The notes under the pieces: generated by a model
What the model saw: the letters and a program-made list of their open reading frames with translations, nothing else
Told to the model about the DNA's origin: nothing
Database searches by the model: none
Position numbers and translations under genes: made by a program
Shown: in pieces, positions 1-64,000 of the stretch
How the letters are laid out: each line of letters begins with the position of its first letter
Numbering within the stretch: the first letter of the stretch is position 1
NCBI GenBank assembly: GCA_000004695.1
Contig: CM000152.2
Location: 4,512,001-4,576,000 of the forward strand
Length of the DNA stretch: 64,000 bases
DNA from: Dictyostelium discoideum
Taxonomy: Eukaryota
Direction: 5' to 3'

Positions 1-743
1 CTAGGTTTTTTTCATTAAAAAGGCAACAACACTTTTTTTTTTCTTTTCTTTCTTTTTATTTTTTTATTTTTTTTTTTTTGATATTTGACTTAAATAAAAA
101 CAAAAGTTTTTCTAACCAAGAATTAATTCAATTATTAACCGGAAAGATCCAATATTTAGAATTAAATTACAAATAATAAATATTTATTAAATATGCATAA
201 AAAAAAAAAAAAAAAAAAAAAACAAAAATTATTTTTAAGGGGAGCCGAATAGAAATAAGGTTTGTCAGTACTTTCTAAAGAAGGAAAAATTAAAGATTTG
301 GTTAAACCTAGTGATAAAAATAAAAAAGGTAAATTATAAAACAATAAAAACCCATTAACATATGTGATCAATAATTAATTTTTTTTTTTGAATATTTATG
401 ACCTTAAGGTCAAATTTTAAAAAAAAAAGCAAAAAATAAATTTGGAAATAAAAAAACAAAAAAAAAATAAAATAAAATAAACAAAAAAAAATTAAAAAAA
501 GGAAATGAAATTAAATAATTAAATAAAAATTCAAAATAATTCAGAAAAACTTTTCTAATCAGTTACAGAGAATAATAAAAATTAAAAATTAAAATTAAAA
601 TAAATATTTATTCTCATTATTGTAATCATTACATATGAAAATTCTTTTTATTGAAATGTTTTCATTACGGTAAAACAAAAATTTTTCAAAAAAAAATAAA
701 AAAAAAATAAAAAATAAATAAATTAAAATAAAAAATAAAATAA

Positions 744-778
<35 letters not shown>

Positions 779-1063
779 AAAAAAAAAAAAATAATAAAAA
801 AAAAAAAATAATAAAAAAAAAAAAAAATAATAAAAAAAAAAAAACACACACAGCAACAGGAACAAATACACAAATAATTTATTTATCTATTCAATTTATT
901 TCTTTTTTTTTTTTAAACCTTTTTAAAAATTAAAAAAAAAAAAAAAAAAAAACTAACATATTTTTTTCAAACAAAAAAAAGTAATAAAAAAAAAAAAAGT
1001 AATAAAAAAAAAAAAAACCAATACATATATTATTTTAATATTTAAACTCATATACAATACAAA

Positions 1064-1316
1064 ATGGCAACATTAACAACTCCATATGGAGAGAGTAGTG
1101 GAAGTGGAAGTGGAAGTGGAAGTGGAAGTGGAAGTGGAAGTGGAAGTGGAAGTGGAAGTGGGAGTGGAAGTAATAATATAAACAATAATTATTTATACCC
1201 AACAACTACCACAACAACAACAACTACAACTACCGCAAACACATCATCTGGATCATCATCTGCAATGGGAAGCAGCAGAGGAAGTAATACATCTTCACCA
1301 AATACAAATACAAGCA

Positions 1317-1370
<54 letters not shown>

Positions 1371-1704
1371 GTTCTATTAATATAAATAAGAGTAATAATA
1401 CTGGTAGCACCAACAATAATAATAATAATAATAATAAAAATAATAATAATAACAATAGTAATAGTGAAGAAAATTCATTTAAAGTTAAAAAGATAATGTA
1501 TAATGGAAAGAATAGATGCATTCTTACACAAAAAGATAATGGGCCATGTCCTTTGATAGCAATTCTTAATGTTCTTTCACTAAGAGGAGACCTTGAAATC
1601 AATGACTCCATTCCATTGATAACTCATGATGGTTTACTCGAAACCATTGGTTCCCATTTATTTGAAACCAAAAAAAATGTAAGTTTCAAAGAAAAAAAAA
1701 AAAA

Positions 1705-1744
<40 letters not shown>

Positions 1745-2236
1745 AAATTAAAAAAAATAATTTATCCGCTAACCATAATTTCTTTTTTTTTTTTTTATTA
1801 TTATTAAATAGTATGAAGATTCTATTGAACAATTTAATTATGAAATTAAAATAAATGATTCTATTAATGCATTACCATCAATGATATCAGGTCTAAATCT
1901 TGATGTTAAATTTACTGGGTATGTAATAAAATATATTTAAAATTTAATTAAAAAAAAAAATGTATTTTATTTATTAATTTATAAATTTTTATTTTTATTT
2001 TTATTTCTAGAATTAAGGATTTTGACTCATCATGCGATATGAGTATTTTTCAAATATTAAATATAGAACTAGTTCATGGTTGGTTAGTTGAACCACAAGA
2101 TGTTGAATTAGCATCAATTATTGGAGATTTAACTTATAATCAATTGACTGAAAAAATTTGTAACCCAAAATTAGAAGAAGATTTCTTAAATGATATTGAT
2201 TTAACAAAAATGGATATTAATAGTAATAATAATAAC

Positions 2237-2279
<43 letters not shown>

Positions 2280-3098
2280 TAAACAATTTAAATGGTAAAA
2301 ATAATTTAAGGAATTTATATACTGACAGTGTAAAATATAAAAATAATCCAATAAAATCAAGTGGTGAAGATTTATTTTGTCAATATAAAATCAAACAATT
2401 TTTAAATGATACATCATCTCAACTATCATACCATGGTCTTTATGAATTACATTCAAATCTTAAAGATAATGAATTGGTTATATTCTTTAGAAATAATCAT
2501 TTTAATACATTATTAAAAAAGAATCAAACTTTATATATGCTAATTACCGATGAAGGTTATATTAATGAACCAATTATTTGGGAAAAGTTAGAACAAGTAT
2601 GATTTACATTAAATTATATTTAAATATAAAAAAAAAAAAAAAAAAAAAAACTCATTCATTCATTTTTTTAACTCACTTATATTAACTCACTATCATTTAA
2701 ATTTATAGATTGATGGGGACACTGAATATGTAAAGTCAGATTTTACAAAATATGTTAAAGAAGATTTATATTCAAATTATGATAATATTAATGAAATATG
2801 TGAAGGAATTAACAGTAATAATAATAGCAATAGCAATAGCAATAATAATATTAATAATAATAATATAAGTTCAGCTCATAATAATGTAAATACAGAAGCA
2901 ATGACCGATGAAGAACTTGCACACTATTTGAGTAGCCAAGAAAATGCTCAAAACTTGGATTCAGATTTTGTAGTGGCACTTCAACTACAAAATCAAGAAA
3001 ACTCTAGAGCTGGTTATAGAAAACAATCAAAACAAAAGGAAAAGAAAGAAAACTCTCCAACTCAAAAGAAAGAAAGTAAAATGTGTAAAACTCAATAG
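1064..3098 (+). CDS. MINDY-type (DUF544/FAM63) deubiquitinase, about 565 aa. Four exons: 1064-1678, 1812-1918, 2011-2596 and 2709-3098.
   Basis: The ORF track gives exon 1. Its C-terminal part reads QKDNGPCPLIAILNVLSLRGDLEIN, which matches the catalytic 'NGPCPL(L/I)AI(L/M)N' Cys box of MINDY/FAM63 enzymes. GTAAGT/GTATGT donors and AG acceptors join the ORF-track pieces in frame (phases 0/2/0). The N-terminus carries GS and poly-Asn low-complexity repeats. Confidence 0.7.
1097..1172 (+). repeat. Coding hexanucleotide microsatellite (GGAAGT)n, about 12 units, encoding (GS)n.
   Basis: Perfect tandem ggaagt units seen directly in exon 1 of the MINDY gene. Confidence 0.9.
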
Positions 3099-3264
3099 GG
3101 CTATTTTTTTTTTTTTTTTTTTTTTTTTTGATTAACGGGGGCAGTGGGATTGATCAAAATGTAAATATAATAAATTAAAATGTTTTTCTTTTTTTTTTAT
3201 TTGCCAGTTATTTTCTTGTTTTCTTTTTTAAAATTGGAAACCTTGAGAATTTAAAAAAAAAATG

Positions 3265-3320
<56 letters not shown>

Positions 3321-3405
3321 AAAAAAAAACTTTGTTGTTCGCCCATAAATAATCTATTTTTAAAATAAAAAATCCATAAAAATGATTTTTTGAAAATAAC
3401 TGTTT

Positions 3406-3697
3406 GGGGGAATTAAAAGGTGCATGGTTGTGGGTTACTTCGATTTATCATATCATGAACACTAATACAAAGTTGTAATTTGTCTGAAATTGTTACATTA
3501 ATTTGATGGGATGAGAGGTGTGGCATTCGTCTGCATTCTTCTCGTCCTGTTTAATCAATTGAAACCTTCATTTGCGTATAAAATGGAATAAGAGTTTGGT
3601 CTGGATTAATCCATTCGAGATTAATCTGGACTGAGTCTCTAATAATTCCAAACACCTACACCGCAAACACTCAATAATTCCTTTTTTTTTTTTTCTT
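3406..3697 (+). ncRNA. Candidate Pol III-type non-coding RNA; a GC-richer island of unknown class.
   Basis: About 290 bp at roughly 45% GC sits inside an AT-rich intergenic region and has no ORF longer than 26 codons. A DUSE-like motif (GCCCATAA at 3341-3348) lies about 60 bp upstream of the island start, the spacing described for the Dictyostelium upstream sequence element of snRNA/class I RNA genes. The island ends in a T14 run at 3683-3697, which could be a Pol III terminator. It contains a UGUAAU-like element and several short inverted repeats. Confidence 0.2.
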
Positions 3698-3854
3698 TAA
3701 AAAAAAAATCTATTATATGAATTTTTTCCCCTACATGTCGTTGTCCAAAATAAAAAAACAATTACAAAAAAATGAATAGTGAATAAATTTTTGATTAAAA
3801 AAAAAAAAAGTAATAAGAAAGTATAAAAAAAAAAATAAAAAAAATAAATTACAT

Positions 3855-3896
<42 letters not shown>

Positions 3897-4131
3897 AATT
3901 TTATATGATTTTGTATTTTTGGGTGCTCAATTTATCAAAACTAAATCCGGATTTAAAAATAAATAAAATTAAATCCTTGTTTAAAAAAATAAAAAATAAA
4001 AAATAAAATAAAAAATAAAAAATATAAAAAATAAAATAAAAAAATAAAAAATATAAAAAATAAAAAATGAATTTTTTTTTTTTTTTTTTTTAATTTTCAT
4101 TTTTTTTAAAAAAATATTAATTTCACACTAA

Positions 4132-4461
4132 ATGATGAACTTCAAATATATTATTAGTATTTTTATTTTTATATTATATGTATGTATTTTATTTTTAAAA
4201 TAAAAAAATAAATAAAAAATATAGAAAAAATAAAAATAAAAAAAAAAAAACTCATTATTTATATTTTAATATAATAGATTAATCTTATTGATGGCGCAAA
4301 AGAATTAACACCATTCATTTATGGTGATAGAATTAGTATGGAATGTAAAGATAACGAAGGGAATTGGAAATTAGGTCCAATTTGTTTAAATGTAATTAAT
4401 AATAATATTTAAATAATAAATAAACAAATAAATTTAAAAAAAAAAAAAAAAGTTTAATATT

Positions 4462-4504
<43 letters not shown>

Positions 4505-4954
4505 CAAAAAAAGCAAAAACAAGAACTTAGTGTATATTATGGCAGAGATGCACCACTTTATTGTGGAATTTATATAGATGAAAAAGAACTTAATAGAATT
4601 AAAGATGTATTAAATAGAAATTGTAGGATAATCCCATTTCTTTCAAAATTACTGTAAAAAAAAAAAAAAAAAAAAAAAAATTATAATTTAATAACTCTCA
4701 ATTATTTTATTTATTTATTTTAATAATTAAAAAAAAAAAAAAAAAAAAAAAGCATCATGGGAATGTAGAATACCAATATCATCAGAAAGTAATACTGATG
4801 ATATTTATATACCACTTTCAATTCAATTATGGGGATATCCTCAAGATGATCATTTAGATATTACAACTCACTATAATTTTATATTTCATGTTGAAAAAGG
4901 TATTATAATTGGTGCAACTTTATATCCAGGTAAGTGATCACATTTTGGAAAAAA

Positions 4955-4994
<40 letters not shown>

Positions 4995-5301
4995 AACTTT
5001 ATAATTATAATTTTTTTTTTTTTTTTTTATAGTTAAAGATAAATTTCAAGATGTTCGTAAGGGTGCAGTATTTACAATTCATGGTGCAATTAAATGGTTT
5101 AATGGAGGTTCTCATGTTGAATTAAATGATTCATTGAAATTAATAAAAGATAATACAAATGATTTTTTAAATAATTTAGATTATTGGATTGTTATCCTTT
5201 GGATTGTTTTATCAATGTTTACATCTTTAATTTTATTTTCATTAATTTATAAATATAAATTAAAACCAAATTTAATAAGAAAATATTTAAAAAATGATTA
5301 G
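4132..5301 (+). CDS. Hypothetical type-I membrane protein, 238 aa, with an N-terminal signal/TM and a C-terminal TM. Five exons: 4132-4179, 4278-4391, 4514-4622, 4753-4929 and 5033-5301.
   Basis: The exons were assembled by hand. Every junction has a GT donor (GTATGT, GTAATT, GTAGGA, GTAAGT) and an AG acceptor, and the phases are consistent. The protein begins MMNFKYIISIFIFILY (hydrophobic), continues ...INLIDGAKELTPFIYGDRISMECKDNEGNWKLGPICLN... and ends ...DYWIVILWIVLSMFTSLILFSLIYKYK (TM) before the stop at 5299-5301. All exons are under 60 aa, so none appears in the ORF track. Confidence 0.5.
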
Positions 5302-5750
5302 GTAAAAAAAAAAAAATAAAAAATAAAAAATAAAAAATAAAAAATTAAAAAATAAAATTAAAAAAAAAAATAAAATTTAAAAAATAAAATTTTAATTTTA
5401 AACCACCATTATTCATCATAATTATAATCATTATCATCATTAATTAAATTAATAACTTGAATAAAATAATTTAAAAAAAAATTAAGAAACAAACCTCTTT
5501 TTTTTTTTTATATATTTTAATTAAATTATAAAAGTGATTGAAAAAAAAAAATTAAAAATAAAATCCTTTATAAATCTTGTGGTTTATTTTTAGACTAAAC
5601 ATAAATCAACAACGATCATGTGCATACTTTGAAAAATTTTCTTTTTATTTTATTTTTTATTTTTTTTTCCAAATTTTTTTTTTTTTTAATTTAATTTTTT
5701 ATTTTTTTATTTTTTAATTTTTTTTTTTTTTTTTTTCGAATGGGGACCCT

Positions 5751-5796
<46 letters not shown>

Positions 5797-6434
5797 TTAT
5801 TAATATATAACATTTATATTTATACAAATATAATAGGTAAATATTGCTATCCATTTTTATTTTTTTTTTTTTTTTTTTATTTTTTTTTTTTTTTTATTTT
5901 TTATTTTTTTTTTTTTTTTATTTTTTATTTTTTTTTTTTTTTTACACTTTTTTAAATATAATATTTTTTTTTTTTTTTTTTTTTTTACACAATTAATTTA
6001 GTTTTCTTAAATTAAATCAAATATTTCTTTATTTTTTACATTATTAAATTGAAAAAAAAAAAAAAAAAAAAAAAAATTTGTATGTTCTTTTTTTGTTTTT
6101 TTTTTTTTTCTCTATTTATTATCAAATAAAAAAAATAAAATAAATAAAAAAAAAATAAAAAAAATAAATAAATAAATAATAAATAAAAAAAAAACCATTT
6201 AGGGGTGGTGTTTGATCAATAGACATCTATTTACCATCGTTGTGATATTAGAAGTCTTAATCAAATTTTTATTTTTTTTTTATTTTTTTTTATTTATTTA
6301 TTTTTAAATTATACATTCGATTGTATAATACACAACTAAATCATTCATATAAATAATCATTTATATTTAATTTTTTAAAAAAAAAATTTTAAAGAAATTT
6401 TTTTTTATTTTATTTTAACACAAACCTCTCACAC

Positions 6435-6497
<63 letters not shown>

Positions 6498-6632
6498 TTT
6501 TAAATCAAAAAAAAAAAAAAAAAAATAATAATAATAATAATAATAAAAATAAAAACCTCAAACACACATATTTACATAACTCAAAACATAACTATTATTT
6601 TTTATTTAATATCACCCAAATCATAATTTTTT

Positions 6633-6677
<45 letters not shown>

Positions 6678-7069
6678 ATTTTTTTTTTTTTTTTTTTGAA
6701 TTTTTTTTTTTTTTAAAAATTTTTATTTTTATTTTTTTTTTTTGCCAACCTAACTAACAGACTAAAAAATAAAAAAAATATAAAAAAAATTAGTTTACTG
6801 TACTATTACCACAAAAACTTTTAGAAAAAGAAACTTTCAAATATATTTTTATTACCATTATTTTTTTTTTTAAAAATTACACTAAAAACTAAAAAAAAAA
6901 AAGTAAGAATAATAATAAAAAAAAAAAACCTGTAAAATTTATAAAAAAACAATATCAACAAAAAAAAAAAAAAAAAAAAAAAAATTATCGTCAATATATA
7001 ATTCCATTTTATTTGTAAAACAATAAAAAAAAAAAGTAAAAAAAAACACAAAACAAAAGAAAATACACA

Positions 7070-8084
7070 ATGTCAAAATTATTAAAATTAGTTATCGTTG
7101 GTGATGGTGGTGTTGGTAAATCGGCACTTACTATTCAATTAACACAAAATCAATTCATTGCTGAATATGATCCAACTATAGGTATGTATTAAAATAATCA
7201 AATAAAATTAAAAGGTTAACAAAAAAAAAAAATAAAAAAATAAAAAAAAATACCAAACATTTTATATTAACCCTTTTTTTTTATTATCATTTTTTTTCTT
7301 TCTTTTACATTTAGAAAACTCTTATCGTAAACAAGTAAACATTGATGAAGAAGTTTACATGTTAGATATTTTAGATACAGCCGGTCAAGAGTATGCATTC
7401 ATTTATTATTTTTTTTATTATTATTTTTTTTTTTGTTTTATTTTTTTATTATTTTTTTTGACCTTTACTAATATTATTTATTTATCAATAATGATCAAAT
7501 CAAATCAAATCAAATCAAATCAAATCAAATCAAATCAAATCAAATCAAATCAAATCAAATCAAATCAAATCAAATCAAATCAAATCAAATCAAATCAAAT
7601 CAAATCAAATCAAATCAAATCAAACCAAATCAATCAAACCAAATACAACCAAATCAATTCTCATCAAATCAAAAAAAAATTTAAAAAATTATAAAATAAC
7701 AGAGAGTATAGCGCTATGAGAGATCAATATATTAGATCAGGTAGAGGATTTTTAATTGTTTACAGTATTATATCAAGAGCAAGTTTTGAAGCTGTTACAA
7801 CATTCCGTGAACAAATTTTAAGAGTTAAGGATCTCTCAACCTATCCTATCGTAATCATTGGAAATAAAGCAGATTTACCAGACAAAGATAGAAAAGTACC
7901 ACCAATGGAGGGTAAGGAGTTAGCAAAAAGTTTTGGTGCACCATTTTTAGAAACATCAGCCAAATCTAGAGTAAACGTTGAAGAGGCCTTCTTTACCCTC
8001 GTTAGAGAAATTAAAAGATGGAATCAAAATCCACAAAACGAAGAGATGCTCCCACCAAAGAAAAGGGGATGTATTATATTGTAA
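7070..8084 (+). CDS. rasC: Ras-subfamily small GTPase, 189 aa, CAAX = CIIL. Three exons: 7070-7181, 7315-7390 and 7703-8084.
   Basis: Assembled protein: [85 protein letters not shown]...NKADL...SAK...CIIL. The G1-G5 boxes and the Ras effector loop are canonical. Length and N-terminus agree with my memory of Dictyostelium RasC. Splice sites are GTATGT/GTATGC...AG with consistent phase. Confidence 0.8.
7496..7660 (+). repeat. (CAAAT)n pentanucleotide microsatellite, about 25 perfect units plus degenerate tail, inside rasC intron 2.
   Basis: Seen directly. The phantom ORF 7359-7694 ([10 protein letters not shown]...) is its translation. Confidence 0.9.
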
Positions 8085-8386
8085 ATTTTAAAAAATAAAA
8101 AAAAAAAACAAACCTACCCATAAAAAAAAAAAAAAAAAAAAAAAATAAAAAATAAAAAAAAAAAAAAAAAAAATAAGAAATAAAATAAAATTTGATCAGA
8201 TATAATAGAATAATTTTATTTTTAGAATTGTTTAATCTCCACCATTGACTAAACACACTAATGTTTGTTGTGTGGGATATTTTTAATTTTCGTATTTTTA
8301 TATTTTTTTTTTTTTTTTAGTTTTTCATTTTTTTTTTTTTTTTTTTTTTAAATTTAATTTCAACACACCATTAGATATTATTTTAT

Positions 8387-10336
<1,950 letters not shown>

Positions 10337-10589
10337 ATATAATACCGTTTATAAAAAGATTGATGAAATAGTTTATTGTAATACTTTTTTATATTATTAT
10401 TTTTATTGTTTTTTTTTTAAAATGTTTTTTTGGTTTATTAATTTATGTATGTCCTTAAGCATTTTATTCTTCATTTTCTTAATTTGACCACTTTTATATG
10501 AAATTACTATTTTCAAATTATTAAATAGATAGAAATTTGGTAGGAAAACTTTAAAATTGATTTTTTTTTTAAATTTATAAATTAGTTTT

Positions 10590-10989
10590 TTTTTTTTATA
10601 GTGAGTGAAGAGTGTGTTGAGTGTTGTGATATATTTGTTGAGATTTGTTGGTAGTGTTACAGAGTGAATTGGAGAGTTCCAATTCTTGCGAAATCTCTCA
10701 GTTGTTTGGATATGATAGATTTGTATTTTTTGGCTTGTTTGTTATTTGTGGCTTTTTTTCTTTTCTAATTAGTTTGTGTTTGTTGTTTTTGGTTAATGAA
10801 ATATCCAATTTGAATTTTAAATTTTTTTTTTTTTTTTTAATAACATCACTCAATTTGAGTGTGTTCTAGGAGAGTTTATTTGTAGTTTTTTTTTTTTTAT
10901 ATTTTTTTTTTTTTTATTCTTATTTTTTTATTATTATTATTATTATATTATTATTATTATTATATTATTATTATTATTATTATTGTTAT

Positions 10990-11034
<45 letters not shown>

Positions 11035-11750
11035 GGTAGTTGGTGTTATATGAGCAGTATGGTCTGAAGTGTTCCTCATGAGTTTCGAGTTCCAGTTGTG
11101 ACTGAATTTTTCGAGTCTTCTTTTTATTGATGCGGTCCGATTGATTGACTCTCGGTTATCAGTGCATCTTAGTTCTTGTCGTAGTTGCTTTTCTACTATC
11201 TTTCTTGTTCTATCCCATTCGGCAACTCTCGCTTTTTTGATTTTATGAATTATTTGGTTCTCTGTTATTATTGTAGTGTTATCGTTGAATTTTATTTGGT
11301 TTCTTCTGTACCATATCGATTCCATAATGGCTCCTATCAGATTTGATGAGAATGGTGTGAGTAGTTTTCCGAGAACTTTTTCGCTCCATGGACCGTGGTA
11401 AGTGTTGTTAGAGTCTTTACAGACCTTTTGATAGATTGAGTCGATATCCTGTTTTATTGATTTGCATTCGAAGAAGATGTGCATAGACCACTCTTCTTCT
11501 TTACATGAGTGGCAATTCTCCCCATGGTGTTTTGGAAGTGCCTTGAGTAGATACCTCCATGCTAAGTCTCTTCCTTTGATAGTTGTTATTGATCTGGCTT
11601 CTCTAAATGGTAGAGTTGGGTGATTAATGTTCTTTTGAATCAGTTTTTGACCTGTTGTTGGCTGGTGTTTGTTCCATCCCTTGTATTTTATATCCATCAT
11701 GTTTCTATAGATTACTTTTTGTTTTAGTATTTGGGTTTTGTAGATAATGA
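10590..11750 (-). mobile_element. Tandem 5'-truncated TRE5-like non-LTR retrotransposon fragments upstream of tRNA-Leu. The proximal copy carries an ORF2 C-terminus plus a poly(A) tail; the distal copy is a C-module-like 3' end.
   Basis: The minus-strand ORF 10960-11700 is a non-LTR ORF2 C-terminal region (cysteine-rich ...HHGENCHSCKEEEWSMHIFFECK...). It runs into a poly(A) of about 45 nt (poly-T at 10990-11035 on the plus strand). An AC-rich segment with no coding potential (10600-10880 on minus) ends in a second oligo(A) at 10587-10599. The 5' end lies about 45 bp from the tRNA gene, as expected for TRE5 targeting about 48 bp upstream of tRNA genes. Confidence 0.55.
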
Positions 11751-11793
11751 ATTTTAAATTAGTATTAGTCTAAATAAAATTAAAAATAAAAAA

Positions 11794-11875
11794 GTAAGCT
11801 TGCCCGAGCTGGTCTAAGGGGTTGCATTAAGGCTGCAATATCATTGATACAAGGGTTCGAATCCCTTAGCTTACA
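11794..11875 (+). tRNA. tRNA-Leu (anticodon AAG), 82 nt, with a long variable arm.
   Basis: Acceptor stem GTAAGCT/AGCTTAC plus discriminator A. D-arm GCCCGAGCTGGTCTAAGGGG. Anticodon stem TTGCA/TGCAA with loop TTAAGGC (U33, AAG, G37). Long variable arm. T-arm AAGGG-TTCGAAT-CCCTT. Closely parallels eukaryotic tRNA-Leu. Confidence 0.85.
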
Positions 11876-11879
11876 AAAT

Positions 11880-12811
11880 TTTTTAAAACGAATCCTGTTA
11901 AATTTTATAGTTATAATCTATAAGATCAAAAGCAAGCAATCAAACGGATACTAGATACAGAAAAACATAATAAACAGAAGCAACCCTTACATCCCATCCA
12001 CCCCTAAGACACCTGTCAATAAAGAAAGGAAAGGAATCATTGAGAGCTTCATAGAGAGTATCTACCCTTCACCATCCAAACCGCAGCTATACGACTCCCA
12101 AGAGGAGATCGATATCATCTCATAATGGTAGTAATCAAAATCAACCAATGGAATGTCAGAGGTTGGGGCACTGACACCTCCTTCAAAAACAAAACAGACT
12201 TTATCAAATCCCAATCCCCCCCAAACTCATTGGCACTAACCATAGTCAATGAACTCAATGCTGACGCAACACAAGCACACCAGCTATTTCCTGGCTCCAT
12301 CATTAGTGCAACCAACAGAGGCAACGGAATAGGAATACTAAACCACAACAACCAAAACATAAAACCCTCACCAATATTCATAATAGAAGGTAGACTAATA
12401 ATATCAGACATTCTAATAAAAGATACCACAACGAGAATCTTGGCCATATACGCCCCGGCCCAACCTGATAAAAGAAAAATACTAGCTTCAACACTAAACA
12501 AACACTTCAACAACCAATACCAAATTGGCCACTCTAGAATACATCAAAAAAGCAAAAGATCTGAAAAACTTATCAGCAAAAGACCATAATAACTTCAAAG
12601 ATCCTAAGATCCTTCTCACCTCAACGATCAAGCTAAGAAAAACAACAGCTAATTACTATTGTATTCCAGAATCATCTCTCCCAAATATTATATCTTTTGA
12701 TCAATTCATATGATTAAAATAACCCTTCAGCTTAAATGATAAGCCTATAAATAAATATTAAATAAAAACTCGTATTAACACAGATGGACATATATCAATC
12801 TTGTTAATCCA

Positions 12812-12845
<34 letters not shown>
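11880..12845 (+). mobile_element. Internally deleted or partial TRE3-like non-LTR retrotransposon immediately downstream of tRNA-Leu. It has an APE-type endonuclease N-terminus and a 3' module with poly(A).
   Basis: ORF 12125-12589 (MVVIKINQWNVRGWGTD...ILAIYAPAQPDKRK) is an L1-like AP-endonuclease domain (WNVRG...YAP). The 3' 250 bp plus A35 tail (12590-12845) recurs in reverse complement at 55600-55835, beside other tRNA genes. Confidence 0.55.
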
Positions 12846-12846
<1 letters not shown>

Positions 12847-13069
12847 AAACATATCCATCATCAATCTAACATCAACTACATTCAATCTATCTACTCTACA
12901 CACTAATTTCTTCAATCCTTGGATTGGGAATAAGAATAGATCTGAATAAACGAGAAAGAAAAAAAAAAAAAAAAATTAAAATTAAAAATCAAAAATATTT
13001 TTATATAAACACATAATTAAAAAAAAAATAATAAAAATAATATAAAAAAAAAAAAAAAAAAAAAAAAAA

Positions 13070-13402
13070 ATGAATTTTTTCGATAAACTTAAAGGTGAAC
13101 TCAACTTAGGCGAGGAAGAGTTAAATAAAAAAACTATTCAAATAAGGTTATTCTACCCAAATACCTTGGAATTAAATAGTAATTCAACAAAATTAATAGA
13201 TAATTTCATAGTTAATGGTACTCTTAACATTGTCAGAAGACAAAAGGGTATAACAGTATTCGGTAGAATACTAAAAGAAAATTCACATTATTACACGAGT
13301 GTTACAGCACTTTCAAGTATGAAGATTTCCCACTGCAAAAATTCATACTTTACACCCCAGGATATCACTATGTCCACTTTTACACATTTACAAAAAACAT
13401 AA
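13070..13402 (+). CDS. Non-LTR retrotransposon ORF1 (110 aa), possibly continued by ORF 13423-13941.
   Basis: It sits immediately 5' of ORF2 within the element. There is no recognisable domain. Confidence 0.4.
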   Translation: MNFFDKLKGELNLGEEELNKKTIQIRLFYPNTLELNSNSTKLIDNFIVNGTLNIVRRQKGITVFGRILKENSHYYTSVTALSSMKISHCKNSYFTPQDITMSTFTHLQKT

Positions 13403-13940
13403 TAAAAAAAATAAACAATCAAATGGTAAAAGAAAACTGGGGATTGGAGCCATTACTAATAGATGAATGCAACATAGTAATGCTACCAGATGTGATTAGA
13501 TATTCATGCATACTATTATTTAATAAAGAAGATGATATCTCAATCATTAAAACAAACATTGATGCTATAAAAGGTAGTAAGCATCCAATAAGAGCCTTCA
13601 TCTCTGAATATAACAATAAAGAAATAAGAGATGTTAGAAAAAAAAAAAACACAAGTAATAAAAACCAACAACCAACAACTACAAATACAACTAAATCAAT
13701 ACCATCAACTCCACCAACAACTAATGCATCAACAACCACACCAATAACAACCACACCAATAACAACCACACAAACAACAACCACACCAACAACAACCACA
13801 CATCAATTACCAACAAGCAATACAACAATCTACAACCTAAACAAAACTACTACTACTACTACTACTACTACAAAACCTATCAATAAAATTACTACAAGCA
13901 ATGGTACCAAGTTTCCAATTGCCAGTAGTATTAGAAAATA

Positions 13941-16900
13941 ATGGAACAATTAAAATTATTACTATGGAACTGCAGAGGTAATCAATCAACCAACGCTAAG
14001 AATAAAACAGAAGAAACGATAAAAAGAATTGGCACTCAATTAGCACTCCTAACTGAAACTAATTTCAATGGATTCAACCACCACAAAACAATGTTCAACT
14101 TTGAAAGAATAGATCATGGTTCAGGTAAAGGAACTGGCATAGCAATAGAAAATAGAGATACAAGAAAAGGCCACATATCAATAAACTTCAAAGACGATGA
14201 TGGTAGAATACTATCAATTAAATACAATTCCTTTAATTCTATCAACATATTATTGATCTATGCTCCAGCGACTATATCTGAAAGAAACACCTTCATAATC
14301 AACTCAAAATCACTGTTTAAAAAATATAATTCAATCAACCATCAAATAATAGCAGGCGACTTCAATAACAACCACGATTGCAACAGCTTCTTCGGTACTG
14401 AATTACGTAAAATAATAGACCAAGACATGCTACTAGATACTGGTATTGAAGAAAACACTCCAACATTTCCAAGATCAATGAAGAGACTAGATAGAATCTA
14501 CTGTCATCCAACACTACTAAACCAAAATTCAAAACTGGTAGTCCACAACACAGTATTTAACAAATCAGATCACTTTCCCATCACAATCACAATACAAACC
14601 AACAGAGAAACAACAACAACAACAACAACCAAATTAGAAAGACTCCCTTGGACATTATGTAAAGAAATTCTCAACAACAAACATATACATGATGGGTTAT
14701 CAGAATTAATCAGTAAGAACAAAGATAAGATCAAATCAGTGGAGGAATGGACGAAATTTAAAAATAATGTCATCAGAGATTATTTTAAAAAAGAACAAAA
14801 CAAAATAAAGAAAGAAAAGAACAAAAGAAAATACGTAATCCACAAATTACTTGGAAATAGTGATATCATTCCAAAGATGAGAAAAGAACTCAATGAAGAA
14901 ATAAGTAGAATATTAGAAGAAGAAAGAAAGGTAAAAGCATGGGATATCAAATTAAAACTCCACCTGCATCAAGAAACACCAAGCAAATACCTCACAAGTA
15001 TCCTTAAATCCAGAGCCAAAGATAAATCAATATTCCAAATAAAAGATAAAGATAATAAGACCATATCAGATAAAGAGAACATAGCAAAAAGATTTGTTGA
15101 ATTCTATCAAGATCAATATGAAGAGAAAGAAGATAACGAAGAAACCCACAAGAAGTTATTAGAAAAATGGGAAGTAGACGTTGATTTAATCAAGAAACTC
15201 GAGATAGACAGACCGATAAGAATACATGAAGTGACCAAAGCAATCAAAACTTCAAGTATCCACAAATCTCCAGGTTTAGACGGTATCAATGCACTATTCT
15301 ACAAGTACCACATCAACTCAATAGCAAGAATATTGACTATAGCTTTCAACGACCTCCTCACAAATAAGAAAGAAATCCCCACAAAATTCAAAGAAGGAGT
15401 AATAACAACAATATTCAAAAAAGGAGATGAACTAAACATTTCAAATAGAAGACCAATCACCCTTCTCAATACAGATTACAAAATTTTAAGCAAAATTCTC
15501 AACAGTAGATTATTAGATATCACCAGTAAAATTATCAACAAATTTCAAAACGGCTTTGTTCCAAACAGGTTCATCCAAGACAATATTCAGATCATGAAGG
15601 AAGTAATAGAAATAAGTAACAAAAGAAAGAACAATACACTCATTACCTTTTACGATTTTAACAAAGCATTCGATTCAATCAGCCACAAGAGTATCACAAG
15701 AACATTAGAGCATATTGGTATCCCCCCAAAATTCACAGCGATCCTACTAAACCTACTCAAAGATACTAAAAACAAAATAAAGATCAACGACTTTTTAGTC
15801 AATGGAATAACAATCAGAACAGGAACAAAACAAGGAGACCCAATATCACCAACAATCTTTGCTCTAGTTTTAGAACCACTTCTAATAGATATCATCAATG
15901 ATAATACAATCAAAGGCTTCACTCTACCAAATTCCAAATCATTAAAACTCACTGCATTTGCTGACGACATAGCAACCTTTACAAACTCCACAGAAGAACT
16001 AATGAAAATTAATACTAAAATCCAAAAGTACTGCTCAGCAACGTCATCATCGTTAAACAAAGAGAAAACAGTAATGATAGCAATAGGAGATAAACCACAC
16101 GATCTACCATTCCAAGAGAGTACAGTCCCAGAAAGATATCTTGGCCTCAATTTCACCAAAACAGGTTTAAATTCAAAATACAACACTTTAATCCAAGAAA
16201 TGAAAAACAATCTAATCAAATGGAAATCACAAGCAATAACGATGAAGGCAAAGATGACAATTCTCAAAACATACGTTCTATCCAAATTAACATACCATCA
16301 ATACATGGATAATCTAAATGAAGAACAAATTGAGGAAATCAATAACATGACCAGATGGTTCTTATTCTCCTCAGTTAAGAATACATATACAGAAGAGAGA
16401 AAATACAAAACTATGATGAAAATAGACAGAGCATATGCAGATTGGAAAGAAGGAGGCATAAAATTATGGGATATAGAACTAAGACATATAGCATTCAAAA
16501 TCTGGTACATGAACAGGCTACTCCATAACAACTACAACAACAACAACAATACCTTACAAGAATGGTACATGGAGCAATTAAGTAGAAAAAAAGCCCACAC
16601 TTCAACCCTCAACGATATGTGCAGACACTGGGGTGTATTCAGAGTCAAATTTTACCAAAACCATCCAAAGATAAATGAACTTCCAGACTGTATAAGAAAC
16701 GACAATGACGAACCACTAAAACTGAAAGAAATTTACGAACTCATGATCAAAGACAGACACCCAACACCAAGAAGAACAGAATGGCAGAAGTTATGGGCGG
16801 TGAGATACAACACAGCAATACCCAAAGTATTCATAAACATCAACAGCATTTCTCACCAAAAAGGTAGAAACACCCTCTTCAGATTCTTCTCAAGATCACT

Positions 16901-17384
16901 TCCAGGTATCAACCACGAAAGAGACACCAGATGCAAGATCTGTGGCCACCTATTCAGAGACCCTTATTCTCACCTCTTCACTCTATGCCAAGATATCCTA
17001 GATATTGAAAAAACCATCATATCAACAGTTAACAAATTATCATTCATCAAAATCCACAGATGGTCAATGGATACCTTAGACATATCAAAATACAACAGAA
17101 CTGAGAGAATCTTCCCCAATCTCATAGGAATAATAGCACACCAATTATGGAAGATAATCTGTCACAAATTGTTCAACACTGATGAAAGCAAACCAGAGCC
17201 AAAATTCGAACAAAAGGTCATAGAAACAGAATTACTAAATCTCATCGAAACTGAAAAATTCATCACACTAAAGAAAATCAAACACGACGAAGCAATACTA
17301 AAAAATACAAATCAAGATCTTCACAAATACAAATTCAACAAAGCCTGGCAAACCCCAGCAGCTCCGAACCCTCTTCCAATTTAA
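13941..17384 (+). CDS. Non-LTR retrotransposon ORF2 (endonuclease plus reverse transcriptase), 1147 aa, apparently intact.
   Basis: Uninterrupted ORF in the track with EN and RT motifs as above. The FADD box stands in for YXDD. Confidence 0.8.
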   Translation: MEQLKLLLWNCRGNQSTNAKNKTEETIKRIGTQLALLTETNFNGFNHHKTMFNFERIDHGSGKGTGIAIENRDTRKGHISINFKDDDGRILSIKYNSFNSINILLIYAPATISERNTFIINSKSLFKKYNSINHQIIAGDFNNNHDCNSFFGTELRKIIDQDMLLDTGIEENTPTFPRSMKRLDRIYCHPTLLNQNSKLVVHNTVFNKSDHFPITITIQTNRETTTTTTTKLERLPWTLCKEILNNKHIHDGLSELISKNKDKIKSVEEWTKFKNNVIRDYFKKEQNKIKKEKNKRKYVIHKLLGNSDIIPKMRKELNEEISRILEEERKVKAWDIKLKLHLHQETPSKYLTSILKSRAKDKSIFQIKDKDNKTISDKENIAKRFVEFYQDQYEEKEDNEETHKKLLEKWEVDVDLIKKLEIDRPIRIHEVTKAIKTSSIHKSPGLDGINALFYKYHINSIARILTIAFNDLLTNKKEIPTKFKEGVITTIFKKGDELNISNRRPITLLNTDYKILSKILNSRLLDITSKIINKFQNGFVPNRFIQDNIQIMKEVIEISNKRKNNTLITFYDFNKAFDSISHKSITRTLEHIGIPPKFTAILLNLLKDTKNKIKINDFLVNGITIRTGTKQGDPISPTIFALVLEPLLIDIINDNTIKGFTLPNSKSLKLTAFADDIATFTNSTEELMKINTKIQKYCSATSSSLNKEKTVMIAIGDKPHDLPFQESTVPERYLGLNFTKTGLNSKYNTLIQEMKNNLIKWKSQAITMKAKMTILKTYVLSKLTYHQYMDNLNEEQIEEINNMTRWFLFSSVKNTYTEERKYKTMMKIDRAYADWKEGGIKLWDIELRHIAFKIWYMNRLLHNNYNNNNNTLQEWYMEQLSRKKAHTSTLNDMCRHWGVFRVKFYQNHPKINELPDCIRNDNDEPLKLKEIYELMIKDRHPTPRRTEWQKLWAVRYNTAIPKVFININSISHQKGRNTLFRFFSRSLPGINHERDTRCKICGHLFRDPYSHLFTLCQDILDIEKTIISTVNKLSFIKIHRWSMDTLDISKYNRTERIFPNLIGIIAHQLWKIICHKLFNTDESKPEPKFEQKVIETELLNLIETEKFITLKKIKHDEAILKNTNQDLHKYKFNKAWQTPAAPNPLPI

Positions 17385-17389
17385 GTAGT

Positions 17390-17450
<61 letters not shown>

Positions 17451-17754
17451 ATATAGTTTAAAAAATTTAATACAATTGAATAATAATAATAAAACCTTTT
17501 AACAAACACCGCTGAAAAGACACAAGGACATTCCTTGAAGGTCTGATCACAGGTAAAAAAAAAAAAAAACACCGCTTTTAGGTAAAAAAAAAAAAAAAGT
17601 TATAATATATAAATAAAAACGTAAAACTGATTTTTCGAAAAACGAAAAATTGTTTTTATATTTTATTTTTATTTTTTATTTTCGGTTTTAACAAACCGAA
17701 CTTCGTAAAGTACCAAAATACTTTACAATCCATATTTAATTTTCATTTTGCAGA

Positions 17755-18330
17755 AAACGCACATGTCCCATGCCAAAATTAATATGGCTGCTGAAATTAA
17801 TATGGTAATTTTGGCATGGGACTTATGTCTGCTAGAATTACCACATTAATTTCAGCAGCCATATTAATTTTGGCATGCACAGACCAACTATTTTAGGCTG
17901 AAATTAATATGGCTGCCGAAATTAATATGGTAATTTTGGGCATAGAAAAATAAAAAAAAAACTCAAAGTCATTTAATTAATAATCATCTCAAATATAAAA
18001 GAATTAAAAATAATAAAAAAAAACTCATGGGATTAATTACAGTAACAATACTGATGACAAGAATAATTATAAAATAAAAAAAAAAAAAAAATCTTTTTTT
18101 ATCTTTTTATTTTTATTTCTTATTTATTTTCATGTGTTCAAAAAAAGTGGTGGTTTAAAACAATTTATTTAATTTTAAACTGTATGATTGTTTAAACAAT
18201 TTCGAAATAAGTTTCTTTAAAGAAATTCTGTATTTCTTTTTTTTATTTTATTTTATTTCATTTCATTCTATTTTTTTTTTTTTATTTTTTTTATTTTTTT
18301 ATTTTTTTATTTTTTTTTTGTATATTTAAG

Positions 18331-18424
<94 letters not shown>

Positions 18425-18426
18425 TA

Positions 18427-18470
<44 letters not shown>

Positions 18471-19575
18471 ATTACTATTATTTAATTGACCGAAGGGATA
18501 TCTTTTACTTTTTTTTTATATATAATTGTTCGAAACTTTAAAAAATAAAATAAAAAAAAAAAATTAAAAAAAAAAATATAAAAAAAAAATTAAAAAAATT
18601 AAAAAGTATTTTTTTTTTTTATTTTTTTATTTTTCCACCCGAAGATGTCGCTTTTTTGGAATTTAAAGATGTTGAATTCAATCAAAGTGATGAATTTGGT
18701 GTATTATTTAACGAAGTTACTATTGATAAAAATGATTTGAAGTACAAAGTAAATGTTGAATTTAGAGAGGCGGAGACAAGTAAAATAAATTGCAAAGGGA
18801 TATCGAAATAACCAAAAGAAAATCAACAGATGACCTAGTTGAAAAAGCAATCGAGCACTCTACCACCGAAGTTAGATCAACACATGAAGCTGCAACAACT
18901 TCCAATAATGGTGGAATCACAACTCAATCAAACAAAAACAAAACGGGTAAAAAAAGAGCTAATCAATTACAATCTGATGCTGATTTTACCAAAAGATTTT
19001 CAAACGAAACTTCATCTGTTAGTAACAAAAGAGAAAGTAGAAGAGTCAATAATTAAAATAAAAAATTAAAAAAAAAAAATTATTTTAATTTTTTTTTTTT
19101 TTTTTTTTTTTTATTTTTAATTTTTTTTTTTATTTTTAATTTTTTTTTTTGTGAGCCGTGGACATAAATGAATAATAAAAAAATATATCAACTAAAAAAA
19201 AAAGAAATGAAAATAAATTATAAAATTAATAATAAAAATAAAAAGATAAAAATAAATAAAAGATATAAATAAAATAATATGAAAATTTTTTTTTTTTTTT
19301 TTTTTATTATTATAATTATTATAATAAAAATAATAATAATAATAATTTTAGTACTAAAATTTTGTTTATATTTGAGATGATTATTAATTAAATGACTTTG
19401 ACTTTTTTTTTTTTTCTATGCCAAAATTACCATATTAATTTTGGCAGCTATGTACATGCTGAAATTAATATGGCTGCTGAAATTAATACGGTAATTTTGG
19501 CAGACATAAGTCCCATGCCAAAATTAATATAGCTGCTGAAATTAATATGGTAATTTTGGCATGGGACACGCACAA
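17755..19575. mobile_element. Foldback or TIR-type hairpin-forming element: arms of about 200 bp (17755-18010 and 19365-19575) in inverted orientation. Each arm is itself built of perfect palindromes. The spacer is about 1.35 kb.
   Basis: The reverse complement of 17893-17990 matches 19371-19470. Each arm contains self-complementary units such as ccaaaattaatatggctgctgaaattaatatggtaattttgg, which equals its own reverse complement, and gcatgggac...gtcccatgc. The spacer holds (ATT)n at 18340-18475 and small ORFs (18640-19056) of unknown meaning. The structure resembles what I recall of Dictyostelium thug/hairpin repeats. It sits between a TRE3 tail and a TRE fragment. Confidence 0.45.
18340..18475. 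repeat. (ATT)n microsatellite of about 45 units, non-coding, inside the foldback element spacer.
   Basis: Seen directly. Confidence 0.9.
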
Positions 19576-20078
19576 TATAAAAAATACAGGTTCAACTGGA
19601 ATTATATAAACACAAATCTTGACCTAGTCAGAACACATGCATATTGGAACTTAATCTCATTAGTTATTCACCAAATATGGATATGGTTATGCAAATCATT
19701 ATTTGACATCAATATAACTCAATCAATTGACAATTGGAACAACCAAATAAACAACACAACACTAGATTATGATATATTAAAATCAAAATGGCACAAGCTA
19801 ATAAGATTGGAATATTCAAGAACATTATCAAACTTTAACCAATACTCAATTAAAAACAACCTCACAAAAACTCAAAAAGAAACCCAATGGTCCGAAACCA
19901 TCAAAAAATTTAAAAAAGAATGGAGCATAAACACAAATGAACCAATTCCAACAATTACACCACCAATTAATTATTAATTACCTAATCTAAAATAACATAC
20001 CATTTTAAATTCACAAAAACTAAAAAACCTAAAATAAATAAATAAAAATAACATACTACAATAGTTTATTTATATCAA

Positions 20079-20103
<25 letters not shown>
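19561..20103 (+). mobile_element. 3' fragment of a TRE-type non-LTR retrotransposon: ORF2 C-terminus, 3' UTR and A-tail.
   Basis: ORF 19561-19977 (...HAYWNLISLVIHQIWIWLCKSLF...) followed by a 3' UTR ending in A19 (20085-20103). The reverse complement of 19870-20090 is nearly identical to 55321-55560, next to the tRNA-Arg locus. Confidence 0.6.
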
Positions 20104-20109
<6 letters not shown>

Positions 20110-20368
20110 TTTGGAGGTTAAGAAAATCATTTTTTTTTAAATTATTTCTACTATTTTAGAATAAATAAAAAAAAAAAAAAAAAAAAAAAACTGATGATGG
20201 TATAGGTTAAGGAAAAAAATTTAAATTTTCGGGTGACTGTAAAAAAACTAAAAATCTATTTTTACAAAAGTTGGGTTTTGTTTTAATTTCTAATTTTTTT
20301 ATTTTTGAATTTGAAAATCAAAACTCATCATTTATAAAAAAAAAAAAAAAACTAAAATAAAATAAAAA

Positions 20369-24318
<3,950 letters not shown>

Positions 24319-24336
24319 TGAGAATTAGGAATAAAT

Positions 24337-24881
24337 ATGGAAATTAAAAAAACTCATTTCTTTGAAAATTGGACTCAAACAAGCTTATCATATAATAAAC
24401 ATCATTATATTGCAAATATTAAAGGTACATCAAATATTACCATTGAAACTGAATGGTTTGATAGTTTAACAAATATTACATTTGCAAATCAAAAATTAAC
24501 AATGAATCCTCCAACTTTGAAATATAATATCAATATTACAAAATATGAATTTATTTCTAATATTAATTCACTTCAATTAGTTATTCAATCAAAACTATCA
24601 AAAAATTCAAATATTGATCATAGTATTTGTTCAGCTCAATCATTTGGGGAAACAACCTCAAATGATAATTCAAATTATATTCAATTATCAGTTGAAAAAC
24701 ATTCATTATATGGTCGTTTCATAAAAAGAGGTATAGTTGATAATAAAATCATTTCAATTAATAATGAACAATTAAATGATTTAAATTCTGAAAGTTCTTA
24801 TTATACATCAGAATCTCATATTGGTATAAATATACCTTGGTTTAAGGATTTAGTTCAATTAGATCCAGGTATGTATAGTTT

Positions 24882-24918
<37 letters not shown>

Positions 24919-25135
24919 AAGATGTATATATTATATAGTAAATTATTATATAAATACTAATTATCTTTTTTTTTATTTTTTTAATTAAAAATAATCATAA
25001 AAATTATTAGATTTTTCTGTATTATTAGATGGATCATCAACAAACTCAATATGCAAAGATGGTCACAGTTTATCAAAAAAAAGCGTTAATTGGTGTTATT
25101 GTAGGCTGTGTTGGTAATTATCGTTGTAGCATTTA
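24337..25135 (+). pseudogene. Paralogous glycoprotein gene or gene fragment (two exons) whose C-terminal TM/tail region is split across three reading frames; possibly decaying.
   Basis: The 207-aa ORF 24337-24960 is rich in NxS/T and ends in a GTATGT donor. Downstream, the expected TM (LIGVIVGCV...) and the basic tail (VIIVVAFIVVKYRTDMKIMK...) lie in different frames, separated by an A8 run and a single-base shift. Confidence 0.3.
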
Positions 25136-25875
25136 TTGTTGTAAAATATAGAACCGATATGAAAATTATGAAAATTAAGTTAATAAAATTAAACAAATAT
25201 TAAAATCATATTAACCAACAAGCAATGTCTTGAAAAAAAAAAAAATAATAATAATAATAAAATAGATAATATCTACTAAATAATTAATGATTATTTTTAG
25301 TTTTTATCTTTTTTCTACTCTTTTTTAAAAAATAGAATACAACATGAGATATTAATTTATTTATTTTTTATTTTTTATTTTTTTTTATTTTTTTTTTTTA
25401 TTTTTTTTTTTTATTTTTTTTTATTTATTATTTATTTGAGTTTAAAAATTGTTTTAACCAGTATATCACAGAGAACTTGATATTTCTTTAGGGTTTTTTT
25501 ATTTTGGGGTATTGAATCCATGAACTATGGCACACCATTTTTTCCAAGCATTTAATTAGATAAAGAATGAATAGAAAATTAAAAAAAAAAAAAAAAAAAA
25601 TATATATTATCAAGATCATGGATATTGATAATTTCAAACACTTCCAAAAATAGTTAAAATAGTTTGGTTAAATATAAATATTAAAAATATTTCAAAACCC
25701 TTTAAAAATTTTACCTCTTTTTGGTTATTTCTTTTTATTCATTTATTAAATTTTAGAAAATTAAAAAATATATAAATTAATTTTTTTTTTTTAAAAAAAA
25801 AACCTATAAATATTTGAAAACCAATTTCATTTTTATTTTTTATATTATAATTTTAATAAAGAAAGATAAAAAAAG

Positions 25876-26331
25876 ATGGTTAATGCAATTGTAATTATTA
25901 AGGGATTGGGGGTTGAAGGAAAAGTAACATTATCTCAAGAATGTGAAGGTAGTCCAATTTACATCAATGGAACAGTTAGTGGATTAACACCTGGTCAACA
26001 TGGTATGCACGTCCATGAATTTGGCGATACAAGTAATGGATGTATTAGTGCTGGAGATCATTATAATCCATTGCATAGAGAGCATGGTTCTCCTTTAGAT
26101 GTTGAACGTCATATTGGTGATTTAGGAAATATTAAAGCTCTTTCAAATGGTGTTGCAACAATTTCAATTAGAGATACTATAATGTCTTTATTTGGAGATA
26201 TATCTGTAATGGGTAGAACAATGGTAATTCATTCTGATAGGGATGATTATGGTAGAGGTAATTTTCCAGATTCAAAAACAGCTGGTCACTCTGGTAAAAG
26301 AGTTGGATGTGGTATTATTGCAAAGATTTGA
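25876..26331 (+). CDS. Cu/Zn superoxide dismutase (SOD1 family), 151 aa, single exon.
   Basis: [26 protein letters not shown]...HIGDLGNI...[13 protein letters not shown]...[12 protein letters not shown] contains all the Cu/Zn SOD metal-ligand His/Asp residues and the signature GFHVHQFGDNT / GNAGxRxACGVIG motifs. Confidence 0.9.
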
Positions 26332-27250
26332 ATAAAAAATAAAAAGGATAATATCAATTTTTGATTTTTTTTTTTTTTTACTTATTTATTTATTTGATTT
26401 TTTTTTTTACTTATTTATATATTTGATTTTTTTTTTTTTTTTTTAATTATTATTATTTTTAAAATTCTGATTAAAATTAGAAATACAAATATGAAATAAT
26501 CATAATGTGAAGTATTAGTTTGAATAACAAATATGGTTGTGTTATTATTAAATTGTGTGGAAGTTAAATTACTAATCCTTATATTCATTTATTTTAATAT
26601 TTGTGTATTTTATATAATGGATTCCATATTCAATTGAATTGTTAATTGAATAGTATTTGTAATATTATTTAAAAGGTATGATCTTGCTCTATCACTTCCA
26701 TCCCCAGTTCAATTCATGGTAGTGGTTCATTATCATCTATATCACCACATTCACTATTATTATATTTTATATGCTATTACTGTTTACAACTAATGTTAGT
26801 GGCTGTGGTGTCAGTAATAATTTTGGTGTTAAAAAAAAAAAATGAATGAAAAAAAAAATGAACACAAATTGAAAGTAAATTGTTAATTATTTTTTTAACA
26901 ATCAAATAACTGTTTTAAATTAATTTTTTTTTTTTATTTTTGGTAAATTGTTTTAATTATAAAAAAAAAAAATTTCAGTGTATTTTTTTTTTTTTTTTTT
27001 TTAATTATTTATTATTCTTTTTTTGGTTGATATTTTGTGAATAGTTTTATTTTTTTAAATTCTCGACACAAATTACTAATTTTTTTTTTTTTAATTAAAA
27101 ATAAATATTTATTTTTTCTTTTACTAAACCATGTTTATAGAGCTTGATGTCAGTATGTTTCTTTTATTATTTATTTTAATTTTTTTTTTTTTTTATTATT
27201 TCTATTAAGATTATCATTAACAATTTCTTCAAAACAATAATAAATAATAA

Positions 27251-28424
27251 ATGATTGCTAATAAAATTTCTGATATTAAAAACTCAAATATTTTTTCTAT
27301 ATATAAAAAAGATTATATTTTAGGAGTCAAGAATGTTGGTGACAAAGAGTTTAAAGTACACGCATTAAATGGTGGTAAATATTTAGATATGTCTTATAAA
27401 AGCGGTACATTATCAAAACTCCTTTTGATACAAGAGGTAATTATTTTTAGTTTTAATTTTAGAAGCTCTATTTAAAAATCAAAATTTTTAATAACATATA
27501 AAAACTTATTTTGTAATTTAGTATTTACATGATGTTTTTACAGAAGGTGAATTAGATGGTGTCATTATTAAAAGAAATTTATCAGAATCTAAATTTGATG
27601 AGTTTGAAGAAAAATATAGAGATTATAAAGTTGAATATGTCAAACATGGAGGTTTGGTAATCATTTATGAAAATCTATCAACTGGAATAGCTCACTTTTA
27701 TTGTACTGGTGCTTTATTTCCAATGTTTGAACGTGTAAATAGTTTTTATGTACAAAGGGTTTTAACTACTAGTTCTGATCTTTCAATTAGTCTTCCTCAT
27801 GGTTCTAGACAACCAGATTTAAGTTCATTACCTGATGGAAGACAAAGTTTGGTTCCTACAACTGTTGTTGAGATTGGTGTCTCACAATCAGTCACTCACT
27901 TAGTAAAAAAGTGTGCTTCTTTCTTTAGAAATACTCAAATCGAAATAGTATTGGGAATAAAGATTTTTTCAAAAGAAGATGATAATACATTTAGAGCAGT
28001 AGCATTTAATTATAGCCGTAATGGGTTAAATGGCAATTGTCTATCAATTGTTTCATTTGGCAGTTGCAGAACAACTGTACAAGATGAAGAACTCTTTTTA
28101 GAATTAACCAACAACAATCAAAATCCAAATATTCTTACAGGTGTTTTATCAACCAATCAAGTTTTAAACAATGCACCAAATACACCACCATTTGTAATCA
28201 ACGTACGTAAATATATTAATAAATTATAATTTTTAATCAATGTATTAATTACAAAAATTATTCTATAGATTCCATTAGCAGCATTATTAAATGGAGCTTC
28301 TCCACAACCACAATTTCTTCCAAACTTGTTACAAGCACCTATTAATATTCCAATTGATTTATTTACAGTAAAAATCTATTTAGAAACAAAAATTCCAGCA
28401 AATAGATCTTTTACATCTTTTTAA
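27251..28424 (+). CDS. Hypothetical protein, 341 aa, with a possible PD-(D/E)xK-like motif. Three exons: 27251-27436, 27522-28202 and 28269-28424.
   Basis: Exons are joined by GTAATT...AG and GTACGT...AG introns in phase 0. The middle exon contains ...GSRQPDLSSLPDGRQSLVPTTVVEIGVSQSVTHLVKK..., which resembles the PD...(E/D)xK core of Uma2/DUF820-type nuclease-fold proteins. That is a weak similarity read by eye. Confidence 0.5.
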
Positions 28425-28640
28425 TATATAAATAAGAAAAATTAGTTTATATTCAGTCTTATTCTCAACTTCACTTAATTACAAATAGAACTAATAAATA
28501 TAATTGGTTTTTATACCTTTTAACACATAAATATTTAGTTTAGTAAAATAGAATTTATTTATTTTATTTTATTACTTTTCTCCTATGAGTATAGAATATT
28601 GTTGTTAGTTTAGTATTTCTATCTTTGGAATTTTTTGACT

Positions 28641-28755
28641 ATTGAAGAACTGATAGGAATGATTATGGTAGAGGTAATTTCCCAGATTCAAAAACAACAC
28701 TAGTCACTCTGGTAAAAGAGTTGGATGTGGTATTATTGCAAGATTTAAATAAAAA
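28641..28755 (+). pseudogene. Duplicated fragment (about 110 bp) of the 3' end plus 3' UTR of the Cu/Zn SOD gene at 25876-26331; an unprocessed pseudogene remnant.
   Basis: 28652-28752 aligns with 26232-26338 (gatagg(g/a)atgattatggtagaggtaattt(t/c)ccagattcaaaaaca...gtcactctggtaaaagagttggatgtggtattattgcaa(a)gattt(g/a)aataaaaaa...atatcaattttg). It carries an indel (gctg -> caacacta) and a 1-bp frameshift. Confidence 0.6.
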
Positions 28756-28848
28756 AAATAAAATAAAATAGGGTAATATCAATTTTTGTTTTTAGTTTTT
28801 ATTTTTTTATTTATTTATTTATTTATTTATTTGTTTATTTGTTTATTT

Positions 28849-28896
<48 letters not shown>

Positions 28897-28911
28897 TTAT
28901 TATTTATTTTT

Positions 28912-31356
28912 TTAATATCTTCTATTTAAAGTAGTTTCAACTTCACATGGTTTAATATCCCAAATTTGTTCAGCATATTCATTCATAGCTCTATCAGAAG
29001 AGAAGAAATAAGTTGAAGCACTGTTAATGATTGATTTTTTAACCCAAGCACTTTGATCTTTCCATAATTCATCAACTGAAGCTTGAGAGTCAAGGTAGAG
29101 TGGGAAATCTTGAATGCTTAAGTAGAAATCACTAAAGATTAAAGAGTCCAAGATTGGTCTGAAAACATCTGGTGGACCAAATGTACCTAATTCAATATTA
29201 AGGAATACCTCTTGAAGACGTGGGTCAATGTTGACTTCTTTGTTTGTCATTTTTTCACGAGCAGCTTCAACTTCACTTGTACGTAAACCAAAGATAAACA
29301 TATTCTCTTGACCAACTTCTTCGGCGATTTCAACATTTGCACCATCCAAAGTACCAATGATTAAACTACCATTCATAGTGAATTTCATGTTACTAGTACC
29401 AGAGGCTTCGGTACCAGCGGTTGAAATTTGTTGATTGATATCAGAGGCTGGAACGATGACTTGAGCGATTGAAACGTTGTAATTTGCAATGAAAACAACC
29501 TTGAGGTATTGATCGACCTCTTTATCACGGTTGATAACCTCGGCAACAGAGTTGATTAATTTGATATGTCTTTTAGCCATAACATAACCTGGGGCAGCTT
29601 TACCGGCGAAAATTACAACACGTGGTACAACTTGAGCTCTATCTTTTGGAGACATCTTTTTAATGGAAAGATAACGATAGATGACAGAGAGAATATTTAA
29701 TAATTGTCTCTTGTATTCGTGAATTCTCTTGATATGAACATCAAAGAGAGCGTTTGGATTAACATGAATACCACAATGTTTAAGGATGAATTCAGCTAAA
29801 CGTTGTTTATTGCCTTGTTTAACGTATTTCCATTCAGCGATTAACTCTGGATTATCCATATGTTCCTTGATACCTTTGACCAATTCTAAATTGGTTGTCC
29901 ATTTATCGGTACCTAACCATTTGGTGAAGATAGCGGATAAACCTGGGTTAGCTTGTTCAATCCAACGTCTTGGAGTGACACCATTGGTTTTGTTTTGGAA
30001 TTTCTCTGGCCAGAGACAAAAGAAATCTGGGAATACCTTATGTTTGACCAATTCAGAGTGCATAGCAGCGACACCATTTACACAATGTGAACCAACGATA
30101 GCGAGATGAGCCATTCTGACTCTCTTCTCTTCACCTTCTTGAATGATGGAGAGACCTCTCATTTTACCGATATCACCTGGCCATTTTTGAGTGACTTGAA
30201 TGAGGAAACGATGATTGATACCATAGATGAGTTGCATATGACGTGGAAGGAGATCTTCGATCAAACTAACTGGCCACATTTCCAAAGCTTCTGGAAGAAT
30301 GGTATGATTGGTGTAAGCAAAGGTTTTGGTAACGATATCCCAAGCCTCTTCCCATTGAAGACCTTCCTCATCGATGAGTTTTCTAAAGAGTTCAACTACA
30401 CCAATGGTTGGATGAGTATCATTCAATTGAATGGCTACTTTATTTGGGAAATCTTGCCAATTTTGATGAGATTTCTTGAAACGTCTAATGACATCACAAA
30501 GGGTGGCAGCAACAAAGAAGTATTGTTGTTTCAATCTTAATTCTTTACCAGAGTAGGTGTTATCATTTGGATAGAGGACCGATGTGATATTCTCTGATCT
30601 TTGTTTAGCTTCTACGGCAGATAAATAGTTACCACCATTGAATGCATCCAAATCAAACTCTTTATGTGGTTTGCTTGACCAAAGACGAATGTTATTGGTG
30701 TTGGTGGTATGATAGCCTGGTACTGGTGTATCGTAAGCGATTGCTTGTACCAATTCACCATGATCCCATTCAAATTTACTACCATCACTTGATTTCTTCT
30801 CTGTGACTTGACCATAGAAACGAACGGTGTATTGAACATCCAAACGTTCAATCTCCCATGGATTACCAGCTACCAACCAATAATCTGGTACCTCGGTTTG
30901 ATAACCATCATAGATACCTTGTTCAAACATACCATAATTATAACGAAGACCATAACCCCATGCTGGATACTTTAATGTTGCCAATGAATCCATGAAACAT
31001 GCAGCTAAACGACCCAAACCACCATTACCCAATGCAGCATCTTTCTCCTCTTCGTAGAGGTCTTCCATTTCAAAGCCCAACTCTAACAAGGCATTATGAT
31101 ATTCATCTTTGAGATTCATATTGTAAATTGCATTTTGTAATGATCTACCCATTAAAAATTCCATTGATAAATAGTAAACTCTCTTTGGATCTCTCTCTGT
31201 ATAGTATTGTTGTGTTTCATTCCATCTTTCAATTAAACGATCTCTAACACTATATGCTGATCCTTGATATGCTGAAAATGAATCAAAATTATATTTTGTT
31301 CTTGCTAATGTATATTCAACATGATCTAAAATATCTTTTTGAATTGAATCTTCATC

Positions 31357-31387
<31 letters not shown>

Positions 31388-31611
31388 TAAAAAAAAAAAA
31401 AGAAAAATAAAAAAAAAATAATAAAAATAAAAATTTTATAATATGTTAATATTTATTATAATTATTTAAATTATTATTATTATTAATAGTTACCATTTTT
31501 TAAGAAATCAGTTTTAAGAGCAAATAATTTACTACCCTTCTTCTTTTCAGTTGGTGGTACAACACCAGTTGTAGTTCTGGCAGTATGTTTCAATGGAATG
31601 GTTGTTGACAT
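28912..31611 (-). CDS. glpV: Glycogen phosphorylase, 853 aa. Two exons on the minus strand: 31611-31494 and 31355-28912.
   Basis: The 750-aa track ORF contains ...[10 protein letters not shown]... (pyridoxal-phosphate Lys site), ...GYGIRYE..., ...DVAAL...[10 protein letters not shown] and other signatures. It extends 5' in frame to an acceptor at 31355 (...[24 protein letters not shown]...[21 protein letters not shown]). Exon 1 ([39 protein letters not shown]) joins through a GTAACT donor. The total of 853 aa matches my recollection of Dictyostelium gp1 (glpV). Confidence 0.8.
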
Positions 31612-31729
31612 TGTTTTTTTTTATTTTATTTTAATGTTTCAAAAATTGAAATGAATAAATTTAAATTATTGAACAATTATTTATTTAAAAACAAGCGCAC
31701 TTGAATTATTAATTATATGGAAAAATGAA

Positions 31730-31765
<36 letters not shown>

Positions 31766-33445
31766 ACTTTATAAATAAAAAATTATAAAAAAAAAAAAGA
31801 AAACTATTATAATAATTAATAAAAGAAAATTATTAATATTAATAAAAATAATAAAATTTTTTATTTTTTTTATTTTTAATGATTTTAATTTGCAGGGTTT
31901 TTGATGAAAATAAAAATTAAAAATAATTAAAAAAAAATAATAAAAAAATAATAAAAAAAAACAATATTATAAACGCTAAATTATAAATTATATAAATATT
32001 TATTTTTTTTTATACATATGTATAAAATCTATCTAAAAAAAGAAAACAAAATAAAATAAAAAAAAATAAAAAAAATAAAAAAAAAATAAAAAAAAACCAC
32101 ACCACTTCAATTAAATTTGTATTGTTGTGGAAAACATAAATTTTTGCAGTAATCGTATAATGATTTTCTTTAAAAAAGTGTGTTTATGTAATATAATTTT
32201 TTTTTTTTTTTTTTTTTTTGTTTTTTGTTTTTATCTGTTGTTTGAATATAAAATTATATTTATAAAAGTGTAATTTATTTTAACAATATGATTGAAATTT
32301 TTTATAATTGTTATTATTATTATTATTATTTTTTTTTATTTTTTTTTTATTTTTTTTTTTTTATTTTTTTTGTTATCTTGCCTTTATTTTGATAATCCAC
32401 TATTGTCTACATGCTATGTCCTTTTTTTAAAATGATTTTTTTTTTTTTTCATAAAAAAAAAATCTCCACTTTTTTGTAATTAATCCAAATTATCTAATCT
32501 TTTTATGTTATTTGTTCTTTATTAATGTTGTGGTGATTGAAATTTATTTTTTTTTTTTTCTTTTTTTTTAAATTTTTTGTTTATTTATTTTTTTAAAAAA
32601 AAAAAATATAAAATAAAAATAAAATGTGATTTGATTTTGTATATATACAAACTTATATATACATATATTGAAACAAACAATATGTAGAAAATCCTTTTTA
32701 TTATATTATAAATAATAAAAAAAATAAAATAAAATAAAAAAATAAAAAAATAAAAAACAAATAATTAAAAAAATTATACCTTTTTTTTTTTTTTATTTTA
32801 TTTTTTGTTTTTTTTTTTTTTCTTTGAGTATTAAAAAATAAATTGATAGTATTTTTTTTTTTTTTTTTTTTTTTTCTAAAAAACTTTTTTTTTTTTTTTT
32901 TATTTATTTTTTTTTTTTTTTTTTTTTTTCGAGTCGGACTCCGGTTTAACAATAAAACTTTGTCATTTTTTAAAAAAAATTTTAAAATACTGGTGGTGAA
33001 AAACACTTTTTTTCAAACGAGTTTTTGTTTTTTTCAAAAACAATAGAAATTCATCTTTTGATCATCACCAAAAAAAAAAAAATTTTAAAAAAAAAAAAAT
33101 AAAAAAAAAAACAAAAAAAATAAAAATAAAAAAAAGATATTTTGAAAAAAAAAAAAAAAGTCAACTGTTTCATTTTTTTTTTTTTTTTCAAAATTTTGAA
33201 TTTTTTCAAAATTTTCCAATATTTTTTATTTCACTTAATCACTGTTTTGATTTTTTTTTTTTAATTATTTTATTTTAGTATTATTATTATTTTAATTATT
33301 ATTATTTTAATTATTATTTTAATTTTATATTGAATTGTTAATTTAATTTTATTTGTATTATTAATTTAATTTGGTTTATTTTATTTTATTTTATTTTATT
33401 TTTGTAAAGTTAAAAATAAAAAAAAAATAAAAAAAAAATAAAAAA

Positions 33446-34297
33446 ATGGAAATTTCGCCAACTAAAATTAAATCAGTTTTATTAAAATTAATCCAGATTT
33501 TATTTTTTACAATTTCAATTTCAATTTATATTGATTTAGTTGGTAATAGTAATAATAAAAATAATATTAATAATAATATAAATAATGAAGAATTATTATT
33601 AAATAAACAAATACAAATTTATTATTGGTTTGTTGGAATTATATTATTTTCAATTGCATGGAGTATTGGTACATTTAAATGGTTATCAAGATTCTTTTTA
33701 ACATTTTTCATAATTAAATCAATTCAACAATTAATTCAACATTTACCAATTGAGTTTTATGATAAACTTAGAAATTTAATAGTTTTTGGAACATTTTCAA
33801 AATTTGATTTCACAAGTACTGGCATAATCACTGAATCATTACCAACATTATATGATAACTTTTTTGGTGGAAACATTTCACCATTTTCAATTGAAATAAT
33901 TGGTATTCAATCTTGTTTAATCATTTTCTTTAGTACATTAGGTTTCAATATTTATTTAGCTGACAAATTTTGGTTAATTAAAACCATCATTGTAGATTGG
34001 ATAATCAGTGCTATACTTTTAATCATTTTCTCCATCACTGACCTATTAATGAACCAAAGTAATGTTTATTCCGTAATCTCCTATATCTTTGGTTCAAATG
34101 TCTTAGGTTTCGGTACCATCAAAATCCAAGAATTCCTTTGGAACCTTTCTTCAAAATATGATGATAAATTAAATTCAACAATAATAAAATCCACAAAATC
34201 AAATAATAACAATAATAACAATAATAATAATAAACAAGATGATAATATAATTTATGATACAGATTCCTCATTTAATGGACAATCATCTTCTTCCTCT

Positions 34298-34332
<35 letters not shown>

Positions 34333-34801
34333 AGCAACAACAACAACAACAACATTGGTTAATGATAATTCAATAATTTCAGAATATGTTACAGAGAAAA
34401 TTATGATTGAAGAAAATGGTGAAATTAAGGAGCAGGAAGTTCAAGTTGATAAATTAGATTATAGTAAATTAAATGAAGATCAATTGAATGCAATTTTAAG
34501 TGAACCAATTTTAGAAACCCAAATTACAACTAGAAATGTTTCATATCATAAATCAACGAGATTTATAAATAATTTAATTGCACCCGAAAATATTAATTCA
34601 AGAATTAGTGCAAAGGAATTTGTTGGCGTAATTATTTTATGGGTTTACACAATTTCAAATTTTATAATTTCAGATTATTCACTTTTAACAATTCCAAATA
34701 TTTTAGTTGTAGTTGGTTTCTCTGGTACAATTCTAACTTATTTATCAACAATTTCTGCTAAAAGATTAACAAATAAAAATCCTTCAAAAAGAGAATGTTA
34801 A
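33446..34801 (+). CDS. Hypothetical multi-pass membrane protein, 451 aa, with poly-Asn/poly-Ser low-complexity inserts.
   Basis: Single track ORF. Several hydrophobic segments of about 20 aa (e.g. IYYWFVGIILFSIAWSIG, CLIIFFSTLGFNIYL, IISAILLIIFSITDLL, VIILWVYTISNFIISDYSLLTIPNILVVVGFSG). No recognisable catalytic motif. Confidence 0.5.
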
Positions 34802-35455
34802 ATCTTTAAAAAAAAAAAAAAAAAAAAAAATGGTATTATATAAAAAGTAATAAAATAGATTTTTTATTTTTAAATCATAAAATATAATGGTGTTCATATT
34901 TTAATAATAGTTATTAGTACGCGTAAAAATCAATCAATTTATTTTTAGATATAATTAATATTTTTAATATAGGTTATATGTTTTTAATTTTTTAATTTTT
35001 TAATTTATTAAATATTTAGATATTTAGTAATAATAATAATAATAATTATAATAATAATAATAATTAAGAAAAAGGATAAAACACCAAAAAATATTGGGTT
35101 AATTTATTAATATATTTTTAAAAAAAAAATAACCCTCCCCCTCCCCCATCTTTTTTTAACCCCTTTTTCCTATTTCGACTAAATTTTTTTTTTTTTTATT
35201 TTAATTTTATTTTTTTTTTTTTTCGTGTTAAATAAAATTTAAAATGGTTCTATAAAAGTGTTAAAATTTTAATTTATAATTTAAAAAAAAAAAAAAAAAA
35301 TGTCTACAATAAAGAGATTGAGAAACCATTTAAAAAAGTAATTTTTAAATAAATATTATATTTTTTTAAAAAAAAAAACAATTAAGATAATAATATTTTT
35401 TTTTTTAAATTTAATATTAAATAATAATAAAAACAATAATAATAAAATTAAAATT

Positions 35456-35668
35456 ATGTTATGCTTTAATGATTTTAATTTTCCAAAGGAATGGGAAGTA
35501 GTACCAAATTCATTCAAATATATTGATATAGTAATAAAAGAAATAATTGGTTTTGGTTTAATCAAAGAAAATGATCAAGAATTAAAAATGATTGTAAATC
35601 AAGCCATTTCAATTGCTGCTTATTTTTGGCCATATGCAAATGAAGAACAAATGGTAATGGGAGGGTTA

Positions 35669-35715
<47 letters not shown>

Positions 35716-36845
35716 TAAATATTAAAAAAAAAATATAACAATAATAAATAAATAAAATAAAATAAAATTTTTTTTTTTTTTAAAAACTAATATTTTCGAA
35801 AATTATAATTATTACTATTATAGGTCAGTACTGTGTTGGTGTGTCTTATTTGATGATCCACTAGATACAAATAAATTAGATGAAAAAAAAGGTTTAGAAA
35901 TTGTTAGTAGAACAGAGAAATTACTTTTAACTAGAACTTTACCAAATAACCCCACAAATCTTGAAAAGTATGGATTTACAATTTTTGAAAAATGTTTAAA
36001 ATATTGTGGAACCAATACTCATATGTATGACATGTTAATTAAATTAACAGTTCAGTGGATTTATTCTATAATTCCATTCAATAAATTAAATGTAAGTAAT
36101 TTTTTTTTATTTTTTTTATTTTTAAATTAATAAAATAAAAAAAAAAAAATTAGAAATTAATATTAAAACTGTTAATTTTAAAATAGGAATCACCAGTTCA
36201 CCCAGAAACCCTAAAATATATAAGAAAAATAAATATTGGTATAGAATTCACTGTAAGTTTATTTATTAATTTTTTTTATATTTTATTTATTTAAGAAACG
36301 GTTTAGATTATTAATAATGCAATATTTTTATTAATTTTTATTAGCAATCAATATTTTATATAATAAATTCAAATAATAAAGTTGATTTGATAGTTTTGGC
36401 AAATCCTTTATATCAGAAATTGGTTGATTTAAGTTCATTAAATATTTCGTTTGTTAATGATGCAGCAAGTTTTTGTAAAGAAATAAAAGATGGCGGTAGT
36501 GATAATAATTTATTTATTATTTTAATGAAAAGATTAGGTGGTATTGAATTTATTAAAGAAGCATATAAACAATTAACAGATTTATCAAATGGATACATAG
36601 ATGAATTTTGTTATTATGAGAAATTATTACTTTCAAGTCTTTCAAAACAACAACAAAATGAAATTCAAATCTTTATTGACCACCTAAAATATTTAATGAA
36701 AGGAAATCAAATATGGTCAACCAAAACAATAAGATATGCAACGGAAGATCATCCAATTATTCAATTAAGAAATTCAACTAATAAATTAATTGAAAATAAT
36801 ATTAATATGGATAAAGTATCATTAACAAATAAAAACTATATTTAA
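35456..36845 (+). CDS. Microbial-type terpene synthase (TPS family), 347 aa. Four exons: 35456-35664, 35824-36091, 36187-36252 and 36345-36845.
   Basis: Contains an Asp-rich DDxxD motif (CVLFDDPLD) and, about 140 aa downstream, the NSE/DTE-type motif NDxxSxxxE ([10 protein letters not shown]). These are the two Mg-binding signatures of class I terpene cyclases, and the spacing is typical. Introns are GTTAGT/GTAAGT...AG with consistent phases (2, 0, 0). Confidence 0.65.
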
Positions 36846-36957
36846 TATATTTATATTATTATATTTAAAAAATAAATAATAAATAATTTTTGAAATTCAA
36901 AAAAACACACTGTTAATATGTTTTAAATTATCGACGTTATTAAAAATCATTATTTAT

Positions 36958-37339
36958 TTATTTTTTGGCAGCAGCTTTTTTGGCAGCTAATTTGGCTTTA
37001 GCAGCAGCGACGATGGTCTTTAATGGTTGTCTTGGGTTTTTGTGGGCTTTGACCTCTTGCATATCACCACGAACGTATCTTTTGATTTCAGTACCAATAC
37101 GAGCGTATCTTTGATTTCTGGCGAAACCTAATTCAACCTATTTTATGTATGTTATTTTATATTTTTTAATTTTAACATGATTAATACCTATACATCATAT
37201 CTATCTATAATAACCTGTTTCTTCTTTATCTACTTACACCTTTTGAGGAGGTCTTTTTGTGGACGACGGCTTTTTTAATACCGTTTCTGTGGTCCTTTCT
37301 GTTTTTGTGATGGGTTGAGTGATTCTTTGACTTGGCCAT
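36958..37339 (-). CDS. rpl29: 60S ribosomal protein eL29 (L29e), 93 aa. Two exons on the minus strand: 37339-37238 and 37137-36958.
   Basis: MAKSKNHSTHHKNRKDHRNGIKKAVVHKKTSSKG|VELGFARNQRYARIGTEIK...AAKKAAAKK aligns with eukaryotic eL29 (MAKSKNHTxHNQxRKxHRNGIKKP...SLKGVDPKFLRNxRFA...). GTAAGT donor and AG acceptor on the minus strand. Confidence 0.8.
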
Positions 37340-38104
37340 TTCTATTTTTTTTTTTTTTTTTTTTTTTGATAATGGGTATGTGATAATTGTATGTTAGTTT
37401 CAATCTTTAATCTTTAATCTTTAATCGTGTTATTGATTATTAATCAATCTTCTCCATTGATAATCATTAACTAATATTGGGTCTATTTGTCTCTTTATCT
37501 CTTCTCTCTTTCTATGTCTCATAGAAAGAAAAAGTGATTACGGATATACATATAAAATGTGACATACCTTTGTGGTGATAAAAAAACAATAAATTTGAAC
37601 AAAAAAAAAAAATTCGATAAAAAAAAAAATTTTATGCGGGCACTCGCTCAAAAAAAAAAAATTGGATTAATTTTTCGTGACTAAACGTTTTTCATTTTTC
37701 ATTTTTTCATTTTTTTTATTTTTTTTTTTTTTAATAAGATAATTTTTTTTTTTTTTTTTTTTTTTGGGAAGATAATTAAAATATTTTCCTTTTTATTATT
37801 ATTATTTTTATTATTATCATTATTGTTTTATTTTTATTATTATTATTATTGTTCCAAATATTAATATTTTTATTTATTATTATTTACTTATTTATTTAGT
37901 TAATTAATTTTAAAATTAATAAAAATTGGAATAATATTATTTCTATAATTTATTAATTTTTAAAAATTTACTATTGGTTTTTTTTTTTTTATTTAAATAT
38001 TTTTTTTTTCTATTGGTTTTTTTCTTTTTTTTTTTTTTTTTTTTCTTCTTTTTTTTTTTTTATTTTTTTTTTTTTATTTTTTTATTTTATTTAATTTTAA
38101 CAAA

Positions 38105-39239
38105 TTAATTTGAAGAACCAGATGATAATATTACACTTTTAATCGAGTCAACCCATTTTTGAGGATTATGAGCAACATCTTCTAAAAGATATTTTCTTTT
38201 TGGAGTTTTAATAACGAAATTATTGTTTGATTTTAATTTTGGTTTTATTGAATCGGACCATGGAATTTCGCCTTTAAGTTCCATTTTCTTTGGATCTATA
38301 TAAATTAATCTTGGTGTATCAGTTAAAATTAATTGTCTCTTTTTTATAGAGAAACCTTTACGTTTCCAAACTAAACCTTGATAAATGACATTTTCACCAT
38401 TATTTAACCATTTACTAATATTATTACTACTACTACCACCATCTCTACTACCGCCACTACTACCACTACGTTGAGTTGGTTGTTGAGATGATGACGATGA
38501 CGATGATCTTGGTGTTGATAAATTTCCATTACTAATATTAAGGTTATTACTACTATTACTATTACTATTACTATTACTAATATTATTGCTACTACTATTA
38601 TTATTATTATTTATATTATTTATATTATTATTATTATTATTATTATTATTACATGAATTTTGTTGATGATTTTCATCAACATTATTATTTCTTGGTGTTG
38701 TACAATCTAAAGATGGTGAAAATAATTCATCACCATCGAAAATGATTTTTTCTTGAGGTGGTTGAATTGGTGGTGGTGGGTGAGACATATTTGATAAAGA
38801 GGACCAATTGAAATCTTGAAAGAATGGATGTGCTTTTAGGTTATCAAAACCACCAGGTGTTGAACTTGAACCTAAACGATCAGTTGGTTTAATTACTAAT
38901 AGTTTTTCAACTAAATCTTTAATCACTGGATTCATATTGATTGGATAAACCAATTCTCTATTCGATACTTTTTGAAATGTTAAAAATTCAGTTTTACCAC
39001 GAAATGGCACTCTTCCACTTGCCATTTGATATATAATACACCCTAATGCCCATAAATCTGAATCAGTTGATGTCTCTTTATTACTAATTAATTCTGGTGA
39101 TACATATTCTGCTGTACCAACAAATGAATTATTTCTTGTTAATTTTGGTATTTCTGTTGTTTTTATATTATTTATATTTGCATTTATATTTGTATTTATA
39201 TTTGTATTTGTATTTGTATTTGTATTTGAACCTGCCGCT

Positions 39240-39289
<50 letters not shown>

Positions 39290-40331
39290 TGTTGTTGTTG
39301 TTGTTGGTTGTAAATTTGGTGATATCATTGAGTCTGTGGTACTTGCACTATCCACACTACTTGTTCTATTTTGTTGTTGTTGTGTTAAATCAGTACTAAC
39401 TGATAAATTATTTACATTATTTAATAAACTACTTAAATTACCAGAACTATTTGTTGGTAATTGTTGTTGTTGTTGCTGCTGTTGTTGTTGCTGTTGTGAT
39501 GATTGTGGTGGTGGTAAAATTTTACCAGTACCAAAATCAGTAATTTTAACATGTAAATCACTAGACATTAAAATATTTTCAGGTTTTAAATCTCTATGAA
39601 CAATACCTAATGAATGTAAATGCTCTAATCCACTTATAATTTCCGCTACATAATATTGACATGATCTATAATCAAATGATCCAACTTTTTTAATTTGATG
39701 TAATAAATCACCTTGTGAACATAATTCTAAAACATAATCTTTATAAAATAAAATAAAAATAAAAAAAAAAAAAATTAGTATTTTTTAATTCTTATATGAA
39801 CACATTAAGAATATAATTAAATTAATAATAAAAATGAAATTAATTTGATATTATTAATTAGCTAATTAATTAATTAATTAATTAATTAATTAATTAATTA
39901 ATTCTTACATAAACATTGTTCAGATCTAAAAGTAAAAAATAATTTTACAATATTTGGGTGATTTGATTTACAAAAGATTTCTTTTTCAATTTGTACATAT
40001 TTTATTTTATTTTCTTTAATGATTTGTTTCTTTTCTAATATCTTTATTGCGTATTGTTGTTGTGTTTCTTTTTCTGTGCCTAAAACCACTGCACCATAAG
40101 ATCCTTCTCCTAAAACTTTACCAATTATAAAATCTTCAATAGTTTTCTTTTTAGCTGATTGAATAGATGGTGATGATAATGATGGTGATGATAAAAATGG
40201 TGAAAGTGACATATTTAAATCAATTGCTGATGCTGTTGCAGTAGTGGTTGTTGTATTATTAGGAGGATCAGTTGATGATGATGGTACACCACCACCACCA
40301 CCACCACTCGTATTTGTAATAACAATATTTT

Positions 40332-40335
<4 letters not shown>
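38105..40335 (-). CDS. pdkA: 3-phosphoinositide-dependent protein kinase-1 (PDK1) homologue with a C-terminal PH domain, 686 aa. Two exons on the minus strand: 40335-39909 and 39738-38105.
   Basis: Exon 1 has GKVLGEGSYGAVVLG...YAIKIL (Gly loop/VAIK). Exon 2 has ...DYVLELCSQGDLL...HSLGIVHRDLKPENILMSSDLHVKITDFGTGK... (HRDLKPEN, DFG) followed by ...SPELI... Its C-terminus [45 protein letters not shown]...NPQKWVDSI parallels the PDK1 PH domain ([37 protein letters not shown]). The total of 686 aa matches my memory of PdkA rather than PdkB, which is longer. Intron GTAAGA...AG, phase 1. Confidence 0.75.
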
Positions 40336-40394
<59 letters not shown>

Positions 40395-40626
40395 CCTTCT
40401 TTACTTATTATTATTATTTGTAATTATTATTAATAATTTTGATTGTGACTTTAGGTGTGGTACTAAATTTTCGGTATATTATTAACAAAAATATAGAACA
40501 AAAAAAAAAAAAAAAAAATATAAAAAAAATAAAAATCCAAGTGTTGCGGAATCAAATCTTATGTGGTGTAATGATGGAAATTTTATTATAAAATTAATAT
40601 GGCTGGGTCAGTTATTCAGTTTCCTT

Positions 40627-40660
<34 letters not shown>

Positions 40661-41149
40661 AAAAAAAAAAATGATGGATGAGATGAATACAAATAACACA
40701 AGATAAAAACATTTAAAATTCATTATTATTTTTGAATTTATATAAATAAGTTTACTTATTTTTAAACCATACAAAATCAAACCACCATTTTTTATTTTTT
40801 TCAAATAATTTCAATTAATATTTTTATTTTTTTTTTTTTTTTTTATTTTCTTTTTTAAATAGACACCGAAATTTTAGCATTAAGGAATTTAAATTAAAAT
40901 TTCAATATTTATATCCATTAATGCTACCACTTTAATTTTTATTTTTTTATTTTTTTTTATTATTTTTTTTTTTTTATTTTTAATTTTTTTTCTTTTTCTT
41001 TTTCTTTTTCTTTTCACTTGTCTCTTATCTTTTTTTTTTTTTTTTTATTTTTTTAATTTTTTAATTTTTTATTTTTTTAATTTTTAATTTTTTAATATTG
41101 TCACCATCAATTAATGAAATAATAATAAAAATAAAAATAAAATATATTT

Positions 41150-41183
<34 letters not shown>

Positions 41184-41202
41184 TAATAATAATTATAATA
41201 AA

Positions 41203-43374
41203 ATGACAATTCCATATAAAATTTCATATTTTTTAATATTTTTTACGATACCACTTATGGGATCATTCCTATTATTATTTATAAGATTTCTATTCCTAGA
41301 AAATAAACATCATATAAGGAATTTTAATTATAATGGTGATAATAATAATAACAATCGAAATAAGAAATTAAAAAAGTATTTCATATTATCATTATTTTTA
41401 TATACATCAGCTATAATTGGATTCATTTTCACTTTATCATCATTTTCAAGTTGGAATTATTTACCTATAGAATTAACAACTATTACTTCAATAATAATAT
41501 TATTATTTTTTACATTTTATCAATTAATAATTCAATTTGAAGTTGAAAGAAAGAAACGAATTTTTAAAGTTAGAAAAAATAAAAATAAAAAATATTTCAT
41601 TCAAAGCCCACCAAATTTTAATAATGGTATAATTTTAAATAATAATAATAATAATAATTATGAAGATGATAAATCAAATATTAAAGAAAATATATTATTA
41701 GAATCATTAAATAGTAAACAAGATGGAGTAGTAATAGCAGCAGCAGAAGAAGAATATTATGAACAAGAGGAAGAAGAAGAAGAAGAATATAATGAAAATA
41801 AATCATTTTATAATTATAGTAATCAAATTGATACAAAATTAGGAATTTTAGATAGATTTAAAAAGAAGATAATTTATTTTATAAAGGATATTATAGAGAC
41901 TATTAAATTTAAACCAAAATTATCAATAACTTTAATATTGATATCACTTTTAATTTCAATAATGATACCAGTACTTTTGAATGATGTTTGTATTTGTTCA
42001 CATCCAATGAATGTTTCAACATCATTCACTAGAAAACTATTTCAAGAATCTTATTGTAAAAATGGTGAAATCTGTTTCCTTTATTTAACATTACCCAAAG
42101 ATGCATCAACATCAATGGTTTTACAAATTCATACATTTAATAAACCATCAAATATTATAATTACAATAACAAAGAATACTAATACTACTGGTGGTGGTGG
42201 TGGTGGTGGTGGTGGTAGTGGTGAAGATATTATATCAATTTCAAAATTTAATTTCATATCAATGTCAAAAATAATTAATGATTATCCAAGATATATAAGT
42301 TATATTGATTTAATTGGATTAAAAGAGAATACAAATTATAGTTTTAAAGTTAATTTCACAAGTAAAGAAATTCAAAAAACTTTAAATACTTATGATGGTG
42401 TAAATCTATTTCAATTTAAAACATTTTCAAATCAATCAGATTCAATCATTAAATTTGTATCTGGTGGTGATATAGTAATAAATAAAGATTCAAAAGATTT
42501 AGCAAAACATGCATCAATTAATTTTAATCCTGATTTCATTGTTGTTGGTGGTGATGTGGTTTATGAAGATGGTATAGGTTCATGTTATAAAAGATGGGAT
42601 GAAAAATTATCATTTTTCAATACTTATTTTAATTTAAAAATTAGTAATAATAATAGTAGTAGTAGTAGTAGTTTATTTTTAAAACCAATATTATTATCAA
42701 TTGGTAATCATGAGGCTGGTGCATTTTATCAAACTCATAAACAAGTACCATTTTATTTTAAATATTTCTTATTTGAATTGGATGGATTTAAAGATGGAAT
42801 TGATGAAAATAAAAACTCTTATCATATTCATAAAATTGCATCACATACATCAATAACTTCATTGGATAGTTGTGTAGTATCGACATGGGATCAACAAGCT
42901 CAATGGTTACATAATCAATGGAGTAATGAGGAATTCAATAATACAAATAAATTAGTAGTTTATCATCATCCAATTTATCCTGCTTGGAATTTGGATGGTT
43001 TAATACCAGAGTCTGGTAGAGATGTAATGATACCATTATTCGATAAATTTAAAGTACCTTTTGTTTTTGAAAATCATGAGCACCTTTTTAGACGTACAAA
43101 GAAATTAAAAGGAAATAAAATAATAGAGAATAATTCTACAACAACAACGACAACATTATCTCAAGGTACTTATTATGCTGGTTCAGGAAGTTTTGGTATT
43201 TCAAATACAAATATAATTCCATCCAATAATGATGAGTCATTACCTTGGTATTTAGCTAAAAGATCTTATTGTAATCATCTTTGGTATATAACTGCAACTC
43301 AAAAAGAAATTCTCGTTGAGGCATTTGCACCAAATGGTGATAAAATTGATAAAATTAATTATATTCAAAATTAA
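41203..43374 (+). CDS. Membrane-anchored calcineurin-like metallophosphoesterase (purple-acid-phosphatase-like), 723 aa.
   Basis: The N-terminus has several TM segments (FLIFFTIPLMGSFLLLFIRFLF..., ITLILISLLISIMIPVLL). The C-terminal half carries the metallophosphatase motif series GDxxY (VVGGDVVYEDG), GNHE (SIGNHEAG), HHP (VVYHHPIYPAW) and ENHEH (VFENHEHLF). Confidence 0.6.
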   Translation: MTIPYKISYFLIFFTIPLMGSFLLLFIRFLFLENKHHIRNFNYNGDNNNNNRNKKLKKYFILSLFLYTSAIIGFIFTLSSFSSWNYLPIELTTITSIIILLFFTFYQLIIQFEVERKKRIFKVRKNKNKKYFIQSPPNFNNGIILNNNNNNNYEDDKSNIKENILLESLNSKQDGVVIAAAEEEYYEQEEEEEEEYNENKSFYNYSNQIDTKLGILDRFKKKIIYFIKDIIETIKFKPKLSITLILISLLISIMIPVLLNDVCICSHPMNVSTSFTRKLFQESYCKNGEICFLYLTLPKDASTSMVLQIHTFNKPSNIIITITKNTNTTGGGGGGGGGSGEDIISISKFNFISMSKIINDYPRYISYIDLIGLKENTNYSFKVNFTSKEIQKTLNTYDGVNLFQFKTFSNQSDSIIKFVSGGDIVINKDSKDLAKHASINFNPDFIVVGGDVVYEDGIGSCYKRWDEKLSFFNTYFNLKISNNNSSSSSSLFLKPILLSIGNHEAGAFYQTHKQVPFYFKYFLFELDGFKDGIDENKNSYHIHKIASHTSITSLDSCVVSTWDQQAQWLHNQWSNEEFNNTNKLVVYHHPIYPAWNLDGLIPESGRDVMIPLFDKFKVPFVFENHEHLFRRTKKLKGNKIIENNSTTTTTTLSQGTYYAGSGSFGISNTNIIPSNNDESLPWYLAKRSYCNHLWYITATQKEILVEAFAPNGDKIDKINYIQN

Positions 43375-43468
43375 TTATAATAAATTCCAATTTTTAATAA
43401 AAATTAATTTTTTTCAATCAACTATAAAACATTTTATTTTAAAAGATATTTTTAATTCATAATATTTT

Positions 43469-43501
<33 letters not shown>

Positions 43502-44004
43502 ATAAACAAATAATAAAAATAATATTTCAGATTTTTTTTTTTATTATTTTATTTTTTTTTTTCTTGGGTTCGGGATTATTTTTTTTTTTTTGGGTTTTGG
43601 CCTAGGAATACAAAAAAAAAAAAAAAAAAAAAAGAGATAAAAAAAGAGGAAAAAAAAGAGATAAAAAAAAAGAGATAAAAATTAAAATGTAAATTAAATT
43701 TTTATATTTTTTTTATTAAAAATAAAACTCCAAGTTTAATTAATTGCCACCTTTTTTTTTAATTTTATCTTTTCTTTTCAATTTTTTTTTTTTTTTTTTT
43801 TAGGGTAAAATTTCTTTGTTTTTAAAATTAAATTATTTTTAAATTTAATAAAAAAAAAAAAAAAAATTATGGATGTTTGGAATTATCTTGAGCTTATTAA
43901 ATTTATTTTTTATGTTTTAATGACTATATAAATGACATTCACCACTTTTTTATTTATTTTTAACAAAATTTAATTTTTTGTGTTTTTTGGTTTTTGTGCG
44001 CCCC

Positions 44005-44047
<43 letters not shown>

Positions 44048-44536
44048 CGAACAAAAAATAAGGAAAAATTTTCACATCTTAATTTTCTCTGCCTTATGAA
44101 ATCTTCACAATAAAAAACTCCATCCTAAAATGTTTCTAAATAAATAAACCTATTTTTTTTTTTATTTATTTTTTTATTTTTATTTTGTTACGTAATGATT
44201 ATTGGCAATGTTGTTACAAGGATGGGATCTTAAGAATGAATAGCTATTGGAACAGCGGCAGACGACCATTTGCCCGCAGTAGGTTTTTTATTTTTTACAC
44301 TTTCTATATTCTAACTTCGAATAATATATAATTTAATTATAGCTATCAACCACAAAATTTTTAAAAATAATAAAAAATTATAAATAATGTTTTTTTATTT
44401 TTTATTTTTTTTTTTTTTATTAAATAAGTTACTTTATTTTAAAATAAATTATAATAATAATAATAATAATAAAAATAATAATAATAATAATAAAAAAAAT
44501 AATAATAATTTTTTAAAAAATTTCATTCAACATCAA

Positions 44537-47500
44537 ATGGGTTTTAAAGTAAATAAAAATTTAAATGAAACAAATGACAATAGTGATAATGATGTTGCAA
44601 TTATTGGTATTGGATTTAGATTACCATCAGGTAATTTAAATAAATCAAATGATTCTCCAATTATTTTATGGGATAATTTAATGAAAGGATTTGATGGTAT
44701 GGTTGAAACATCAGAAAGATGGAGTGATAATTTCAATCAACTTGGTGAAATTTCAAATAAAAGTGGTGGATTATTACCATTAGATGAATGGAAATCATTT
44801 GATCCATTATTTTTCGGTATTAACCCATCAGAAGCTCAAACAATTGATCCTCAACAAAGAATACTATTAAAATGTACATGGGAGGCAATAGAGGATTCAA
44901 ATATTGATCCAATTAAAATTCGTGGTTCAAAAACATCAGTTTACATGGGTGGTACTTCTGTTGAATATAAAGAATTAAATAAGAATTCAAATGAAATTAA
45001 TCCAAATATTTTTGGTTCAACATTTAATACAATTGCGAATCGTATTTCATATTGTTTTGATCTTAGTGGTGAGTCTATGACATTAGATACTGCTTGTTCA
45101 TCATCTTTAAATGCAATTATCTTAGGTTATCAATCAATTAAAAGTGGTACTTCCAATTTATCAATTGTTGGTGGTGTTAATTTAATATTAGGTATGTAGT
45201 TTTATTAAATTATATAATACATATGTATATATTCATTTTTAATTACTAATAATTTTAAATTTAAAAAATAGATTCAAATTTATCAAAATCTTATTCTTAT
45301 TTAAATATGTTAAGTAAGAAAGAAGGTAAATGTATGTCATTTGATTCACGTGCAGATGGATTCGTTAGAAGTGAGGGTGCTGGTGTATTTATATTAAAAA
45401 GTTTAAAACAATCAATAATTGATGGTAATAATATTTATTGCGTTATTAAAGGAGCAAGTTCAAATATTGATGGTAATGGTTTAAATGATAAACAAAACTT
45501 TTATTCACCATCATCATCTTCACAAGCTGAAAATATTAATAGAGCACTATCATCAACTAAAGGATCTGTAAAAATTGATGATATTGTTTATGTAGAAGCA
45601 CATGGTACTGGTACACCAACTGGTGATCCAATTGAGTTAGAAGCAATTTCAAGAGTTTTCAAAACCAATAATAATGATAATAATAATCAACAACACCAAA
45701 ATCCAATATTAATTGGATCATTTAAAAGTTCCGTTGGTCATTTAGAATCAGCCTCAGGTTCAGCATCATTAGTAAAATGTTGTTTAATGTTTAAAAATCA
45801 ATATTTAACACCCAATGTTAATTTCAAAACACCAAATCCATCAATTAAATTTGATGAATGGAATTTAAAAGTTGTTACAGAACCAATACAATTTAAAGAT
45901 GTAAAGAAATCAAACAACTTTTCAATGATTTTAAATAATTTTGGTATCACTGGTTCAAATTGTTGTTTAATTTTATCACAATACAATGGAAACCATAATG
46001 ATGAACAGGAAAATCAACAACAACAACAACAACAAGGAAAACAATATTTAATTCCATTTTCAGCAAATTCAATACAATCATTAAAACAATATGAATCATT
46101 AATTAATGAAAATCAATTTAAAGAATCAAATGATTTTAAAGAATTTGTTAAACATCAAATATATAGTAAATCAATATCACTTTATCAACGTTCGGTTTCA
46201 ATAGCATCAAATTGGAATGATTTTAATGAAGGCATGAAATCAACAAATAACAACAATAATAAAACACAAACATCAAATTCAAAATCATCAAATATTTCAA
46301 TAATTCCAAAGAATCCAATCACTGTAATGGTATTTGCAGGACAAGGTTCACAATATAGTACAATGGCAATGGAATTATATAATAATGAACCAATATTTAA
46401 AGAATCAATGGATAGATTAGATAATAGATTATTAAGATATTATGGATACTCTGTATTGGAGAAATTTAGATCAAGCTGTGATAGTGATAGTATTCATTAT
46501 CCAACAATTGCTCAACCATCAATGTGTATGCTAACCATATCATTATTCGAATTATATAAACATTGGGGTATTGAAACATCATTTATTATTGGTCATAGTT
46601 TAGGTGAAATTCCAGCTGCTTATTGCTCAGGTATGATTTCATTAGATACTTTATGTTTTTTGATTTATCATAGATCAGTTGCACAAACTCATACACATCG
46701 TAATGGTAGAATGTTATCAATTAATATTAGTCCTGAAGAATATAATTCAAATTATTCATTAAAATACCCAAAAGTTGAAATTGCATGTTATAATTCACCA
46801 ACTTCGATTGTACTTGGTGGTGAAGAAACAATATTAAATCAAATATCAAATGATTTAAAAGAAAAAGGAATATTCTCAGCGATGTTAGGTTCACTATCAT
46901 CATTCCATACATCAAGCCAAAGAATTATTAAAGACCAAGTCATTGATTTAAATATTGAATGTAAATTAGCAAAAATTCCATCATTTTCAACAGTTACAAC
47001 CAATTTATTCAATGAAACGACATTATTCAATTCAGAATATATTTTTAATAATATGGCTCTACCAGTTAAATTTTCACAATCAATTTCAAATCTATTTAAA
47101 CATATTGAAATAAATAATTTAGGAAGTGATATTGTTTTCATTGAATTAGCACCACATCCAACATTACAATTTTATTTAAAACAAATGGCATCATCATATG
47201 AAAAAGTCAATTCAAATTTAAAAATATCAACATATTCACCACTTCACAAGAAAAAGAATGATATCGAAGAGATTCAAAAAACAATTTCACAACTTTATTG
47301 TAATAATGGGTACAGTATTAATTTTAAATCACAATTTAATAATGATTTTAAAATTAATAAAATCAATTCAATATTACCAAATTATCAATGGGAAGATGTA
47401 ATTCACTGGAGAGAAGATTTAATTCATCAAAAACATAATACTCAAGGACCACCAATTGATCAACTTGGTTTATCATTAATTGAAAGTTCACCAAATTTAA

Positions 47501-47809
47501 AATCATATCAAACATTTATTGATATTTCTAGAAAACCATTCCAATATCTTAAAGGTCATTTTGTGAATGGCAAATATTATTTCCCAGGTTGTGGTTATAT
47601 TGATAATCTTTTAAAAATTTATGGTTCACAAGATTTTACAATTGCTTCAATGGAATTTAAATCACCATTAATTTTTACGGAAGGTGTTAGTCAATGTTTA
47701 CAAACAAACATTTTCCAAACTGGTAAATCAGAATTCAGAGTTAACTATCATTTTAAAGATACAAAATCAAATGAATGGATACAATCATCAGTTGCTCATT
47801 TCCAATTAT

Positions 47810-47879
<70 letters not shown>

Positions 47880-50800
47880 TAGTGACGATGGAAATAGTAC
47901 CAATAAAAAATATAATATTGAAGATATTATAAATAATAAATGCAATTTCACAAAATTATCAAACAATGAACTTTATGAAAATATTAAATCAAAAACTGGT
48001 ATATATTATACTGGAGAATTTAAAACAGTATCAAACCTTTATGTGGGTGAAAATTGTTCATTAGCAGAAATACCAATAACAATTAAATCTTATGAATCAT
48101 CATTTTTCTCACCATCAATATTAGATACTTGTTTACATGGTACAATTGGATTAATTGATGAAAAATCTCAAATTGTATTTGAAAGAGTTGAAGGATTCGA
48201 ATACCATTCTTCAAATATTCCATCACAAAATGAATTATCATCATTAAAACATACAAAGCTATATTCATTAACAGAATCATTCAAAAGGGTTGGAGATTCA
48301 TATTCAAGTTCAATTACAGTTATGTTGGAGGATGGTAGAGTTTTAATTGAATTTAAAAAGGTTGTATGTAAATCTTTAACTAATGTTATTGATTCATTAA
48401 TAATACAATCACCATTAAATGAATTATATTCAACATGTATGCAAACAATTGATTCACCAATTCAACCTTCTTTATCATCATCATCATTGATACAACTACT
48501 TGGCAACACCAATGAAAAAGTTAAAATTAATTATAGTCAATTCATTTCAAATCAATTGTATTACAATATAATTAAAAGATGTCCACAACTTAATATTGAA
48601 ACAATCAAATCAAAGAATATTGAACAGTTAAAAGAAAGTTACAACTCTTTAAATACTAAATATTCAAAATTATTCAAATCAGTATTTGAAACAATTCAAT
48701 CGATTGGTATAAATAATGAAGATAATAGTGAATTTAATGAAACAAACATTCAGCATTATAAAATCTTATTGAAATCAACTAGAATAATTGCAAAATTATT
48801 ATTCCCATTAAAAGATGATGATTTAAGTAAGGATACAGGACAATCATTATTTGAAAATGGAATTTTAGATGAATTCAATTCAAATTATTTTAATAATAAT
48901 AATCAAGTTATTAGCAACATAATTAAAGAATCACTTTTACCAATATTAAATGAAAAGATGGTATTCAGAATATTTGGATTTGGAGGTTTTGGATCATCAT
49001 TATCATCAGTTGTTTTAAATAAAATCAATGAATTACTTCAAGAATTTCCAAATAGCGAAATTGATATAGAATTCACTCATGCTGATATTTCATCATCATC
49101 ATCTTCTTTTGGTAGTAGTACACCAAATTTCAAACCAAATTTCCCACAAATAAATGAAAAAGTTCATATAATTTATAAATCATTAGATCTTGAAAAACAA
49201 TTATCAAGTGAACAAATGATTAAACCATCATATTATGATTTTGTAATCATGTCAAATGTTTTACATTTTACAAAAGATGTTAAATCGGTATTGGATCAAA
49301 TCCATCAAATTTTAAAACCAAATGGCCAAATTATATTAGTAGAACCTATTAATAAATCAATTTTACTTGATAATATATTTGGTATTTTCGATCAATGGTG
49401 GAGTTTTACAGATTTAAATATTAGAAGAAATGATTGTTATATTTCAAAAGATACTTGGAATAGCTTACTATTAGATTGTAATTTTGATAATAGTAAAGTT
49501 TTAATTTCAACAAAAGAAATTTCAAACTTTTATATAATTCAAACTCAAAAACCTTCAATTTCAAATTTAAATACAAATTCAACTACAAATGGTGATACAG
49601 TTATAATCTATGGTGATGAATTAAAATTTATAAGTTCTGATAGTAATAAAGAAATTAAAATTTCAAATATTCAACAATTTAATGAATTAATTGAAAAATC
49701 AATAATAACAGATGAATCAATTATTTACTTTACAAAATCAACAAATCAATTAACAGTAGATAATTTCAAATTAGTAACATTGGAATATATTCAAATCAAT
49801 CAAAAACTATTATCAAATAATTTAAAATGTAAACATGTATTGATTACATTAAATTCTGACAATATGAATTATTTATCAGCATCATTAATAGGAGCAACTA
49901 GATATTTTGAAGAATTTCCACAATTAAATTTATTCAATTTAGATTTCGATCAAAATTCAATAAATAATAATGAATTAGAAAAAACAATTAAATTGTTATT
50001 AGATTCAAACCAATTCATTCAAAAAGAATTCTTTATAAAGAATAGTAAAGTTTATTACGAAAGATATAAGAGAGAATTGAATTTAAATAATTTCTTTAAA
50101 GAATCCCAATCATTTTCAAATGAAAAGAACCAATTATACGCAAAATTATCACCAAATTTAGAATATATTTTAAAATCAAAAAAGGTTATAAAAGATGATG
50201 AAATTGAAGTAGAAGTAAAAGCAACAGGTATTAATTATAAAGATTATTTAATTTATTGTGGATTAGTATCAGCTGAATCAATTAATCGTTATGGTGATGT
50301 TAATAATCCTGAATTTGGTATTGAATACTCTGGTATTATTTCACGTATTGGTAATAATATAACAAATTTTGAAATTGGTGACCAAGTTTATGGTATGGGA
50401 TTAGATACAATTTCAACTCATGTAATTGTAAATCCAAACTATTGTTATCATAAACCAACAAATATCAGTTTTCAAGAAGCAGCATCAATACCATGTGTTT
50501 ATTTAACATCATTATGCTCAATATTTAATATTGGATGTTTAAGTGTTAGTGGTAATGAATCAATTTTAATTCATTCAGGTACAGGTGGTGTAGGATTATC
50601 AGCATTGAATATATTAAAATGGAAAGGTCATAAATCTCATGTATTTGTAACAGTAGGTTCAAAAGAAAAAGAAAAATACCTACTAGATACATATGGTGAT
50701 TTTATAACTGGAATTTATTCAACAAGAAATAAAAATTATGTTGAACAAATTAAATTAAAATTAAAACAATTAGGATCAAATAAGAATGGTGTAGATTTAA

Positions 50801-53616
50801 TATTGAATACATTATCAAGTGATTATATGGAATCAAATTTCAAATGTTTAAATACAAGTGGTAGAATTGTAGATTTATCTGTGACTCATTTAAATCATAA
50901 TGAATATATTAATAATAATAATTTTAAATTCAATTTTGGTTATCATAATTTTGAATTAACATTTATTAATAAATTTTTAATTCAAAAATCATTAAAGAAA
51001 ATTAAAATTGGAATTGAAAGCGGTGAATTAAAATTAATACCAATAACTGCATATTCAAACTCAAATGCAAAAGAAGCAATTGAATTTATTAATCAACGTA
51101 AACATATTGGTAAAATAGTTTTAAATAATGATAATGATATTTTAGATTCATTATTTAATAATCTTTCAAATGAAAGAAATTCAAAATTTACAACTCTTAA
51201 ACCAAATTATCAAATAAATAAAGACCATTTGGGTTCAAATATAATAGTTACAGGTCAATCTGGTATAATTTTAGAGATTTTAAAATGGATTGTTAAATTT
51301 TCAGAAAATGTTAAAAATATTATTATATTATCAAAATCATCTATGAAATGGGGTTTGGAATTATTAATTAAAAAGAATAAACATATAAATTTCAATTTTA
51401 AGAGTATTGATATTGGTGATTCAAATCAAGTTGATAAATCAATTGATGAAATTTTAAATGAAAATTCAATAACAAATATTGATTCAATTTTTCATTTTGC
51501 ATTCGAACATACTATATGTGATGTAAATGATATTGAAATTAATCATTTGACCAAATCTCATGGTGCAAAAACAATGGGTGCAATTAATTTACATAATCAA
51601 TCAATTAAAAGAAATTGGAAATTAAAACAATTTATTTTATCATCATCAGTAACATCGATGATTGGTTCAACTGATCAATGTACATATGTTTGTTCTAATA
51701 GATTATTGGATTCATTATCAAAGTATAGAAATTCTATTGGATTACCTTCAATATGTACAAACTATGGGTCAGTACAATCTGCAGGTATTGTTTCAAGAAA
51801 TAAATCTATTGAAAAATTATTAGATGCTCAAGGTTTAGATCCATTATCAATTAATATGATATTAGGTTCATTAGATTCACAAATTCAAAATGTAAACAAA
51901 TCAACAAATTTAATGGTATCACCGTTCAATTTTAATAATTTCTTTGAAACTTTTAAAAATCATTCAATGATTCATAAATTTGATTTCATTACAAATCTTT
52001 TAGAAAATAATAAATCAAAAAATAGTAATAATGGTAATACAGAAGGAGAATCAAATATTGATACATTATTTTTAAATAAAGTTTCAGAATTATTATCAAT
52101 GGAATTACCAAAGATTAATCAGGATTTGAAGTTGGTGGAGTATGGTTCAGATTCATTATTAATTGTTCAATTAAAAAATTGGATAGATAAAGAAATCTTT
52201 CCAAATTTAATTACAATTCAACAACTTCAAACTAATACAATTTCATCATCAATTAAAATCATTACAAATCAATTTAATTCTAAATCAACTGATGGTAGAA
52301 AAAAACAAAAACAAAATGGAATTAATGTTTCATCAAATAAATCATCATTACCAACTTTAGAATTTTGGAAAAATGAAACTAAACTTGATGAAGAAGAATT
52401 TAATTTTATATTAGATTCTTCAACCAAATCAAAAATAAATCATAAAGATCAATTAAAAGATAATGAAAAAAGAATTCTTTTAACTGGTAGTACTGGATTT
52501 TTAGGTGCATACCTACTTTGGCATTTAATTCAAATGGACAATTGTAAAATTGTTTATTGTTTATTAAGAAACAAAAAACTATTTAATAATCCATTAAATG
52601 ATATAATAGATAATTTAAAACATCATCAATTATATGATAAACAATTAAATGAAAGTCATTTATCAAAAATTGTTGCAGTTGTAGGTGATTTATCAAAAAT
52701 TAAATTTGGTTTATCAGATGATAATTATTCATTACTTTCAAATGATACAAATTTATTATTAAATTGTGGTGCTGATATTAATTTATCATCAAATTATGAA
52801 GAGTCAAAACAAGTAAATGTAGTTGGTACAAAAGAAATGATAAAAATATCATTAATTGGTAATATAAAACCAAAACCAATTATTACAATCTCATCATTTT
52901 CAGTATTTTATAATCAAAAGTTAAATCAAGAGTTTGATGAATCAATTGTTACACCAAAACTTGAAACGATTAATGATTTACCAGCAGGTTATATTCAAAG
53001 TAAAGTTATTTCAGAAATTATATTAACAGAAGCATCATCAAGATTCAATATACCATCAGCAATAATCAGAGCACCAAGTATTTTCTCAAATCCTGAAACT
53101 GGTATTGGTCATAGTGCTGATATCATTCAATTAATGTTACAATCTTGCTTTAAATTAGGTTATTACCCAAGTGGTAATGGAGTTGATTTTGATCTTCTTT
53201 GTTCACCAATAACATGGGTCGCTGATAATACTATTAAAATTATTTTTAATGATAATATTATTAACAACAAAGAACCTCAACAATTAACATCACCATTAAA
53301 ACCAAATATTTACAGTGTATATGGAAAAGTTTTAGATTTATTTGAGATTTTACAAGTATTAAAGAGTGATGAAGGTGGCAATTGTAAAGAAATTGAAATT
53401 AATCAATGGAAGCAAATGGTAATGGATTCAAAAGAAAAAGCATGTATTAAATTAAGAACTTTTCACACTTTACAATTTGATGGTAGAAATATTTTAAATA
53501 AAGGTCATGGAATTTCAAATAAACAAAAATCATATCTACAATCAATTGGATCTTTTGGAAATGGTGGTGAAATCACTAATCAAATGATATTCAAGAATGT
53601 TCAATCAAATAATTAA
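44537..53616 (+). CDS. Iterative type I polyketide synthase, about 2999 aa, with domains KS-AT-DH-cMT-ER-KR-ACP and a C-terminal thioester reductase (R) domain. Two exons: 44537-45191 and 45272-53616.
   Basis: KS: [22 protein letters not shown] (active Cys), then after the intron [48 protein letters not shown]: GHSLGE. cMT-like region: ...[28 protein letters not shown]... ER (MDR fold): ...[16 protein letters not shown]... KR: [15 protein letters not shown]: [14 protein letters not shown] (phosphopantetheine Ser). Terminal R: [17 protein letters not shown] (NAD(P)-binding) ...[13 protein letters not shown]... One 80-bp intron (GTATGT...AG, phase 1) sits in the KS. Confidence 0.9.
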
Positions 53617-53970
53617 AAAAACAGGTTCTCTATCAAGTTAATATAGACTTTATTGTACTTAAGCTGAGGAAGATAAAGAATTTTAGAGTAGTCTAAAAAT
53701 AAAAAATAATAAAAAAATAAAAATAAATAAATAAATTAATAGCTTATAAATTACAATTATTATTTTGGTTTAGATTTATCTAATTCAGAATTATGATTTT
53801 AAATAAGATGTTATTGTTTTTTTTTTTTTTAAAGTTTAAAAATTAGATAAATGAATAATTAAATAATATTTTGTTATGTTTATAAAATACCTTTCTAGAG
53901 TGGTATAAATTTGGGAAGGTTGATTTTAGAATTCCGAACTTCGGATTTTCTGAAGAAAGACATAAAATTT

Positions 53971-54041
53971 TGCGTATGCTGGGAATCGAACCCAGTTCGC
54001 ATCCGTGGCAGGGATGCATCATACCACTAGACCACATACGC
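53971..54041 (-). tRNA. tRNA-Gly (anticodon GCC), 71 nt.
   Basis: Minus-strand sequence GCGTATG-TG-GTCT-AGTGGTA-TGAT-G-CATCC-CTGCCAC-GGATG-CGAA-CTGGG-TTCGATT-CCCAG-CATACGC-A. The acceptor stem is perfect, the T-arm has the canonical TTCGATT loop, and the anticodon loop has U33 and GCC. It is very close to eukaryotic tRNA-Gly(GCC). The track ORFs 53843-54037 and 53970-54260 over it are spurious. Confidence 0.85.
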
Positions 54042-54149
54042 TTTTTTGATATTTTGAAAAAAGATAACGTAATTGTATTTTTAAAAATAGAAGATCGAAA
54101 AAAACAAACAATCTCTTTTTTTGATTATTTCATTTTTCATATAAAAAGC

Positions 54150-54184
<35 letters not shown>

Positions 54185-54230
54185 GGAACCCAAGTTAATC
54201 AGAAAATTTCCAGATTTTTTAACTTATTTA
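54042..54230 (-). promoter_or_regulatory. Conserved 5'-flank block shared by the tRNA-Gly and tRNA-Arg genes; the second copy is at 56007-56130 and again at 57290-57440.
   Basis: Both minus-strand tRNA genes are preceded, in plus-strand reading, by tt(t)tttgatatttt at positions -1 to -12. At -80 to -110 both have ttt(t)tgattatttcatttttcatataaaaa, then a poly(A) run, then cct(gg/cc)gaa...atttccaga(a)tttt. Coordinates are 54118-54150/54181-54225 and 56086-56120/57381-57425. Confidence 0.3.
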
Positions 54231-54381
54231 AGTAAAATAAAAAAAATAGAAAGAAAATAAGATGAAAATCACAAATATGTCATCAACATCAATCACGAAG
54301 CCGACGATAAAATAAAAAAGATTAAGAAAAAAGTGTGGACGAAAAAGATGTTATAATCAAAAGTAATAATACAATAGAAAG

Positions 54382-54430
<49 letters not shown>

Positions 54431-55299
54431 CTAACCCCTCTTTTAGAGACCGTGTAAAAAACTACAAATAAAATGAGATCTTGCATCTCAAGGAGAAGCA
54501 ACTAATAATTGCGTTATCCAATTCAAAAAAAAAAAGTATTTTCAAAAATAGCTTTGAATTAAAACCTTCACAGTTAATCCATTAAAGGAAATAAACAACA
54601 ATTATTAGTTTTACTTAATAATTATTTTAAAATATTGGTTGTAATTTCATTCTTCTAACATAAAATAGACTTTTTTTTATTTGAATCGGAATATAATATA
54701 TTTTTTTAAATAACATCATCACAATTTAAATTTAGTGTGATTAAAAATAAATTTGAGAGTCACTTTATTTTTTTTTTGGAAAATATCAAAATGCGAATTT
54801 AAATTTTAAAATGTAAAGTAGTAATTCTTTTTTTATTTATTTTGAATTACTTAAATAAAGAATTTTAATTTTAAAATATAGTGTATTATTATTATAATTA
54901 TTATTTTTTTTTAAAATATATTCAGTTTTAAATATGTTGGTATTTAAAATTAAATGAATTAAATATTGAAATTGTTGTTAATTATAAGAATTGGTCAAGG
55001 GTACTATATTCAGAAGATACAATAAGCTTGTCATGTTAATTCAAATTAATAATAAAGTATGTGTAAAATAAATATATGTAGTAATATTATCAGATATTTA
55101 AAATTAATGTTTTATTTGTTTTTATTTTTTAAGAATAAACACGATGACGCTATGAAATCAACAAAAAACAAATCGCATAAGTCGACTTCACCTTTAGAAA
55201 AGCGATGTGACAAAAATTCTAACAAAAGTTAAAACGAAACCTCAAATAACAAAACCATCACAATTATTTTTTTTTTTTTTTATTTTATTATAATATAAT

Positions 55300-55835
55300 T
55301 AATCAGATTTTTTTTTTTTTTTTGATATAAATAAACTATTGTAGTATACAATTAGTATGTAATTTTTATTTATTTATTTTAGGTTTTTTAGTTTTTGTGA
55401 ATTTAAAATAGTATGTTATTTTAGATTAGGTAATTAATAATTAATTGGTGGTGTAATTGTTGGAATTGGTTCATTAGTGTTTATGCTCCATTCTTTTTTA
55501 AATTTTTTGATGGTTTCGGACCATTGGGTTTCTTTTTGAGTTTTTGTGAGGTTGTTTTTAATTGAGTATTGGTTAAAGTTTGTTTTTTTTTTTTTTTTTT
55601 TAATATTGGATTAACAAGATTGATATATGTCCATCTGTGTTAATACGAGTTTTATTTAATATTTATTTATAGGCTTATCATTTAAGCTGAAGGGTTATTT
55701 TAATCATATGAATTGATCAAAAGATATAATATTTGGGAGAGATGATTCTGGAATACAATAGTAATTAGCTGTTGTTTTTCTTAGCTTGATCGTTGAGGTG
55801 ATTAAAGTTTGATAAAGTATTTAATTAATCAGATA
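55300..55835 (-). mobile_element. Two tandem 3' fragments of TRE3-type non-LTR retrotransposons on the minus strand, downstream of the tRNA-Arg gene. Each ends in poly(A), which reads as poly-T on the plus strand.
   Basis: 55321-55560 is the reverse complement of the 3' end of the 19561-20103 element. 55600-55835 is the reverse complement of 12600-12845. Poly-T tracts at 55305-55322 and 55585-55610 are the A-tails. Orientation and position (3' of a tRNA, 5' end toward the tRNA) fit TRE3 behaviour. Confidence 0.6.
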
Positions 55836-55839
55836 TCGA

Positions 55840-55847
55840 ACCCATGA

Positions 55848-55881
<34 letters not shown>

Positions 55882-55925
55882 TAAAAGCGGTGTTAGAACC
55901 CATGACCTATAATAGATATTTACTA
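55840..55925 (-). promoter_or_regulatory. Duplicated external B-box-like elements downstream of tRNA-Arg, flanking a minimal TRE3 tail insertion.
   Basis: In minus-strand sense, 3' of the tRNA: ...GGTCATGGGTTCtaacaccgcttttaggt(A)26GGTCATGGGTTCGATATC. GGGTTCGAT is B-box-like (GGTTCGANTCC). The 12-bp direct repeat GGTCATGGGTTC flanks a 17-bp-plus-A26 insert whose sequence (acaccgcttttaggt + An) also occurs at 17565-17595, after another TRE3 tail. Confidence 0.35.
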
Positions 55926-55933
55926 AAAAAATT

Positions 55934-56006
55934 CACCCATTGTGGGTCTCGATCCCACGACCTGCAGCTTAGAAGGCTGCCGCAATTCCAACTTTGCTAA
56001 ACGGGC
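55934..56006 (-). tRNA. tRNA-Arg (anticodon UCU), 73 nt.
   Basis: Minus-strand sequence GCCCGTT-TA-GCAA-AGTTGGAA-TTGC-G-GCAGC-CTTCTAA-GCTGC-AGGTC-GTGGG-ATCGAGA-CCCAC-AATGGGT-G. The D, anticodon and T stems are perfect. The acceptor stem has two G-U wobbles (1-72 and 5-68), and the T-loop has A at position 54, which is unusual and makes a slightly degenerate or low-activity copy possible. Confidence 0.6.
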
Positions 56007-56053
56007 TTTGATATTTTTTCATTTTTAATATCTTTAATAACTACTTATTTGAG

Positions 56054-57316
56054 AGTAAGAGAAAAAACATCAACAACAACACTTTTTTTATTTGATTATT
56101 TCATTTTTCATATAAAAAAAAGACTTAAAAAAAATAAAATAAAATACACTTAGAGTAAACTACTTTATTTCTTTATTTTATTGTAATTTATTTTTTTCTT
56201 TTTTTTGAAAATTTTGCGAAGCAAAATTGAAAAAAAAAAGGAAAAAATAATCAGTAAGAGAAAAAACATCAACAACAACACTTTTTTTATTTGATTATTT
56301 CATTTTTCATATAAAAAAAAGACTTAAAAAAAATAAAATAAAATACACTTAGAGTAAACTACTTTATTTCTTTATTTTATTGTAATTTATTTTTTTCTTT
56401 TTTTTGAAAATTTTGCGAAGCAAAATTGAAAAAAAAAAGGAAAAAATAATCAGTAAGAGAAAAATCATCAACAACAACACTTTTTTTATTTGATTATTTC
56501 ATTTTTCAGATAAAAAAAAGACTTAAAAAAAATAAAATAAAATACACTTAGAGTAAACTACTTTATTTCTTTATTTTAGTGTAATTTATTTTTTTCTTTT
56601 TTTTGAAAATTTTGCGAAGCAAAATTGAAAAAAAAAAGGAAAAAATAATCAGTAAGAGAAAAAACATCAACAACAACACTTTTTTTATTTGATTATTTCA
56701 TTTTTCATATAAAAAAAAGACTTAAAAAAAATAAAATAAAATACACTTAGAGTAAACTACTTTATTTCTTTATTTTATTGTAATTTATTTTTTTCTTTTT
56801 TTTGAAAATTTTGCGAAGCAAAATTGAAAAAAAAAAGGAAAAAATAATCAGTAAGAGAAAAAACATCAACAACAACACTTTTTTTATTTGATTATTTCAT
56901 TTTTCATATAAAAAAAAGACTTAAAAAAAATAAAATAAAATACACTTAGAGTAAACTACTTTATTTCTTTATTTTATTGTAATTTATTTTTTTCTTTTTT
57001 TTGAAAATTTTGCGAAGCAAAATTGAAAAAAAAAAGGAAAAAATAATCAGTAAGAGAAAAAACATCAACAACAACACTTTTTTTATTTGATTATTTCATT
57101 TTTCATATAAAAAAAAGACTTAAAAAAAATAAAATAAAATACACTTAGAGTAAACTACTTTATTTCTTTATTTTATTGTAATTTATTTTTTTCTTTTTTT
57201 TGAAAATTTTGCGAAGCAAAATTGAAAAAAAAAGGAAAAAATAATCAGTAAGAGAAAAAACATCAACAACAACACTTTTTTTATTTGATTATTTCATTTT
57301 TCATATAAAAAAAAGA

Positions 57317-57317
<1 letters not shown>
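56054..57317. repeat. Tandem array of about 6.4 copies of a 199-bp unit immediately 5' of the minus-strand tRNA-Arg gene, terminated by A60.
   Basis: Unit: agtaagagaaaaaacatcaacaacaacactttttttatttgattatttcatttttcatataaaaaaaagacttaaaaaaaataaaataaaatacacttagagtaaactactttatttctttattttattgtaatttatttttttcttttttttgaaaattttgcgaagcaaaattgaaaaaaaaaaggaaaaaataatc. Units start at about 56054, 56253, 56452, 56651, 56851, 57049 and 57247. Copies are more than 98% identical. A (A)60 run follows at 57318-57380. Confidence 0.9.
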
Positions 57318-57383
<66 letters not shown>

Positions 57384-57660
57384 CCGAAAACATTCTTTCA
57401 GGGAATTTCCAGAATTTTAAATTTTTAAAGCCGAATAAAGATTTTAAAGAAAAAAAAAAGAAATGAATAAATTGGCAAATACAATAATGACAGTGTTAGA
57501 GACTCAAAACTAAATTAATTTAAAGTTAGTATGAGCTCAACAACGTAACAAATTCGCGCATCTCCATGTAAAAATATTTCATTTAATTTTTATTTTTATT
57601 TTTTAATTTTTTAATTTTTTATTTTTTCAGTCAAAAAATAAAAAATTAAATTAAAAAAAC

Positions 57661-58420
57661 ACAGCAAAGAAAAATGCACCTTTAAAGCAAATTTAAAGAA
57701 AAGTTGATTTAAATTGGATTTAAATTGAATTTAAAGCCGCGTTTAAAAAATTCATTTTTAAGGTAATTTTTAAGGTAATTTTTAAGATATTTAAAAATGC
57801 CTTTAAAATTTGCTTTAAAATAAATTTTTAAGCAATTTTAAAGGTGATTTTAAAGGTGATTTTAAAGGTGATTTTTAAGGTAATTTTTAAGATAATTTTT
57901 AAGATATTTAAAAATACCTTTAAAATTTATTTTAAATTAATTTTAAATAGGATTTAAAGTAGATTAAAAGTAGATTTAAAGTGAATTTAAATTTCCTTTA
58001 AACATAAATTTAAGGTTTTTAATAAAAAAGATCTAATTTTAGCACAAAAAAATGGGGATAAAATATTCTATCATTTTTAAATTTTTCATCAAAGCAATCA
58101 AATGGTGTAATGGTTGTTGAGACTCCCCTTTGATAGAGGGTCGGCGGATCGAATCCCTTTTGGGTAATTTTTGAAAAATTAAAAAAAAATTTTAAAAAAT
58201 TTATCCGTTAAATAACGGATTCGAACTCAGGACCTCGCTTTTAAAGCCATTAAAAAGGTAATTTTAAAGGTAATTTTAAAGGTAATTTTTAAGGTGATTT
58301 TAAAGTAACCTTAAAAATTACCTTTAAAATTACCTTTAAAATTGCTTTAATTCAGGACTTTAAAGCAAATTTAAATTTAATTTAAAGCGAATTTAAAGGT
58401 GGTTTTTTCTTTGCTGTGAA
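57661..58420. repeat. Large imperfect palindrome. The arms are built of ttaaag / ggtaattttaaagg short repeats and enclose tRNA-like / B-box-like fragments.
   Basis: 57661 acagcaaagaaaaatgcacctttaaagcaaatttaaag... is mirrored by ...ctttaaaggtggttttttctttgctgt at 58375-58420. Internal units (ggtaatttttaaggt..., aaaattacctttaaa...) are mutually complementary. The centre (58098-58260) holds a tRNA-Gln-like A-box (ATGGTGTAATGGTT) and two inverted B-box-like motifs (GGATCGAATCC at about 58150 and GGATTCGAACTC at about 58218). Confidence 0.55.
58098..58168 (+). pseudogene. tRNA-like fragment or degenerate tRNA pseudogene, Gln/Glu-like.
   Basis: TGGTGTAATGGTT is identical to the D-arm/A-box of eukaryotic tRNA-Gln. 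A CTTTGAT anticodon-loop-like segment and GGATCGAATCC (B-box-like) follow. Neither the D-stem, the T-stem nor the acceptor stem can be paired, so this is not a functional tRNA. Confidence 0.25.
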
Positions 58421-59393
58421 ATTAAATTAAATTAAAATTTAAAAAAATAATAAAAATTCTGATTTTTCGGTTTAGTTGGAATAACGCCCTTACTTTTAAT
58501 TATCTCTTTTATGTATGTTTACTTTTATGATATTAGTCTTTCACTCTTTCTATCCTTCATATTAAAAAACATTACTTTAAAGATTGGACTGTTTGATAAA
58601 AGATTGAACAAATGTGACAATGGATTGAAGATTAGTGTGAGTGACTTTTACACTTTTTTTTTTCTAATTTTAACATAAAACAAATACATTAAAACAAATA
58701 ATTAGATACAATCCTTATATTTCGTATACAATGACACCTCATGATGAAGAAGTCGACTCTTCAGATTAGAGGAATAACAGTAGTATTTAAAACAAAATAA
58801 AAATGCATTACAATGGCCCTTCTGTTTGCAAGATTAACGCTGTACTGCTTAGGCGGTACAACGACACTTCCTACTCACATTGTAAACATGCATCTTTTAT
58901 AAAGTAATATAAAACAAGATTGTATCAATTAATTTAATAATAATGCTCAAATACAAAGACACCACAATATAAATTATTAGTGGAATAACAGTTAAACAAA
59001 GACACCACAATATAAATTATTAGTGGAATAACAGTTAAATAAAGACACCACAATATAAATTATTAGTGGAATAACAGTTAAATAAAGACACCACAATATA
59101 AATTATTAGTGGAATAACAGTTATATTGATGCATTGTTATAATTAAAATAATTTAAGATAATATTTATTATCAATTAAATAATATAAAGACACCACAATA
59201 AAAATATATTAGTGGAATAACAGTTAACATATATTAATACTTATATTTAATTATTTAATTAAAAATTAAATTAAATTAAATTAAATAAATTAAATTAAAT
59301 TATATAATTAAATTATGTAAATTAAATTAAAAAATTAAATTATAAAATTAAATTATATTTAATAAATTTTATATATAATTGTTGGTGAAAGTC

Positions 59394-60542
59394 ATGTCAT
59401 CAACTACTACTCCTTCAAAGAAAGCCATCCGTAAAGCCAAAGTGTCTTCCACCGCCAAACGTGCCGCTGAAGTGACAACCGCCTCCGATGATGCTATTAC
59501 TGTTCAAGTAAAATCAAAAAAGACTCTTCGTCCCACTGAAGTTGATGATGAAATTTATTCAACTGAAAGCACTGATGTATCCGACGTCGAAGTCAGAGAG
59601 AAAGTGCCAAAGAAATCAAAGACCAATTCCATTGAAGCTAAAACCATTGACGCTTTAAAAAATGCTGCCACTGCTGTCATCTTCATGAATCTCTTTACCA
59701 TCCACTGCTCCCAGAATGGTGTTGAACCAACCTTGAAGACCATTATGGACAATGGTGCTGCATCAAATGAATTATTTCAATTGCTTCAACCTACCCACAA
59801 TGAATCAGTTAAGAACAACGATAAAATTGAAGGTGAAACATTGAAGAAGCTAATCCACCGTAACTTTAGATCCAAGACTTTGGTTCCATTCAAAACTGAC
59901 TACGAAGCTGCCAACACTAAAGTAGTCGAAGCTATTAACCATCGTAACTGCTACTCAGCCCAAGATGTTATAAAAAACATCGAAGCCATTATGAGTTACC
60001 ACAATGTAATTAATCCGGTGTATCTCATCCATGGTACTGCTGAAGTTCAATTAGAGTATCTAAGATCAATTTTAGATAATAATATCCTTGCTTTGTTAAA
60101 GATGGTCGTACCAGACTGGTTACAAACTGATGTTGCAATCAAACTCAACACTCAAACCGATATCACCGAGTGTCGTGAAGCCATCACCGAGTTGGTTCTT
60201 AACAATGCTGATAAGTTCTCGAGAAGAAGACCTTCCGATTCCGCATCGAATACTGATGAGAAGTTTCCATTAAAAAAGAATCATGCTACTCCAAATCATA
60301 ACTCTCATAACAGGAATTCCTTTGATGCTCAAGCTGATAAGATTAGAGCTGCAATATTACCCGAAATAAGAAAAGACTCTAAGGTAGACCTCAAAAAGAT
60401 AAGAAGCAGTTTCATCGTTTACCGTCAAAGCAAAGGCTACTGTCTCAATTGTGGTAAATCAAATCACTCCACATCTACATGTAGAATTGATCCGGTCGAT
60501 GCCAAAGCCAATCCAGGTCCATCAGCCAAAAAGCAACAATGA
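59394..60542 (+). CDS. LTR-retrotransposon Gag with a C-terminal CCHC zinc knuckle.
   Basis: Track ORF 59379-60542. The first ATG is at 59394. CX2CX4HX4C lies near the C-terminus. A TGA stop is followed in frame by pol. Confidence 0.7.
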   Translation: MSSTTTPSKKAIRKAKVSSTAKRAAEVTTASDDAITVQVKSKKTLRPTEVDDEIYSTESTDVSDVEVREKVPKKSKTNSIEAKTIDALKNAATAVIFMNLFTIHCSQNGVEPTLKTIMDNGAASNELFQLLQPTHNESVKNNDKIEGETLKKLIHRNFRSKTLVPFKTDYEAANTKVVEAINHRNCYSAQDVIKNIEAIMSYHNVINPVYLIHGTAEVQLEYLRSILDNNILALLKMVVPDWLQTDVAIKLNTQTDITECREAITELVLNNADKFSRRRPSDSASNTDEKFPLKKNHATPNHNSHNRNSFDAQADKIRAAILPEIRKDSKVDLKKIRSSFIVYRQSKGYCLNCGKSNHSTSTCRIDPVDAKANPGPSAKKQQ

Positions 60543-63500
60543 CTCGATGAAGGTGATGAGTCCAAGTCAAAGATTTTAAATAAAAATTATAAAATTTCTC
60601 AATATCATCACCTTGAGGATAATGATTACCCAGTGAACAAAGATTCACTTTATACTCTTAACTCTTTTTATAATCAAAACATTGTTAAACAGTTACATCA
60701 ACAAAGCCAGCAACATGATGTTCATAAAAACATCAACAAACTTAAAGAATACGTCAAAGACTCATATGGTATAAAACTAGTTCCTGATACAACCGTTCCA
60801 ATTCCAAAAGCTGTTGAATCAGAGATGAAGTATAAACCACAGAAGATTGAATTTAATACTCCAACAGAGTTAACAAATGTTCAAGATAAAAACTATACTG
60901 TAAACATATTCAATCGTCCAAAGATATTAAATTCTAGTAAAGAATTAATTAACGATGAAGAAGATGAATTGCTTTACACAATTAAATTCGATAAAGAAAC
61001 AAACAAACCAATCATCTCATTATTACATAGTACTGGTACAAGTGATACTGCTCTCATTCCGACTCTCAAATGTTTAATCGTTCCAAACAGAGAAAACATG
61101 GATAAACCCAAGATTATAATTAACTCTCATTCCAAAGAAAAACAATTCAAATTAATTCTCGATACTGGAAGTAATGTTAGTTTAATCAATAAGAGGTTGA
61201 TTTCAAAAGATATGAAGAACCACGTTCACAAAACGAAAGCCAAGATTAACTTCCCGCTACTAGACGTCAAAGAAGAGTTTGTTGAACAAATCAATATACA
61301 AGTTAACAATGAAATTCATAACTTCTTTATTATAGAATTGGATATCATTGATGTACTTTTCGGTAATGATATCCTTAAGGACTCTATCATTAACCAAAAA
61401 GATAAAATAATCAAGTTGAATAATAGTACATACAAAATTAATTATCAACAGTCGAATCAATTACATTGTAATGTAAAAGCTCCAAGAAAACATGTTACCG
61501 TATCCAATGATAATCAGTCACAGTCACATAATCTACTAGATGATGATGAAGATATCAAAGAACAAGTTACAAAGTTTGTTGAAAGCATCCCATCACAACT
61601 TTGTGATATACTGGTTAAAACTAATCCAGAAGAAGAAGAGATACAAGCAGTACGTGATTTCATTAATGATTCATTCGAAGATGTTATAGTAGATAAACTT
61701 CCTGATATTCCAGATCAGATTAACAATTCCAGAAGAGGTAATATCATACATAATATCATAATAAAGAAAGATCAAGATGTTGAACCAACAAAGAAACAAA
61801 TCTATTATTCAACAGATGATCATAAGAGACATGTCGAAGAAATGGTTCTCAAATTTATAGATTTAGGTATTATCAAAAGATCAGAATCAAATTACTCATC
61901 TCCAATCATGTTATTAAAGAAGAGAGATTCATGGCGTGTAGTCCACGACTATCGTCAACTAAATAAAGTCACTGTTAGAGACGATCATCCATTCACTCCG
62001 GTTGATAGTCTTTTAAATCAATGTAAAGATTCAAAGCTTTTCTCAAAGTTTGACATGATTATGGGTTATTTCCAAGTGTTAATTAATCCAGAACACGCAA
62101 AGTACACCGCTTTCATTACACATATTGGTAAATTTGAATATACTAGAATGCCACAAGGTTTAGTCAACTCTCCATCCACATTCGCCAGATTGATGGTCGA
62201 AATATTTGGAAAAATCAAAAGTTTATTACAATACTTTGATGATCTTTTGGTTCATTCAAAACTCGACTACATGGTACATTTCATTGAAATCATTAGAATG
62301 CTTCTATATTGTAGAAAGTACCTATTATTCATTTCAAGAGAAAAGAGTGAAATGTTAAAGACTGAAGTTGATTTCCTTGGTTTTCACATTCATAAAGATG
62401 GTATATCTCCAAGAGCTGCAAAGGTTAGAGCTATCTCTGAGTTACCTGAACCAAGAAACGCCAAAGAAGCTGAAGCTGCATTAGGTCTTTTTGGATTCTT
62501 CAGGAGACACATTGAAAATTACGCTGAAAAAACCTATCACCTTTCCAAAGAATCAAAAGGAAAAAACAAGAAAACACTTTCTGATGAATCACTCAAAGAA
62601 TTCAATAATCTAAAGAAAGAGTTTGAAGGTGAAAATATTGTCGCTATTCCAATTGAACAAGATAACTCCATACCAATAGATATCGAAAAGGTTAAAGCAT
62701 CAACAGACATGCCAATCCATTCAGATAATAATAATCTAAACAATGGTAGTTTTCACTTGTATTGTGATGTTAGTGATAAAGCATTATCAGGTGTATTATA
62801 TCAAATTCAAGGTAATAAATTCAAAGTCATTTGGTTTCACAGTAGAAAACTTACTGATACTCAAAAGAGGTACAGCATAGGTGATAGAGAGTTCCTTTCA
62901 ATCATTGATTCTCTAAAGAAGTTTCAACATTTATTAATTGGTAAAAAGGTTTCAATCTACACTGATCACCAAAATCTTACATATATTATCAATAAGTCAA
63001 ACGATAAACCGTTCACAAAGAGACAAGATAATTATATGAAATATATTAAAGAATTTGATTATGAATTAAGACATATAAGTGGTAAAAAGAATGGTATAGC
63101 TGATTTTTTATCTCGTAAATATGATAATTTCCAATGGGATGAATCGTTTTTAAATAAAATTAAGGAAGAACAAATCAATTCTCAATGGCTATTAGAGATG
63201 AAAAAGAATCCAAATTTATGCATTGAAGAAATTAATGATATCTGTTACCTTAGTGAAGATGGGTTCAAGAAATTAATCATCATAGATAAAGAAACTATTC
63301 ATACCGTCATTAGAGAATATCACGATACCAAATATAGTGGTCATCACGCTTTAGATATCACATACAATAATATAAGACAAGATTACTATTTCAAAGAAAT
63401 GTTTTCTATTATCAAGAGGTACATAAAGTCTTGTGCAACATGTCAATTGAACATTAACCGTAAAGATAATGGTATACTCCAAAGTTTAGAAATTCCCTTT

Positions 63501-64000
63501 GAAGTTTGGAGAGATATATCAATCGATTTCTTATCGCTACCAAAAACAATGTATGCAATAAACGGATTTACAGTTGAAGTCGATCAAGTTTGTGTCATTG
63601 TTTGTAGATTATCTAAAATGGTTCATATAGTTCCATGTCATAAGACAATAGATGCCCAACATACCGTTCAATTATTGTTGAATCATGTGTTCAGACTCCA
63701 TGGTTATCCAAGAACAATCGTCTCCGATAGAGATCCAAGATTCCTTTCAGAAATATGGGAGAGATGGGCAAAGACGATGGATTCTAAACTCAAGATGACT
63801 GTGGCACACAGAGCACAAGCTGATGGTCAAACTGAAAGAATGAATAGAGAAATTATTAGAATATTAACTAAAGCCTCAACAGAGTATGGGGAGAATTGGT
63901 CAGATATCATTCCACTTATTGAATTTGCAATGAACTCATCAATGAGCAAGTCTACAAAGATGTCACCATTCCAAATCGTTTATGGATTCAATCCACCAAC
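60543..64000 (+). CDS. LTR-retrotransposon Pol polyprotein (PR-RT-RH-IN), partial. It has no start of its own, is in frame with gag after the TGA, and runs off the window.
   Basis: A continuous open frame of about 1150 codons with no stop, hand-translated. Motifs are those listed for the element. It is absent from the ORF track, probably because it has no in-window stop. Confidence 0.7.

Follow-up and report, generated by a model that had tools for sequence, protein, structure and literature searches.

We analysed a 64,000-nucleotide stretch of DNA (the window) from chromosome 3 (6.36 Mb) of Dictyostelium discoideum AX4, in which gene models are already annotated. A tRNA-Leu(AAG) gene on the plus strand, called by ARAGORN and scoring 50.8 bits against the Rfam tRNA model, lies within a pile-up of TRE non-LTR retrotransposons, as an earlier note on this DNA had proposed; its internal B box reads ggttcgaatcc (11854-11864). 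The note ended the pile-up at 17600, and we found that the stack reaches ~20105. The features are as follows, with positions counted from the first nucleotide of the window.

10586-10810, minus strand: TRE5-type fragment, last ~35 codons of ORF2 and poly(A) (from C-terminal ORF2 alignment; 5′ boundary approximate)
10822-11747, minus strand: 5′-truncated TRE5-A-like element of the P0009 family (from tblastn and target-site duplication, TSD)
11794-11875, plus strand: tRNA-Leu(AAG)
11909-11923, plus strand: candidate outer TSD, 5′ copy agttataatctataa, matching 17598-17612 at 14 of 15 positions
11924-11969, plus strand: first 46 nt of the TRE3-C-type element, with a 5′ end common to independent copies in L003 and L004
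11970-12843, plus strand: nested TRE3-A-type fragment of 874 bp (from identity to L003 and L005 elements and TSD)
12854-17569, plus strand: remainder of the TRE3-C-type element (rest of the 5′ UTR, ORF1, ORF2, A56 run, 3′ UTR, A15 tail)
17570-17598, plus strand: mini retro-insertion of 14 nt, caccgcttttaggt, plus A15, which recurs at tRNA-Arg(TCT)
17598-17612, plus strand: candidate outer TSD, 3′ copy agttataatatataa, matching 11909-11923 at 14 of 15 positions
17735-20105, plus strand: 5′-truncated TRE3-B-type fragment of the P0008 family (from tblastn; 5′ boundary approximate)
17765-19568, no strand assigned: thug-S-like DNA element (~270-bp terminal inverted repeats, TIRs; cgcaca duplication; mir-7131 hairpins)

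The labels TRE3-A, TRE3-B, TRE3-C, and TRE5-A are indirect assignments, based on how long and how abundant the elements are and on the successive accession numbers AAD43057 (pol) and AAD43058 (gag). Literature text searches for AF134169-72, AF298207, the dictyBase identifiers, and "TRE3-C ORF" product names returned no match, and the supplements of PMC4559204, PMC5006619, and PMC12405889 contained no primers, named alignments, or gene tables naming these families.

The position-specific, Pol III-linked placement suggested in the earlier note was evident from the distances to the tRNA gene. A TRE5 lies 46 bp upstream in the opposite orientation. On the downstream side the TRE3 insertion points are at +48 and +94 bp, and the elements there are oriented like the tRNA gene, as the note had stated. 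Published TRE insertions fall 37-90 bp upstream or 14-305 bp downstream of tRNA genes (PMC5006619 Table 1; PMC5911963), and both the outer and the nested TRE3 elements lie within the ~40-150 bp, same-orientation zone typical of TRE3. Other TRE3 copies were found at +90 (L002) and +98 (L004), all on the strand of the tRNA. Self-BLAST of the window revealed one other repeat only, a TRE3-A-type 3′ end at tRNA-Arg; BLAST without the low-complexity filter returned largely A/T-run noise. A GC-rich block at 29-31 kb, considered as a repeat, proved to be a glycogen phosphorylase gene.

Upstream TRE5 fragments and the distal downstream flank

Upstream of the tRNA gene, both minus-strand fragments showed homology to TRE5-type ORF2, in agreement with the proposal of two 5′-truncated TRE5-like fragments there. 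The distal fragment carries a poly(A) tail that reads as T12 on the plus strand (10586-10597). Its minus-strand translation "...ERFRKNWNSPIHSVTLPTNLNKYITTLNTLFTHY" aligned to the very C-terminal end of P0012 and P0011, both TRE5-like ORF2s, and 10598-10810 was 55% identical to P0012 over residues 962-992 of 993 (the last 31). This alignment suggests a fragment of TRE5-B or TRE5-C type, outside the TRE5-A-like family. It may be bounded by an 8-bp TSD, taaattag (10578-10585 and 11755-11762), and would represent the oldest upstream insertion.

TRE5-A, formerly called DRE, is the family resembled by the proximal element. This copy retains the C-terminal part of ORF2 (11041-11724), an A40 run within the element (10992-11031), and an AT-rich 3′ UTR whose unique 3′ end, from 10839, is followed by an A17 tail (10822-10838). 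It was 94% identical to P0009 residues 822-1047 by tblastn and 91.7% identical to a TRE5 copy in L002, whose 3′ end sets the true terminus. The TSD tgaattttaaa flanks it at 10811-10821 and 11748-11758, the latter copy lying 36-46 bp before tRNA position 1 (11794). The truncated 5′ end at 11747 places the insertion point at the typical TRE5 distance of ~50 bp (37-90 bp) upstream.

At the opposite end of the stack, the TRE3-B-type fragment comprises ORF2 residues ~1133-1275, a 3′ UTR, and poly(A) (20079-20105), and P0008 matched 19570-19926 with 99% identity (tblastn). A 1.8-kb TIR element interrupts it (17764/19575); with that element excised, residues 1133-1275 align continuously. The interrupting element is surrounded by the 6-bp duplication cgcaca (17759-17764 and 19569-19574), contains inverted repeats at 17801-17881/19451-19531 (89%) and 17949-18018/19346-19415 (86%), and matched Rfam RF03716 (mir-7131) on both strands, with 93.8 bits at 17781-17867. 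Multicopy miRNA loci have been reported inside thug-S (PMC6161686), and we term the element thug-S-like on account of its TIRs, duplication, and mir-7131 hairpins.

Ends and nesting of the TRE3 elements

The earlier note arranged the remaining downstream sequence as a tandem, with a deleted TRE3-like copy (11880-12845), a potentially active full-length copy (12846-17448) closed by an A48 tail, and two mini-tails (17500-17600). Such a tandem would account for an intact ORF2 with its domains, for the poly(A) (12817-12843) that directly precedes sequence of the full-length family, and for the long A run after the ORF2 stop codon. However, the full-length copies in L003, L004, and L002 neither begin at the equivalent of 12846 nor end at the A run. 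The conserved ~31-nt 5′ end of the family sits at 11939-11969, before the supposed deleted copy: the first 46 nt (11924-11969) comprise ~15 non-consensus nt followed by the conserved 5′ core atcaaacggatactagatacagaaaaacata, and our start call, ~11924 or 48 bp past the 3′ end of tRNA-Leu, rests on the 5′ end "atcaaacggatactagatacag". This 5′ end is cut from the body of the element (12854 onward) by the 874-bp fragment, which is flanked by a perfect 10-bp TSD, gaaaaacata (11960-11969 and 12844-12853).

The supposed neighbour is a deleted TRE3, as the note had it, but with a different extent and place, being nested inside the 5′ end of the TRE3-C-type element. It lacks ~1.26 kb at the 5′ end and 3.1 kb internally (deletion junction near 12522), and it closes with an A27 tail (12817-12843). 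The fragment gave tblastn matches with P0013, and two stretches of the full-length 5.26-kb elements in L003 and L005 matched it at 98-99% identity. Its insertion point, 94 bp downstream of the tRNA, lies 46 nt inside the TRE3-C-type 5′ end. A further hidden truncated element at 12846-13069 was considered and rejected; the stretch is 5′ UTR in L003, L004, and L005.

At the other end, the presumed A48 tail is an internal A56 run (17393-17448), beyond which three independent copies continue into a common 106-nt 3′ UTR that ends in gatcacaggt and poly(A). Because these copies run past the A run to one 3′ end, we place the end of the element at 17554 (gatcacaggt), followed by an A15 tail (17555-17569). 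L002 and L003b share this end, and the L002 copy is bounded by a perfect 17-bp TSD. The first of the two mini-tails, which lacks the "acaccgcttttaggt" structure ascribed to it, is accordingly the element's own 3′ end; the second (17570-17598) is a separate insertion. The TRE3-C-type element shared 99.4% identity with L004 across 4.3 kb and 99.5% with L001. Its ORF1 is moreover split by a 1-bp deletion relative to all other copies and the GenBank gag, and we regard the tandem arrangement as highly improbable.

The mini insertion has a counterpart elsewhere. An identical tag, "taacaccgcttttaggt", occurs at +38 bp from tRNA-Arg(TCT), where ~A28 follows it and a perfect 13-bp TSD, aggtcatgggttc, surrounds it; a longer version ending in caccacttttaggt and A16 occurs in L003. 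The insertion is the 3′ tag of a TRE3-C-related family, possibly TRE3-D. The candidate outer TSD encloses it together with the TRE3-C-type element; the two copies differ by one mismatch, and a match as long as these 15 bp arose in 7 of 500 shuffled versions of the flanks. One explanation is that tag and element arrived in a single event, in which reverse transcription would have started on an caccgcttttaggt-poly(A) RNA and, 14 nt later, moved by a template switch onto the poly(A) of a TRE3-C RNA. The single detectable 15-bp duplication around both, the lack of any duplication between tail and tag, and two short 3′ tags arranged in tandem downstream of tRNA-Phe in L002 are consistent with such an event. 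However, the tag occurs alone with its own TSD at tRNA-Arg and is therefore capable of inserting by itself, a TRE3-C that later entered this nick and produced no duplication would leave the same pattern, and the TSD match is modest. We consider a single event possible but somewhat doubtful.

The nested site is also polymorphic between strains. At the orthologous locus of a near-isogenic strain (L005), 9.4 kb of flanking sequence differ by 0-1 substitutions, yet there is an extra full-length 5.26-kb TRE3-A that is absent from AX4. This element lies 2 nt from the nested site, at +92, with the TSD gaaaaaca. The TRE3-A-type ORF1 and ORF2 proteins are each encoded by 4-5 identical copies in the L005 genome.

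Coding state of the TRE3-C-type copy

ORF2 (13941-17384) encodes 1147 aa with APE and RT motifs and no stops, as previously described. Pfam identified Exo_endo_phos at residues 8-211 and RVT_1 at residues 493-737, and the translation shows a FADD motif and a CX2CX9HX4C zinc finger, "CKICGHLFRDPYSHLFTLC". The two ORFs, the order APE, RT, and zinc finger in ORF2, and the poly(A) tail represent a non-LTR architecture; with neither stops in ORF2 nor a best match outside the TREs, the identification of the element as a TRE stands. ORF2 departs from the family consensus by two private changes, both synonymous, and its protein is 100% identical to that of the orthologous copy in another strain, which indicates that the family is young.

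ORF1 was previously considered intact, but a 1-bp deletion in "ctaaaagaaaattcac" (13271-13286) splits the 290-aa gag. The reading frame begins with the ATG at 13070, ends with the stop at 13939-13941, and is left in the pieces 13070-13402 and 13423-13941. The deletion is private: none of four other copies, the orthologous one among them, shows it, nor does the GenBank gag AAD43058.1; after its correction, ORF1 was ~99% identical to P0069 and to the 290-aa AAD43058.1. The first piece is exactly the annotated gene DDB_G0281451 (110 aa), which mirrors the deletion, and ORF2 corresponds to DDB_G0281455. An autonomous copy would be of full length, with both ORFs intact and its 5′ UTR or promoter region unbroken. 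As the sequence stands, ORF1 is frameshifted and the 5′ UTR is cut 46 nt in, and the description of the copy as potentially active does not hold. These lesions outside ORF2 weaken the case for autonomy, and the copy would serve at best as a trans-donor of ORF2 protein rather than as an autonomous source element.

The frameshift itself may not be a real lesion but a Sanger sequencing error in the AX4 reference. On this assumption the copy could be truly coding-competent, supplying gag and pol and perhaps retrotransposing from a downstream start. All four window-private differences, the frameshift among them, cluster within 300 bp (12976-13277) just past the A17 and A27 runs, with essentially identical flanks; the near-isogenic orthologue has the extra A at the site, together with the identical ORF2 protein. 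However, the deletion is present in the window sequence and in the AX4 gene model, and the 5′ UTR would still be broken at 46 nt by 874 bp with AATAAA-like signals and A27. Furthermore, the copy in the other strain carries its own 1-bp frameshift in an A12 run (13638-13649), which leaves ORF1 at 225 aa and may be a long-read homopolymer error, and by published counts AX4 has just two TRE3-C copies in which the ORFs are intact (PMC5006619). Competence of this copy is conceivable, and we lean towards a non-autonomous element.

Proposed insertion history and comparison with known systems

The anatomy, homologies, TSDs, distances, and strain polymorphism described above very probably reflect a time-ordered, nested stack of tRNA-targeted TREs around tRNA-Leu(AAG) on AX4 chromosome 3. 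Following the mechanism in the literature, where roles of TFIIIC and TFIIIB are proposed, each TRE would have integrated through target-primed reverse transcription, with its distance from the tRNA-bound Pol III complex fixed; because of this fixed spacing, later TREs would land on or inside earlier ones. Upstream, a TRE5-B/C-type element, of which the tail remains, would have come first, followed by the 5′-truncated TRE5-A-like copy 46 bp from the tRNA. Downstream, the 5′-truncated TRE3-B-type fragment would be the oldest, later split by the thug-S-like element. The 14-nt mini insertion and the full-length TRE3-C-type element would have followed, both at +48 and within one 15-bp TSD, and then the 874-bp TRE3-A-type copy at +94, by then 46 nt inside the TRE3-C 5′ UTR. 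In the near-isogenic strain only, a further full-length TRE3-A would have been added at +92.

About 61% of D. discoideum tRNA genes carry a TRE, and clusters of TRE5 and TRE3 at these genes are well described. As a known kind of feature, the locus adds little that is new. Tandems arising from repeated targeting of one tRNA gene are documented in the supplement of PMC5006619. The value of the present case lies in a corrected annotation map (true ends, nesting, tail-like poly(A) runs within elements, and the frameshifted gag with its possible reference error) and in a clean natural example of repeated integration, with three TRE3 events within ~45 bp and two within 2 nt. One of these TRE3 insertions is polymorphic between near-identical strains and could mark ongoing TRE3-A activity. 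We tentatively propose, as a joint and rather speculative reading, that TRE3-A mobility is ongoing in close, possibly laboratory, lineages and that the 14-17-nt "caccgcttttaggt" plus poly(A) constitutes a minimal TRE3-C/D tag. If so, the extra element in L005 would be direct evidence of TRE3-A mobility in closely related lineages, the tRNA gene would set the point of TRE3 integration almost to the nucleotide even where the target is another retrotransposon, and the 14-17-nt insertions would represent the shortest 3′ tag on an RNA that the TRE3-C/D machinery recognises.

Among known systems, the main element is most likely TRE3-C, an L1-clade non-LTR family, with which it shares two ORFs, an ORF2 with APE, RT, and zinc finger, poly(A), and a position downstream of a tRNA in the same orientation. 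Without the nested insert it measures 4762 bp, against consensus lengths of 4734 bp for TRE3-C, 5229 bp for TRE3-A, and 5279 bp for TRE3-B (PMC5006619 Table 1). A TRE3-A or TRE3-B shortened by 500 bp was rejected on length, on 5′-end conservation, and on the separate 5.26-kb family in L003 and L005. The gag is ~99% identical to AAD43058.1 and intact copies in AX4 are few, as for TRE3-C. The main ORF2 was merely 33-35% identical to the TRE3-A-type, TRE3-B-type, and TRE5-A-like ORF2s, which would fit the published ambiguous placement of TRE3-C. The copy differs from TRE3-C in its 874-bp TRE3-A-type insert 46 nt from the 5′ end, the 1-bp ORF1 frameshift, and the first ~15 nt, which deviate from other copies.

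TRE3-A, formerly Tdd-3, is the most abundant TRE3. The L003 and L005 elements resemble it in length (5222 bp without tail against the 5229-bp consensus), and in having the largest protein clusters found (37 and 79 members), and the nested fragment resembles it in its insertion point ~94 bp downstream of the tRNA; in the window, however, 874 bp remain, inside another TRE3 and not in intergenic DNA. Similarly, the P0009 cluster matched by the element at 10822-11747 has 39 members, more than any other TRE5-type ORF2 family; the element lies with its 5′ side toward the tRNA at 46 bp, as published for TRE5-A, and the related L002 copy has ~190-bp tandem 5′ modules and a 454-aa ORF1 (~51 kDa). Unlike a complete TRE5-A, the last ~0.9 kb alone remains here, and its assignment to TRE5-A over TRE5-B is provisional. 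Yeast Ty3 and Ty1 also show Pol III-tethered integration at tRNA genes, leading to safe-haven insertions and repeated hits on one gene, but these are LTR elements that use an integrase and insert upstream of tRNA genes only, whereas TRE3, as a non-LTR element, relies on an endonuclease and target-primed reverse transcription and inserts downstream.

Boundaries and nesting of the tRNA-Leu stack

The anatomy, duplications, distances and orientations of the retroelement stack around tRNA-Leu(AAG) on Dictyostelium discoideum AX4 chromosome 3 were read directly in the window and at other loci.

Features of the stack (window positions unless a locus is named; strand where assigned)
10586-10810: last ~35 residues of another TRE5-type ORF2, then A12
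10822-11747, minus: single 5'-truncated TRE5-A-like copy, 94% identical to P0009 (TRE5-A-like ORF2); 46 bp ahead of tRNA nucleotide 1; 11-bp duplication
11794-11875, plus: tRNA-Leu(AAG), on which ARAGORN and Rfam agree
11909-11923 and 17598-17612: candidate TRE3-C duplication agttataat[c/a]tataa, 15 bp with 1 mismatch; insertion 48 bp past the tRNA 3' end
11938-11959 (L003 2320-2360; L005 1651-1690): motif GATCAA(N2)GGATAC(N)AGATACA
11970-12843: nested fragment, 874 bp, A27 tail; 94 bp past the tRNA 3' end; perfect 10-bp duplication gaaaaacata on both sides
13941-17384, plus: ORF2 of the large TRE3-C-type element, 1147 aa, without stop codons
17393-17448, plus: internal A56 run of the large element
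17554, plus: large-element 3' end common to copies, A15 tail to 17569
17570-17598: mini insertion caccgcttttaggt + A15, a real, recurrent product
17765-19568: 1.8-kb element, terminal inverted repeats of ~270 bp, cgcaca duplication
L005 1637-6894: extra full-length 5.26-kb TRE3-A, absent from the window

Three independent copies of the large element (window, L002, and L003) all extended beyond the A run following the ORF2 stop and shared a 106-nt 3' UTR ending in gatcacaggt and poly(A), and a perfect 17-bp duplication, tttcacccacagttaaa, bounded the whole L002 copy. Therefore, the run that an earlier note had taken for an A48 tail at the element end is the internal A56 run, and the element ends at 17554 with A15. 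Of two "mini-tails" described there, the first is the large element's own 3' end, and the second (17570-17598) stands as a separate recurrent insertion. Long internal poly(A) directly after the ORF2 stop, separated from the real tail by a short unique 3' module, was seen in both TRE3-C (17393-17448) and TRE5-A-like (10992-11031) elements; these runs mimic element ends and differ in length among copies (A56 vs A38, A31, and others).

Copies in L003 and L004 start with '...gatcaaacggatactagatacagaaaaacatatccatc...', the first part of which lay in the window at 11939-11969, directly downstream of the tRNA, with the remainder resuming at 12854. Because the 5' sequence is split at 11969/12854 around the 874-bp fragment flanked by gaaaaacata, this "deleted copy" is nested 46 nt inside the large element rather than arranged in tandem with it, as had been claimed; the large element measures 4762 bp once the insert is removed. 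A second instance of TRE3-A-in-TRE3-C nesting was observed in L003 (7636-7805), where a different TRE3-A-type 3' fragment, 170 bp long and with the duplication catcaact, interrupted a TRE3-C 5' end inside its initial ~65 nt. The 5'-terminal motif GATCAA(N2)GGATAC(N)AGATACA was similar in TRE3-C and TRE3-A, the ORF2s of which are only ~35% identical, and might represent a conserved transcription-start or 5'-end signal.

Both TRE5-like fragments reported upstream of the tRNA were recovered by ORF2 homology; the one at 10586-10810 is expected to be of TRE5-B or -C type. In the copy at 10822-11747, opposite in orientation to the tRNA and bounded by tgaattttaaa, long A runs occurred twice, as an internal A40 and as the A17 tail, and the 3' UTR was AT-rich. 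At L002 8700-9795, a TRE5-A-like element ending ~45 bp upstream of tRNA-Phe had a 5' end composed of ~5.5 tandem ~190-bp units that resemble repeated A-modules.

Coding content of the large element

The claimed 1147-aa endonuclease-reverse transcriptase ORF2 was confirmed as intact, with Exo_endo_phos (residues 8-211) and RVT_1 (residues 493-737) domains, the endonuclease motifs WNCRG, LLTETN, GDFN, and SDH, the RT motif FADD, and a CX2CX9HX4C zinc knuckle; it corresponds to gene model DDB_G0281455. The closest protein, also of 1147 aa and 99% identical, came from a public read assembly; sister species of the genus Dictyostelium had homologues at 60-86% identity, and one D. discoideum family reached 59%. 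In a five-copy alignment, the two private changes in the window ORF2 were both synonymous, and the ORF2 protein was identical in the window and L005, the orthologous locus of a near-isogenic strain. Private markers of the window copy are 12909 T, 17306 T, and 17309 A.

ORF1, claimed to be intact, was found in two pieces in different frames, 13070-13402 (110 aa, an exact match to DDB_G0281451) and 13423-13941. One extra A within 'ctaaaagaaaattcac' (window 13271-13286) joined the pieces in the copy at L002, a locus of another D. discoideum assembly, and the missing A was private to the window copy in the five-copy alignment. The frameshift-corrected 290-aa ORF1 was 99% identical to P0069, an intact 291-aa protein, and matched three intact AX4 gene models as well as GenBank 'gag' AAD43058.1 at ~99% identity. 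The ORF1 stop overlaps the ORF2 start (TAATG, 13939-13943), in keeping with published descriptions of TREs as having overlapping ORFs (PMC5911963). L005 carried the extra A at the frameshift site and was instead one A short in the A12 run at 13638-13649. All four window-private differences fell within 12976-13277, just past long A runs, so a sequencing error may account for the AX4 frameshift. Autonomous mobility of this copy, which had been called potentially active, is unlikely; its ORF2 could act in trans.

Family assignment and additional stack members

We infer the name TRE3-C for the large element from its length, ORF2 distances, and accession order. Consensus lengths are 5229, 5279, and 4734 bp for TRE3-A, TRE3-B, and TRE3-C, respectively (PMC5006619 Table 1), and the 4762 bp without the insert fits the last. 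Its ORF2 was about equally far (33-35%) from other TRE3 and TRE5 families, which fits the ambiguous placement published for TRE3-C. The accession of its gag, AAD43058, is the next number after AAD43057, the pol of another TRE3 family, which suggests serial submission in the order A, B, C. The nested fragment is provisionally assigned to TRE3-A by sequence resemblance: L003 and L005 contain 5.26-kb elements (5222 bp minus tail) to which it is 98-99% identical, and the proteins of those elements formed the largest clusters found.

Beyond 17600, the C-terminus of a TRE3-B-type ORF2, 99% identical to P0008 (TRE3-B-type ORF2), extended to poly(A) at 20079-20105 and was interrupted at 17764/19575 by the 1.8-kb element. 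The latter contained Rfam mir-7131 hairpins (matches at 17781-17867, both strands), consistent with the multicopy miRNAs described as borne by thug-S (PMC6161686), and is probably a thug-S carrying such hairpins. A GC-richer block at 29-31 kb was rejected as a repeat, being an ordinary glycogen phosphorylase gene (28912-31164, minus strand; Pfam Phosphorylase, 1057 bits).

The caccgcttttaggt tag with ~A28 also occurred 38 bp downstream of tRNA-Arg(TCT), between perfect 13-bp duplications, and a longer form was found in L003. The tag appears to be the 3' terminus of a TRE3-C sister family, possibly TRE3-D. A second TRE3 stack (55485-55908, minus strand) lay downstream of this tRNA-Arg(TCT) (55934-56006), consisting of the 17-nt tag 'taacaccgcttttaggt' with ~A28 and the perfect 13-bp target-site duplication aggtcatgggttc, which overlapped a B-box-like 'gggttcgatatc', then a 224-bp TRE3-A-type 3' end (55801-55579; 99% identical to 12616-12839; duplication caaactttaa), and finally a TRE3-B-type 3' fragment. 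Downstream of tRNA-Phe (L002 12740-12870), the 22-nt tag 'cttcatacccaactatattttc' occurred twice in tandem, each followed by long poly(A), and adds a further case in which tandem TRE-like 3' tags are very short.

Insertion positions and a polymorphic TRE3-A

When the flanks were shuffled 500 times, a match as long as the 15-bp candidate TRE3-C duplication arose only 7 times. This duplication surrounds TRE3-C and the second mini-tail together; the pair could have arisen in a single event, through template switching, or in two, and we favor neither. A partial B-box-like 'aaaacgaatcctg' at 11886-11898, 11-23 bp past the tRNA-Leu gene, is a possible external B box; such boxes are reported for D. 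discoideum tRNA genes.

In the other D. discoideum assembly (GCA_054883475.1), the flanks of L005 matched those of the window without any substitution over 1.6 kb upstream and with a single one over 7.8 kb downstream, and every element of the window stack was also present. The extra full-length TRE3-A, with the duplication gaaaaaca, follows the position corresponding to 11967, which places it 92 bp from the tRNA and only 2 nt away from the nested site. This insertion is polymorphic and probably very recent; its ORF1 and ORF2 proteins had 4-5 identical copies in that genome, and TRE3-A appears to have been recently mobile.

On the basis of the TRE literature (PMC5006619, PMC5911963, PMC5391098), each insertion would have proceeded through endonuclease nicking and target-primed reverse transcription, and the Pol III factors at the tRNA gene (B box, TFIIIC/TFIIIB) would have set its position. 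Because insertion distance would be measured from the tRNA, later TRE3 arrivals would fall inside earlier TRE3 copies, giving nested elements. The element types and layout logic of the earlier note hold; its boundaries, tail, tandem model, and intact ORF1 are wrong for this sequence. The stack represents a known type of feature, in a model genome that is already annotated.

Follow-up and report, generated by a model that had tools for sequence, protein, structure and literature searches.

A thug-S transposon copy carrying a mir-7131 hairpin in a TRE3-type retroelement fragment of Dictyostelium discoideum, and its probable origin from an integrase-type element

Introduction

A stretch of Dictyostelium discoideum DNA of 64,000 nt (hereafter, the window) contains a 1.8-kb segment that folds back on itself, which raises the question of whether this segment is a mobile element, a rearrangement formed in place, or a gene for a protein or a microRNA (miRNA). 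An original prediction had described it as a foldback element, possibly a poorly characterised hairpin repeat of the thug type or a non-autonomous foldback transposon. The thug guess was borne out by a match to the mir-7131 precursor, an exact match to a published Northern probe, the gene model DDB_G0281529, target-site duplications and an empty site. The element is indeed mobile, but the "foldback" label proved too weak for what probably descends, through internal deletion, from a transposon of the integrase type that has terminal inverted repeats. Our preferred reading, which we hold with high confidence, is that of a non-autonomous, cut-and-paste copy of thug-S flanked by CGCACA, which would derive by internal deletion from an IS481-like element with an rve-fold DD35E transposase and whose mir-7131 hairpin would have arisen through duplication of its own tip.

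Identity and limits of the element

Thug-S is a DNA transposon of D. discoideum (Gloeckner et al. 2001, as cited in PMC5633606, PMC4894637 and PMC6161686). The Rfam family RF03716 (mir-7131) matched the left arm of the window element with 93.8 bits on the forward strand and 93.1 bits on the reverse strand, against a gathering score of 74. The Northern probe DM227, which was used by Meier et al. 2016 (PMC4894637) for a miRNA located in thug-S, matched exactly at 17841-17863. Six loci have been given in AX4 for the thug-S-derived miRNA, one of them on chromosome 3. Judged from these two matches and from identity to DDB_G0281529, the foldback is a copy of the already described thug-S, with which it shares the type of organism, the multicopy state, hairpin-forming ends, the thug-S-derived miRNA (mir-7131 / miRNA_can_D3) and gene models annotated in AX4. 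No difference from thug-S was detected, the two being likened through miRNA, probe and gene model rather than through a consensus alignment.

The copy spans 1805 bp on the forward strand, with termini TGT...ACA and ends reading TGTCCCATGCCAAAATTA...TAATTTTGGCATGGGACA. An element had been predicted at this place, with limits of 17755-19575 that were corrected as follows:

17758-17763, no strand: left target-site duplication CGCACA, by direct reading of the sequence and from the single CGCACA in the paralogous copy L004
17764-19568, forward strand: whole thug-S element, with ends that coincide with those of copies L001 (5061-7040) and L002 (5981-7545)
17764-17781, forward strand: strict terminal inverted repeat of 18 bp, TGTCCCATGCCAAAATTA, with its partner at 19551-19568, invariant in 6/6 aligned arms
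19569-19574, no strand: right target-site duplication CGCACA, from the sequence and comparison with L004

Exact matching of the AX4 proteins P0001 and P0005 led to no contig, and copies for comparison were taken from assemblies of D. discoideum strains other than AX4. The three complete copies (window, L001 and L002) have identical termini and different 6-bp duplications, namely CGCACA, ATTAAC and CATATT. Dispersed copies with conserved ends were found in D. discoideum genomes as L001, L002, L003 and L009, along with L005, an orthologous insertion from another strain assembly that is 99.7% identical to the window element. The checks for duplications and for copy number proposed in the original prediction returned 6-bp duplications that differ from copy to copy, a paralogous empty site, and multiple copies with identical termini in other assemblies. 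The terminal hairpin unit was not found when metagenome contigs were scanned for it.

The arms and the mir-7131 hairpin

Two inverted arms of about 200 bp around a spacer of approximately 1.35 kb had been predicted, and both arms and spacer are present. The arms comprise the following features:

17764-18005, forward strand: left arm, 242 nt, from alignment to the arms of L001 and L002 and to the reverse-complemented right arm, and from self-BLAST
19358-19568, reverse strand: right arm, 211 nt, in the opposite orientation to the left arm, from self-BLAST and the arm alignment
17765-17822, forward strand: left terminal hairpin unit, 58 nt, with a 17-bp stem and a 24-nt loop (-27.8 kcal/mol, z = -6.4)
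19510-19567, forward strand: right terminal hairpin unit, oriented on the top strand like the left one, its loop thus being "flipped" compared with a true mirror image
17781-17867, no strand: mir-7131 miRNA precursor hairpin (Rfam RF03716), the core of the hairpin at 17769-17877
19419-19502, no strand: long hairpin of the right arm, from folding
17826-17900, forward strand: left-arm inner terminal repeat, putatively ancestral, TGTC---TGCTAGAATTACC..., from alignment to the bona fide terminal repeats of two longer relatives, L006 and L007
19440-19506, reverse strand: inner, putatively ancestral terminal repeat of the right arm, from the same alignment to L006 and L007

In inverted orientation the arms are ~90% identical, apart from two conserved differences: the 24-nt loop has the same top-strand orientation at both ends, and the left arm is longer by 28 nt. 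Both asymmetries are also seen in L001 and L002, the other complete copies. The terminal hairpin units at 17765-17822 and 19510-19567 are 98% identical as a direct repeat in self-BLAST, and Tandem Repeats Finder reported a 59-nt tandem duplication at 19436-19561. The arm motif occurs six times in the 64-kb window, always within the arms, with no occurrence expected by chance. Outward-facing T-run/G motifs are present in both arms. When folded as RNA, segments 17764-17880 and 19419-19568 gave -73.1 kcal/mol (z = -14.6) and -73.6 kcal/mol (z = -12.2), respectively, against shuffled sequence. The description of the arms as perfectly palindromic did not hold, as the 42-mer quoted in its favour forms only 9 + 4 bp, with a loop of 14 nt (-6.7 kcal/mol, z = -1.3). 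The suggestion that the structure extrudes cruciforms, blocks replication and seeds rearrangements drew no support from the present data. A flip/flop of the terminal hairpin loop as in parvoviruses was considered and rejected: the loop has the same orientation in every copy seen, and its orientation is thus an inherited feature of the family rather than evidence of hairpin resolution at each transposition.

The arrangement suggests that each arm consists of an ancestral terminal repeat plus an additional 59-nt copy of its own tip, which would be direct in the right arm and inverted in the left arm. Placed head-to-head with the inner ancestral repeat, the inverted terminal unit would produce the hairpin with a stem of roughly 50 bp at 17769-17877, which is found in the left arm only and corresponds to the mir-7131 precursor. 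According to the literature, transcripts of this hairpin are processed into small RNAs by the DrnB/RbdB machinery. No Rfam match to mir-7131 was reported at the right-arm hairpin 19419-19502, and the probe match falls within the left arm only in L001, L002, L005 and L009. Assignment of the mature species and its strand by means of the S4-table coordinates of Meier et al. 2016 was ambiguous, because both strands fold and score alike.

The locus might instead be primarily a host miRNA gene, mir-7131, with the flanking repeats incidental. The Rfam score above the gathering threshold would fit such a gene, as would the literature on thug-S loci, according to which their small RNAs depend on the miRNA-processing machinery. 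However, the hairpin is built from transposon ends and travels with the element, and the related elements L006, L007 and L008 lack it. The small RNAs could just as well arise as a side product when the hairpin is transcribed, or act as a silencing signal. Moreover, the literature available gives no target of the mir-7131 small RNAs. We therefore regard a host miRNA gene as improbable, though it is the strongest of the alternatives, and retain the tip-duplicated transposon end as the preferred reading.

Miniature transposons (MITEs) of plants and animals offer a parallel, as their inverted end sequences form long hairpins that give rise to RNAs of ~21 nt. The thug-S hairpin differs in that it lies within one arm, through head-to-head duplication of the tip, and does not result from pairing of the two arms across the element. 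Likewise, the Foldback (FB) elements of Drosophila resemble thug-S in having long arms of inverted subrepeats around a variable middle. FB elements generate 9-bp duplications. The thug-S arms measure ~0.2 kb, would come from an rve-type terminal repeat, and show no relation to FB sequences or to such duplications.

The spacer and gene model DDB_G0281529

Four features were delineated in the spacer and the adjoining terminal repeat:

18335-18482, no strand: (TTA)n microsatellite, 49.7 copies with 94% matches in Tandem Repeats Finder
18635-19056, forward strand: putative remnant of a transposase C-terminal tail, ~140 codons, from tblastn with protein P0017 and the match to protein P0014
17784-17826, forward strand: "exon 1" of DDB_G0281529 (MAAEINMVILAWDL), inside the terminal repeat
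18830-19056, forward strand: "exon 2" of DDB_G0281529, the spliced translation being identical to P0005, which is DDB_G0281529

The microsatellite had been anticipated as (ATT)45, which was right as to its presence and is amended here as to the count; around it, the alignable sequence is broken in L001 and L002. The small spacer ORFs anticipated at 18640-19056 are also present. Relative to other copies, a 1-nt deletion in an A-run near 18781-18784 splits this ORF remnant into two frames. In tblastn, residues 422-471 of P0017 aligned with 18635-18784 at 80% identity, and residues 331-467 of P0014 are 58% identical to the thug-S ORF product. The remnant has a GC content of 32%, compared with 6-10% in the flanking spacer. 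Between the ORF copies of L002 and L003, 3/3 indels are multiples of three and pN/pS is 0.31, a value derived from 22 substitutions only. The ORF thus bears signs of past coding constraint, the pN/pS resting on very few substitutions. In the available literature we found no report of the spacer ORF as the tail of an rve-fold transposase.

DDB_G0281529 could be read as a genuine protein-coding host gene whose 1-kb intron happens to hold a miRNA. The model has canonical GT...AG boundaries, a predicted intron of 1003 nt and an 89-aa product present in public protein sets, and the coding constraint and the wording "intron of thug-S" used by Meier et al. 2016 (PMC4894637) speak in the same direction. 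Against it, exon 1 lies within the terminal inverted repeat, and homology of the ORF to the transposase tail runs upstream of the predicted acceptor site, that of P0017 taking in the PPEDVAFLEFKD stretch. Typical Dictyostelium introns are far shorter than 1003 nt. In addition, the window copy is frameshifted, the L002 copy contains an in-frame stop, the exon structure is annotated differently in each thug-S copy, and no Pfam domain was found. A host gene is consequently very unlikely, and DDB_G0281529 most likely arose as an artefact of gene prediction, in which a terminal-repeat peptide was spliced onto a transposase tail.

Transposase-bearing relatives

An exhaustive profile search led to P0014, a protein of 469 aa. 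This protein and its relatives contain the Pfam domains rve and rve_3, with E-values for rve down to 1e-16, and the best NCBIfam match of P0014-type proteins was the IS481 family (E = 1e-23), at a score below NCBI's cut-off. In alignment with the integrase of prototype foamy virus, their D, D and E residues fall on its catalytic triad, with a spacing of D-58-D-35-E. Longer relatives of thug-S in the assemblies of other D. discoideum strains thus encode what is, by homology, a DD35E rve-fold transposase.

Within L009, 4074-4531 is 96% identical to window positions 17764-18212, so that the left arm is shared, and is followed by the transposase gene and then by 6906-7094, which is 99% identical to window positions 18646-18833. 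L009 has no right end, and its ORF carries an insertion of roughly 760 bp. L007 is a complete element of 3.8 kb, with terminal repeats that are 98% identical to each other and a perfect 6-bp duplication, TATGGA; its terminal repeats share with thug-S only the first 13 nt and one block of 67 nt. No target-site duplication is present at L006. None of the relatives found is a complete, full-length element that bears exactly the arms of thug-S, and none of the protein matches was a transposase-bearing AX4 copy. A 615-aa DUF5906/P-loop gene beside L002 was considered as the autonomous partner and rejected, as no thug ends surround it.

Classification

With TATGGA of L007 included, the duplication measures 6 bp in 4/4 clean insertions. 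The rve transposase of the relatives, the TGT...ACA ends and the 6-bp duplications together assign thug, at the level of sequence features, to the DNA transposons of integrase type (IS3EU/GingerRoot/IS481EU-like) and set it apart from Tdd-4/5. As in the thug relatives, the transposases of IS3EU, GingerRoot, IS481EU and IS481 have an rve fold and a DD35E triad without an HHCC zinc finger (PMC10045372, PMC6839031). According to the same sources, 6-bp duplications as in thug are produced by IS3EU, GingerRoot and most IS481 elements, and TGT...ACA termini are shared with IS481EU and a minority of GingerRoot elements. Thug differs from IS3EU and most GingerRoot elements, which end in TA...TA, and from IS481EU, which has duplications of 4, 15 or 25 bp and terminal repeats mostly shorter than 50 bp (PMC10045372, PMC6839031). 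Its arms of more than 200 bp with a duplicated, hairpin-forming tip are likewise unlike those of IS3EU, GingerRoot and IS481EU, the likeness to these groups being one of features.

Within the same host, Tdd-4 and Tdd-5 (Ginger2/TDD; PMC2836005) are cut-and-paste elements with long terminal repeats, TG...CA ends and an integrase-related transposase. Thug-S might accordingly be a miniature derivative of this superfamily, mobilised by the Tdd-4/5 transposase, a reading with which the termini, the long repeats and the rve fold of the parent transposase agree. However, Tdd-4/5 generate 5-bp duplications (PMC2836005), as opposed to 6 bp in every clean thug case, and P0017 is only 28% identical to the TDD5 catalytic core, over 93 residues. 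The TDD5 alignment further shows upstream H-H-C-C zinc-finger residues that P0017 lacks, no HHCC motif being visible in the sequences of P0017 or P0018, and the best bacterial match of the P0017-type transposase is IS481. Descent from Tdd-4/5 thus carries little probability, and an IS481-like parent is preferred. Reviews describe the transposases of Dictyostelium DNA transposons as unlike anything known.

Insertion site

The element had been thought to be lodged between two TRE fragments. Instead, it splits a single, 5'-truncated TRE3-type retroelement in the 3' region of ORF2, leaving ~70 nt of the fragment on the left, at roughly 17690-17757, and the following part on the right:

19575-20104, forward strand: 3' portion of the 5'-truncated TRE3-type retroelement that the insertion splits, with a terminal poly(A), from alignment with P0006-P0008 and L004; host sequence, outside the element

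A full-length TRE-type element precedes the interrupted fragment, which lies directly behind its poly(A) tail. Of note, the locus is a transposon cluster adjoining a tRNA gene.

The empty site was found by nucleotide alignment in L004, a paralogous TRE3-type copy with a single, uninterrupted CGCACA in ...TTTTGCAGAAAACGCACAATATAAAAAATACAGG..., and the paralogous proteins P0006-P0008 read ...FHFAENAQYKKYRF... straight over the insertion site. A local inverted duplication formed in place and never mobile, with which the presence of the arm sequence at one locus only within the 64-kb window would agree, is refuted to near certainty by the target-site duplications, which differ around identical ends at unrelated loci of other assemblies, and by this uninterrupted target in a paralogous retroelement.

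Proposed origin and implications

In the preferred reading, that of a non-autonomous thug-S copy, insertion into the 3' region of the TRE3-type ORF2 duplicated the 6 bp CGCACA. The parent would have been a longer element encoding a DD35E rve-fold transposase most like that of bacterial IS481, from which ~1.4 kb were presumably lost by internal deletion. This event would have left the 5' leader, the last ~140 transposase codons (now frameshifted), the 3' region and both ends. Thug-S would then move only with transposase from a full-length relative that recognises the common TGTCCCATGCC... ends.

The locus itself is a matter of routine annotation: the repeat, of which it holds one copy, and the miRNA precursor had both been described before. 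A broader proposal, which we advance tentatively and consider somewhat less probable than its converse when its parts are taken jointly, is that the link between thug and IS481-like DD35E transposases is unreported; that thug represents an amoebozoan lineage of the IS3EU/GingerRoot/IS481EU type; that apparently intact autonomous copies, such as L007, exist in wild D. discoideum strains; and that the mir-7131 hairpin arose from a head-to-head tip duplication resembling the abutted-end junctions of IS3/IS481-type circular intermediates.

If true, the IS481-like link would settle the classification of an orphan Dictyostelium transposon family. The thug family gains a candidate transposase, with which the mobilisation of thug-S becomes testable. 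Several "hypothetical protein" models, both in AX4 and in new strain assemblies, can be explained as artefacts that combine a terminal repeat with a transposase tail. Finally, the mir-7131 family can be seen to follow structurally from the duplication of a transposon end, which bears on the distinction between true miRNAs and self-directed silencing RNAs.

Genomic surroundings

The window has a GC content of ~20% and holds tRNA genes with non-LTR retroelements on their flanks. All protein matches were from Dictyostelium discoideum.

Features preceding the element in the window
10960–11700, minus strand: TRE-like ORF, upstream of tRNA-Leu(AAG)
11794–11875: tRNA-Leu(AAG)
13941–17384: ORF2 of a full-length TRE-type non-LTR element, with APE endonuclease and reverse transcriptase domains
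17393–17448: poly(A) tail of the full-length TRE-type element

The full-length element lies downstream of tRNA-Leu(AAG), and the thug-S region follows directly after its poly(A). The stretch 10960–17448 corresponds to a typical Dictyostelium tRNA-gene-associated transposon cluster. The last ~270 bp of the TRE3-type host of thug-S (19829–20092) recur at 55308–55582 (minus strand) with 95% identity, near tRNA-Arg(TCT) (55934–56006) and with a more severe 5′ truncation than the host fragment. Other thug copies have tRNA genes within 1–4 kb (L001, 4061–4134; L006, 12237–12309), and those examined are mostly found among other transposons, not in genes.

Identity and mobility of the element

The element at 17764–19568 was identified as thug-S, with mir-7131 as its left arm, based on Rfam, probe and gene-model matches rather than on consensus alignment. 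The Rfam mir-7131 model matched 17781–17867 on both strands with 93–94 bits (gathering score, 74), and this match was confined to the left arm in every D. discoideum copy examined. The thug-S miRNA probe CCACATTAATTTCAGCAGCCATA of Meier et al. 2016 (PMC4894637), who sited the miRNA in the DNA transposon thug-S and reported six loci for it in the AX4 reference strain, including one at 4.53 Mb of chromosome 3, matched 17841–17863 exactly. Multicopy miRNA loci inside thug-S were likewise reported by Liao et al. 2018. Splicing of 17784–17826 to 18830–19056 gave exactly the 89-residue product of DDB_G0281529. These three matches bear out the original prediction in its guess of a thug-type repeat, and the window element is an ordinary, previously described one.

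Other copies were reached via the spacer ORF, which matched five D. discoideum proteins whose loci were retrieved. The copies in L001 (5061–7040) and L002 (5981–7545) have end bases identical to window positions 17764 and 19568, and the 6-bp flanking direct repeats differ by copy (ATTAAC and CATATT, respectively; CGCACA in the window). When the element and one CGCACA were deleted in silico, the frame was open through the junction, at which paralogous retroelement proteins are uninterrupted (...FHFAENAQYKKYRF...). The paralogous DNA of L004 contains a single CGCACA and reads ...TTTTGCAGAAAACGCACAATATAAAAAATACAGG.... The window element is therefore mobile, given the shared ends, the differing 6-bp repeats and the empty paralogous site; a local inverted duplication, with unique arms and no duplications, was dismissed because multiple copies with 6-bp duplications exist. 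The orthologous locus in another strain assembly (L005) has the same insertion, with 99.7% identity. In L003 (5954–8428), thug copies are nested or diverged: the loop of a terminal hairpin unit (6041–6867) is split by a ~790-bp insertion, and a second copy, which shares ~83% identity with the window, has one end at 8415, beside TCCAAT.

Repeat structure and arm anatomy

Self-BLAST and repeat finding confirmed two inverted arms separated by a ~1.35-kb spacer, and the microsatellite predicted within the latter was located as (TTA)n at 18335–18482 (49.7 units). A 24-nt arm motif occurred six times, always within the arms, with zero occurrences expected by chance. The description of the arms as perfectly palindromic did not hold, as the 42-mer adduced for it forms just 9+4 bp (z = −1.3). 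Three significant hairpin structures were found in the element by fold computation.

Hairpin structures of the element
One per end: terminal hairpin unit of 58 nt (stem, 17 bp; loop, 24 nt)
17769–17877: hairpin with a stem of ~50 bp (−73 kcal/mol, z = −14.6)
19419–19502: hairpin

The element varies most in its 5′ spacer: alignable sequence between the window and the L001 and L002 copies is broken near the (TTA)n array, and the total length of the L002 copy is 240 bp less than that of the window copy.

Six arms from three copies were aligned. The 18-bp terminal repeat, TGTCCCATGCCAAAATTA, is invariant across all six. Adjacent to it is a 24-nt segment whose orientation in the left arm is opposite to that in the reverse complement of the right arm. 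Similarity continues to ~240 nt, with a 28-nt insertion in the left arm alone. Since both the inversion and the insertion were found in 3/3 copies, they date back to a shared ancestor of these copies. Compared with longer relatives, the inner arm parts (17826–17900; 19440–19506, minus strand) are the ancestral terminal repeat less 3 nt, while the outer 59 nt of each arm are an additional copy of the tip of that repeat. This extra copy is direct in the right arm, which agrees with the tandem repeat of 59 nt detected by Tandem Repeats Finder, and inverted in the left arm, where the head-to-head layout constitutes the mir-7131 hairpin. Each arm also carries a T-run followed by CTATG, facing outward to the hairpins (17943–17965, minus strand; 19400–19418), which resembles the T-rich/G start-site motif known from Dictyostelium pri-miRNAs (PMC6161686) and may be an internal promoter of hairpin transcripts.

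Spacer ORF and transposase-bearing relatives

The ORF region has a GC content of 32%, versus 6–10% in the remaining spacer, and a 1-nt deletion within an A-run places the window ORF in two frames. A Pfam search of the spacer ORF returned no domain. When 1.84 billion representative proteins were searched exhaustively, P0014 (469 residues) was retrieved; its C-terminal 137 residues are 58% identical to the thug-S ORF product P0001. P0014 and its relatives P0016–P0019 contain Pfam rve and rve_3 domains, have IS481 family transposase as top NCBIfam match (E = 1e-23, below the curated cut-off), and match the D, D and E of prototype foamy virus integrase on alignment, with a catalytic spacing of D-58-D-35-E. 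A stretch of P0017, ...FPPEDVAFLEFKDINFNQSEELGILFND..., matches window 18635–18784 at 80% identity, and the match reaches residues upstream of the splice acceptor of the gene models. ORF indels between the L002 and L003 copies are in frame in 3/3 cases and pN/pS, calculated on 22 substitutions, is 0.31, which fits an ORF that would once have been part of a coding gene. The “hypothetical proteins” P0001–P0005 are probably artefacts. In these models, the terminal-repeat peptide MAAEINMVILAWDL is called as first exon and joined, across ~1 kb, with the ORF of the transposase tail. The exon structure varies copy by copy, and both the AX4 annotation and more recent strain assemblies contain such predictions.

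Longer relatives bearing a transposase
L007, 5026–8822: complete relative of 3797 bp, D. discoideum assembly GCA_054859355.1
L009, 4074–7094: transposase-bearing element with a ~760-bp insertion in the ORF at 6147–6906 relative to L007

In the L009 element, the left arm is of thug-S type, includes mir-7131 and shares 96% identity with window 17764–18212; the transposase gene comes next, and then a segment 99% identical to window 18646–18833. The right end of L009 was not found within the stretch examined. The L007 element has 123-bp terminal repeats of 98% identity, and its termini are TGTCCCATGCCAA...; the TATGGA duplication on its flanks is perfect, and the DD35E transposase model has 571 residues. 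As judged from sequence, L007 is a candidate for an autonomous element that is still active. In D. cf. discoideum, a relative of 2.6 kb (L006) has thug-like terminal repeats, with no target-site duplication in its flanks. Relative to these longer elements, the window copy lacks ~1.4 kb encoding the transposase N-terminus and catalytic core. A 615-aa gene model at L002 3720–5762, 220 bp upstream of the thug-S copy there, contains a P-loop and matches DUF5906 (primase-helicase-like) weakly; it was rejected as the autonomous partner, since thug ends are absent from its flanks, and is probably unrelated to thug.

Mobilisation and classification

The window copy inserted with a 6-bp duplication, has lost its transposase and has ends in common with transposase-bearing relatives; an rve-type transposase would mobilise thug-S in trans. 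Its stable hairpin matches a curated miRNA family, and the hairpin transcript would be a substrate of the DrnB/RbdB machinery, for which such processing at thug-S loci has been reported.

The TGT...ACA ends, 6-bp duplications and rve-fold transposase, which has no HHCC finger, fit the IS481/IS3EU/GingerRoot/IS481EU group (Kojima 2023; Cerbin et al. 2019). As in thug, duplications are mostly 6 bp in prokaryotic IS481 and 6 bp in eukaryotic IS3EU and GingerRoot, and IS481EU has TGT...ACA termini. Tdd-4/5 was excluded as the family of thug by its duplications, which are 5 bp (PMC2836005) as opposed to 6 bp, and by divergence of the transposase core, as that of TDD5 is just 28% identical to P0017 over 93 residues. 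According to a review, none of the Dictyostelium DNA-transposon transposases is similar to known ones. No report linking thug to an integrase-type transposase was found in the searchable literature, whose scope excludes the original 2001 paper and Repbase, and the novelty of this link is uncertain. The analysis adds a precise element map and proposes, as candidates, an origin of the thug family and the superfamily to which it would belong.

Follow-up and report, generated by a model that had tools for sequence, protein, structure and literature searches.

Three genes on the + strand of a 64-kb stretch of Dictyostelium discoideum DNA (hereafter the window), DdTPS5, DDB_G0281473 and pks18, lie within 18 kb and encode a terpene synthase (TPS), a metallophosphoesterase and a polyketide synthase (PKS), respectively. 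This proximity raises the question of whether the three genes form a hybrid secondary-metabolite cluster, as an earlier note on this DNA had proposed, or whether they are merely neighbours. We confirmed that the three genes are real and that each is already annotated in D. discoideum. Probably, they act independently and came to lie within 18 kb of one another by chance. The features on which this reading draws are as follows.

1064-2602, strand not given: fam63B (MINDY deubiquitinase), from the stalk-enriched list.
33446..34801, + strand: multi-pass membrane protein of 451 aa (ORF; hydrophobic segments).
35456..36845, + strand: DdTPS5 (DDB_G0281467), terpene synthase (splice model; UniRef identity; PF19086).
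36958..37339, low-end coordinate approximate, - strand: rpl29 (gene model; PF01779).
38105..40335, - strand: pdkA-type kinase (Pfam Pkinase and PH_3 on two large exons).
41203..43374, + strand: DDB_G0281473, purple-acid-phosphatase-like (single ORF; Pfam Metallophos).
44537..53616, + strand: pks18 (DDB_G0281475), polyketide synthase (splice model; Pfam domains).

The earlier note had described a microbial-type TPS with DDxxD and NDxxSxxxE motifs, a membrane-anchored metallophosphoesterase and an iterative PKS of about 3000 aa ending in a thioester reductase. These descriptions were all borne out, as were the coordinates and common strand of the trio, the intervening rpl29 and pdkA on the - strand, and the sizes of the two families in D. 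discoideum (40 PKSs and 9 TPSs).

DdTPS5, a label taken from the Kin 2018 supplement, comprises four exons (35456-35664, 35824-36091, 36187-36252 and 36345-36845) encoding 347 aa. The spliced product is 100% identical to DDB_G0281467 over its full length (UniRef name 'Beta-pinacene synthase'), matches Pfam PF19086 (Terpene_syn_C_2) above the gathering score (4.9e-11) and contains DDPLD and NDAASFCKE, which correspond to the DDxxD motif and the NSE triad. Judged by these motifs, DdTPS5 is a class I microbial-type terpene synthase. The enzyme has already been characterised, and its diterpene product was detected in the volatile bouquet (headspace) (PMC6524965). From geranylgeranyl diphosphate, DdTPS5 makes the hydrocarbon beta-pinacene, a volatile that is released, and from farnesyl diphosphate it makes mainly (E)-beta-farnesene.

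pks18, whose name comes from the same supplement, has two exons (44537-45191 and 45272-53616) separated by a single intron (45192-45271). Its product of 2,999 aa is called likewise in another D. discoideum assembly (L009). Pfam matches revealed the domain order KS-AT-DH-MT-ER-KR-ACP-R, where R is a thioester reductase (NAD_binding_4). This architecture is the commonest among D. discoideum PKSs, 21 out of 40 of which carry an off-loading domain; apart from two chalcone synthases, these domains are most likely thioester reductases, giving about 19/40 reductase-terminated PKSs (PMC12828403). Intact motifs were found in KS (DTACSS and HGTGT), AT (GHSLG), DH (HxxxGxxxxP), ER (GGVG), ACP (GSDSL) and R (TGSTGFLG and YxxxK), while motif I of MT is atypical and C-methylation is therefore uncertain. 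Pfam detected no product-template, thioesterase-cyclase or chalcone-synthase domain in pks18. By its domain content, pks18 is a highly reducing iterative type I PKS with reductive release, and its product would most likely be a reduced aliphatic chain freed by the R domain as an aldehyde or alcohol. Neither a pks18 product nor a compound joining pinacene and a polyketide was found in the literature searched.

DDB_G0281473 consists of one ORF of 723 aa, and its product is 100% identical to the annotated protein and matches Pfam Metallophos (6.3e-8). Four to five N-terminal hydrophobic (TM-like) segments precede a purple acid phosphatase (PAP)-like catalytic domain, in which all five PAP blocks occur in order: GGDIV (GD at about 422), GGDVVYEDG (450), GNHEAG (501), VVYHHP (585) and ENHEH (625). 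These five signature blocks, with their seven metal ligands, identify the predicted protein as a PAP-like metallophosphoesterase, which is probably active because the set of PAP-type metal-binding motifs is complete. The nearest solved relatives are plant PAPs (such as that of kidney bean; PDB 2qfp, 4dhl, 1kbp), which share the five metal-binding blocks and align with the catalytic domain over about 190 residues (E=1.5e-6). The similarity is nevertheless distant, and DDB_G0281473 differs from the plant enzymes by an N-terminal multi-pass membrane region of about 270 residues and by low-complexity inserts. The position of the membrane segments ahead of the PAP-like domain, together with eight N-glycosylation sequons, suggests that the catalytic domain is lumenal or extracellular, away from the cytosolic prenyl-diphosphate pool.

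DdTPS5 and pks18 are 7.7 kb apart, with three unrelated genes between them (rpl29, pdkA and the phosphatase gene). As rpl29 and pdkA are interleaved on the opposite strand between the TPS and the phosphatase genes, the trio is not contiguous. rpl29 encodes ribosomal protein L29e (two exons, 93 aa; PF01779 at 1.2e-16), and the pdkA-type kinase belongs to the PDK1 family, with a protein kinase domain and a PDK1-type PH domain; in the L009 assembly, its gene has an identical span of 2,231 bp and a product of 686 aa. The 451-aa membrane protein has no Pfam match. A survey of ORFs and Pfam domains revealed no prenyltransferase, P450, acyltransferase or other tailoring gene in the 64-kb window, and no match to a UbiA- or ABBA-type prenyltransferase within it. 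ORFs down to 110 aa were surveyed throughout the window and smaller ones in 33-64 kb, so that short exons of split genes elsewhere could have escaped detection. The flanks of the locus carry tRNA genes and retrotransposons.

Comparison with related genomes showed that the block formed by the membrane protein gene, rpl29, pdkA and the phosphatase gene is kept in D. citrinum, D. firmibasis and D. purpureum, where it contains no TPS. The position of rpl29 is unchanged in these three species and in both D. cf. discoideum genomes, and pdkA has syntenic orthologues in all species examined. Orthologues of DDB_G0281473 (82% identical in D. citrinum, 73% in D. firmibasis and 49% in D. purpureum) always adjoin pdkA; a second paralogue was found in an unrelated context in D. 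purpureum. The upstream edge of the block is the gene of the 451-aa membrane protein, whose orthologues detected by tblastn show 80-89% identity among close relatives, falling to 50% in D. purpureum. In D. citrinum, the stop of this gene is about 180 bp from rpl29. The gene directly abuts rpl29 in the outgroups and therefore marks the TPS insertion site. Even at E=5, the corresponding loci of D. citrinum, D. firmibasis and D. purpureum gave no TPS remnant, and the 22 kb around the D. purpureum locus contained no TPS. The TPS is an insertion of about 2 kb limited to the D. discoideum species complex. In D. citrinum and D. firmibasis, the closest TPS homologues have unrelated surroundings in which no PKS comes within 10 kb, and DpTPS2/9 have been published as the D. 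purpureum orthologues of DdTPS5.

The PKS gene has a history of its own. At the D. citrinum locus, it is reduced to frame-shifted fragments in which query residues 126-2220 fall within 3.6 kb, i.e., a decayed pseudogene. In D. purpureum, the neighbouring PKS is on the opposite strand, ends at the ACP without an R domain, and is separated from the phosphatase gene by a CCT chaperonin gene. Two diverged D. cf. discoideum genomes preserve the arrangement (TPS identity of 89% and 79%), and both the TPS and the PKS are apparently functional there; this retention may reflect general collinearity only. Members of the D. discoideum complex have both genes intact, and the D. citrinum and D. firmibasis locus has neither in intact form, a pattern that co-dependence would also give. 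In the most parsimonious history, the PKS would have adjoined the block before the split between D. discoideum and D. citrinum and then decayed in D. citrinum, and the D. discoideum complex alone would later have gained the TPS, as a unit of about 2 kb inserted between rpl29 and the membrane-protein gene. The phosphatase, an enzyme on a predicted multi-pass membrane anchor, belongs to the older, conserved block. The synteny check suggested by the earlier note, in D. purpureum and D. firmibasis, hence spoke against a cluster: rpl29, pdkA and the phosphatase gene are kept in both, neither has the TPS there, D. firmibasis shows no PKS remnant either, and joint inheritance of the TPS and PKS genes is confined to the D. 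discoideum complex.

Expression gave a mixed answer. DdTPS5 and pks18 both rise through development to a peak at 20-24 h, are both on the stalk-specific list and in k-means cluster 4, and their time courses are strongly correlated (r=0.96 linear, 0.99 log). pks18 reaches 219 TPM in stalk and is close to 0 in cup, spore and vegetative cells. The late, stalk-enriched co-expression anticipated by the earlier note was thus found for the TPS and the PKS, but not for the phosphatase, which is not among the entries listed for stalk, cup or spore specificity. Moreover, this co-expression does not appear to be specific, because the unlinked pks24 (r=0.99) and pks25 (r=0.98) track DdTPS5 as well or better; pks10 (r=0.94) is comparable, and the unlinked stlB shares the k-means cluster of DdTPS5 and pks18. 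Stalk enrichment was observed for 9/40 PKSs and 3/9 TPSs, compared to 6.2% of all genes, which gives a random TPS-PKS pair a chance of about 7.5% of being jointly enriched. Late, stalk-enriched expression of DdTPS5 and pks18 would then be a trait common to both gene families rather than the mark of one pathway.

When 9 TPS genes and 25-40 PKS loci were placed at random in 34 Mb, 19-27% of the simulated genomes had at least one TPS no farther than 7.7-10 kb from a PKS. The TPS-PKS proximity is therefore real but statistically unremarkable. The phosphatase was chosen after the fact as part of the trio. Points that we counted against a chance reading are the co-expression of DdTPS5 and pks18, the joint base rate of about 7.5% and the arrangement kept in D. 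cf. discoideum. Overall, the hybrid cluster appears weakly founded, given a TPS absent from the conserved block elsewhere, the lack of a coupling gene and the frequency of chance adjacency; synteny, chance and expression background favour coincidence, a possibility that the earlier note itself had raised. With 40 PKSs, 9 TPSs and a late stalk bias, co-expressed neighbours should arise by chance fairly often, and the locus is mainly a caution in this respect. For specialists, it also yields the history of the locus, with a TPS insertion only in the D. discoideum complex and the decay of pks18 in D. citrinum, and the strong stalk specificity of pks18.

An unlikely alternative to chance is that DdTPS5 was inserted beside pks18 and that both now serve one stalk-specific pathway. 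Such a pair would account for the correlation of 0.96-0.99 and the shared stalk list and k-means cluster against a low joint base rate, for an adjacency and two intact ORFs that the D. discoideum complex retains in three of its members, and for a pks18 that is decayed or missing where the TPS is absent. Metabolic clustering also has a precedent in the TPS-P450 clusters of D. discoideum, and polyketide-terpenoid hybrids were deemed plausible in this species in a recent metabolomics paper (PMC12625978). One possibility is that an oxygenated pinacene derivative is joined to, or acts with, a fatty aldehyde or alcohol made by pks18; genes elsewhere would then supply the enzymes for coupling and oxidation. 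However, two housekeeping genes and the phosphatase gene occupy the 7.7 kb between the partners, which reached the locus at different times, and no coupling or oxidising gene was found within 64 kb. Beta-pinacene is a hydrocarbon emitted as such (PMC6524965), and the R domain would free an aldehyde or alcohol rather than an activated acyl group, leaving no obvious joining chemistry. Furthermore, unlinked PKSs match DdTPS5 equally well, adjacency by chance is common in the simulations, and the sole reported meroterpenoid-like feature is tied to pks24/pks25 (PMC12625978). We thus consider it quite improbable that DdTPS5 and pks18 are a very young pair of the D. discoideum complex in one stalk programme at culmination, with products that combine or act together. 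If they were, they would constitute the first cluster of a terpene synthase and a PKS in Amoebozoa, seen at an early stage of its assembly, and any true TPS-PKS link would represent a new hybrid cluster type for Dictyostelium and an example of cluster birth by gene relocation.

Alternatively, a chromatin domain favouring late stalk transcription could have kept DdTPS5 at this site by providing it with suitable expression, with unrelated products. The stalk-enriched list includes three genes of the 64-kb window, fam63B, DdTPS5 and pks18, and the time course of fam63B correlates with that of DdTPS5 (r=0.90). Conversely, rpl29, pdkA and the phosphatase gene would lie inside this domain and are not among the stalk-list entries listed, and three of roughly fifteen genes is a mild excess only. 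We consider this explanation improbable as well.

A unit of all three genes, in which the phosphatase acts on prenyl diphosphates to feed or regulate the pathway, would fit the common strand, the 18-kb span and the full PAP-type motif set of a probably active enzyme, but is highly improbable, as the phosphatase gene sits beside pdkA and rpl29 in three species without the TPS and in one also without the PKS, is older than the TPS at the locus and persists without either partner, has a D. purpureum paralogue in an unrelated context, is not among the stalk, cup and spore entries listed, unlike the TPS and PKS, and would have its catalytic domain away from cytosolic prenyl diphosphates.

The locus can also be compared with known systems. 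Meroterpenoid clusters of fungi and bacteria, such as those of the pyripyropene, austinol and andrastin types, build an aromatic core with a non-reducing or type III PKS; the prenyl chain is added by a prenyltransferase of the UbiA or ABBA type and is usually closed by a membrane-bound cyclase of the Pyr4 type. The D. discoideum locus resembles them in that terpenoid and polyketide genes share one neighbourhood. However, pks18 has DH, ER and KR domains with reductive release, DdTPS5 is a soluble class I TPS that would ionise the diphosphate itself, and no aromatic prenyltransferase was found in the window, a mismatch in enzymology that undermines the meroterpenoid analogy. Melleolides and fumagillin illustrate that the product of a terpene cyclase and a polyketide can combine, which needs an oxygenated terpene alcohol and acyl-transferring release; in contrast, pks18 is reductase-terminated, with no P450 or acyltransferase nearby. 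Within D. discoideum, the expression of pks18 is similar to that of stlB (Steely B), with prespore above prestalk levels at the slug stage and then very high levels in stalk; unlike pks18, StlB has a type III PKS domain at its end and synthesises the skeleton of DIF-1.

Close parallels are the TPS-P450 pairs of D. discoideum and D. purpureum, among them DdTPS8-CYP521A1 (discodiene) (eLife 2019, PMC6524965), in which a class I TPS likewise lies near a late co-expressed gene of secondary metabolism. The paired genes directly adjoin one another or are separated by no more than a partial CYP pseudogene, at about 0.6-3 kb (PMC6524965), compared to 7.7 kb and three genes here. The P450 of such pairs has an obvious role on the terpene, and the DdTPS8 link was demonstrated through knockout and enzymology (PMC6524965), whereas the neighbour of DdTPS5 is a PKS that has no evident reaction to perform on a diterpene hydrocarbon, and beta-pinacene is emitted without modification.

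The close spacing of a terpene synthase (TPS), a phosphatase and a polyketide synthase (PKS) gene in the window is most probably a coincidental juxtaposition, an explanation favored by the interleaved genes, the missing coupling chemistry, the staggered arrival of the genes at the locus, the high chance expectation and a co-expression that is not specific. The earlier note had proposed a hybrid secondary-metabolite cluster for these three genes, all of which are already annotated. Its description of them and of the intervening genes was accurate throughout, as established by rebuilt models, Pfam searches and D. discoideum AX4 proteins matching the window products at 100% identity. At the sequence level, all three proteins are unambiguously identified.

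Features of the window (window positions).
1064-2602, MINDY-family deubiquitinase gene fam63B (DDB_G0281445)
8387-10336, CCT subunit gene, about 31 kb upstream of the phosphatase gene
11794-11875, tRNA-Leu(AAG), on the same strand as the non-LTR retrotransposon downstream
13941-17384, non-LTR retrotransposon ORF with endonuclease and reverse transcriptase domains
33446-34801, multi-pass membrane protein of 451 aa containing long tracts of Ser, Thr and Asn
35456-35664, 35824-36091, 36187-36252 and 36345-36845, + strand, exons of the TPS gene DdTPS5 (DDB_G0281467), rebuilt splice model, 347 aa
Between TPS and phosphatase, - strand, rpl29, 93 aa, PF01779
Between TPS and phosphatase, - strand, PDK1-type kinase gene pdkA, Pfam Pkinase and PH_3
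41203-43374, + strand, phosphatase ORF (DDB_G0281473), 723 aa
44537-45191 and 45272-53616, + strand, PKS gene pks18 (DDB_G0281475), rebuilt splice model, 2,999 aa
53971-54041, tRNA-Gly
55934-56006, tRNA-Arg
59379-64000, Ty3/gypsy-type LTR retrotransposon, a few kb from tRNA-Arg and tRNA-Gly

G+C content is about 20%, coding sequences are Asn/Gln-rich, and introns are short and AT-rich. The segment carrying tRNA-Leu and the non-LTR element (11794-17384) is GC-richer (28-36%), and its layout presumably corresponds to the tRNA-targeted TRE elements of Dictyostelium. Other contents of the window are the MINDY deubiquitinase, the CCT chaperonin subunit, a ComC-like gene, glycogen phosphorylase and the 451-aa membrane protein, with the tRNA-Gly, the tRNA-Arg and the Ty3/gypsy-type element downstream of the PKS; the ORF survey of the 64 kb revealed no further gene of a tailoring type, be it a P450, a prenyltransferase or an acyltransferase. 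In the Ty3/gypsy element, the stop codon at 60540-60542 closes a gag-like ORF (387 aa, CCHC knuckle) and is directly followed in the same frame by a pol ORF (RT, RNase H, integrase) that exceeds 1,152 aa and runs past the window end, an arrangement that suggests stop-codon read-through.

The rebuilt DdTPS5 product contains DDPLD and NDAASFCKE motifs and matches Pfam Terpene_syn_C_2; its sequence is that of DDB_G0281467, listed in UniRef as beta-pinacene synthase. This enzyme is already annotated and biochemically characterized: its product is the diterpene of the D. discoideum volatile bouquet, and this hydrocarbon is emitted as such (PMC6524965). The published D. purpureum orthologues are DpTPS2/9 (PMC6156593). 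The names DdTPS5 and pks18 for the two identifiers were taken from a transcriptome supplement (Kin et al. 2018, PMC6198379); full-text literature searches with DDB_G0281467 and DDB_G0281475 returned no paper, and neither Glöckner 2016 nor the Pks16 paper lists these identifiers in its supplements. The first TPS intron (35665-35823) contains about 50 uninterrupted T. Gene length is 1,390 bp in the window against 1,375 bp in another assembly of D. discoideum (the second assembly), and the intergenic spacers of the two show length differences of 11-245 bp, which suggests that homopolymer lengths vary among strains or assemblies.

The domain order of pks18 according to Pfam is KS-AT-DH-MT-ER-KR-ACP-NAD_binding_4, the last being a thioester reductase (R) domain. 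The second D. discoideum assembly also carries a 2,999-aa call, and an exact-sequence look-up with our model found no identical entry. Motif inspection showed that the KS, AT, DH, ER, ACP and R motifs are intact and that the catalytic motifs are canonical except in the methyltransferase, where SAM-binding motif I (within residues about 1505-1625, approximately window 48.5-49.0 kb) is an atypical 11-residue stretch instead of the usual hydrophobic-x-G-x-G-x-G; the C-methyltransferase may thus be inactive. Judging from its domain set, this fully reducing iterative PKS would set free a reduced chain in the form of an aldehyde or alcohol; no pks18 product was found in the literature. Its architecture is not unusual in D. 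discoideum, where 21 of 40 PKSs have an off-loading domain after the ACP, two of these domains being chalcone synthases and the remainder most likely thioester reductases (PMC12828403). All matches of a homology search with the R-domain region were stand-alone reductases of dictyostelids, KR-ACP-R fragments or thioester reductases of bacteria, pks18 itself not being among them.

Expression was taken from the Kin et al. 2018 supplement (PMC6198379), which covers 0, 4, 8, 12, 16, 20 and 24 h and individual cell types.

Expression of the TPS and PKS genes (TPM; cell types in table order, fifth value stalk).
DdTPS5, 0-24 h: 0, 1.6, 6.8, 14.3, 32.7, 84.7, 63.0; cell types: 28, 25, 8.1, 0.8, 45.9, 0
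pks18, 0-24 h: 0.06, 2.1, 4.9, 6.2, 11.6, 19.6, 20.8; cell types: 8.8, 1.1, 0.003, 0.1, 219, 0.1

The co-regulation that the earlier note regarded as support for a shared pathway does exist for these two genes: their time courses correlate (r=0.96, 0.99 on log scale), both appear in the stalk-specific list, and they share a k-means cluster. It is not specific to the pair, however, as unlinked PKSs correlate with DdTPS5 comparably (pks24, 0.99; pks25, 0.98; pks10, 0.94), and unlinked stlB belongs to the same cluster and is likewise expressed more in prespore than in prestalk cells, then highly in stalk. The stalk-specific list, which comprises 6.2% of all genes, includes nine PKSs (pks3, 10, 17, 18, 19, 21, 24, 25 and stlB; hypergeometric P 6e-4) and three TPSs (5, 7 and 9; P 0.015). 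The phosphatase was not found among the cell-type-specific entries listed. Since fam63B is also stalk-enriched, the 64-kb window holds three such genes against 6.2% genome-wide; this slight surplus might point to a regional effect on expression. That DdTPS5 and pks18 by themselves are functionally linked is unlikely; we still give this link some weight because of their co-expression, a real point in its favor, and their joint pattern of presence and absence.

The neighborhoods fetched for TPS and phosphatase homologues suggest a stepwise assembly of the locus. The order phosphorylase, membrane protein, TPS, pdkA, phosphatase, PKS, with rpl29 present though uncalled, is retained in two genomes of D. 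cf. discoideum, whose TPSs are 89% and 79% identical. The TPS is the fastest-evolving protein of the block in both; in the more divergent one (L004), the TPS is 79% identical to that of AX4, whereas the values are higher for the phosphatase (86%), the membrane protein (88%) and the N-terminus of the PKS (93%). In D. citrinum (phosphatase 82% identical) the order is phosphorylase, membrane protein, rpl29, pdkA, phosphatase, with about 180 bp between the end of the membrane-protein gene and rpl29, and neither a TPS nor, by tblastn even at E=5, a TPS remnant. Downstream of the intact phosphatase gene lie only frame-shifted fragments of the pks18 orthologue (KS, AT, DH, MT, ER, KR; locus L005 12730-16383, GCA_054859325.1), in which query residues 126-2220, about 6.3 kb of coding sequence, are squeezed into 3.6 kb, indicating a decayed pseudogene. 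The annotation cuts this remnant into five short 'genes'.

Conservation of the adjacency in D. firmibasis and D. purpureum, which the earlier note proposed as a check, was not observed. D. firmibasis (phosphatase 73%) has the same block as D. citrinum with neither a TPS nor any PKS remnant. D. purpureum (phosphatase 49%) has membrane protein, rpl29, pdkA and phosphatase and no TPS, followed by a CCT gene and an opposite-strand PKS that stops at the ACP, without a reductase. This CCT/TCP-1 subunit gene (L007 12369-14316), if orthologous to that of D. discoideum, implies a local rearrangement between the two species. The 451-aa membrane protein, with no Pfam and no meaningful NCBIfam match, is syntenic in all group-4 species examined (50% identity in D. 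purpureum). The nearest TPS homologues, with 52% identity in D. citrinum and 44% in D. firmibasis, have no PKS in their neighborhoods, and we rejected them as positional orthologues of DdTPS5 because these neighborhoods show no relation to this locus or to one another.

In the simplest history, the phosphatase would be part of an old conserved block, which a PKS would have adjoined before D. discoideum and D. citrinum diverged, to prove dispensable in the latter, while the TPS would have come later, as an insertion of about 2 kb, in the D. discoideum complex only. That D. citrinum and D. firmibasis both lack the TPS as well as an intact PKS could be read as co-dependence; we rejected this reading, since so few independent events make it indistinguishable from chance.

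DDB_G0281473, which matches PDB purple acid phosphatases (PAPs) at E=1.5e-6 and has no meaningful NCBIfam match, is by sequence a distant PAP relative, with all five PAP metal-binding blocks after four or five hydrophobic segments. These features and eight N-glycosylation sequons suggest, without proving it, that the catalytic domain is lumenal or extracellular, which would keep it apart from the cytosolic prenyl-diphosphate pool. D. purpureum carries a second, shorter PAP-like paralogue (567 aa) in an unrelated context (region L008 10001-13891), about 1 kb upstream of a stand-alone NAD-dependent epimerase/3-beta-HSD/NAD_binding_4 gene. A hybrid cluster of all three genes is highly improbable, as the phosphatase is a long-standing resident of the housekeeping block and persists there without TPS or PKS.

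Polyketide-terpenoid hybrids have been called plausible in D. discoideum by a study that ties the sole meroterpenoid-like feature it describes to pks24/pks25 (PMC12625978). Our literature search found no pinacene-polyketide compound. In simulations that scattered 9 TPS genes and 25-40 PKS loci randomly over 34 Mb, 19-27% of the trials produced one or more TPS genes no farther than 7.7-10 kb from a PKS; the phosphatase was added to the proposed cluster after the fact. In meroterpenoid pathways, a prenyltransferase joins a prenyl chain to an aromatic polyketide before cyclization, and for terpene-polyketide esters the terpene must be oxygenated and the release step must transfer an acyl group. 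This locus, with no coupling enzyme, holds a soluble class I TPS together with a highly reducing PKS that ends in reductive release.

Follow-up and report, generated by a model that had tools for sequence, protein, structure and literature searches.

Two neighbouring tRNA genes of Dictyostelium discoideum that share an upstream sequence block have very probably both been hit by TRE5-A (formerly DRE), a non-LTR retrotransposon that targets tRNA genes, and the shared flank would then be the 5′ architecture of this element. Both lie in the window, a stretch of 64,000 nt (GenBank assembly GCA_000004695.1, contig CM000152.2, positions 4,512,001 to 4,576,000 of the forward strand), to which all window coordinates below refer. 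The tandem array of 199-bp units in front of one of them is the promoter A-module of TRE5-A, so that the finding is real but belongs to biology that is already known. The name TRE5-A rests on architecture, position, abundance and four C-module nucleotides rather than on alignment to the deposited TRE5-A.1 reference, and the subfamily assignment is not exact because full-length copies on two of the comparison contigs (L002 and L003) are without a 3′ B-module, contrary to the published AB-ORF1/ORF2-BC scheme.

Background

The abstract of Marschalek et al. from 1992 is said to describe DRE as A modules, one or several, with B after them (AnB). TRE5-A integrates 47 ± 3 bp upstream of tRNA genes, with its own 5′ end turned towards that of the tRNA (PMC5391098, PMC3159450). 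Its A-module is a unit of 200 bp with promoter activity, and the B-module includes the start of ORF1 (PMC3159450, PMC5633606). Its ORF2 has endonuclease, reverse transcriptase and zinc-finger domains. A study of the C-module hairpin of TRE5-A.1 mutated the nucleotides T15, C26, A35 and C38 (PMC3159450).

The tRNA genes and the shared block

Two minus-strand tRNA genes, Gly(GCC) and Arg(UCU), lie 2 kb apart, as the first-pass annotation had placed them; ARAGORN and Rfam agree on both. The genes and their native upstream spacers are:

53971..54041 (minus strand): tRNA-Gly(GCC), ARAGORN and Rfam RF00005 (63.6 bits), probable target of the proximal TRE5-A-derived insertion
54042..54088 (minus strand): 47-nt native spacer from tRNA-Gly to the element, including the tRNA 5′ box (tRNA sense AAAATATCAAAAAA), based on the sequence, the motif positions and the flank table
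54075-54088: left copy of the target-site duplication at tRNA-Gly, GTATTTTTAAAAAT, inside the 47-nt spacer
55934..56006 (minus strand): tRNA-Arg(UCU), ARAGORN and Rfam RF00005 (59.2 bits), probable target of the array-bearing TRE5-A
56007..56053 (minus strand): 47-nt native spacer at tRNA-Arg, including the tRNA 5′ box (tRNA sense AAAAATATCAAA)

Remnants of TRE3 were seen downstream of tRNA-Arg.

The 28-mer TTTGATTATTTCATTTTTCATATAAAAA occurs eight times in the window, once upstream of tRNA-Gly and seven times upstream of tRNA-Arg, against 0.01 occurrences expected. Its gene-proximal instances lie 79-106 nt upstream of tRNA-Gly and 85-112 nt upstream of tRNA-Arg, which bears out the earlier placement of a block at about -80 to -110 at both genes. 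The reported succession of an A/T homopolymer and a AATTTCCAGA box is likewise present, with AATTTCCAGA following the A-run at both genes. The box alone is not significant (two in the window versus 0.55 expected), but the flanking ~60 nt do align. That both genes have the same upstream sequence is correct insofar as the block is common to them; the Gly copy is only ~80-87% identical to the Arg copies.

Homology to the element begins at positions 54089 and 56054, in both cases exactly 47 nt from the tRNA 5′ end, with the reading direction leading away from the gene. The orientation is the same at both loci: the A-modules lie nearest the gene, farther out comes the B-module with the ORF1 start or the C-module and its tail, and the element lies on the strand opposite to the tRNA.

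Homologous elements upstream of other tRNA genes

Other D. discoideum assemblies (contigs L002-L007) served for comparison. Compared with the 5′ ends of full-length elements in L002, L003 and L007, the 199-bp unit shows 97-99% identity, with 98.5% over its full length at positions 8175-8370 of L002. These elements are non-LTR retrotransposons with ORF1 and an ORF2 that contains a reverse transcriptase, and they sit 40-48 nt upstream of other tRNA genes. The L002 element, 46 nt upstream of tRNA-Ala, encodes a 451-aa ORF1 and an ORF2 with an RVT_1 domain; further elements with the 199-bp unit lie at tRNA-Asp (L003) and tRNA-Asn (L007). More divergent A-modules were found in an element at tRNA-Ser (L006, 91.5% identity) and in one at tRNA-Val (L004, 87%), the ORF2 of which is only 42% identical to the L002 type. 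The L004 element points to another member of the TRE5 family (TRE5-B or TRE5-C), with the same 5′ layout and a C-like 3′ end; the Arg array differs from it in belonging, at 97-99% identity, to the type of L002, L003 and L007. RVT_1 was detected in ORF2 of the homologous elements (P0026, P0027, P0106, P0107), and ORF2 is abundant, forming a cluster of 39 proteins. It is absent from both copies in the window, the Arg copy being cut by a Skipper-type element and the Gly copy being ORF-less.

All elements examined have the same order: one or more full modules, a partial A-module, oligo(A), the stretch CC...TCAG..AATTTCCAGA.TTTT and the ATG of ORF1. Searches for the 28-mer in metagenome contigs gave no exact match. 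With the C-terminal 799 aa of the neighbouring polyketide synthase as query, a homology search gave no orthologue, the best match being 68% identical, in D. dimigraforme.

These comparisons bear on the origin of the block. Had it been confined to the two neighbouring genes, simple local duplication would have been indicated, but the unit also lies upstream of tRNA-Ala, Asp, Asn, Ser and Val. The two genes are close neighbours and share a strand, but it is extremely improbable that the flank of one was carried to the other, 2 kb away, by local segmental duplication. The 47-nt spacers of tRNA-Gly and tRNA-Arg are unrelated except for the short box next to the gene (flank table), the structures differ (six full and one partial A-module, B and the ORF1 start versus A′, a 3′-type B and C), the A-modules are only ~80-87% identical, and closer copies exist elsewhere, at 98-99% for the Arg copy (L002, L003, L007) and at 91-94% for the Gly B-module (L005).

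The array upstream of tRNA-Arg

Tandem Repeats Finder (TRF) reported an array at 56054-57337 with a period of 199, 6.5 copies and 99% matches, and the ~6.4 near-identical 199-bp copies described before are thus confirmed, as six full units and one partial unit. The parts of the element are:

56054..57246 (plus strand): six full TRE5-A A-modules of 199, 199, 199, 199, 199 and 198 bp (TRF, repeat search and per-copy comparison)
57247..57380 (plus strand): terminal partial A-module (first ~73 nt, through GACTT) and internal oligo(A) at 57320-57380
57381..57493 (plus strand): start of the 5′ B-module (CCTCCGAAAAC...AATTTCCAGAATTTT...), 97-98% identical to L002 8488-8599, L003 and L007

By our own parsing, the full copies start at 56054, 56253, 56452, 56651, 56850 and 57049, and the partial copy at 57247. 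Four copies are identical; three substitutions are private to copy 3, and an A-run shorter by 1 nt leaves copy 6 at 198 bp. The partial A-module with oligo(A) recurs in L002, L003, L004, L006 and L007. In the B-module, the ORF1 start codon lies at 57463 (MNKLANTIMT); the matching ATG in L002, L003 and L007 opens an ORF1 of 409-454 aa. Homology to intact elements stops at 57493.

The array had been described as ending in (A)60. A long A-run does follow, of 61 A (57320-57380, TRF), and it is the internal tract at the A/B junction instead of a poly(A) tail, because intact elements have the same order of partial A-module, oligo(A), AATTTCCAGA box and ORF1 start. Taking the A-runs for the 3′ tails of two tandem elements was considered and rejected, as in intact elements the A-run stands between the partial A-module and the ORF1 leader and the A61 tract is without a flanking target-site duplication.

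The long A-runs at the end and the position upstream of tRNA genes had also led to the proposal that the block is the 3′-terminal module, plus poly(A) tail, of an unrecognised upstream-inserting element. It was right in seeing the end of an element, but the element is the known TRE5-A and the A-run is internal. As originally worded, the proposal has very little probability: the block opens intact elements, in which ORF1 comes after the A-run, their actual 3′ terminus is formed by the C-module and a short tail, and the element family has been known since 1989 (PMC3159450).

Full A-modules number one to two in the five other elements compared and six upstream of tRNA-Arg. With copies that are 99-100% identical and hard to assemble, and with only one or two full copies in those five elements, the number six could be an assembly artefact or a strain-specific length, the array itself being real. 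We consider this improbable, since the three private substitutions of copy 3 and the 1-nt deletion of copy 6 provide anchors for assembly, and since two identical full copies occur in the independent long assembly L006.

Nested insertions at tRNA-Arg

The Arg copy is dead, because a Skipper-type LTR retrotransposon has broken its ORF1 after codon 10, and this insertion is itself interrupted:

57494..58652 (plus strand): left LTR of ~400 bp (57494-57659 + 58419-58652) of a Ty3/gypsy Skipper-type retrotransposon, cutting TRE5-A in ORF1
57660-58418: 759-bp terminal-inverted-repeat (TIR) element splitting the LTR, 98% identical to L002 13467-14224

In L007, the two LTRs of an LTR element share 95-100% identity with the Skipper-type LTR of the window, downstream of which lie gag and pol. 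The tRNA-Arg element is seen up to this insertion; its remainder, including the 3′ end, lies beyond the window.

The ORF-less copy upstream of tRNA-Gly

The copy at tRNA-Gly is a complete, 447-bp, ORF-less A′-B-C derivative of TRE5-A, which arose by one insertion with its own target-site duplication. A 14-bp duplication, identical at 13 of 14 positions, brackets 54089-54535:

54089..54150 (plus strand): A′, 62 bp of an altered, incomplete A-module, from A-module position 1 onwards (AGAAGA; canonical AGTAAGA)
54151..54180 (plus strand): internal oligo(A) of 30 A at the A/B junction (TRF), like the junction in every TRE5 5′ end examined
54181..54377 (plus strand): 3′-UTR-type B-module (CCTGGGAACCC...AATTTCCAGA...), 91-94% identical to L005 9403-9121
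54378..54425 (plus strand): internal oligo(A) of 48 A at the B/C junction (TRF); such a tract also precedes the C-module in L002 and L005
54426..54535 (plus strand): C-module (54426-54524, TRE5-A 3′ end) and A11 tail (54525-54535)
54536-54549: right copy of the target-site duplication, GTATTTTCAAAAAT

A′ is 81-89% identical to the A-modules of L002, L003, L004 and L006. The B-module has an 88-bp internal deletion relative to the L005 copy, and its first ~85 nt are homologous to the 5′ B-module. At 97-98% identity, the C-module (54426-54524) matches the L002 element at its 3′ end, and it has T15, C26, A35 and C38, counted from the 3′ end of the module, all four in predicted stems.

That a full element gave rise to the Gly copy through a deletion from its 5′ to its 3′ B-module was also considered and appears less likely, A′ (81-89%) being more diverged than C (97-98%). 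Rather unlikely, in our estimate, is a further proposition: that either the Gly copy is a full-length member of a distinct ORF-less, SINE-like TRE5-A lineage, and not a TRE5-A that decayed or lost its 5′ part, or the six-module array is a hypervariable promoter minisatellite that differs between strains. For transcription, a member of such a lineage would rely on its own short A′ leader, and for mobilisation in trans on the proteins of TRE5-A.1. The start at A-module position 1, the altered A′ and the separate target-site duplication are the features of the Gly copy that bear on this point.

The short box adjoining tRNA genes

The gene-adjacent motif noted previously (tRNA sense AAAATATCAAA) was found at both tRNA-Gly and tRNA-Arg. 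Within 20 nt of the gene (-1 to -20), AAAATATCA occurs exactly at four and in a loose form at six of ten sampled tRNA genes (post-hoc P ~2e-9). AAAATATCA is a true general tRNA-gene flank box that is unrelated to the transposon, and it is the only part of the shared flank that behaves as a host tRNA-gene 5′ flank box, in the sense of a short motif that keeps a fixed small distance to many unrelated tRNA genes and does not depend on transposons; the -80 block does not behave in this way.

The first-pass annotation had favoured a conserved 5′ flank that modulates Pol III, a view that finds no support for the -80 block, the A-run and the AATTTCCAGA box, which are TRE5-A 5′ modules. As a host cis-regulatory tRNA 5′ flank, the block would set the Pol III start site or efficiency and would have been amplified at tRNA-Arg; its similar distance from two tRNA genes and the real short box AAAATATCA next to many of them speak for such a function, which we nevertheless regard as highly improbable. 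Upstream of three of the ten sampled tRNA genes (L003 Lys, the second L004 Val and L006 Ser at 6252) there is no block, and at three further genes truncated elements take its place. Where found, the block is contiguous with TRE5 ORF1/ORF2 or the C-module and always begins at the point where TRE5 integrates, and a target-site duplication encloses the Gly copy. Moreover, the published A-module is a Pol II promoter that fires away from the tRNA (PMC3159450).

Discussion

The arrangement at both genes is very probably that of TRE5-A, which integrates ~47 bp upstream of tRNA genes and turns its 5′ end towards them. This 5′ end consists of at least one 199-bp A-module, the Pol II promoter of the element, then a last, partial A-module, an internal oligo(A) of variable length and a B-module that begins with the AATTTCCAGA box and carries the ORF1 start codon. 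Among the tandem copies, unequal recombination or slippage in replication may raise and lower the number of A-modules, and each A-module may be able to act as a promoter, as in mouse L1 monomer arrays. A-modules are identical within one element and differ by 1-9% between elements.

The likeness to TRE5-A extends to the insertion 47 nt upstream with the 5′ end facing the gene, the 199-bp A-module or modules and the B-module with the ORF1 start and, in the Gly copy, to the C-module hairpin with the published nucleotides and the target-site duplication. There is no essential difference. The Arg copy has six full A-modules and is disrupted by a Skipper-type element, while the Gly copy, an ORF-less A′-B-C form, matches neither the published A.1 nor the A.2 form.

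The 5′ UTR of mouse L1 contains ~200-bp promoter monomers in tandem and in variable number, with a truncated unit, followed by a non-monomeric region and the ORF1 leader. The parallel lies in a tandem promoter unit of ~200 bp at the 5′ end of a non-LTR retrotransposon; sequence and host are unrelated, and tRNA-gene targeting is a property of TRE5-A. To integrate safely upstream of tRNA genes, yeast Ty3 takes its bearings from the Pol III transcription complex (PMC6101501, PMC5006619). It resembles TRE5-A in targeting Pol III genes, upstream of tRNA genes, and differs in being an LTR element, in inserting at the transcription start instead of 47 bp upstream and in having no promoter-module array.

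The locus is a tidy case of layered insertions at one safe haven, in which TRE5-A received a Skipper-type LTR element and this in turn a small inverted-repeat element. If an ORF-less, SINE-like lineage did exist, it would be of interest in this genome, as D. discoideum is reported to lack processed pseudogenes. The host-derived part that remains of the shared flank is the short AAAATATCA box adjoining the gene. The significance of the finding is mainly corrective: without masking of repeats, scans for conserved 5′ flanks of Dictyostelium tRNA genes will turn up TRE5 5′ ends once more, since a TRE element is present at most of these genes (61%, PMC5006619).

A shared block upstream of two tRNA genes

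The window consists of D. discoideum DNA of ~22% G+C, whose protein fragments have counterparts in AX4 and in further isolates. Two of its tRNA genes, both called by ARAGORN and Rfam, share a 5′ flank:

53971-54041, minus strand, tRNA-Gly(GCC)
55934-56006, minus strand, tRNA-Arg(UCU)

At both genes the 28-mer TTTGATTATTTCATTTTTCATATAAAAA is followed by an A-run and a AATTTCCAGA box. By chance, 0.01 occurrences of the 28-mer would be expected in 64 kb; it occurs 8 times, with one copy lying upstream of tRNA-Gly and the other seven upstream of tRNA-Arg. At the latter gene, Tandem Repeats Finder detected an array at 56054-57337 with a period of 199 bp, 6.5 copies and 99% matches, followed by 61 A. 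Copy-by-copy parsing resolved six full units, of which four are identical, one carries three substitutions and one measures 198 bp; a seventh stops ~73 nt in and runs into the A-run. The first-pass annotation had thus described the shared flank and the array accurately. The homology between the two flanks begins at 54089 and 56054. Each of these positions is exactly 47 nt away from where the tRNA gene starts, and the 5′ to 3′ direction of the homologous blocks points away from the gene.

Identification of the block as TRE5-A

Reference loci were reached via proteins. A query with the reverse transcriptase ORF from a different retroelement of the window matched Dictyostelium ORF2 proteins, whose encoding contigs led to six further loci. 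One of these, L002, contains a 6.6 kb element 46 nt upstream of tRNA-Ala(AGC), with an ORF1 of 451 aa and an ORF2 that encodes RVT_1. Over its whole length, the 199-bp unit of the window matches the first 196 nt of this element at 98.5% identity, and a second match covers the next 91 nt at 97.8%. In L002, one full unit is followed by a partial unit ending in GACTT, ~48 A and CCTCCGAAAACATTCTTTCAGGGAATTTCCAGAATTTT..., with the ORF1 ATG (MNKLANTIMTESTE...) located 82 nt further on. This layout recurs in four more loci:

L003, upstream of tRNA-Asp
L007, upstream of tRNA-Asn
L006, upstream of tRNA-Ser, with two full units
L004, upstream of tRNA-Val, diverged, the element's ORF2 being only 42% identical

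The shared layout in L002 and these four loci makes the "A/T homopolymer" of the first-pass annotation an internal junction tract, and it identifies the 199-bp unit with the published A-module of 200 bp and the "atttccaga box" with the beginning of the B-module. Both blocks derive from a retrotransposon that arrived by targeted integration, and the array is the multiplied 5′ promoter module of the element. The A-module acts as the Pol II promoter from which plus-strand RNA is made, and another promoter can substitute for it (PMC3159450); the B-module holds the ORF1 start (PMC3159450, PMC5633606). The alternative originally offered, the end of an unrecognised upstream-inserting element, was right in kind, but the A-run is internal and not a tail, and the element is well studied.

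For the proximal end of DRE, the former name of TRE5-A, Marschalek et al. reportedly described in 1992 a single B module preceded by one A module or several, and also a distal "BC.ABC" form in which the A module is slightly altered. Both copies in the window fit these forms. Different elements are 1-9% apart, whereas four of the six A-modules in the window array are mutually identical and the two full modules of L006 are identical past the first three nucleotides. From this difference we infer that the number of A-modules may shift via unequal recombination or replication slippage. Copies differ in the length of the oligo(A) tract, too (61, ~48, ~40, ~28 and 30). Mouse L1, with its promoter monomers in tandem, offers a functional analogy to the array but no kinship.

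At the TRE5-A 5′ junction of L006 (7967-7972), the first module reads GGG, not AGT, and the junction in L007 (1186-1204) shows an 18-nt 5′ truncation with unrelated filler, consistent with reports that TRE5-A copies carry non-templated nucleotides and 5′ truncations. The 3′ UTR exists in two forms (L002 14200-14772 versus L005 9620-8940, another reference locus). In L005 a ~283-bp B-type module lies between the upstream segment and the C-module, whereas in L002 an A-run connects the two directly. Since the published scheme predicts a 3′ B-module that is absent from the full-length L002 and L003 copies, subfamily labels are only loose.

Insertions in the TRE5-A copy at tRNA-Arg

The segment 56054-57493 is 95-98% identical to the reference TRE5-A elements, and the alignment stops after ATAATGACAG, ten codons inside ORF1. 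The sequence from 57494 (TGTTAGAG...) is a Ty3/gypsy LTR, with 57494-57659 and 58419-58652 being 95-100% identical to each of the two 400-bp LTRs that an L007 element carries. The insertions are:

57494-64000, running off the window end, Skipper-type Ty3/gypsy retrotransposon, inserted ten codons into TRE5-A ORF1
59394-60542, Skipper-type gag-like ORF with a CX2CX4HX4C knuckle
from 60546, Skipper-type pol ORF with RT, RNase H and integrase domains
57660-58418, 759-bp terminal-inverted-repeat (TIR) element, interrupting the Skipper-type LTR

Because the LTR breaks ORF1 after ten codons, this TRE5-A copy is inactive, with nothing intact left for its array to drive. The two-ORF layout of the Ty3/gypsy element fits that of Skipper (PMC5633606). 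In L007, an element 99.9% identical to the one in the window separates ORF1 from ORF2 in another TRE5-A and has the opposite orientation; such elements have thus entered TRE5-A at least twice. In the leader between LTR and gag, a 43-bp tandem repeat is present four times with 99% matches (58953-59123), with more degenerate copies nearby; the L007 copy carries these repeats too.

The 759-bp element is 98% identical to L002 13467-14224, an insertion within the TRE5-A 3′ UTR. It has the TIRs CACAGCAAAGAAAAA...TTTTTCTTTGCTGTG, is filled with TTTAAAGGTAAT-like repeats of 12-bp period, appears to generate a 2-bp duplication and is possibly a small non-coding DNA transposon of the thug or DDT type.

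The TRE5-A copy at tRNA-Gly

Compared with the copy at tRNA-Arg, that at tRNA-Gly is a different, complete unit of 447 bp between GTATTTTTAAAAAT (54075-54088) and GTATTTTCAAAAAT (54536-54549). Its parts are, in order:

altered partial A-module, 62 bp, starting AGAAGA (canonical AGTAAGA)
30 A
B-module, 197 bp, 91-94% identical to L005, with an 88-bp deletion
48 A
C-module, 99 bp
11 A

The L005 match of this B-module is of the type located between ORF2 and the C-module, in a 5′-truncated copy. Homology between the 5′ and 3′ B types is clear only in the first ~85 nt (78% identity) and weak further on. For TRE5-A.1, the mutations T15C, C26A, A35C and C38A, numbered from the 3′ end, were placed in the stems of a predicted hairpin (PMC3159450). 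At positions 15, 26, 35 and 38 the C-module of the window reads T, C, A and C, as does that of L002, and all four nucleotides fall in predicted stems. The C-module is an independent link to the published work.

Other repeats and genes in the window

An insert downstream of tRNA-Arg (55839-55908) reads, on the minus strand, TAACACCGCTTTTAGGT (17 nt) followed by 29 A; it is bounded by a 12-13-bp duplication, GGTCATGGGTTC, within the external B-box-like motif. A full-length TRE3-type element elsewhere in the window ends in these very 17 nt (extreme 3′ end, 17569-17587), and the insert is a TRE3 insertion that is 5′-truncated almost completely. More repeat remnants follow at 55308-55801, on the same side of the gene. 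There, reverse-orientation matches of 99% identity link 55579-55801 with 12616-12839 within the TRE3-type element and with pieces of L002 and L005, and 55308-55582 is 95% identical to 19829-20092 of the window. Further features are:

11794-11875, tRNA-Leu(AAG)
10817-11746, minus strand, 5′-truncated TRE5-A upstream of tRNA-Leu(AAG), comprising ORF2 C-terminus and 3′ UTR, 92-96% identical to L002
~11900-17598, plus strand, full-length TRE3-type element downstream of tRNA-Leu(AAG), its ORF2 (13941-17384) with endonuclease and RT domains
44537-53616, polyketide synthase gene, 2999 aa, with one 80-bp intron (45192-45271)

For the polyketide synthase, the protein database yielded no orthologue of ≥70% identity and no match longer than ~1300 aa; the missing orthologue probably reflects the candidate collection of the search, not biology.

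A near-gene box in the flanks of tRNA genes

The comparison covered the 60 nt that precede each of ten tRNA genes, of which three are from the window and seven from the fetched loci. At a distance of ≤20 nt from the gene, AAATATCA is present at four of the ten (Gly, Arg, Ile and Ala) and AAAT[AT]TCA at six, against backgrounds of 1.3 and 3.2 per 10 kb per strand, respectively (post-hoc binomial P of ~2e-9 and ~1e-12). In the 3′ flanks from the same comparison, the known external B-box-like motif GGTTCGA is present. Consensus boxes in both the 5′ and 3′ flanks of tRNA genes were reportedly described by Hofmann et al. in 1991. The near-gene box is general to Dictyostelium tRNA genes, beyond these two neighbours. 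Beyond ~20 nt from the gene, the initial reading of the flank as a shared Pol III module is wrong. The block shared by the two genes is a known feature of TRE5-A, a well-studied element.
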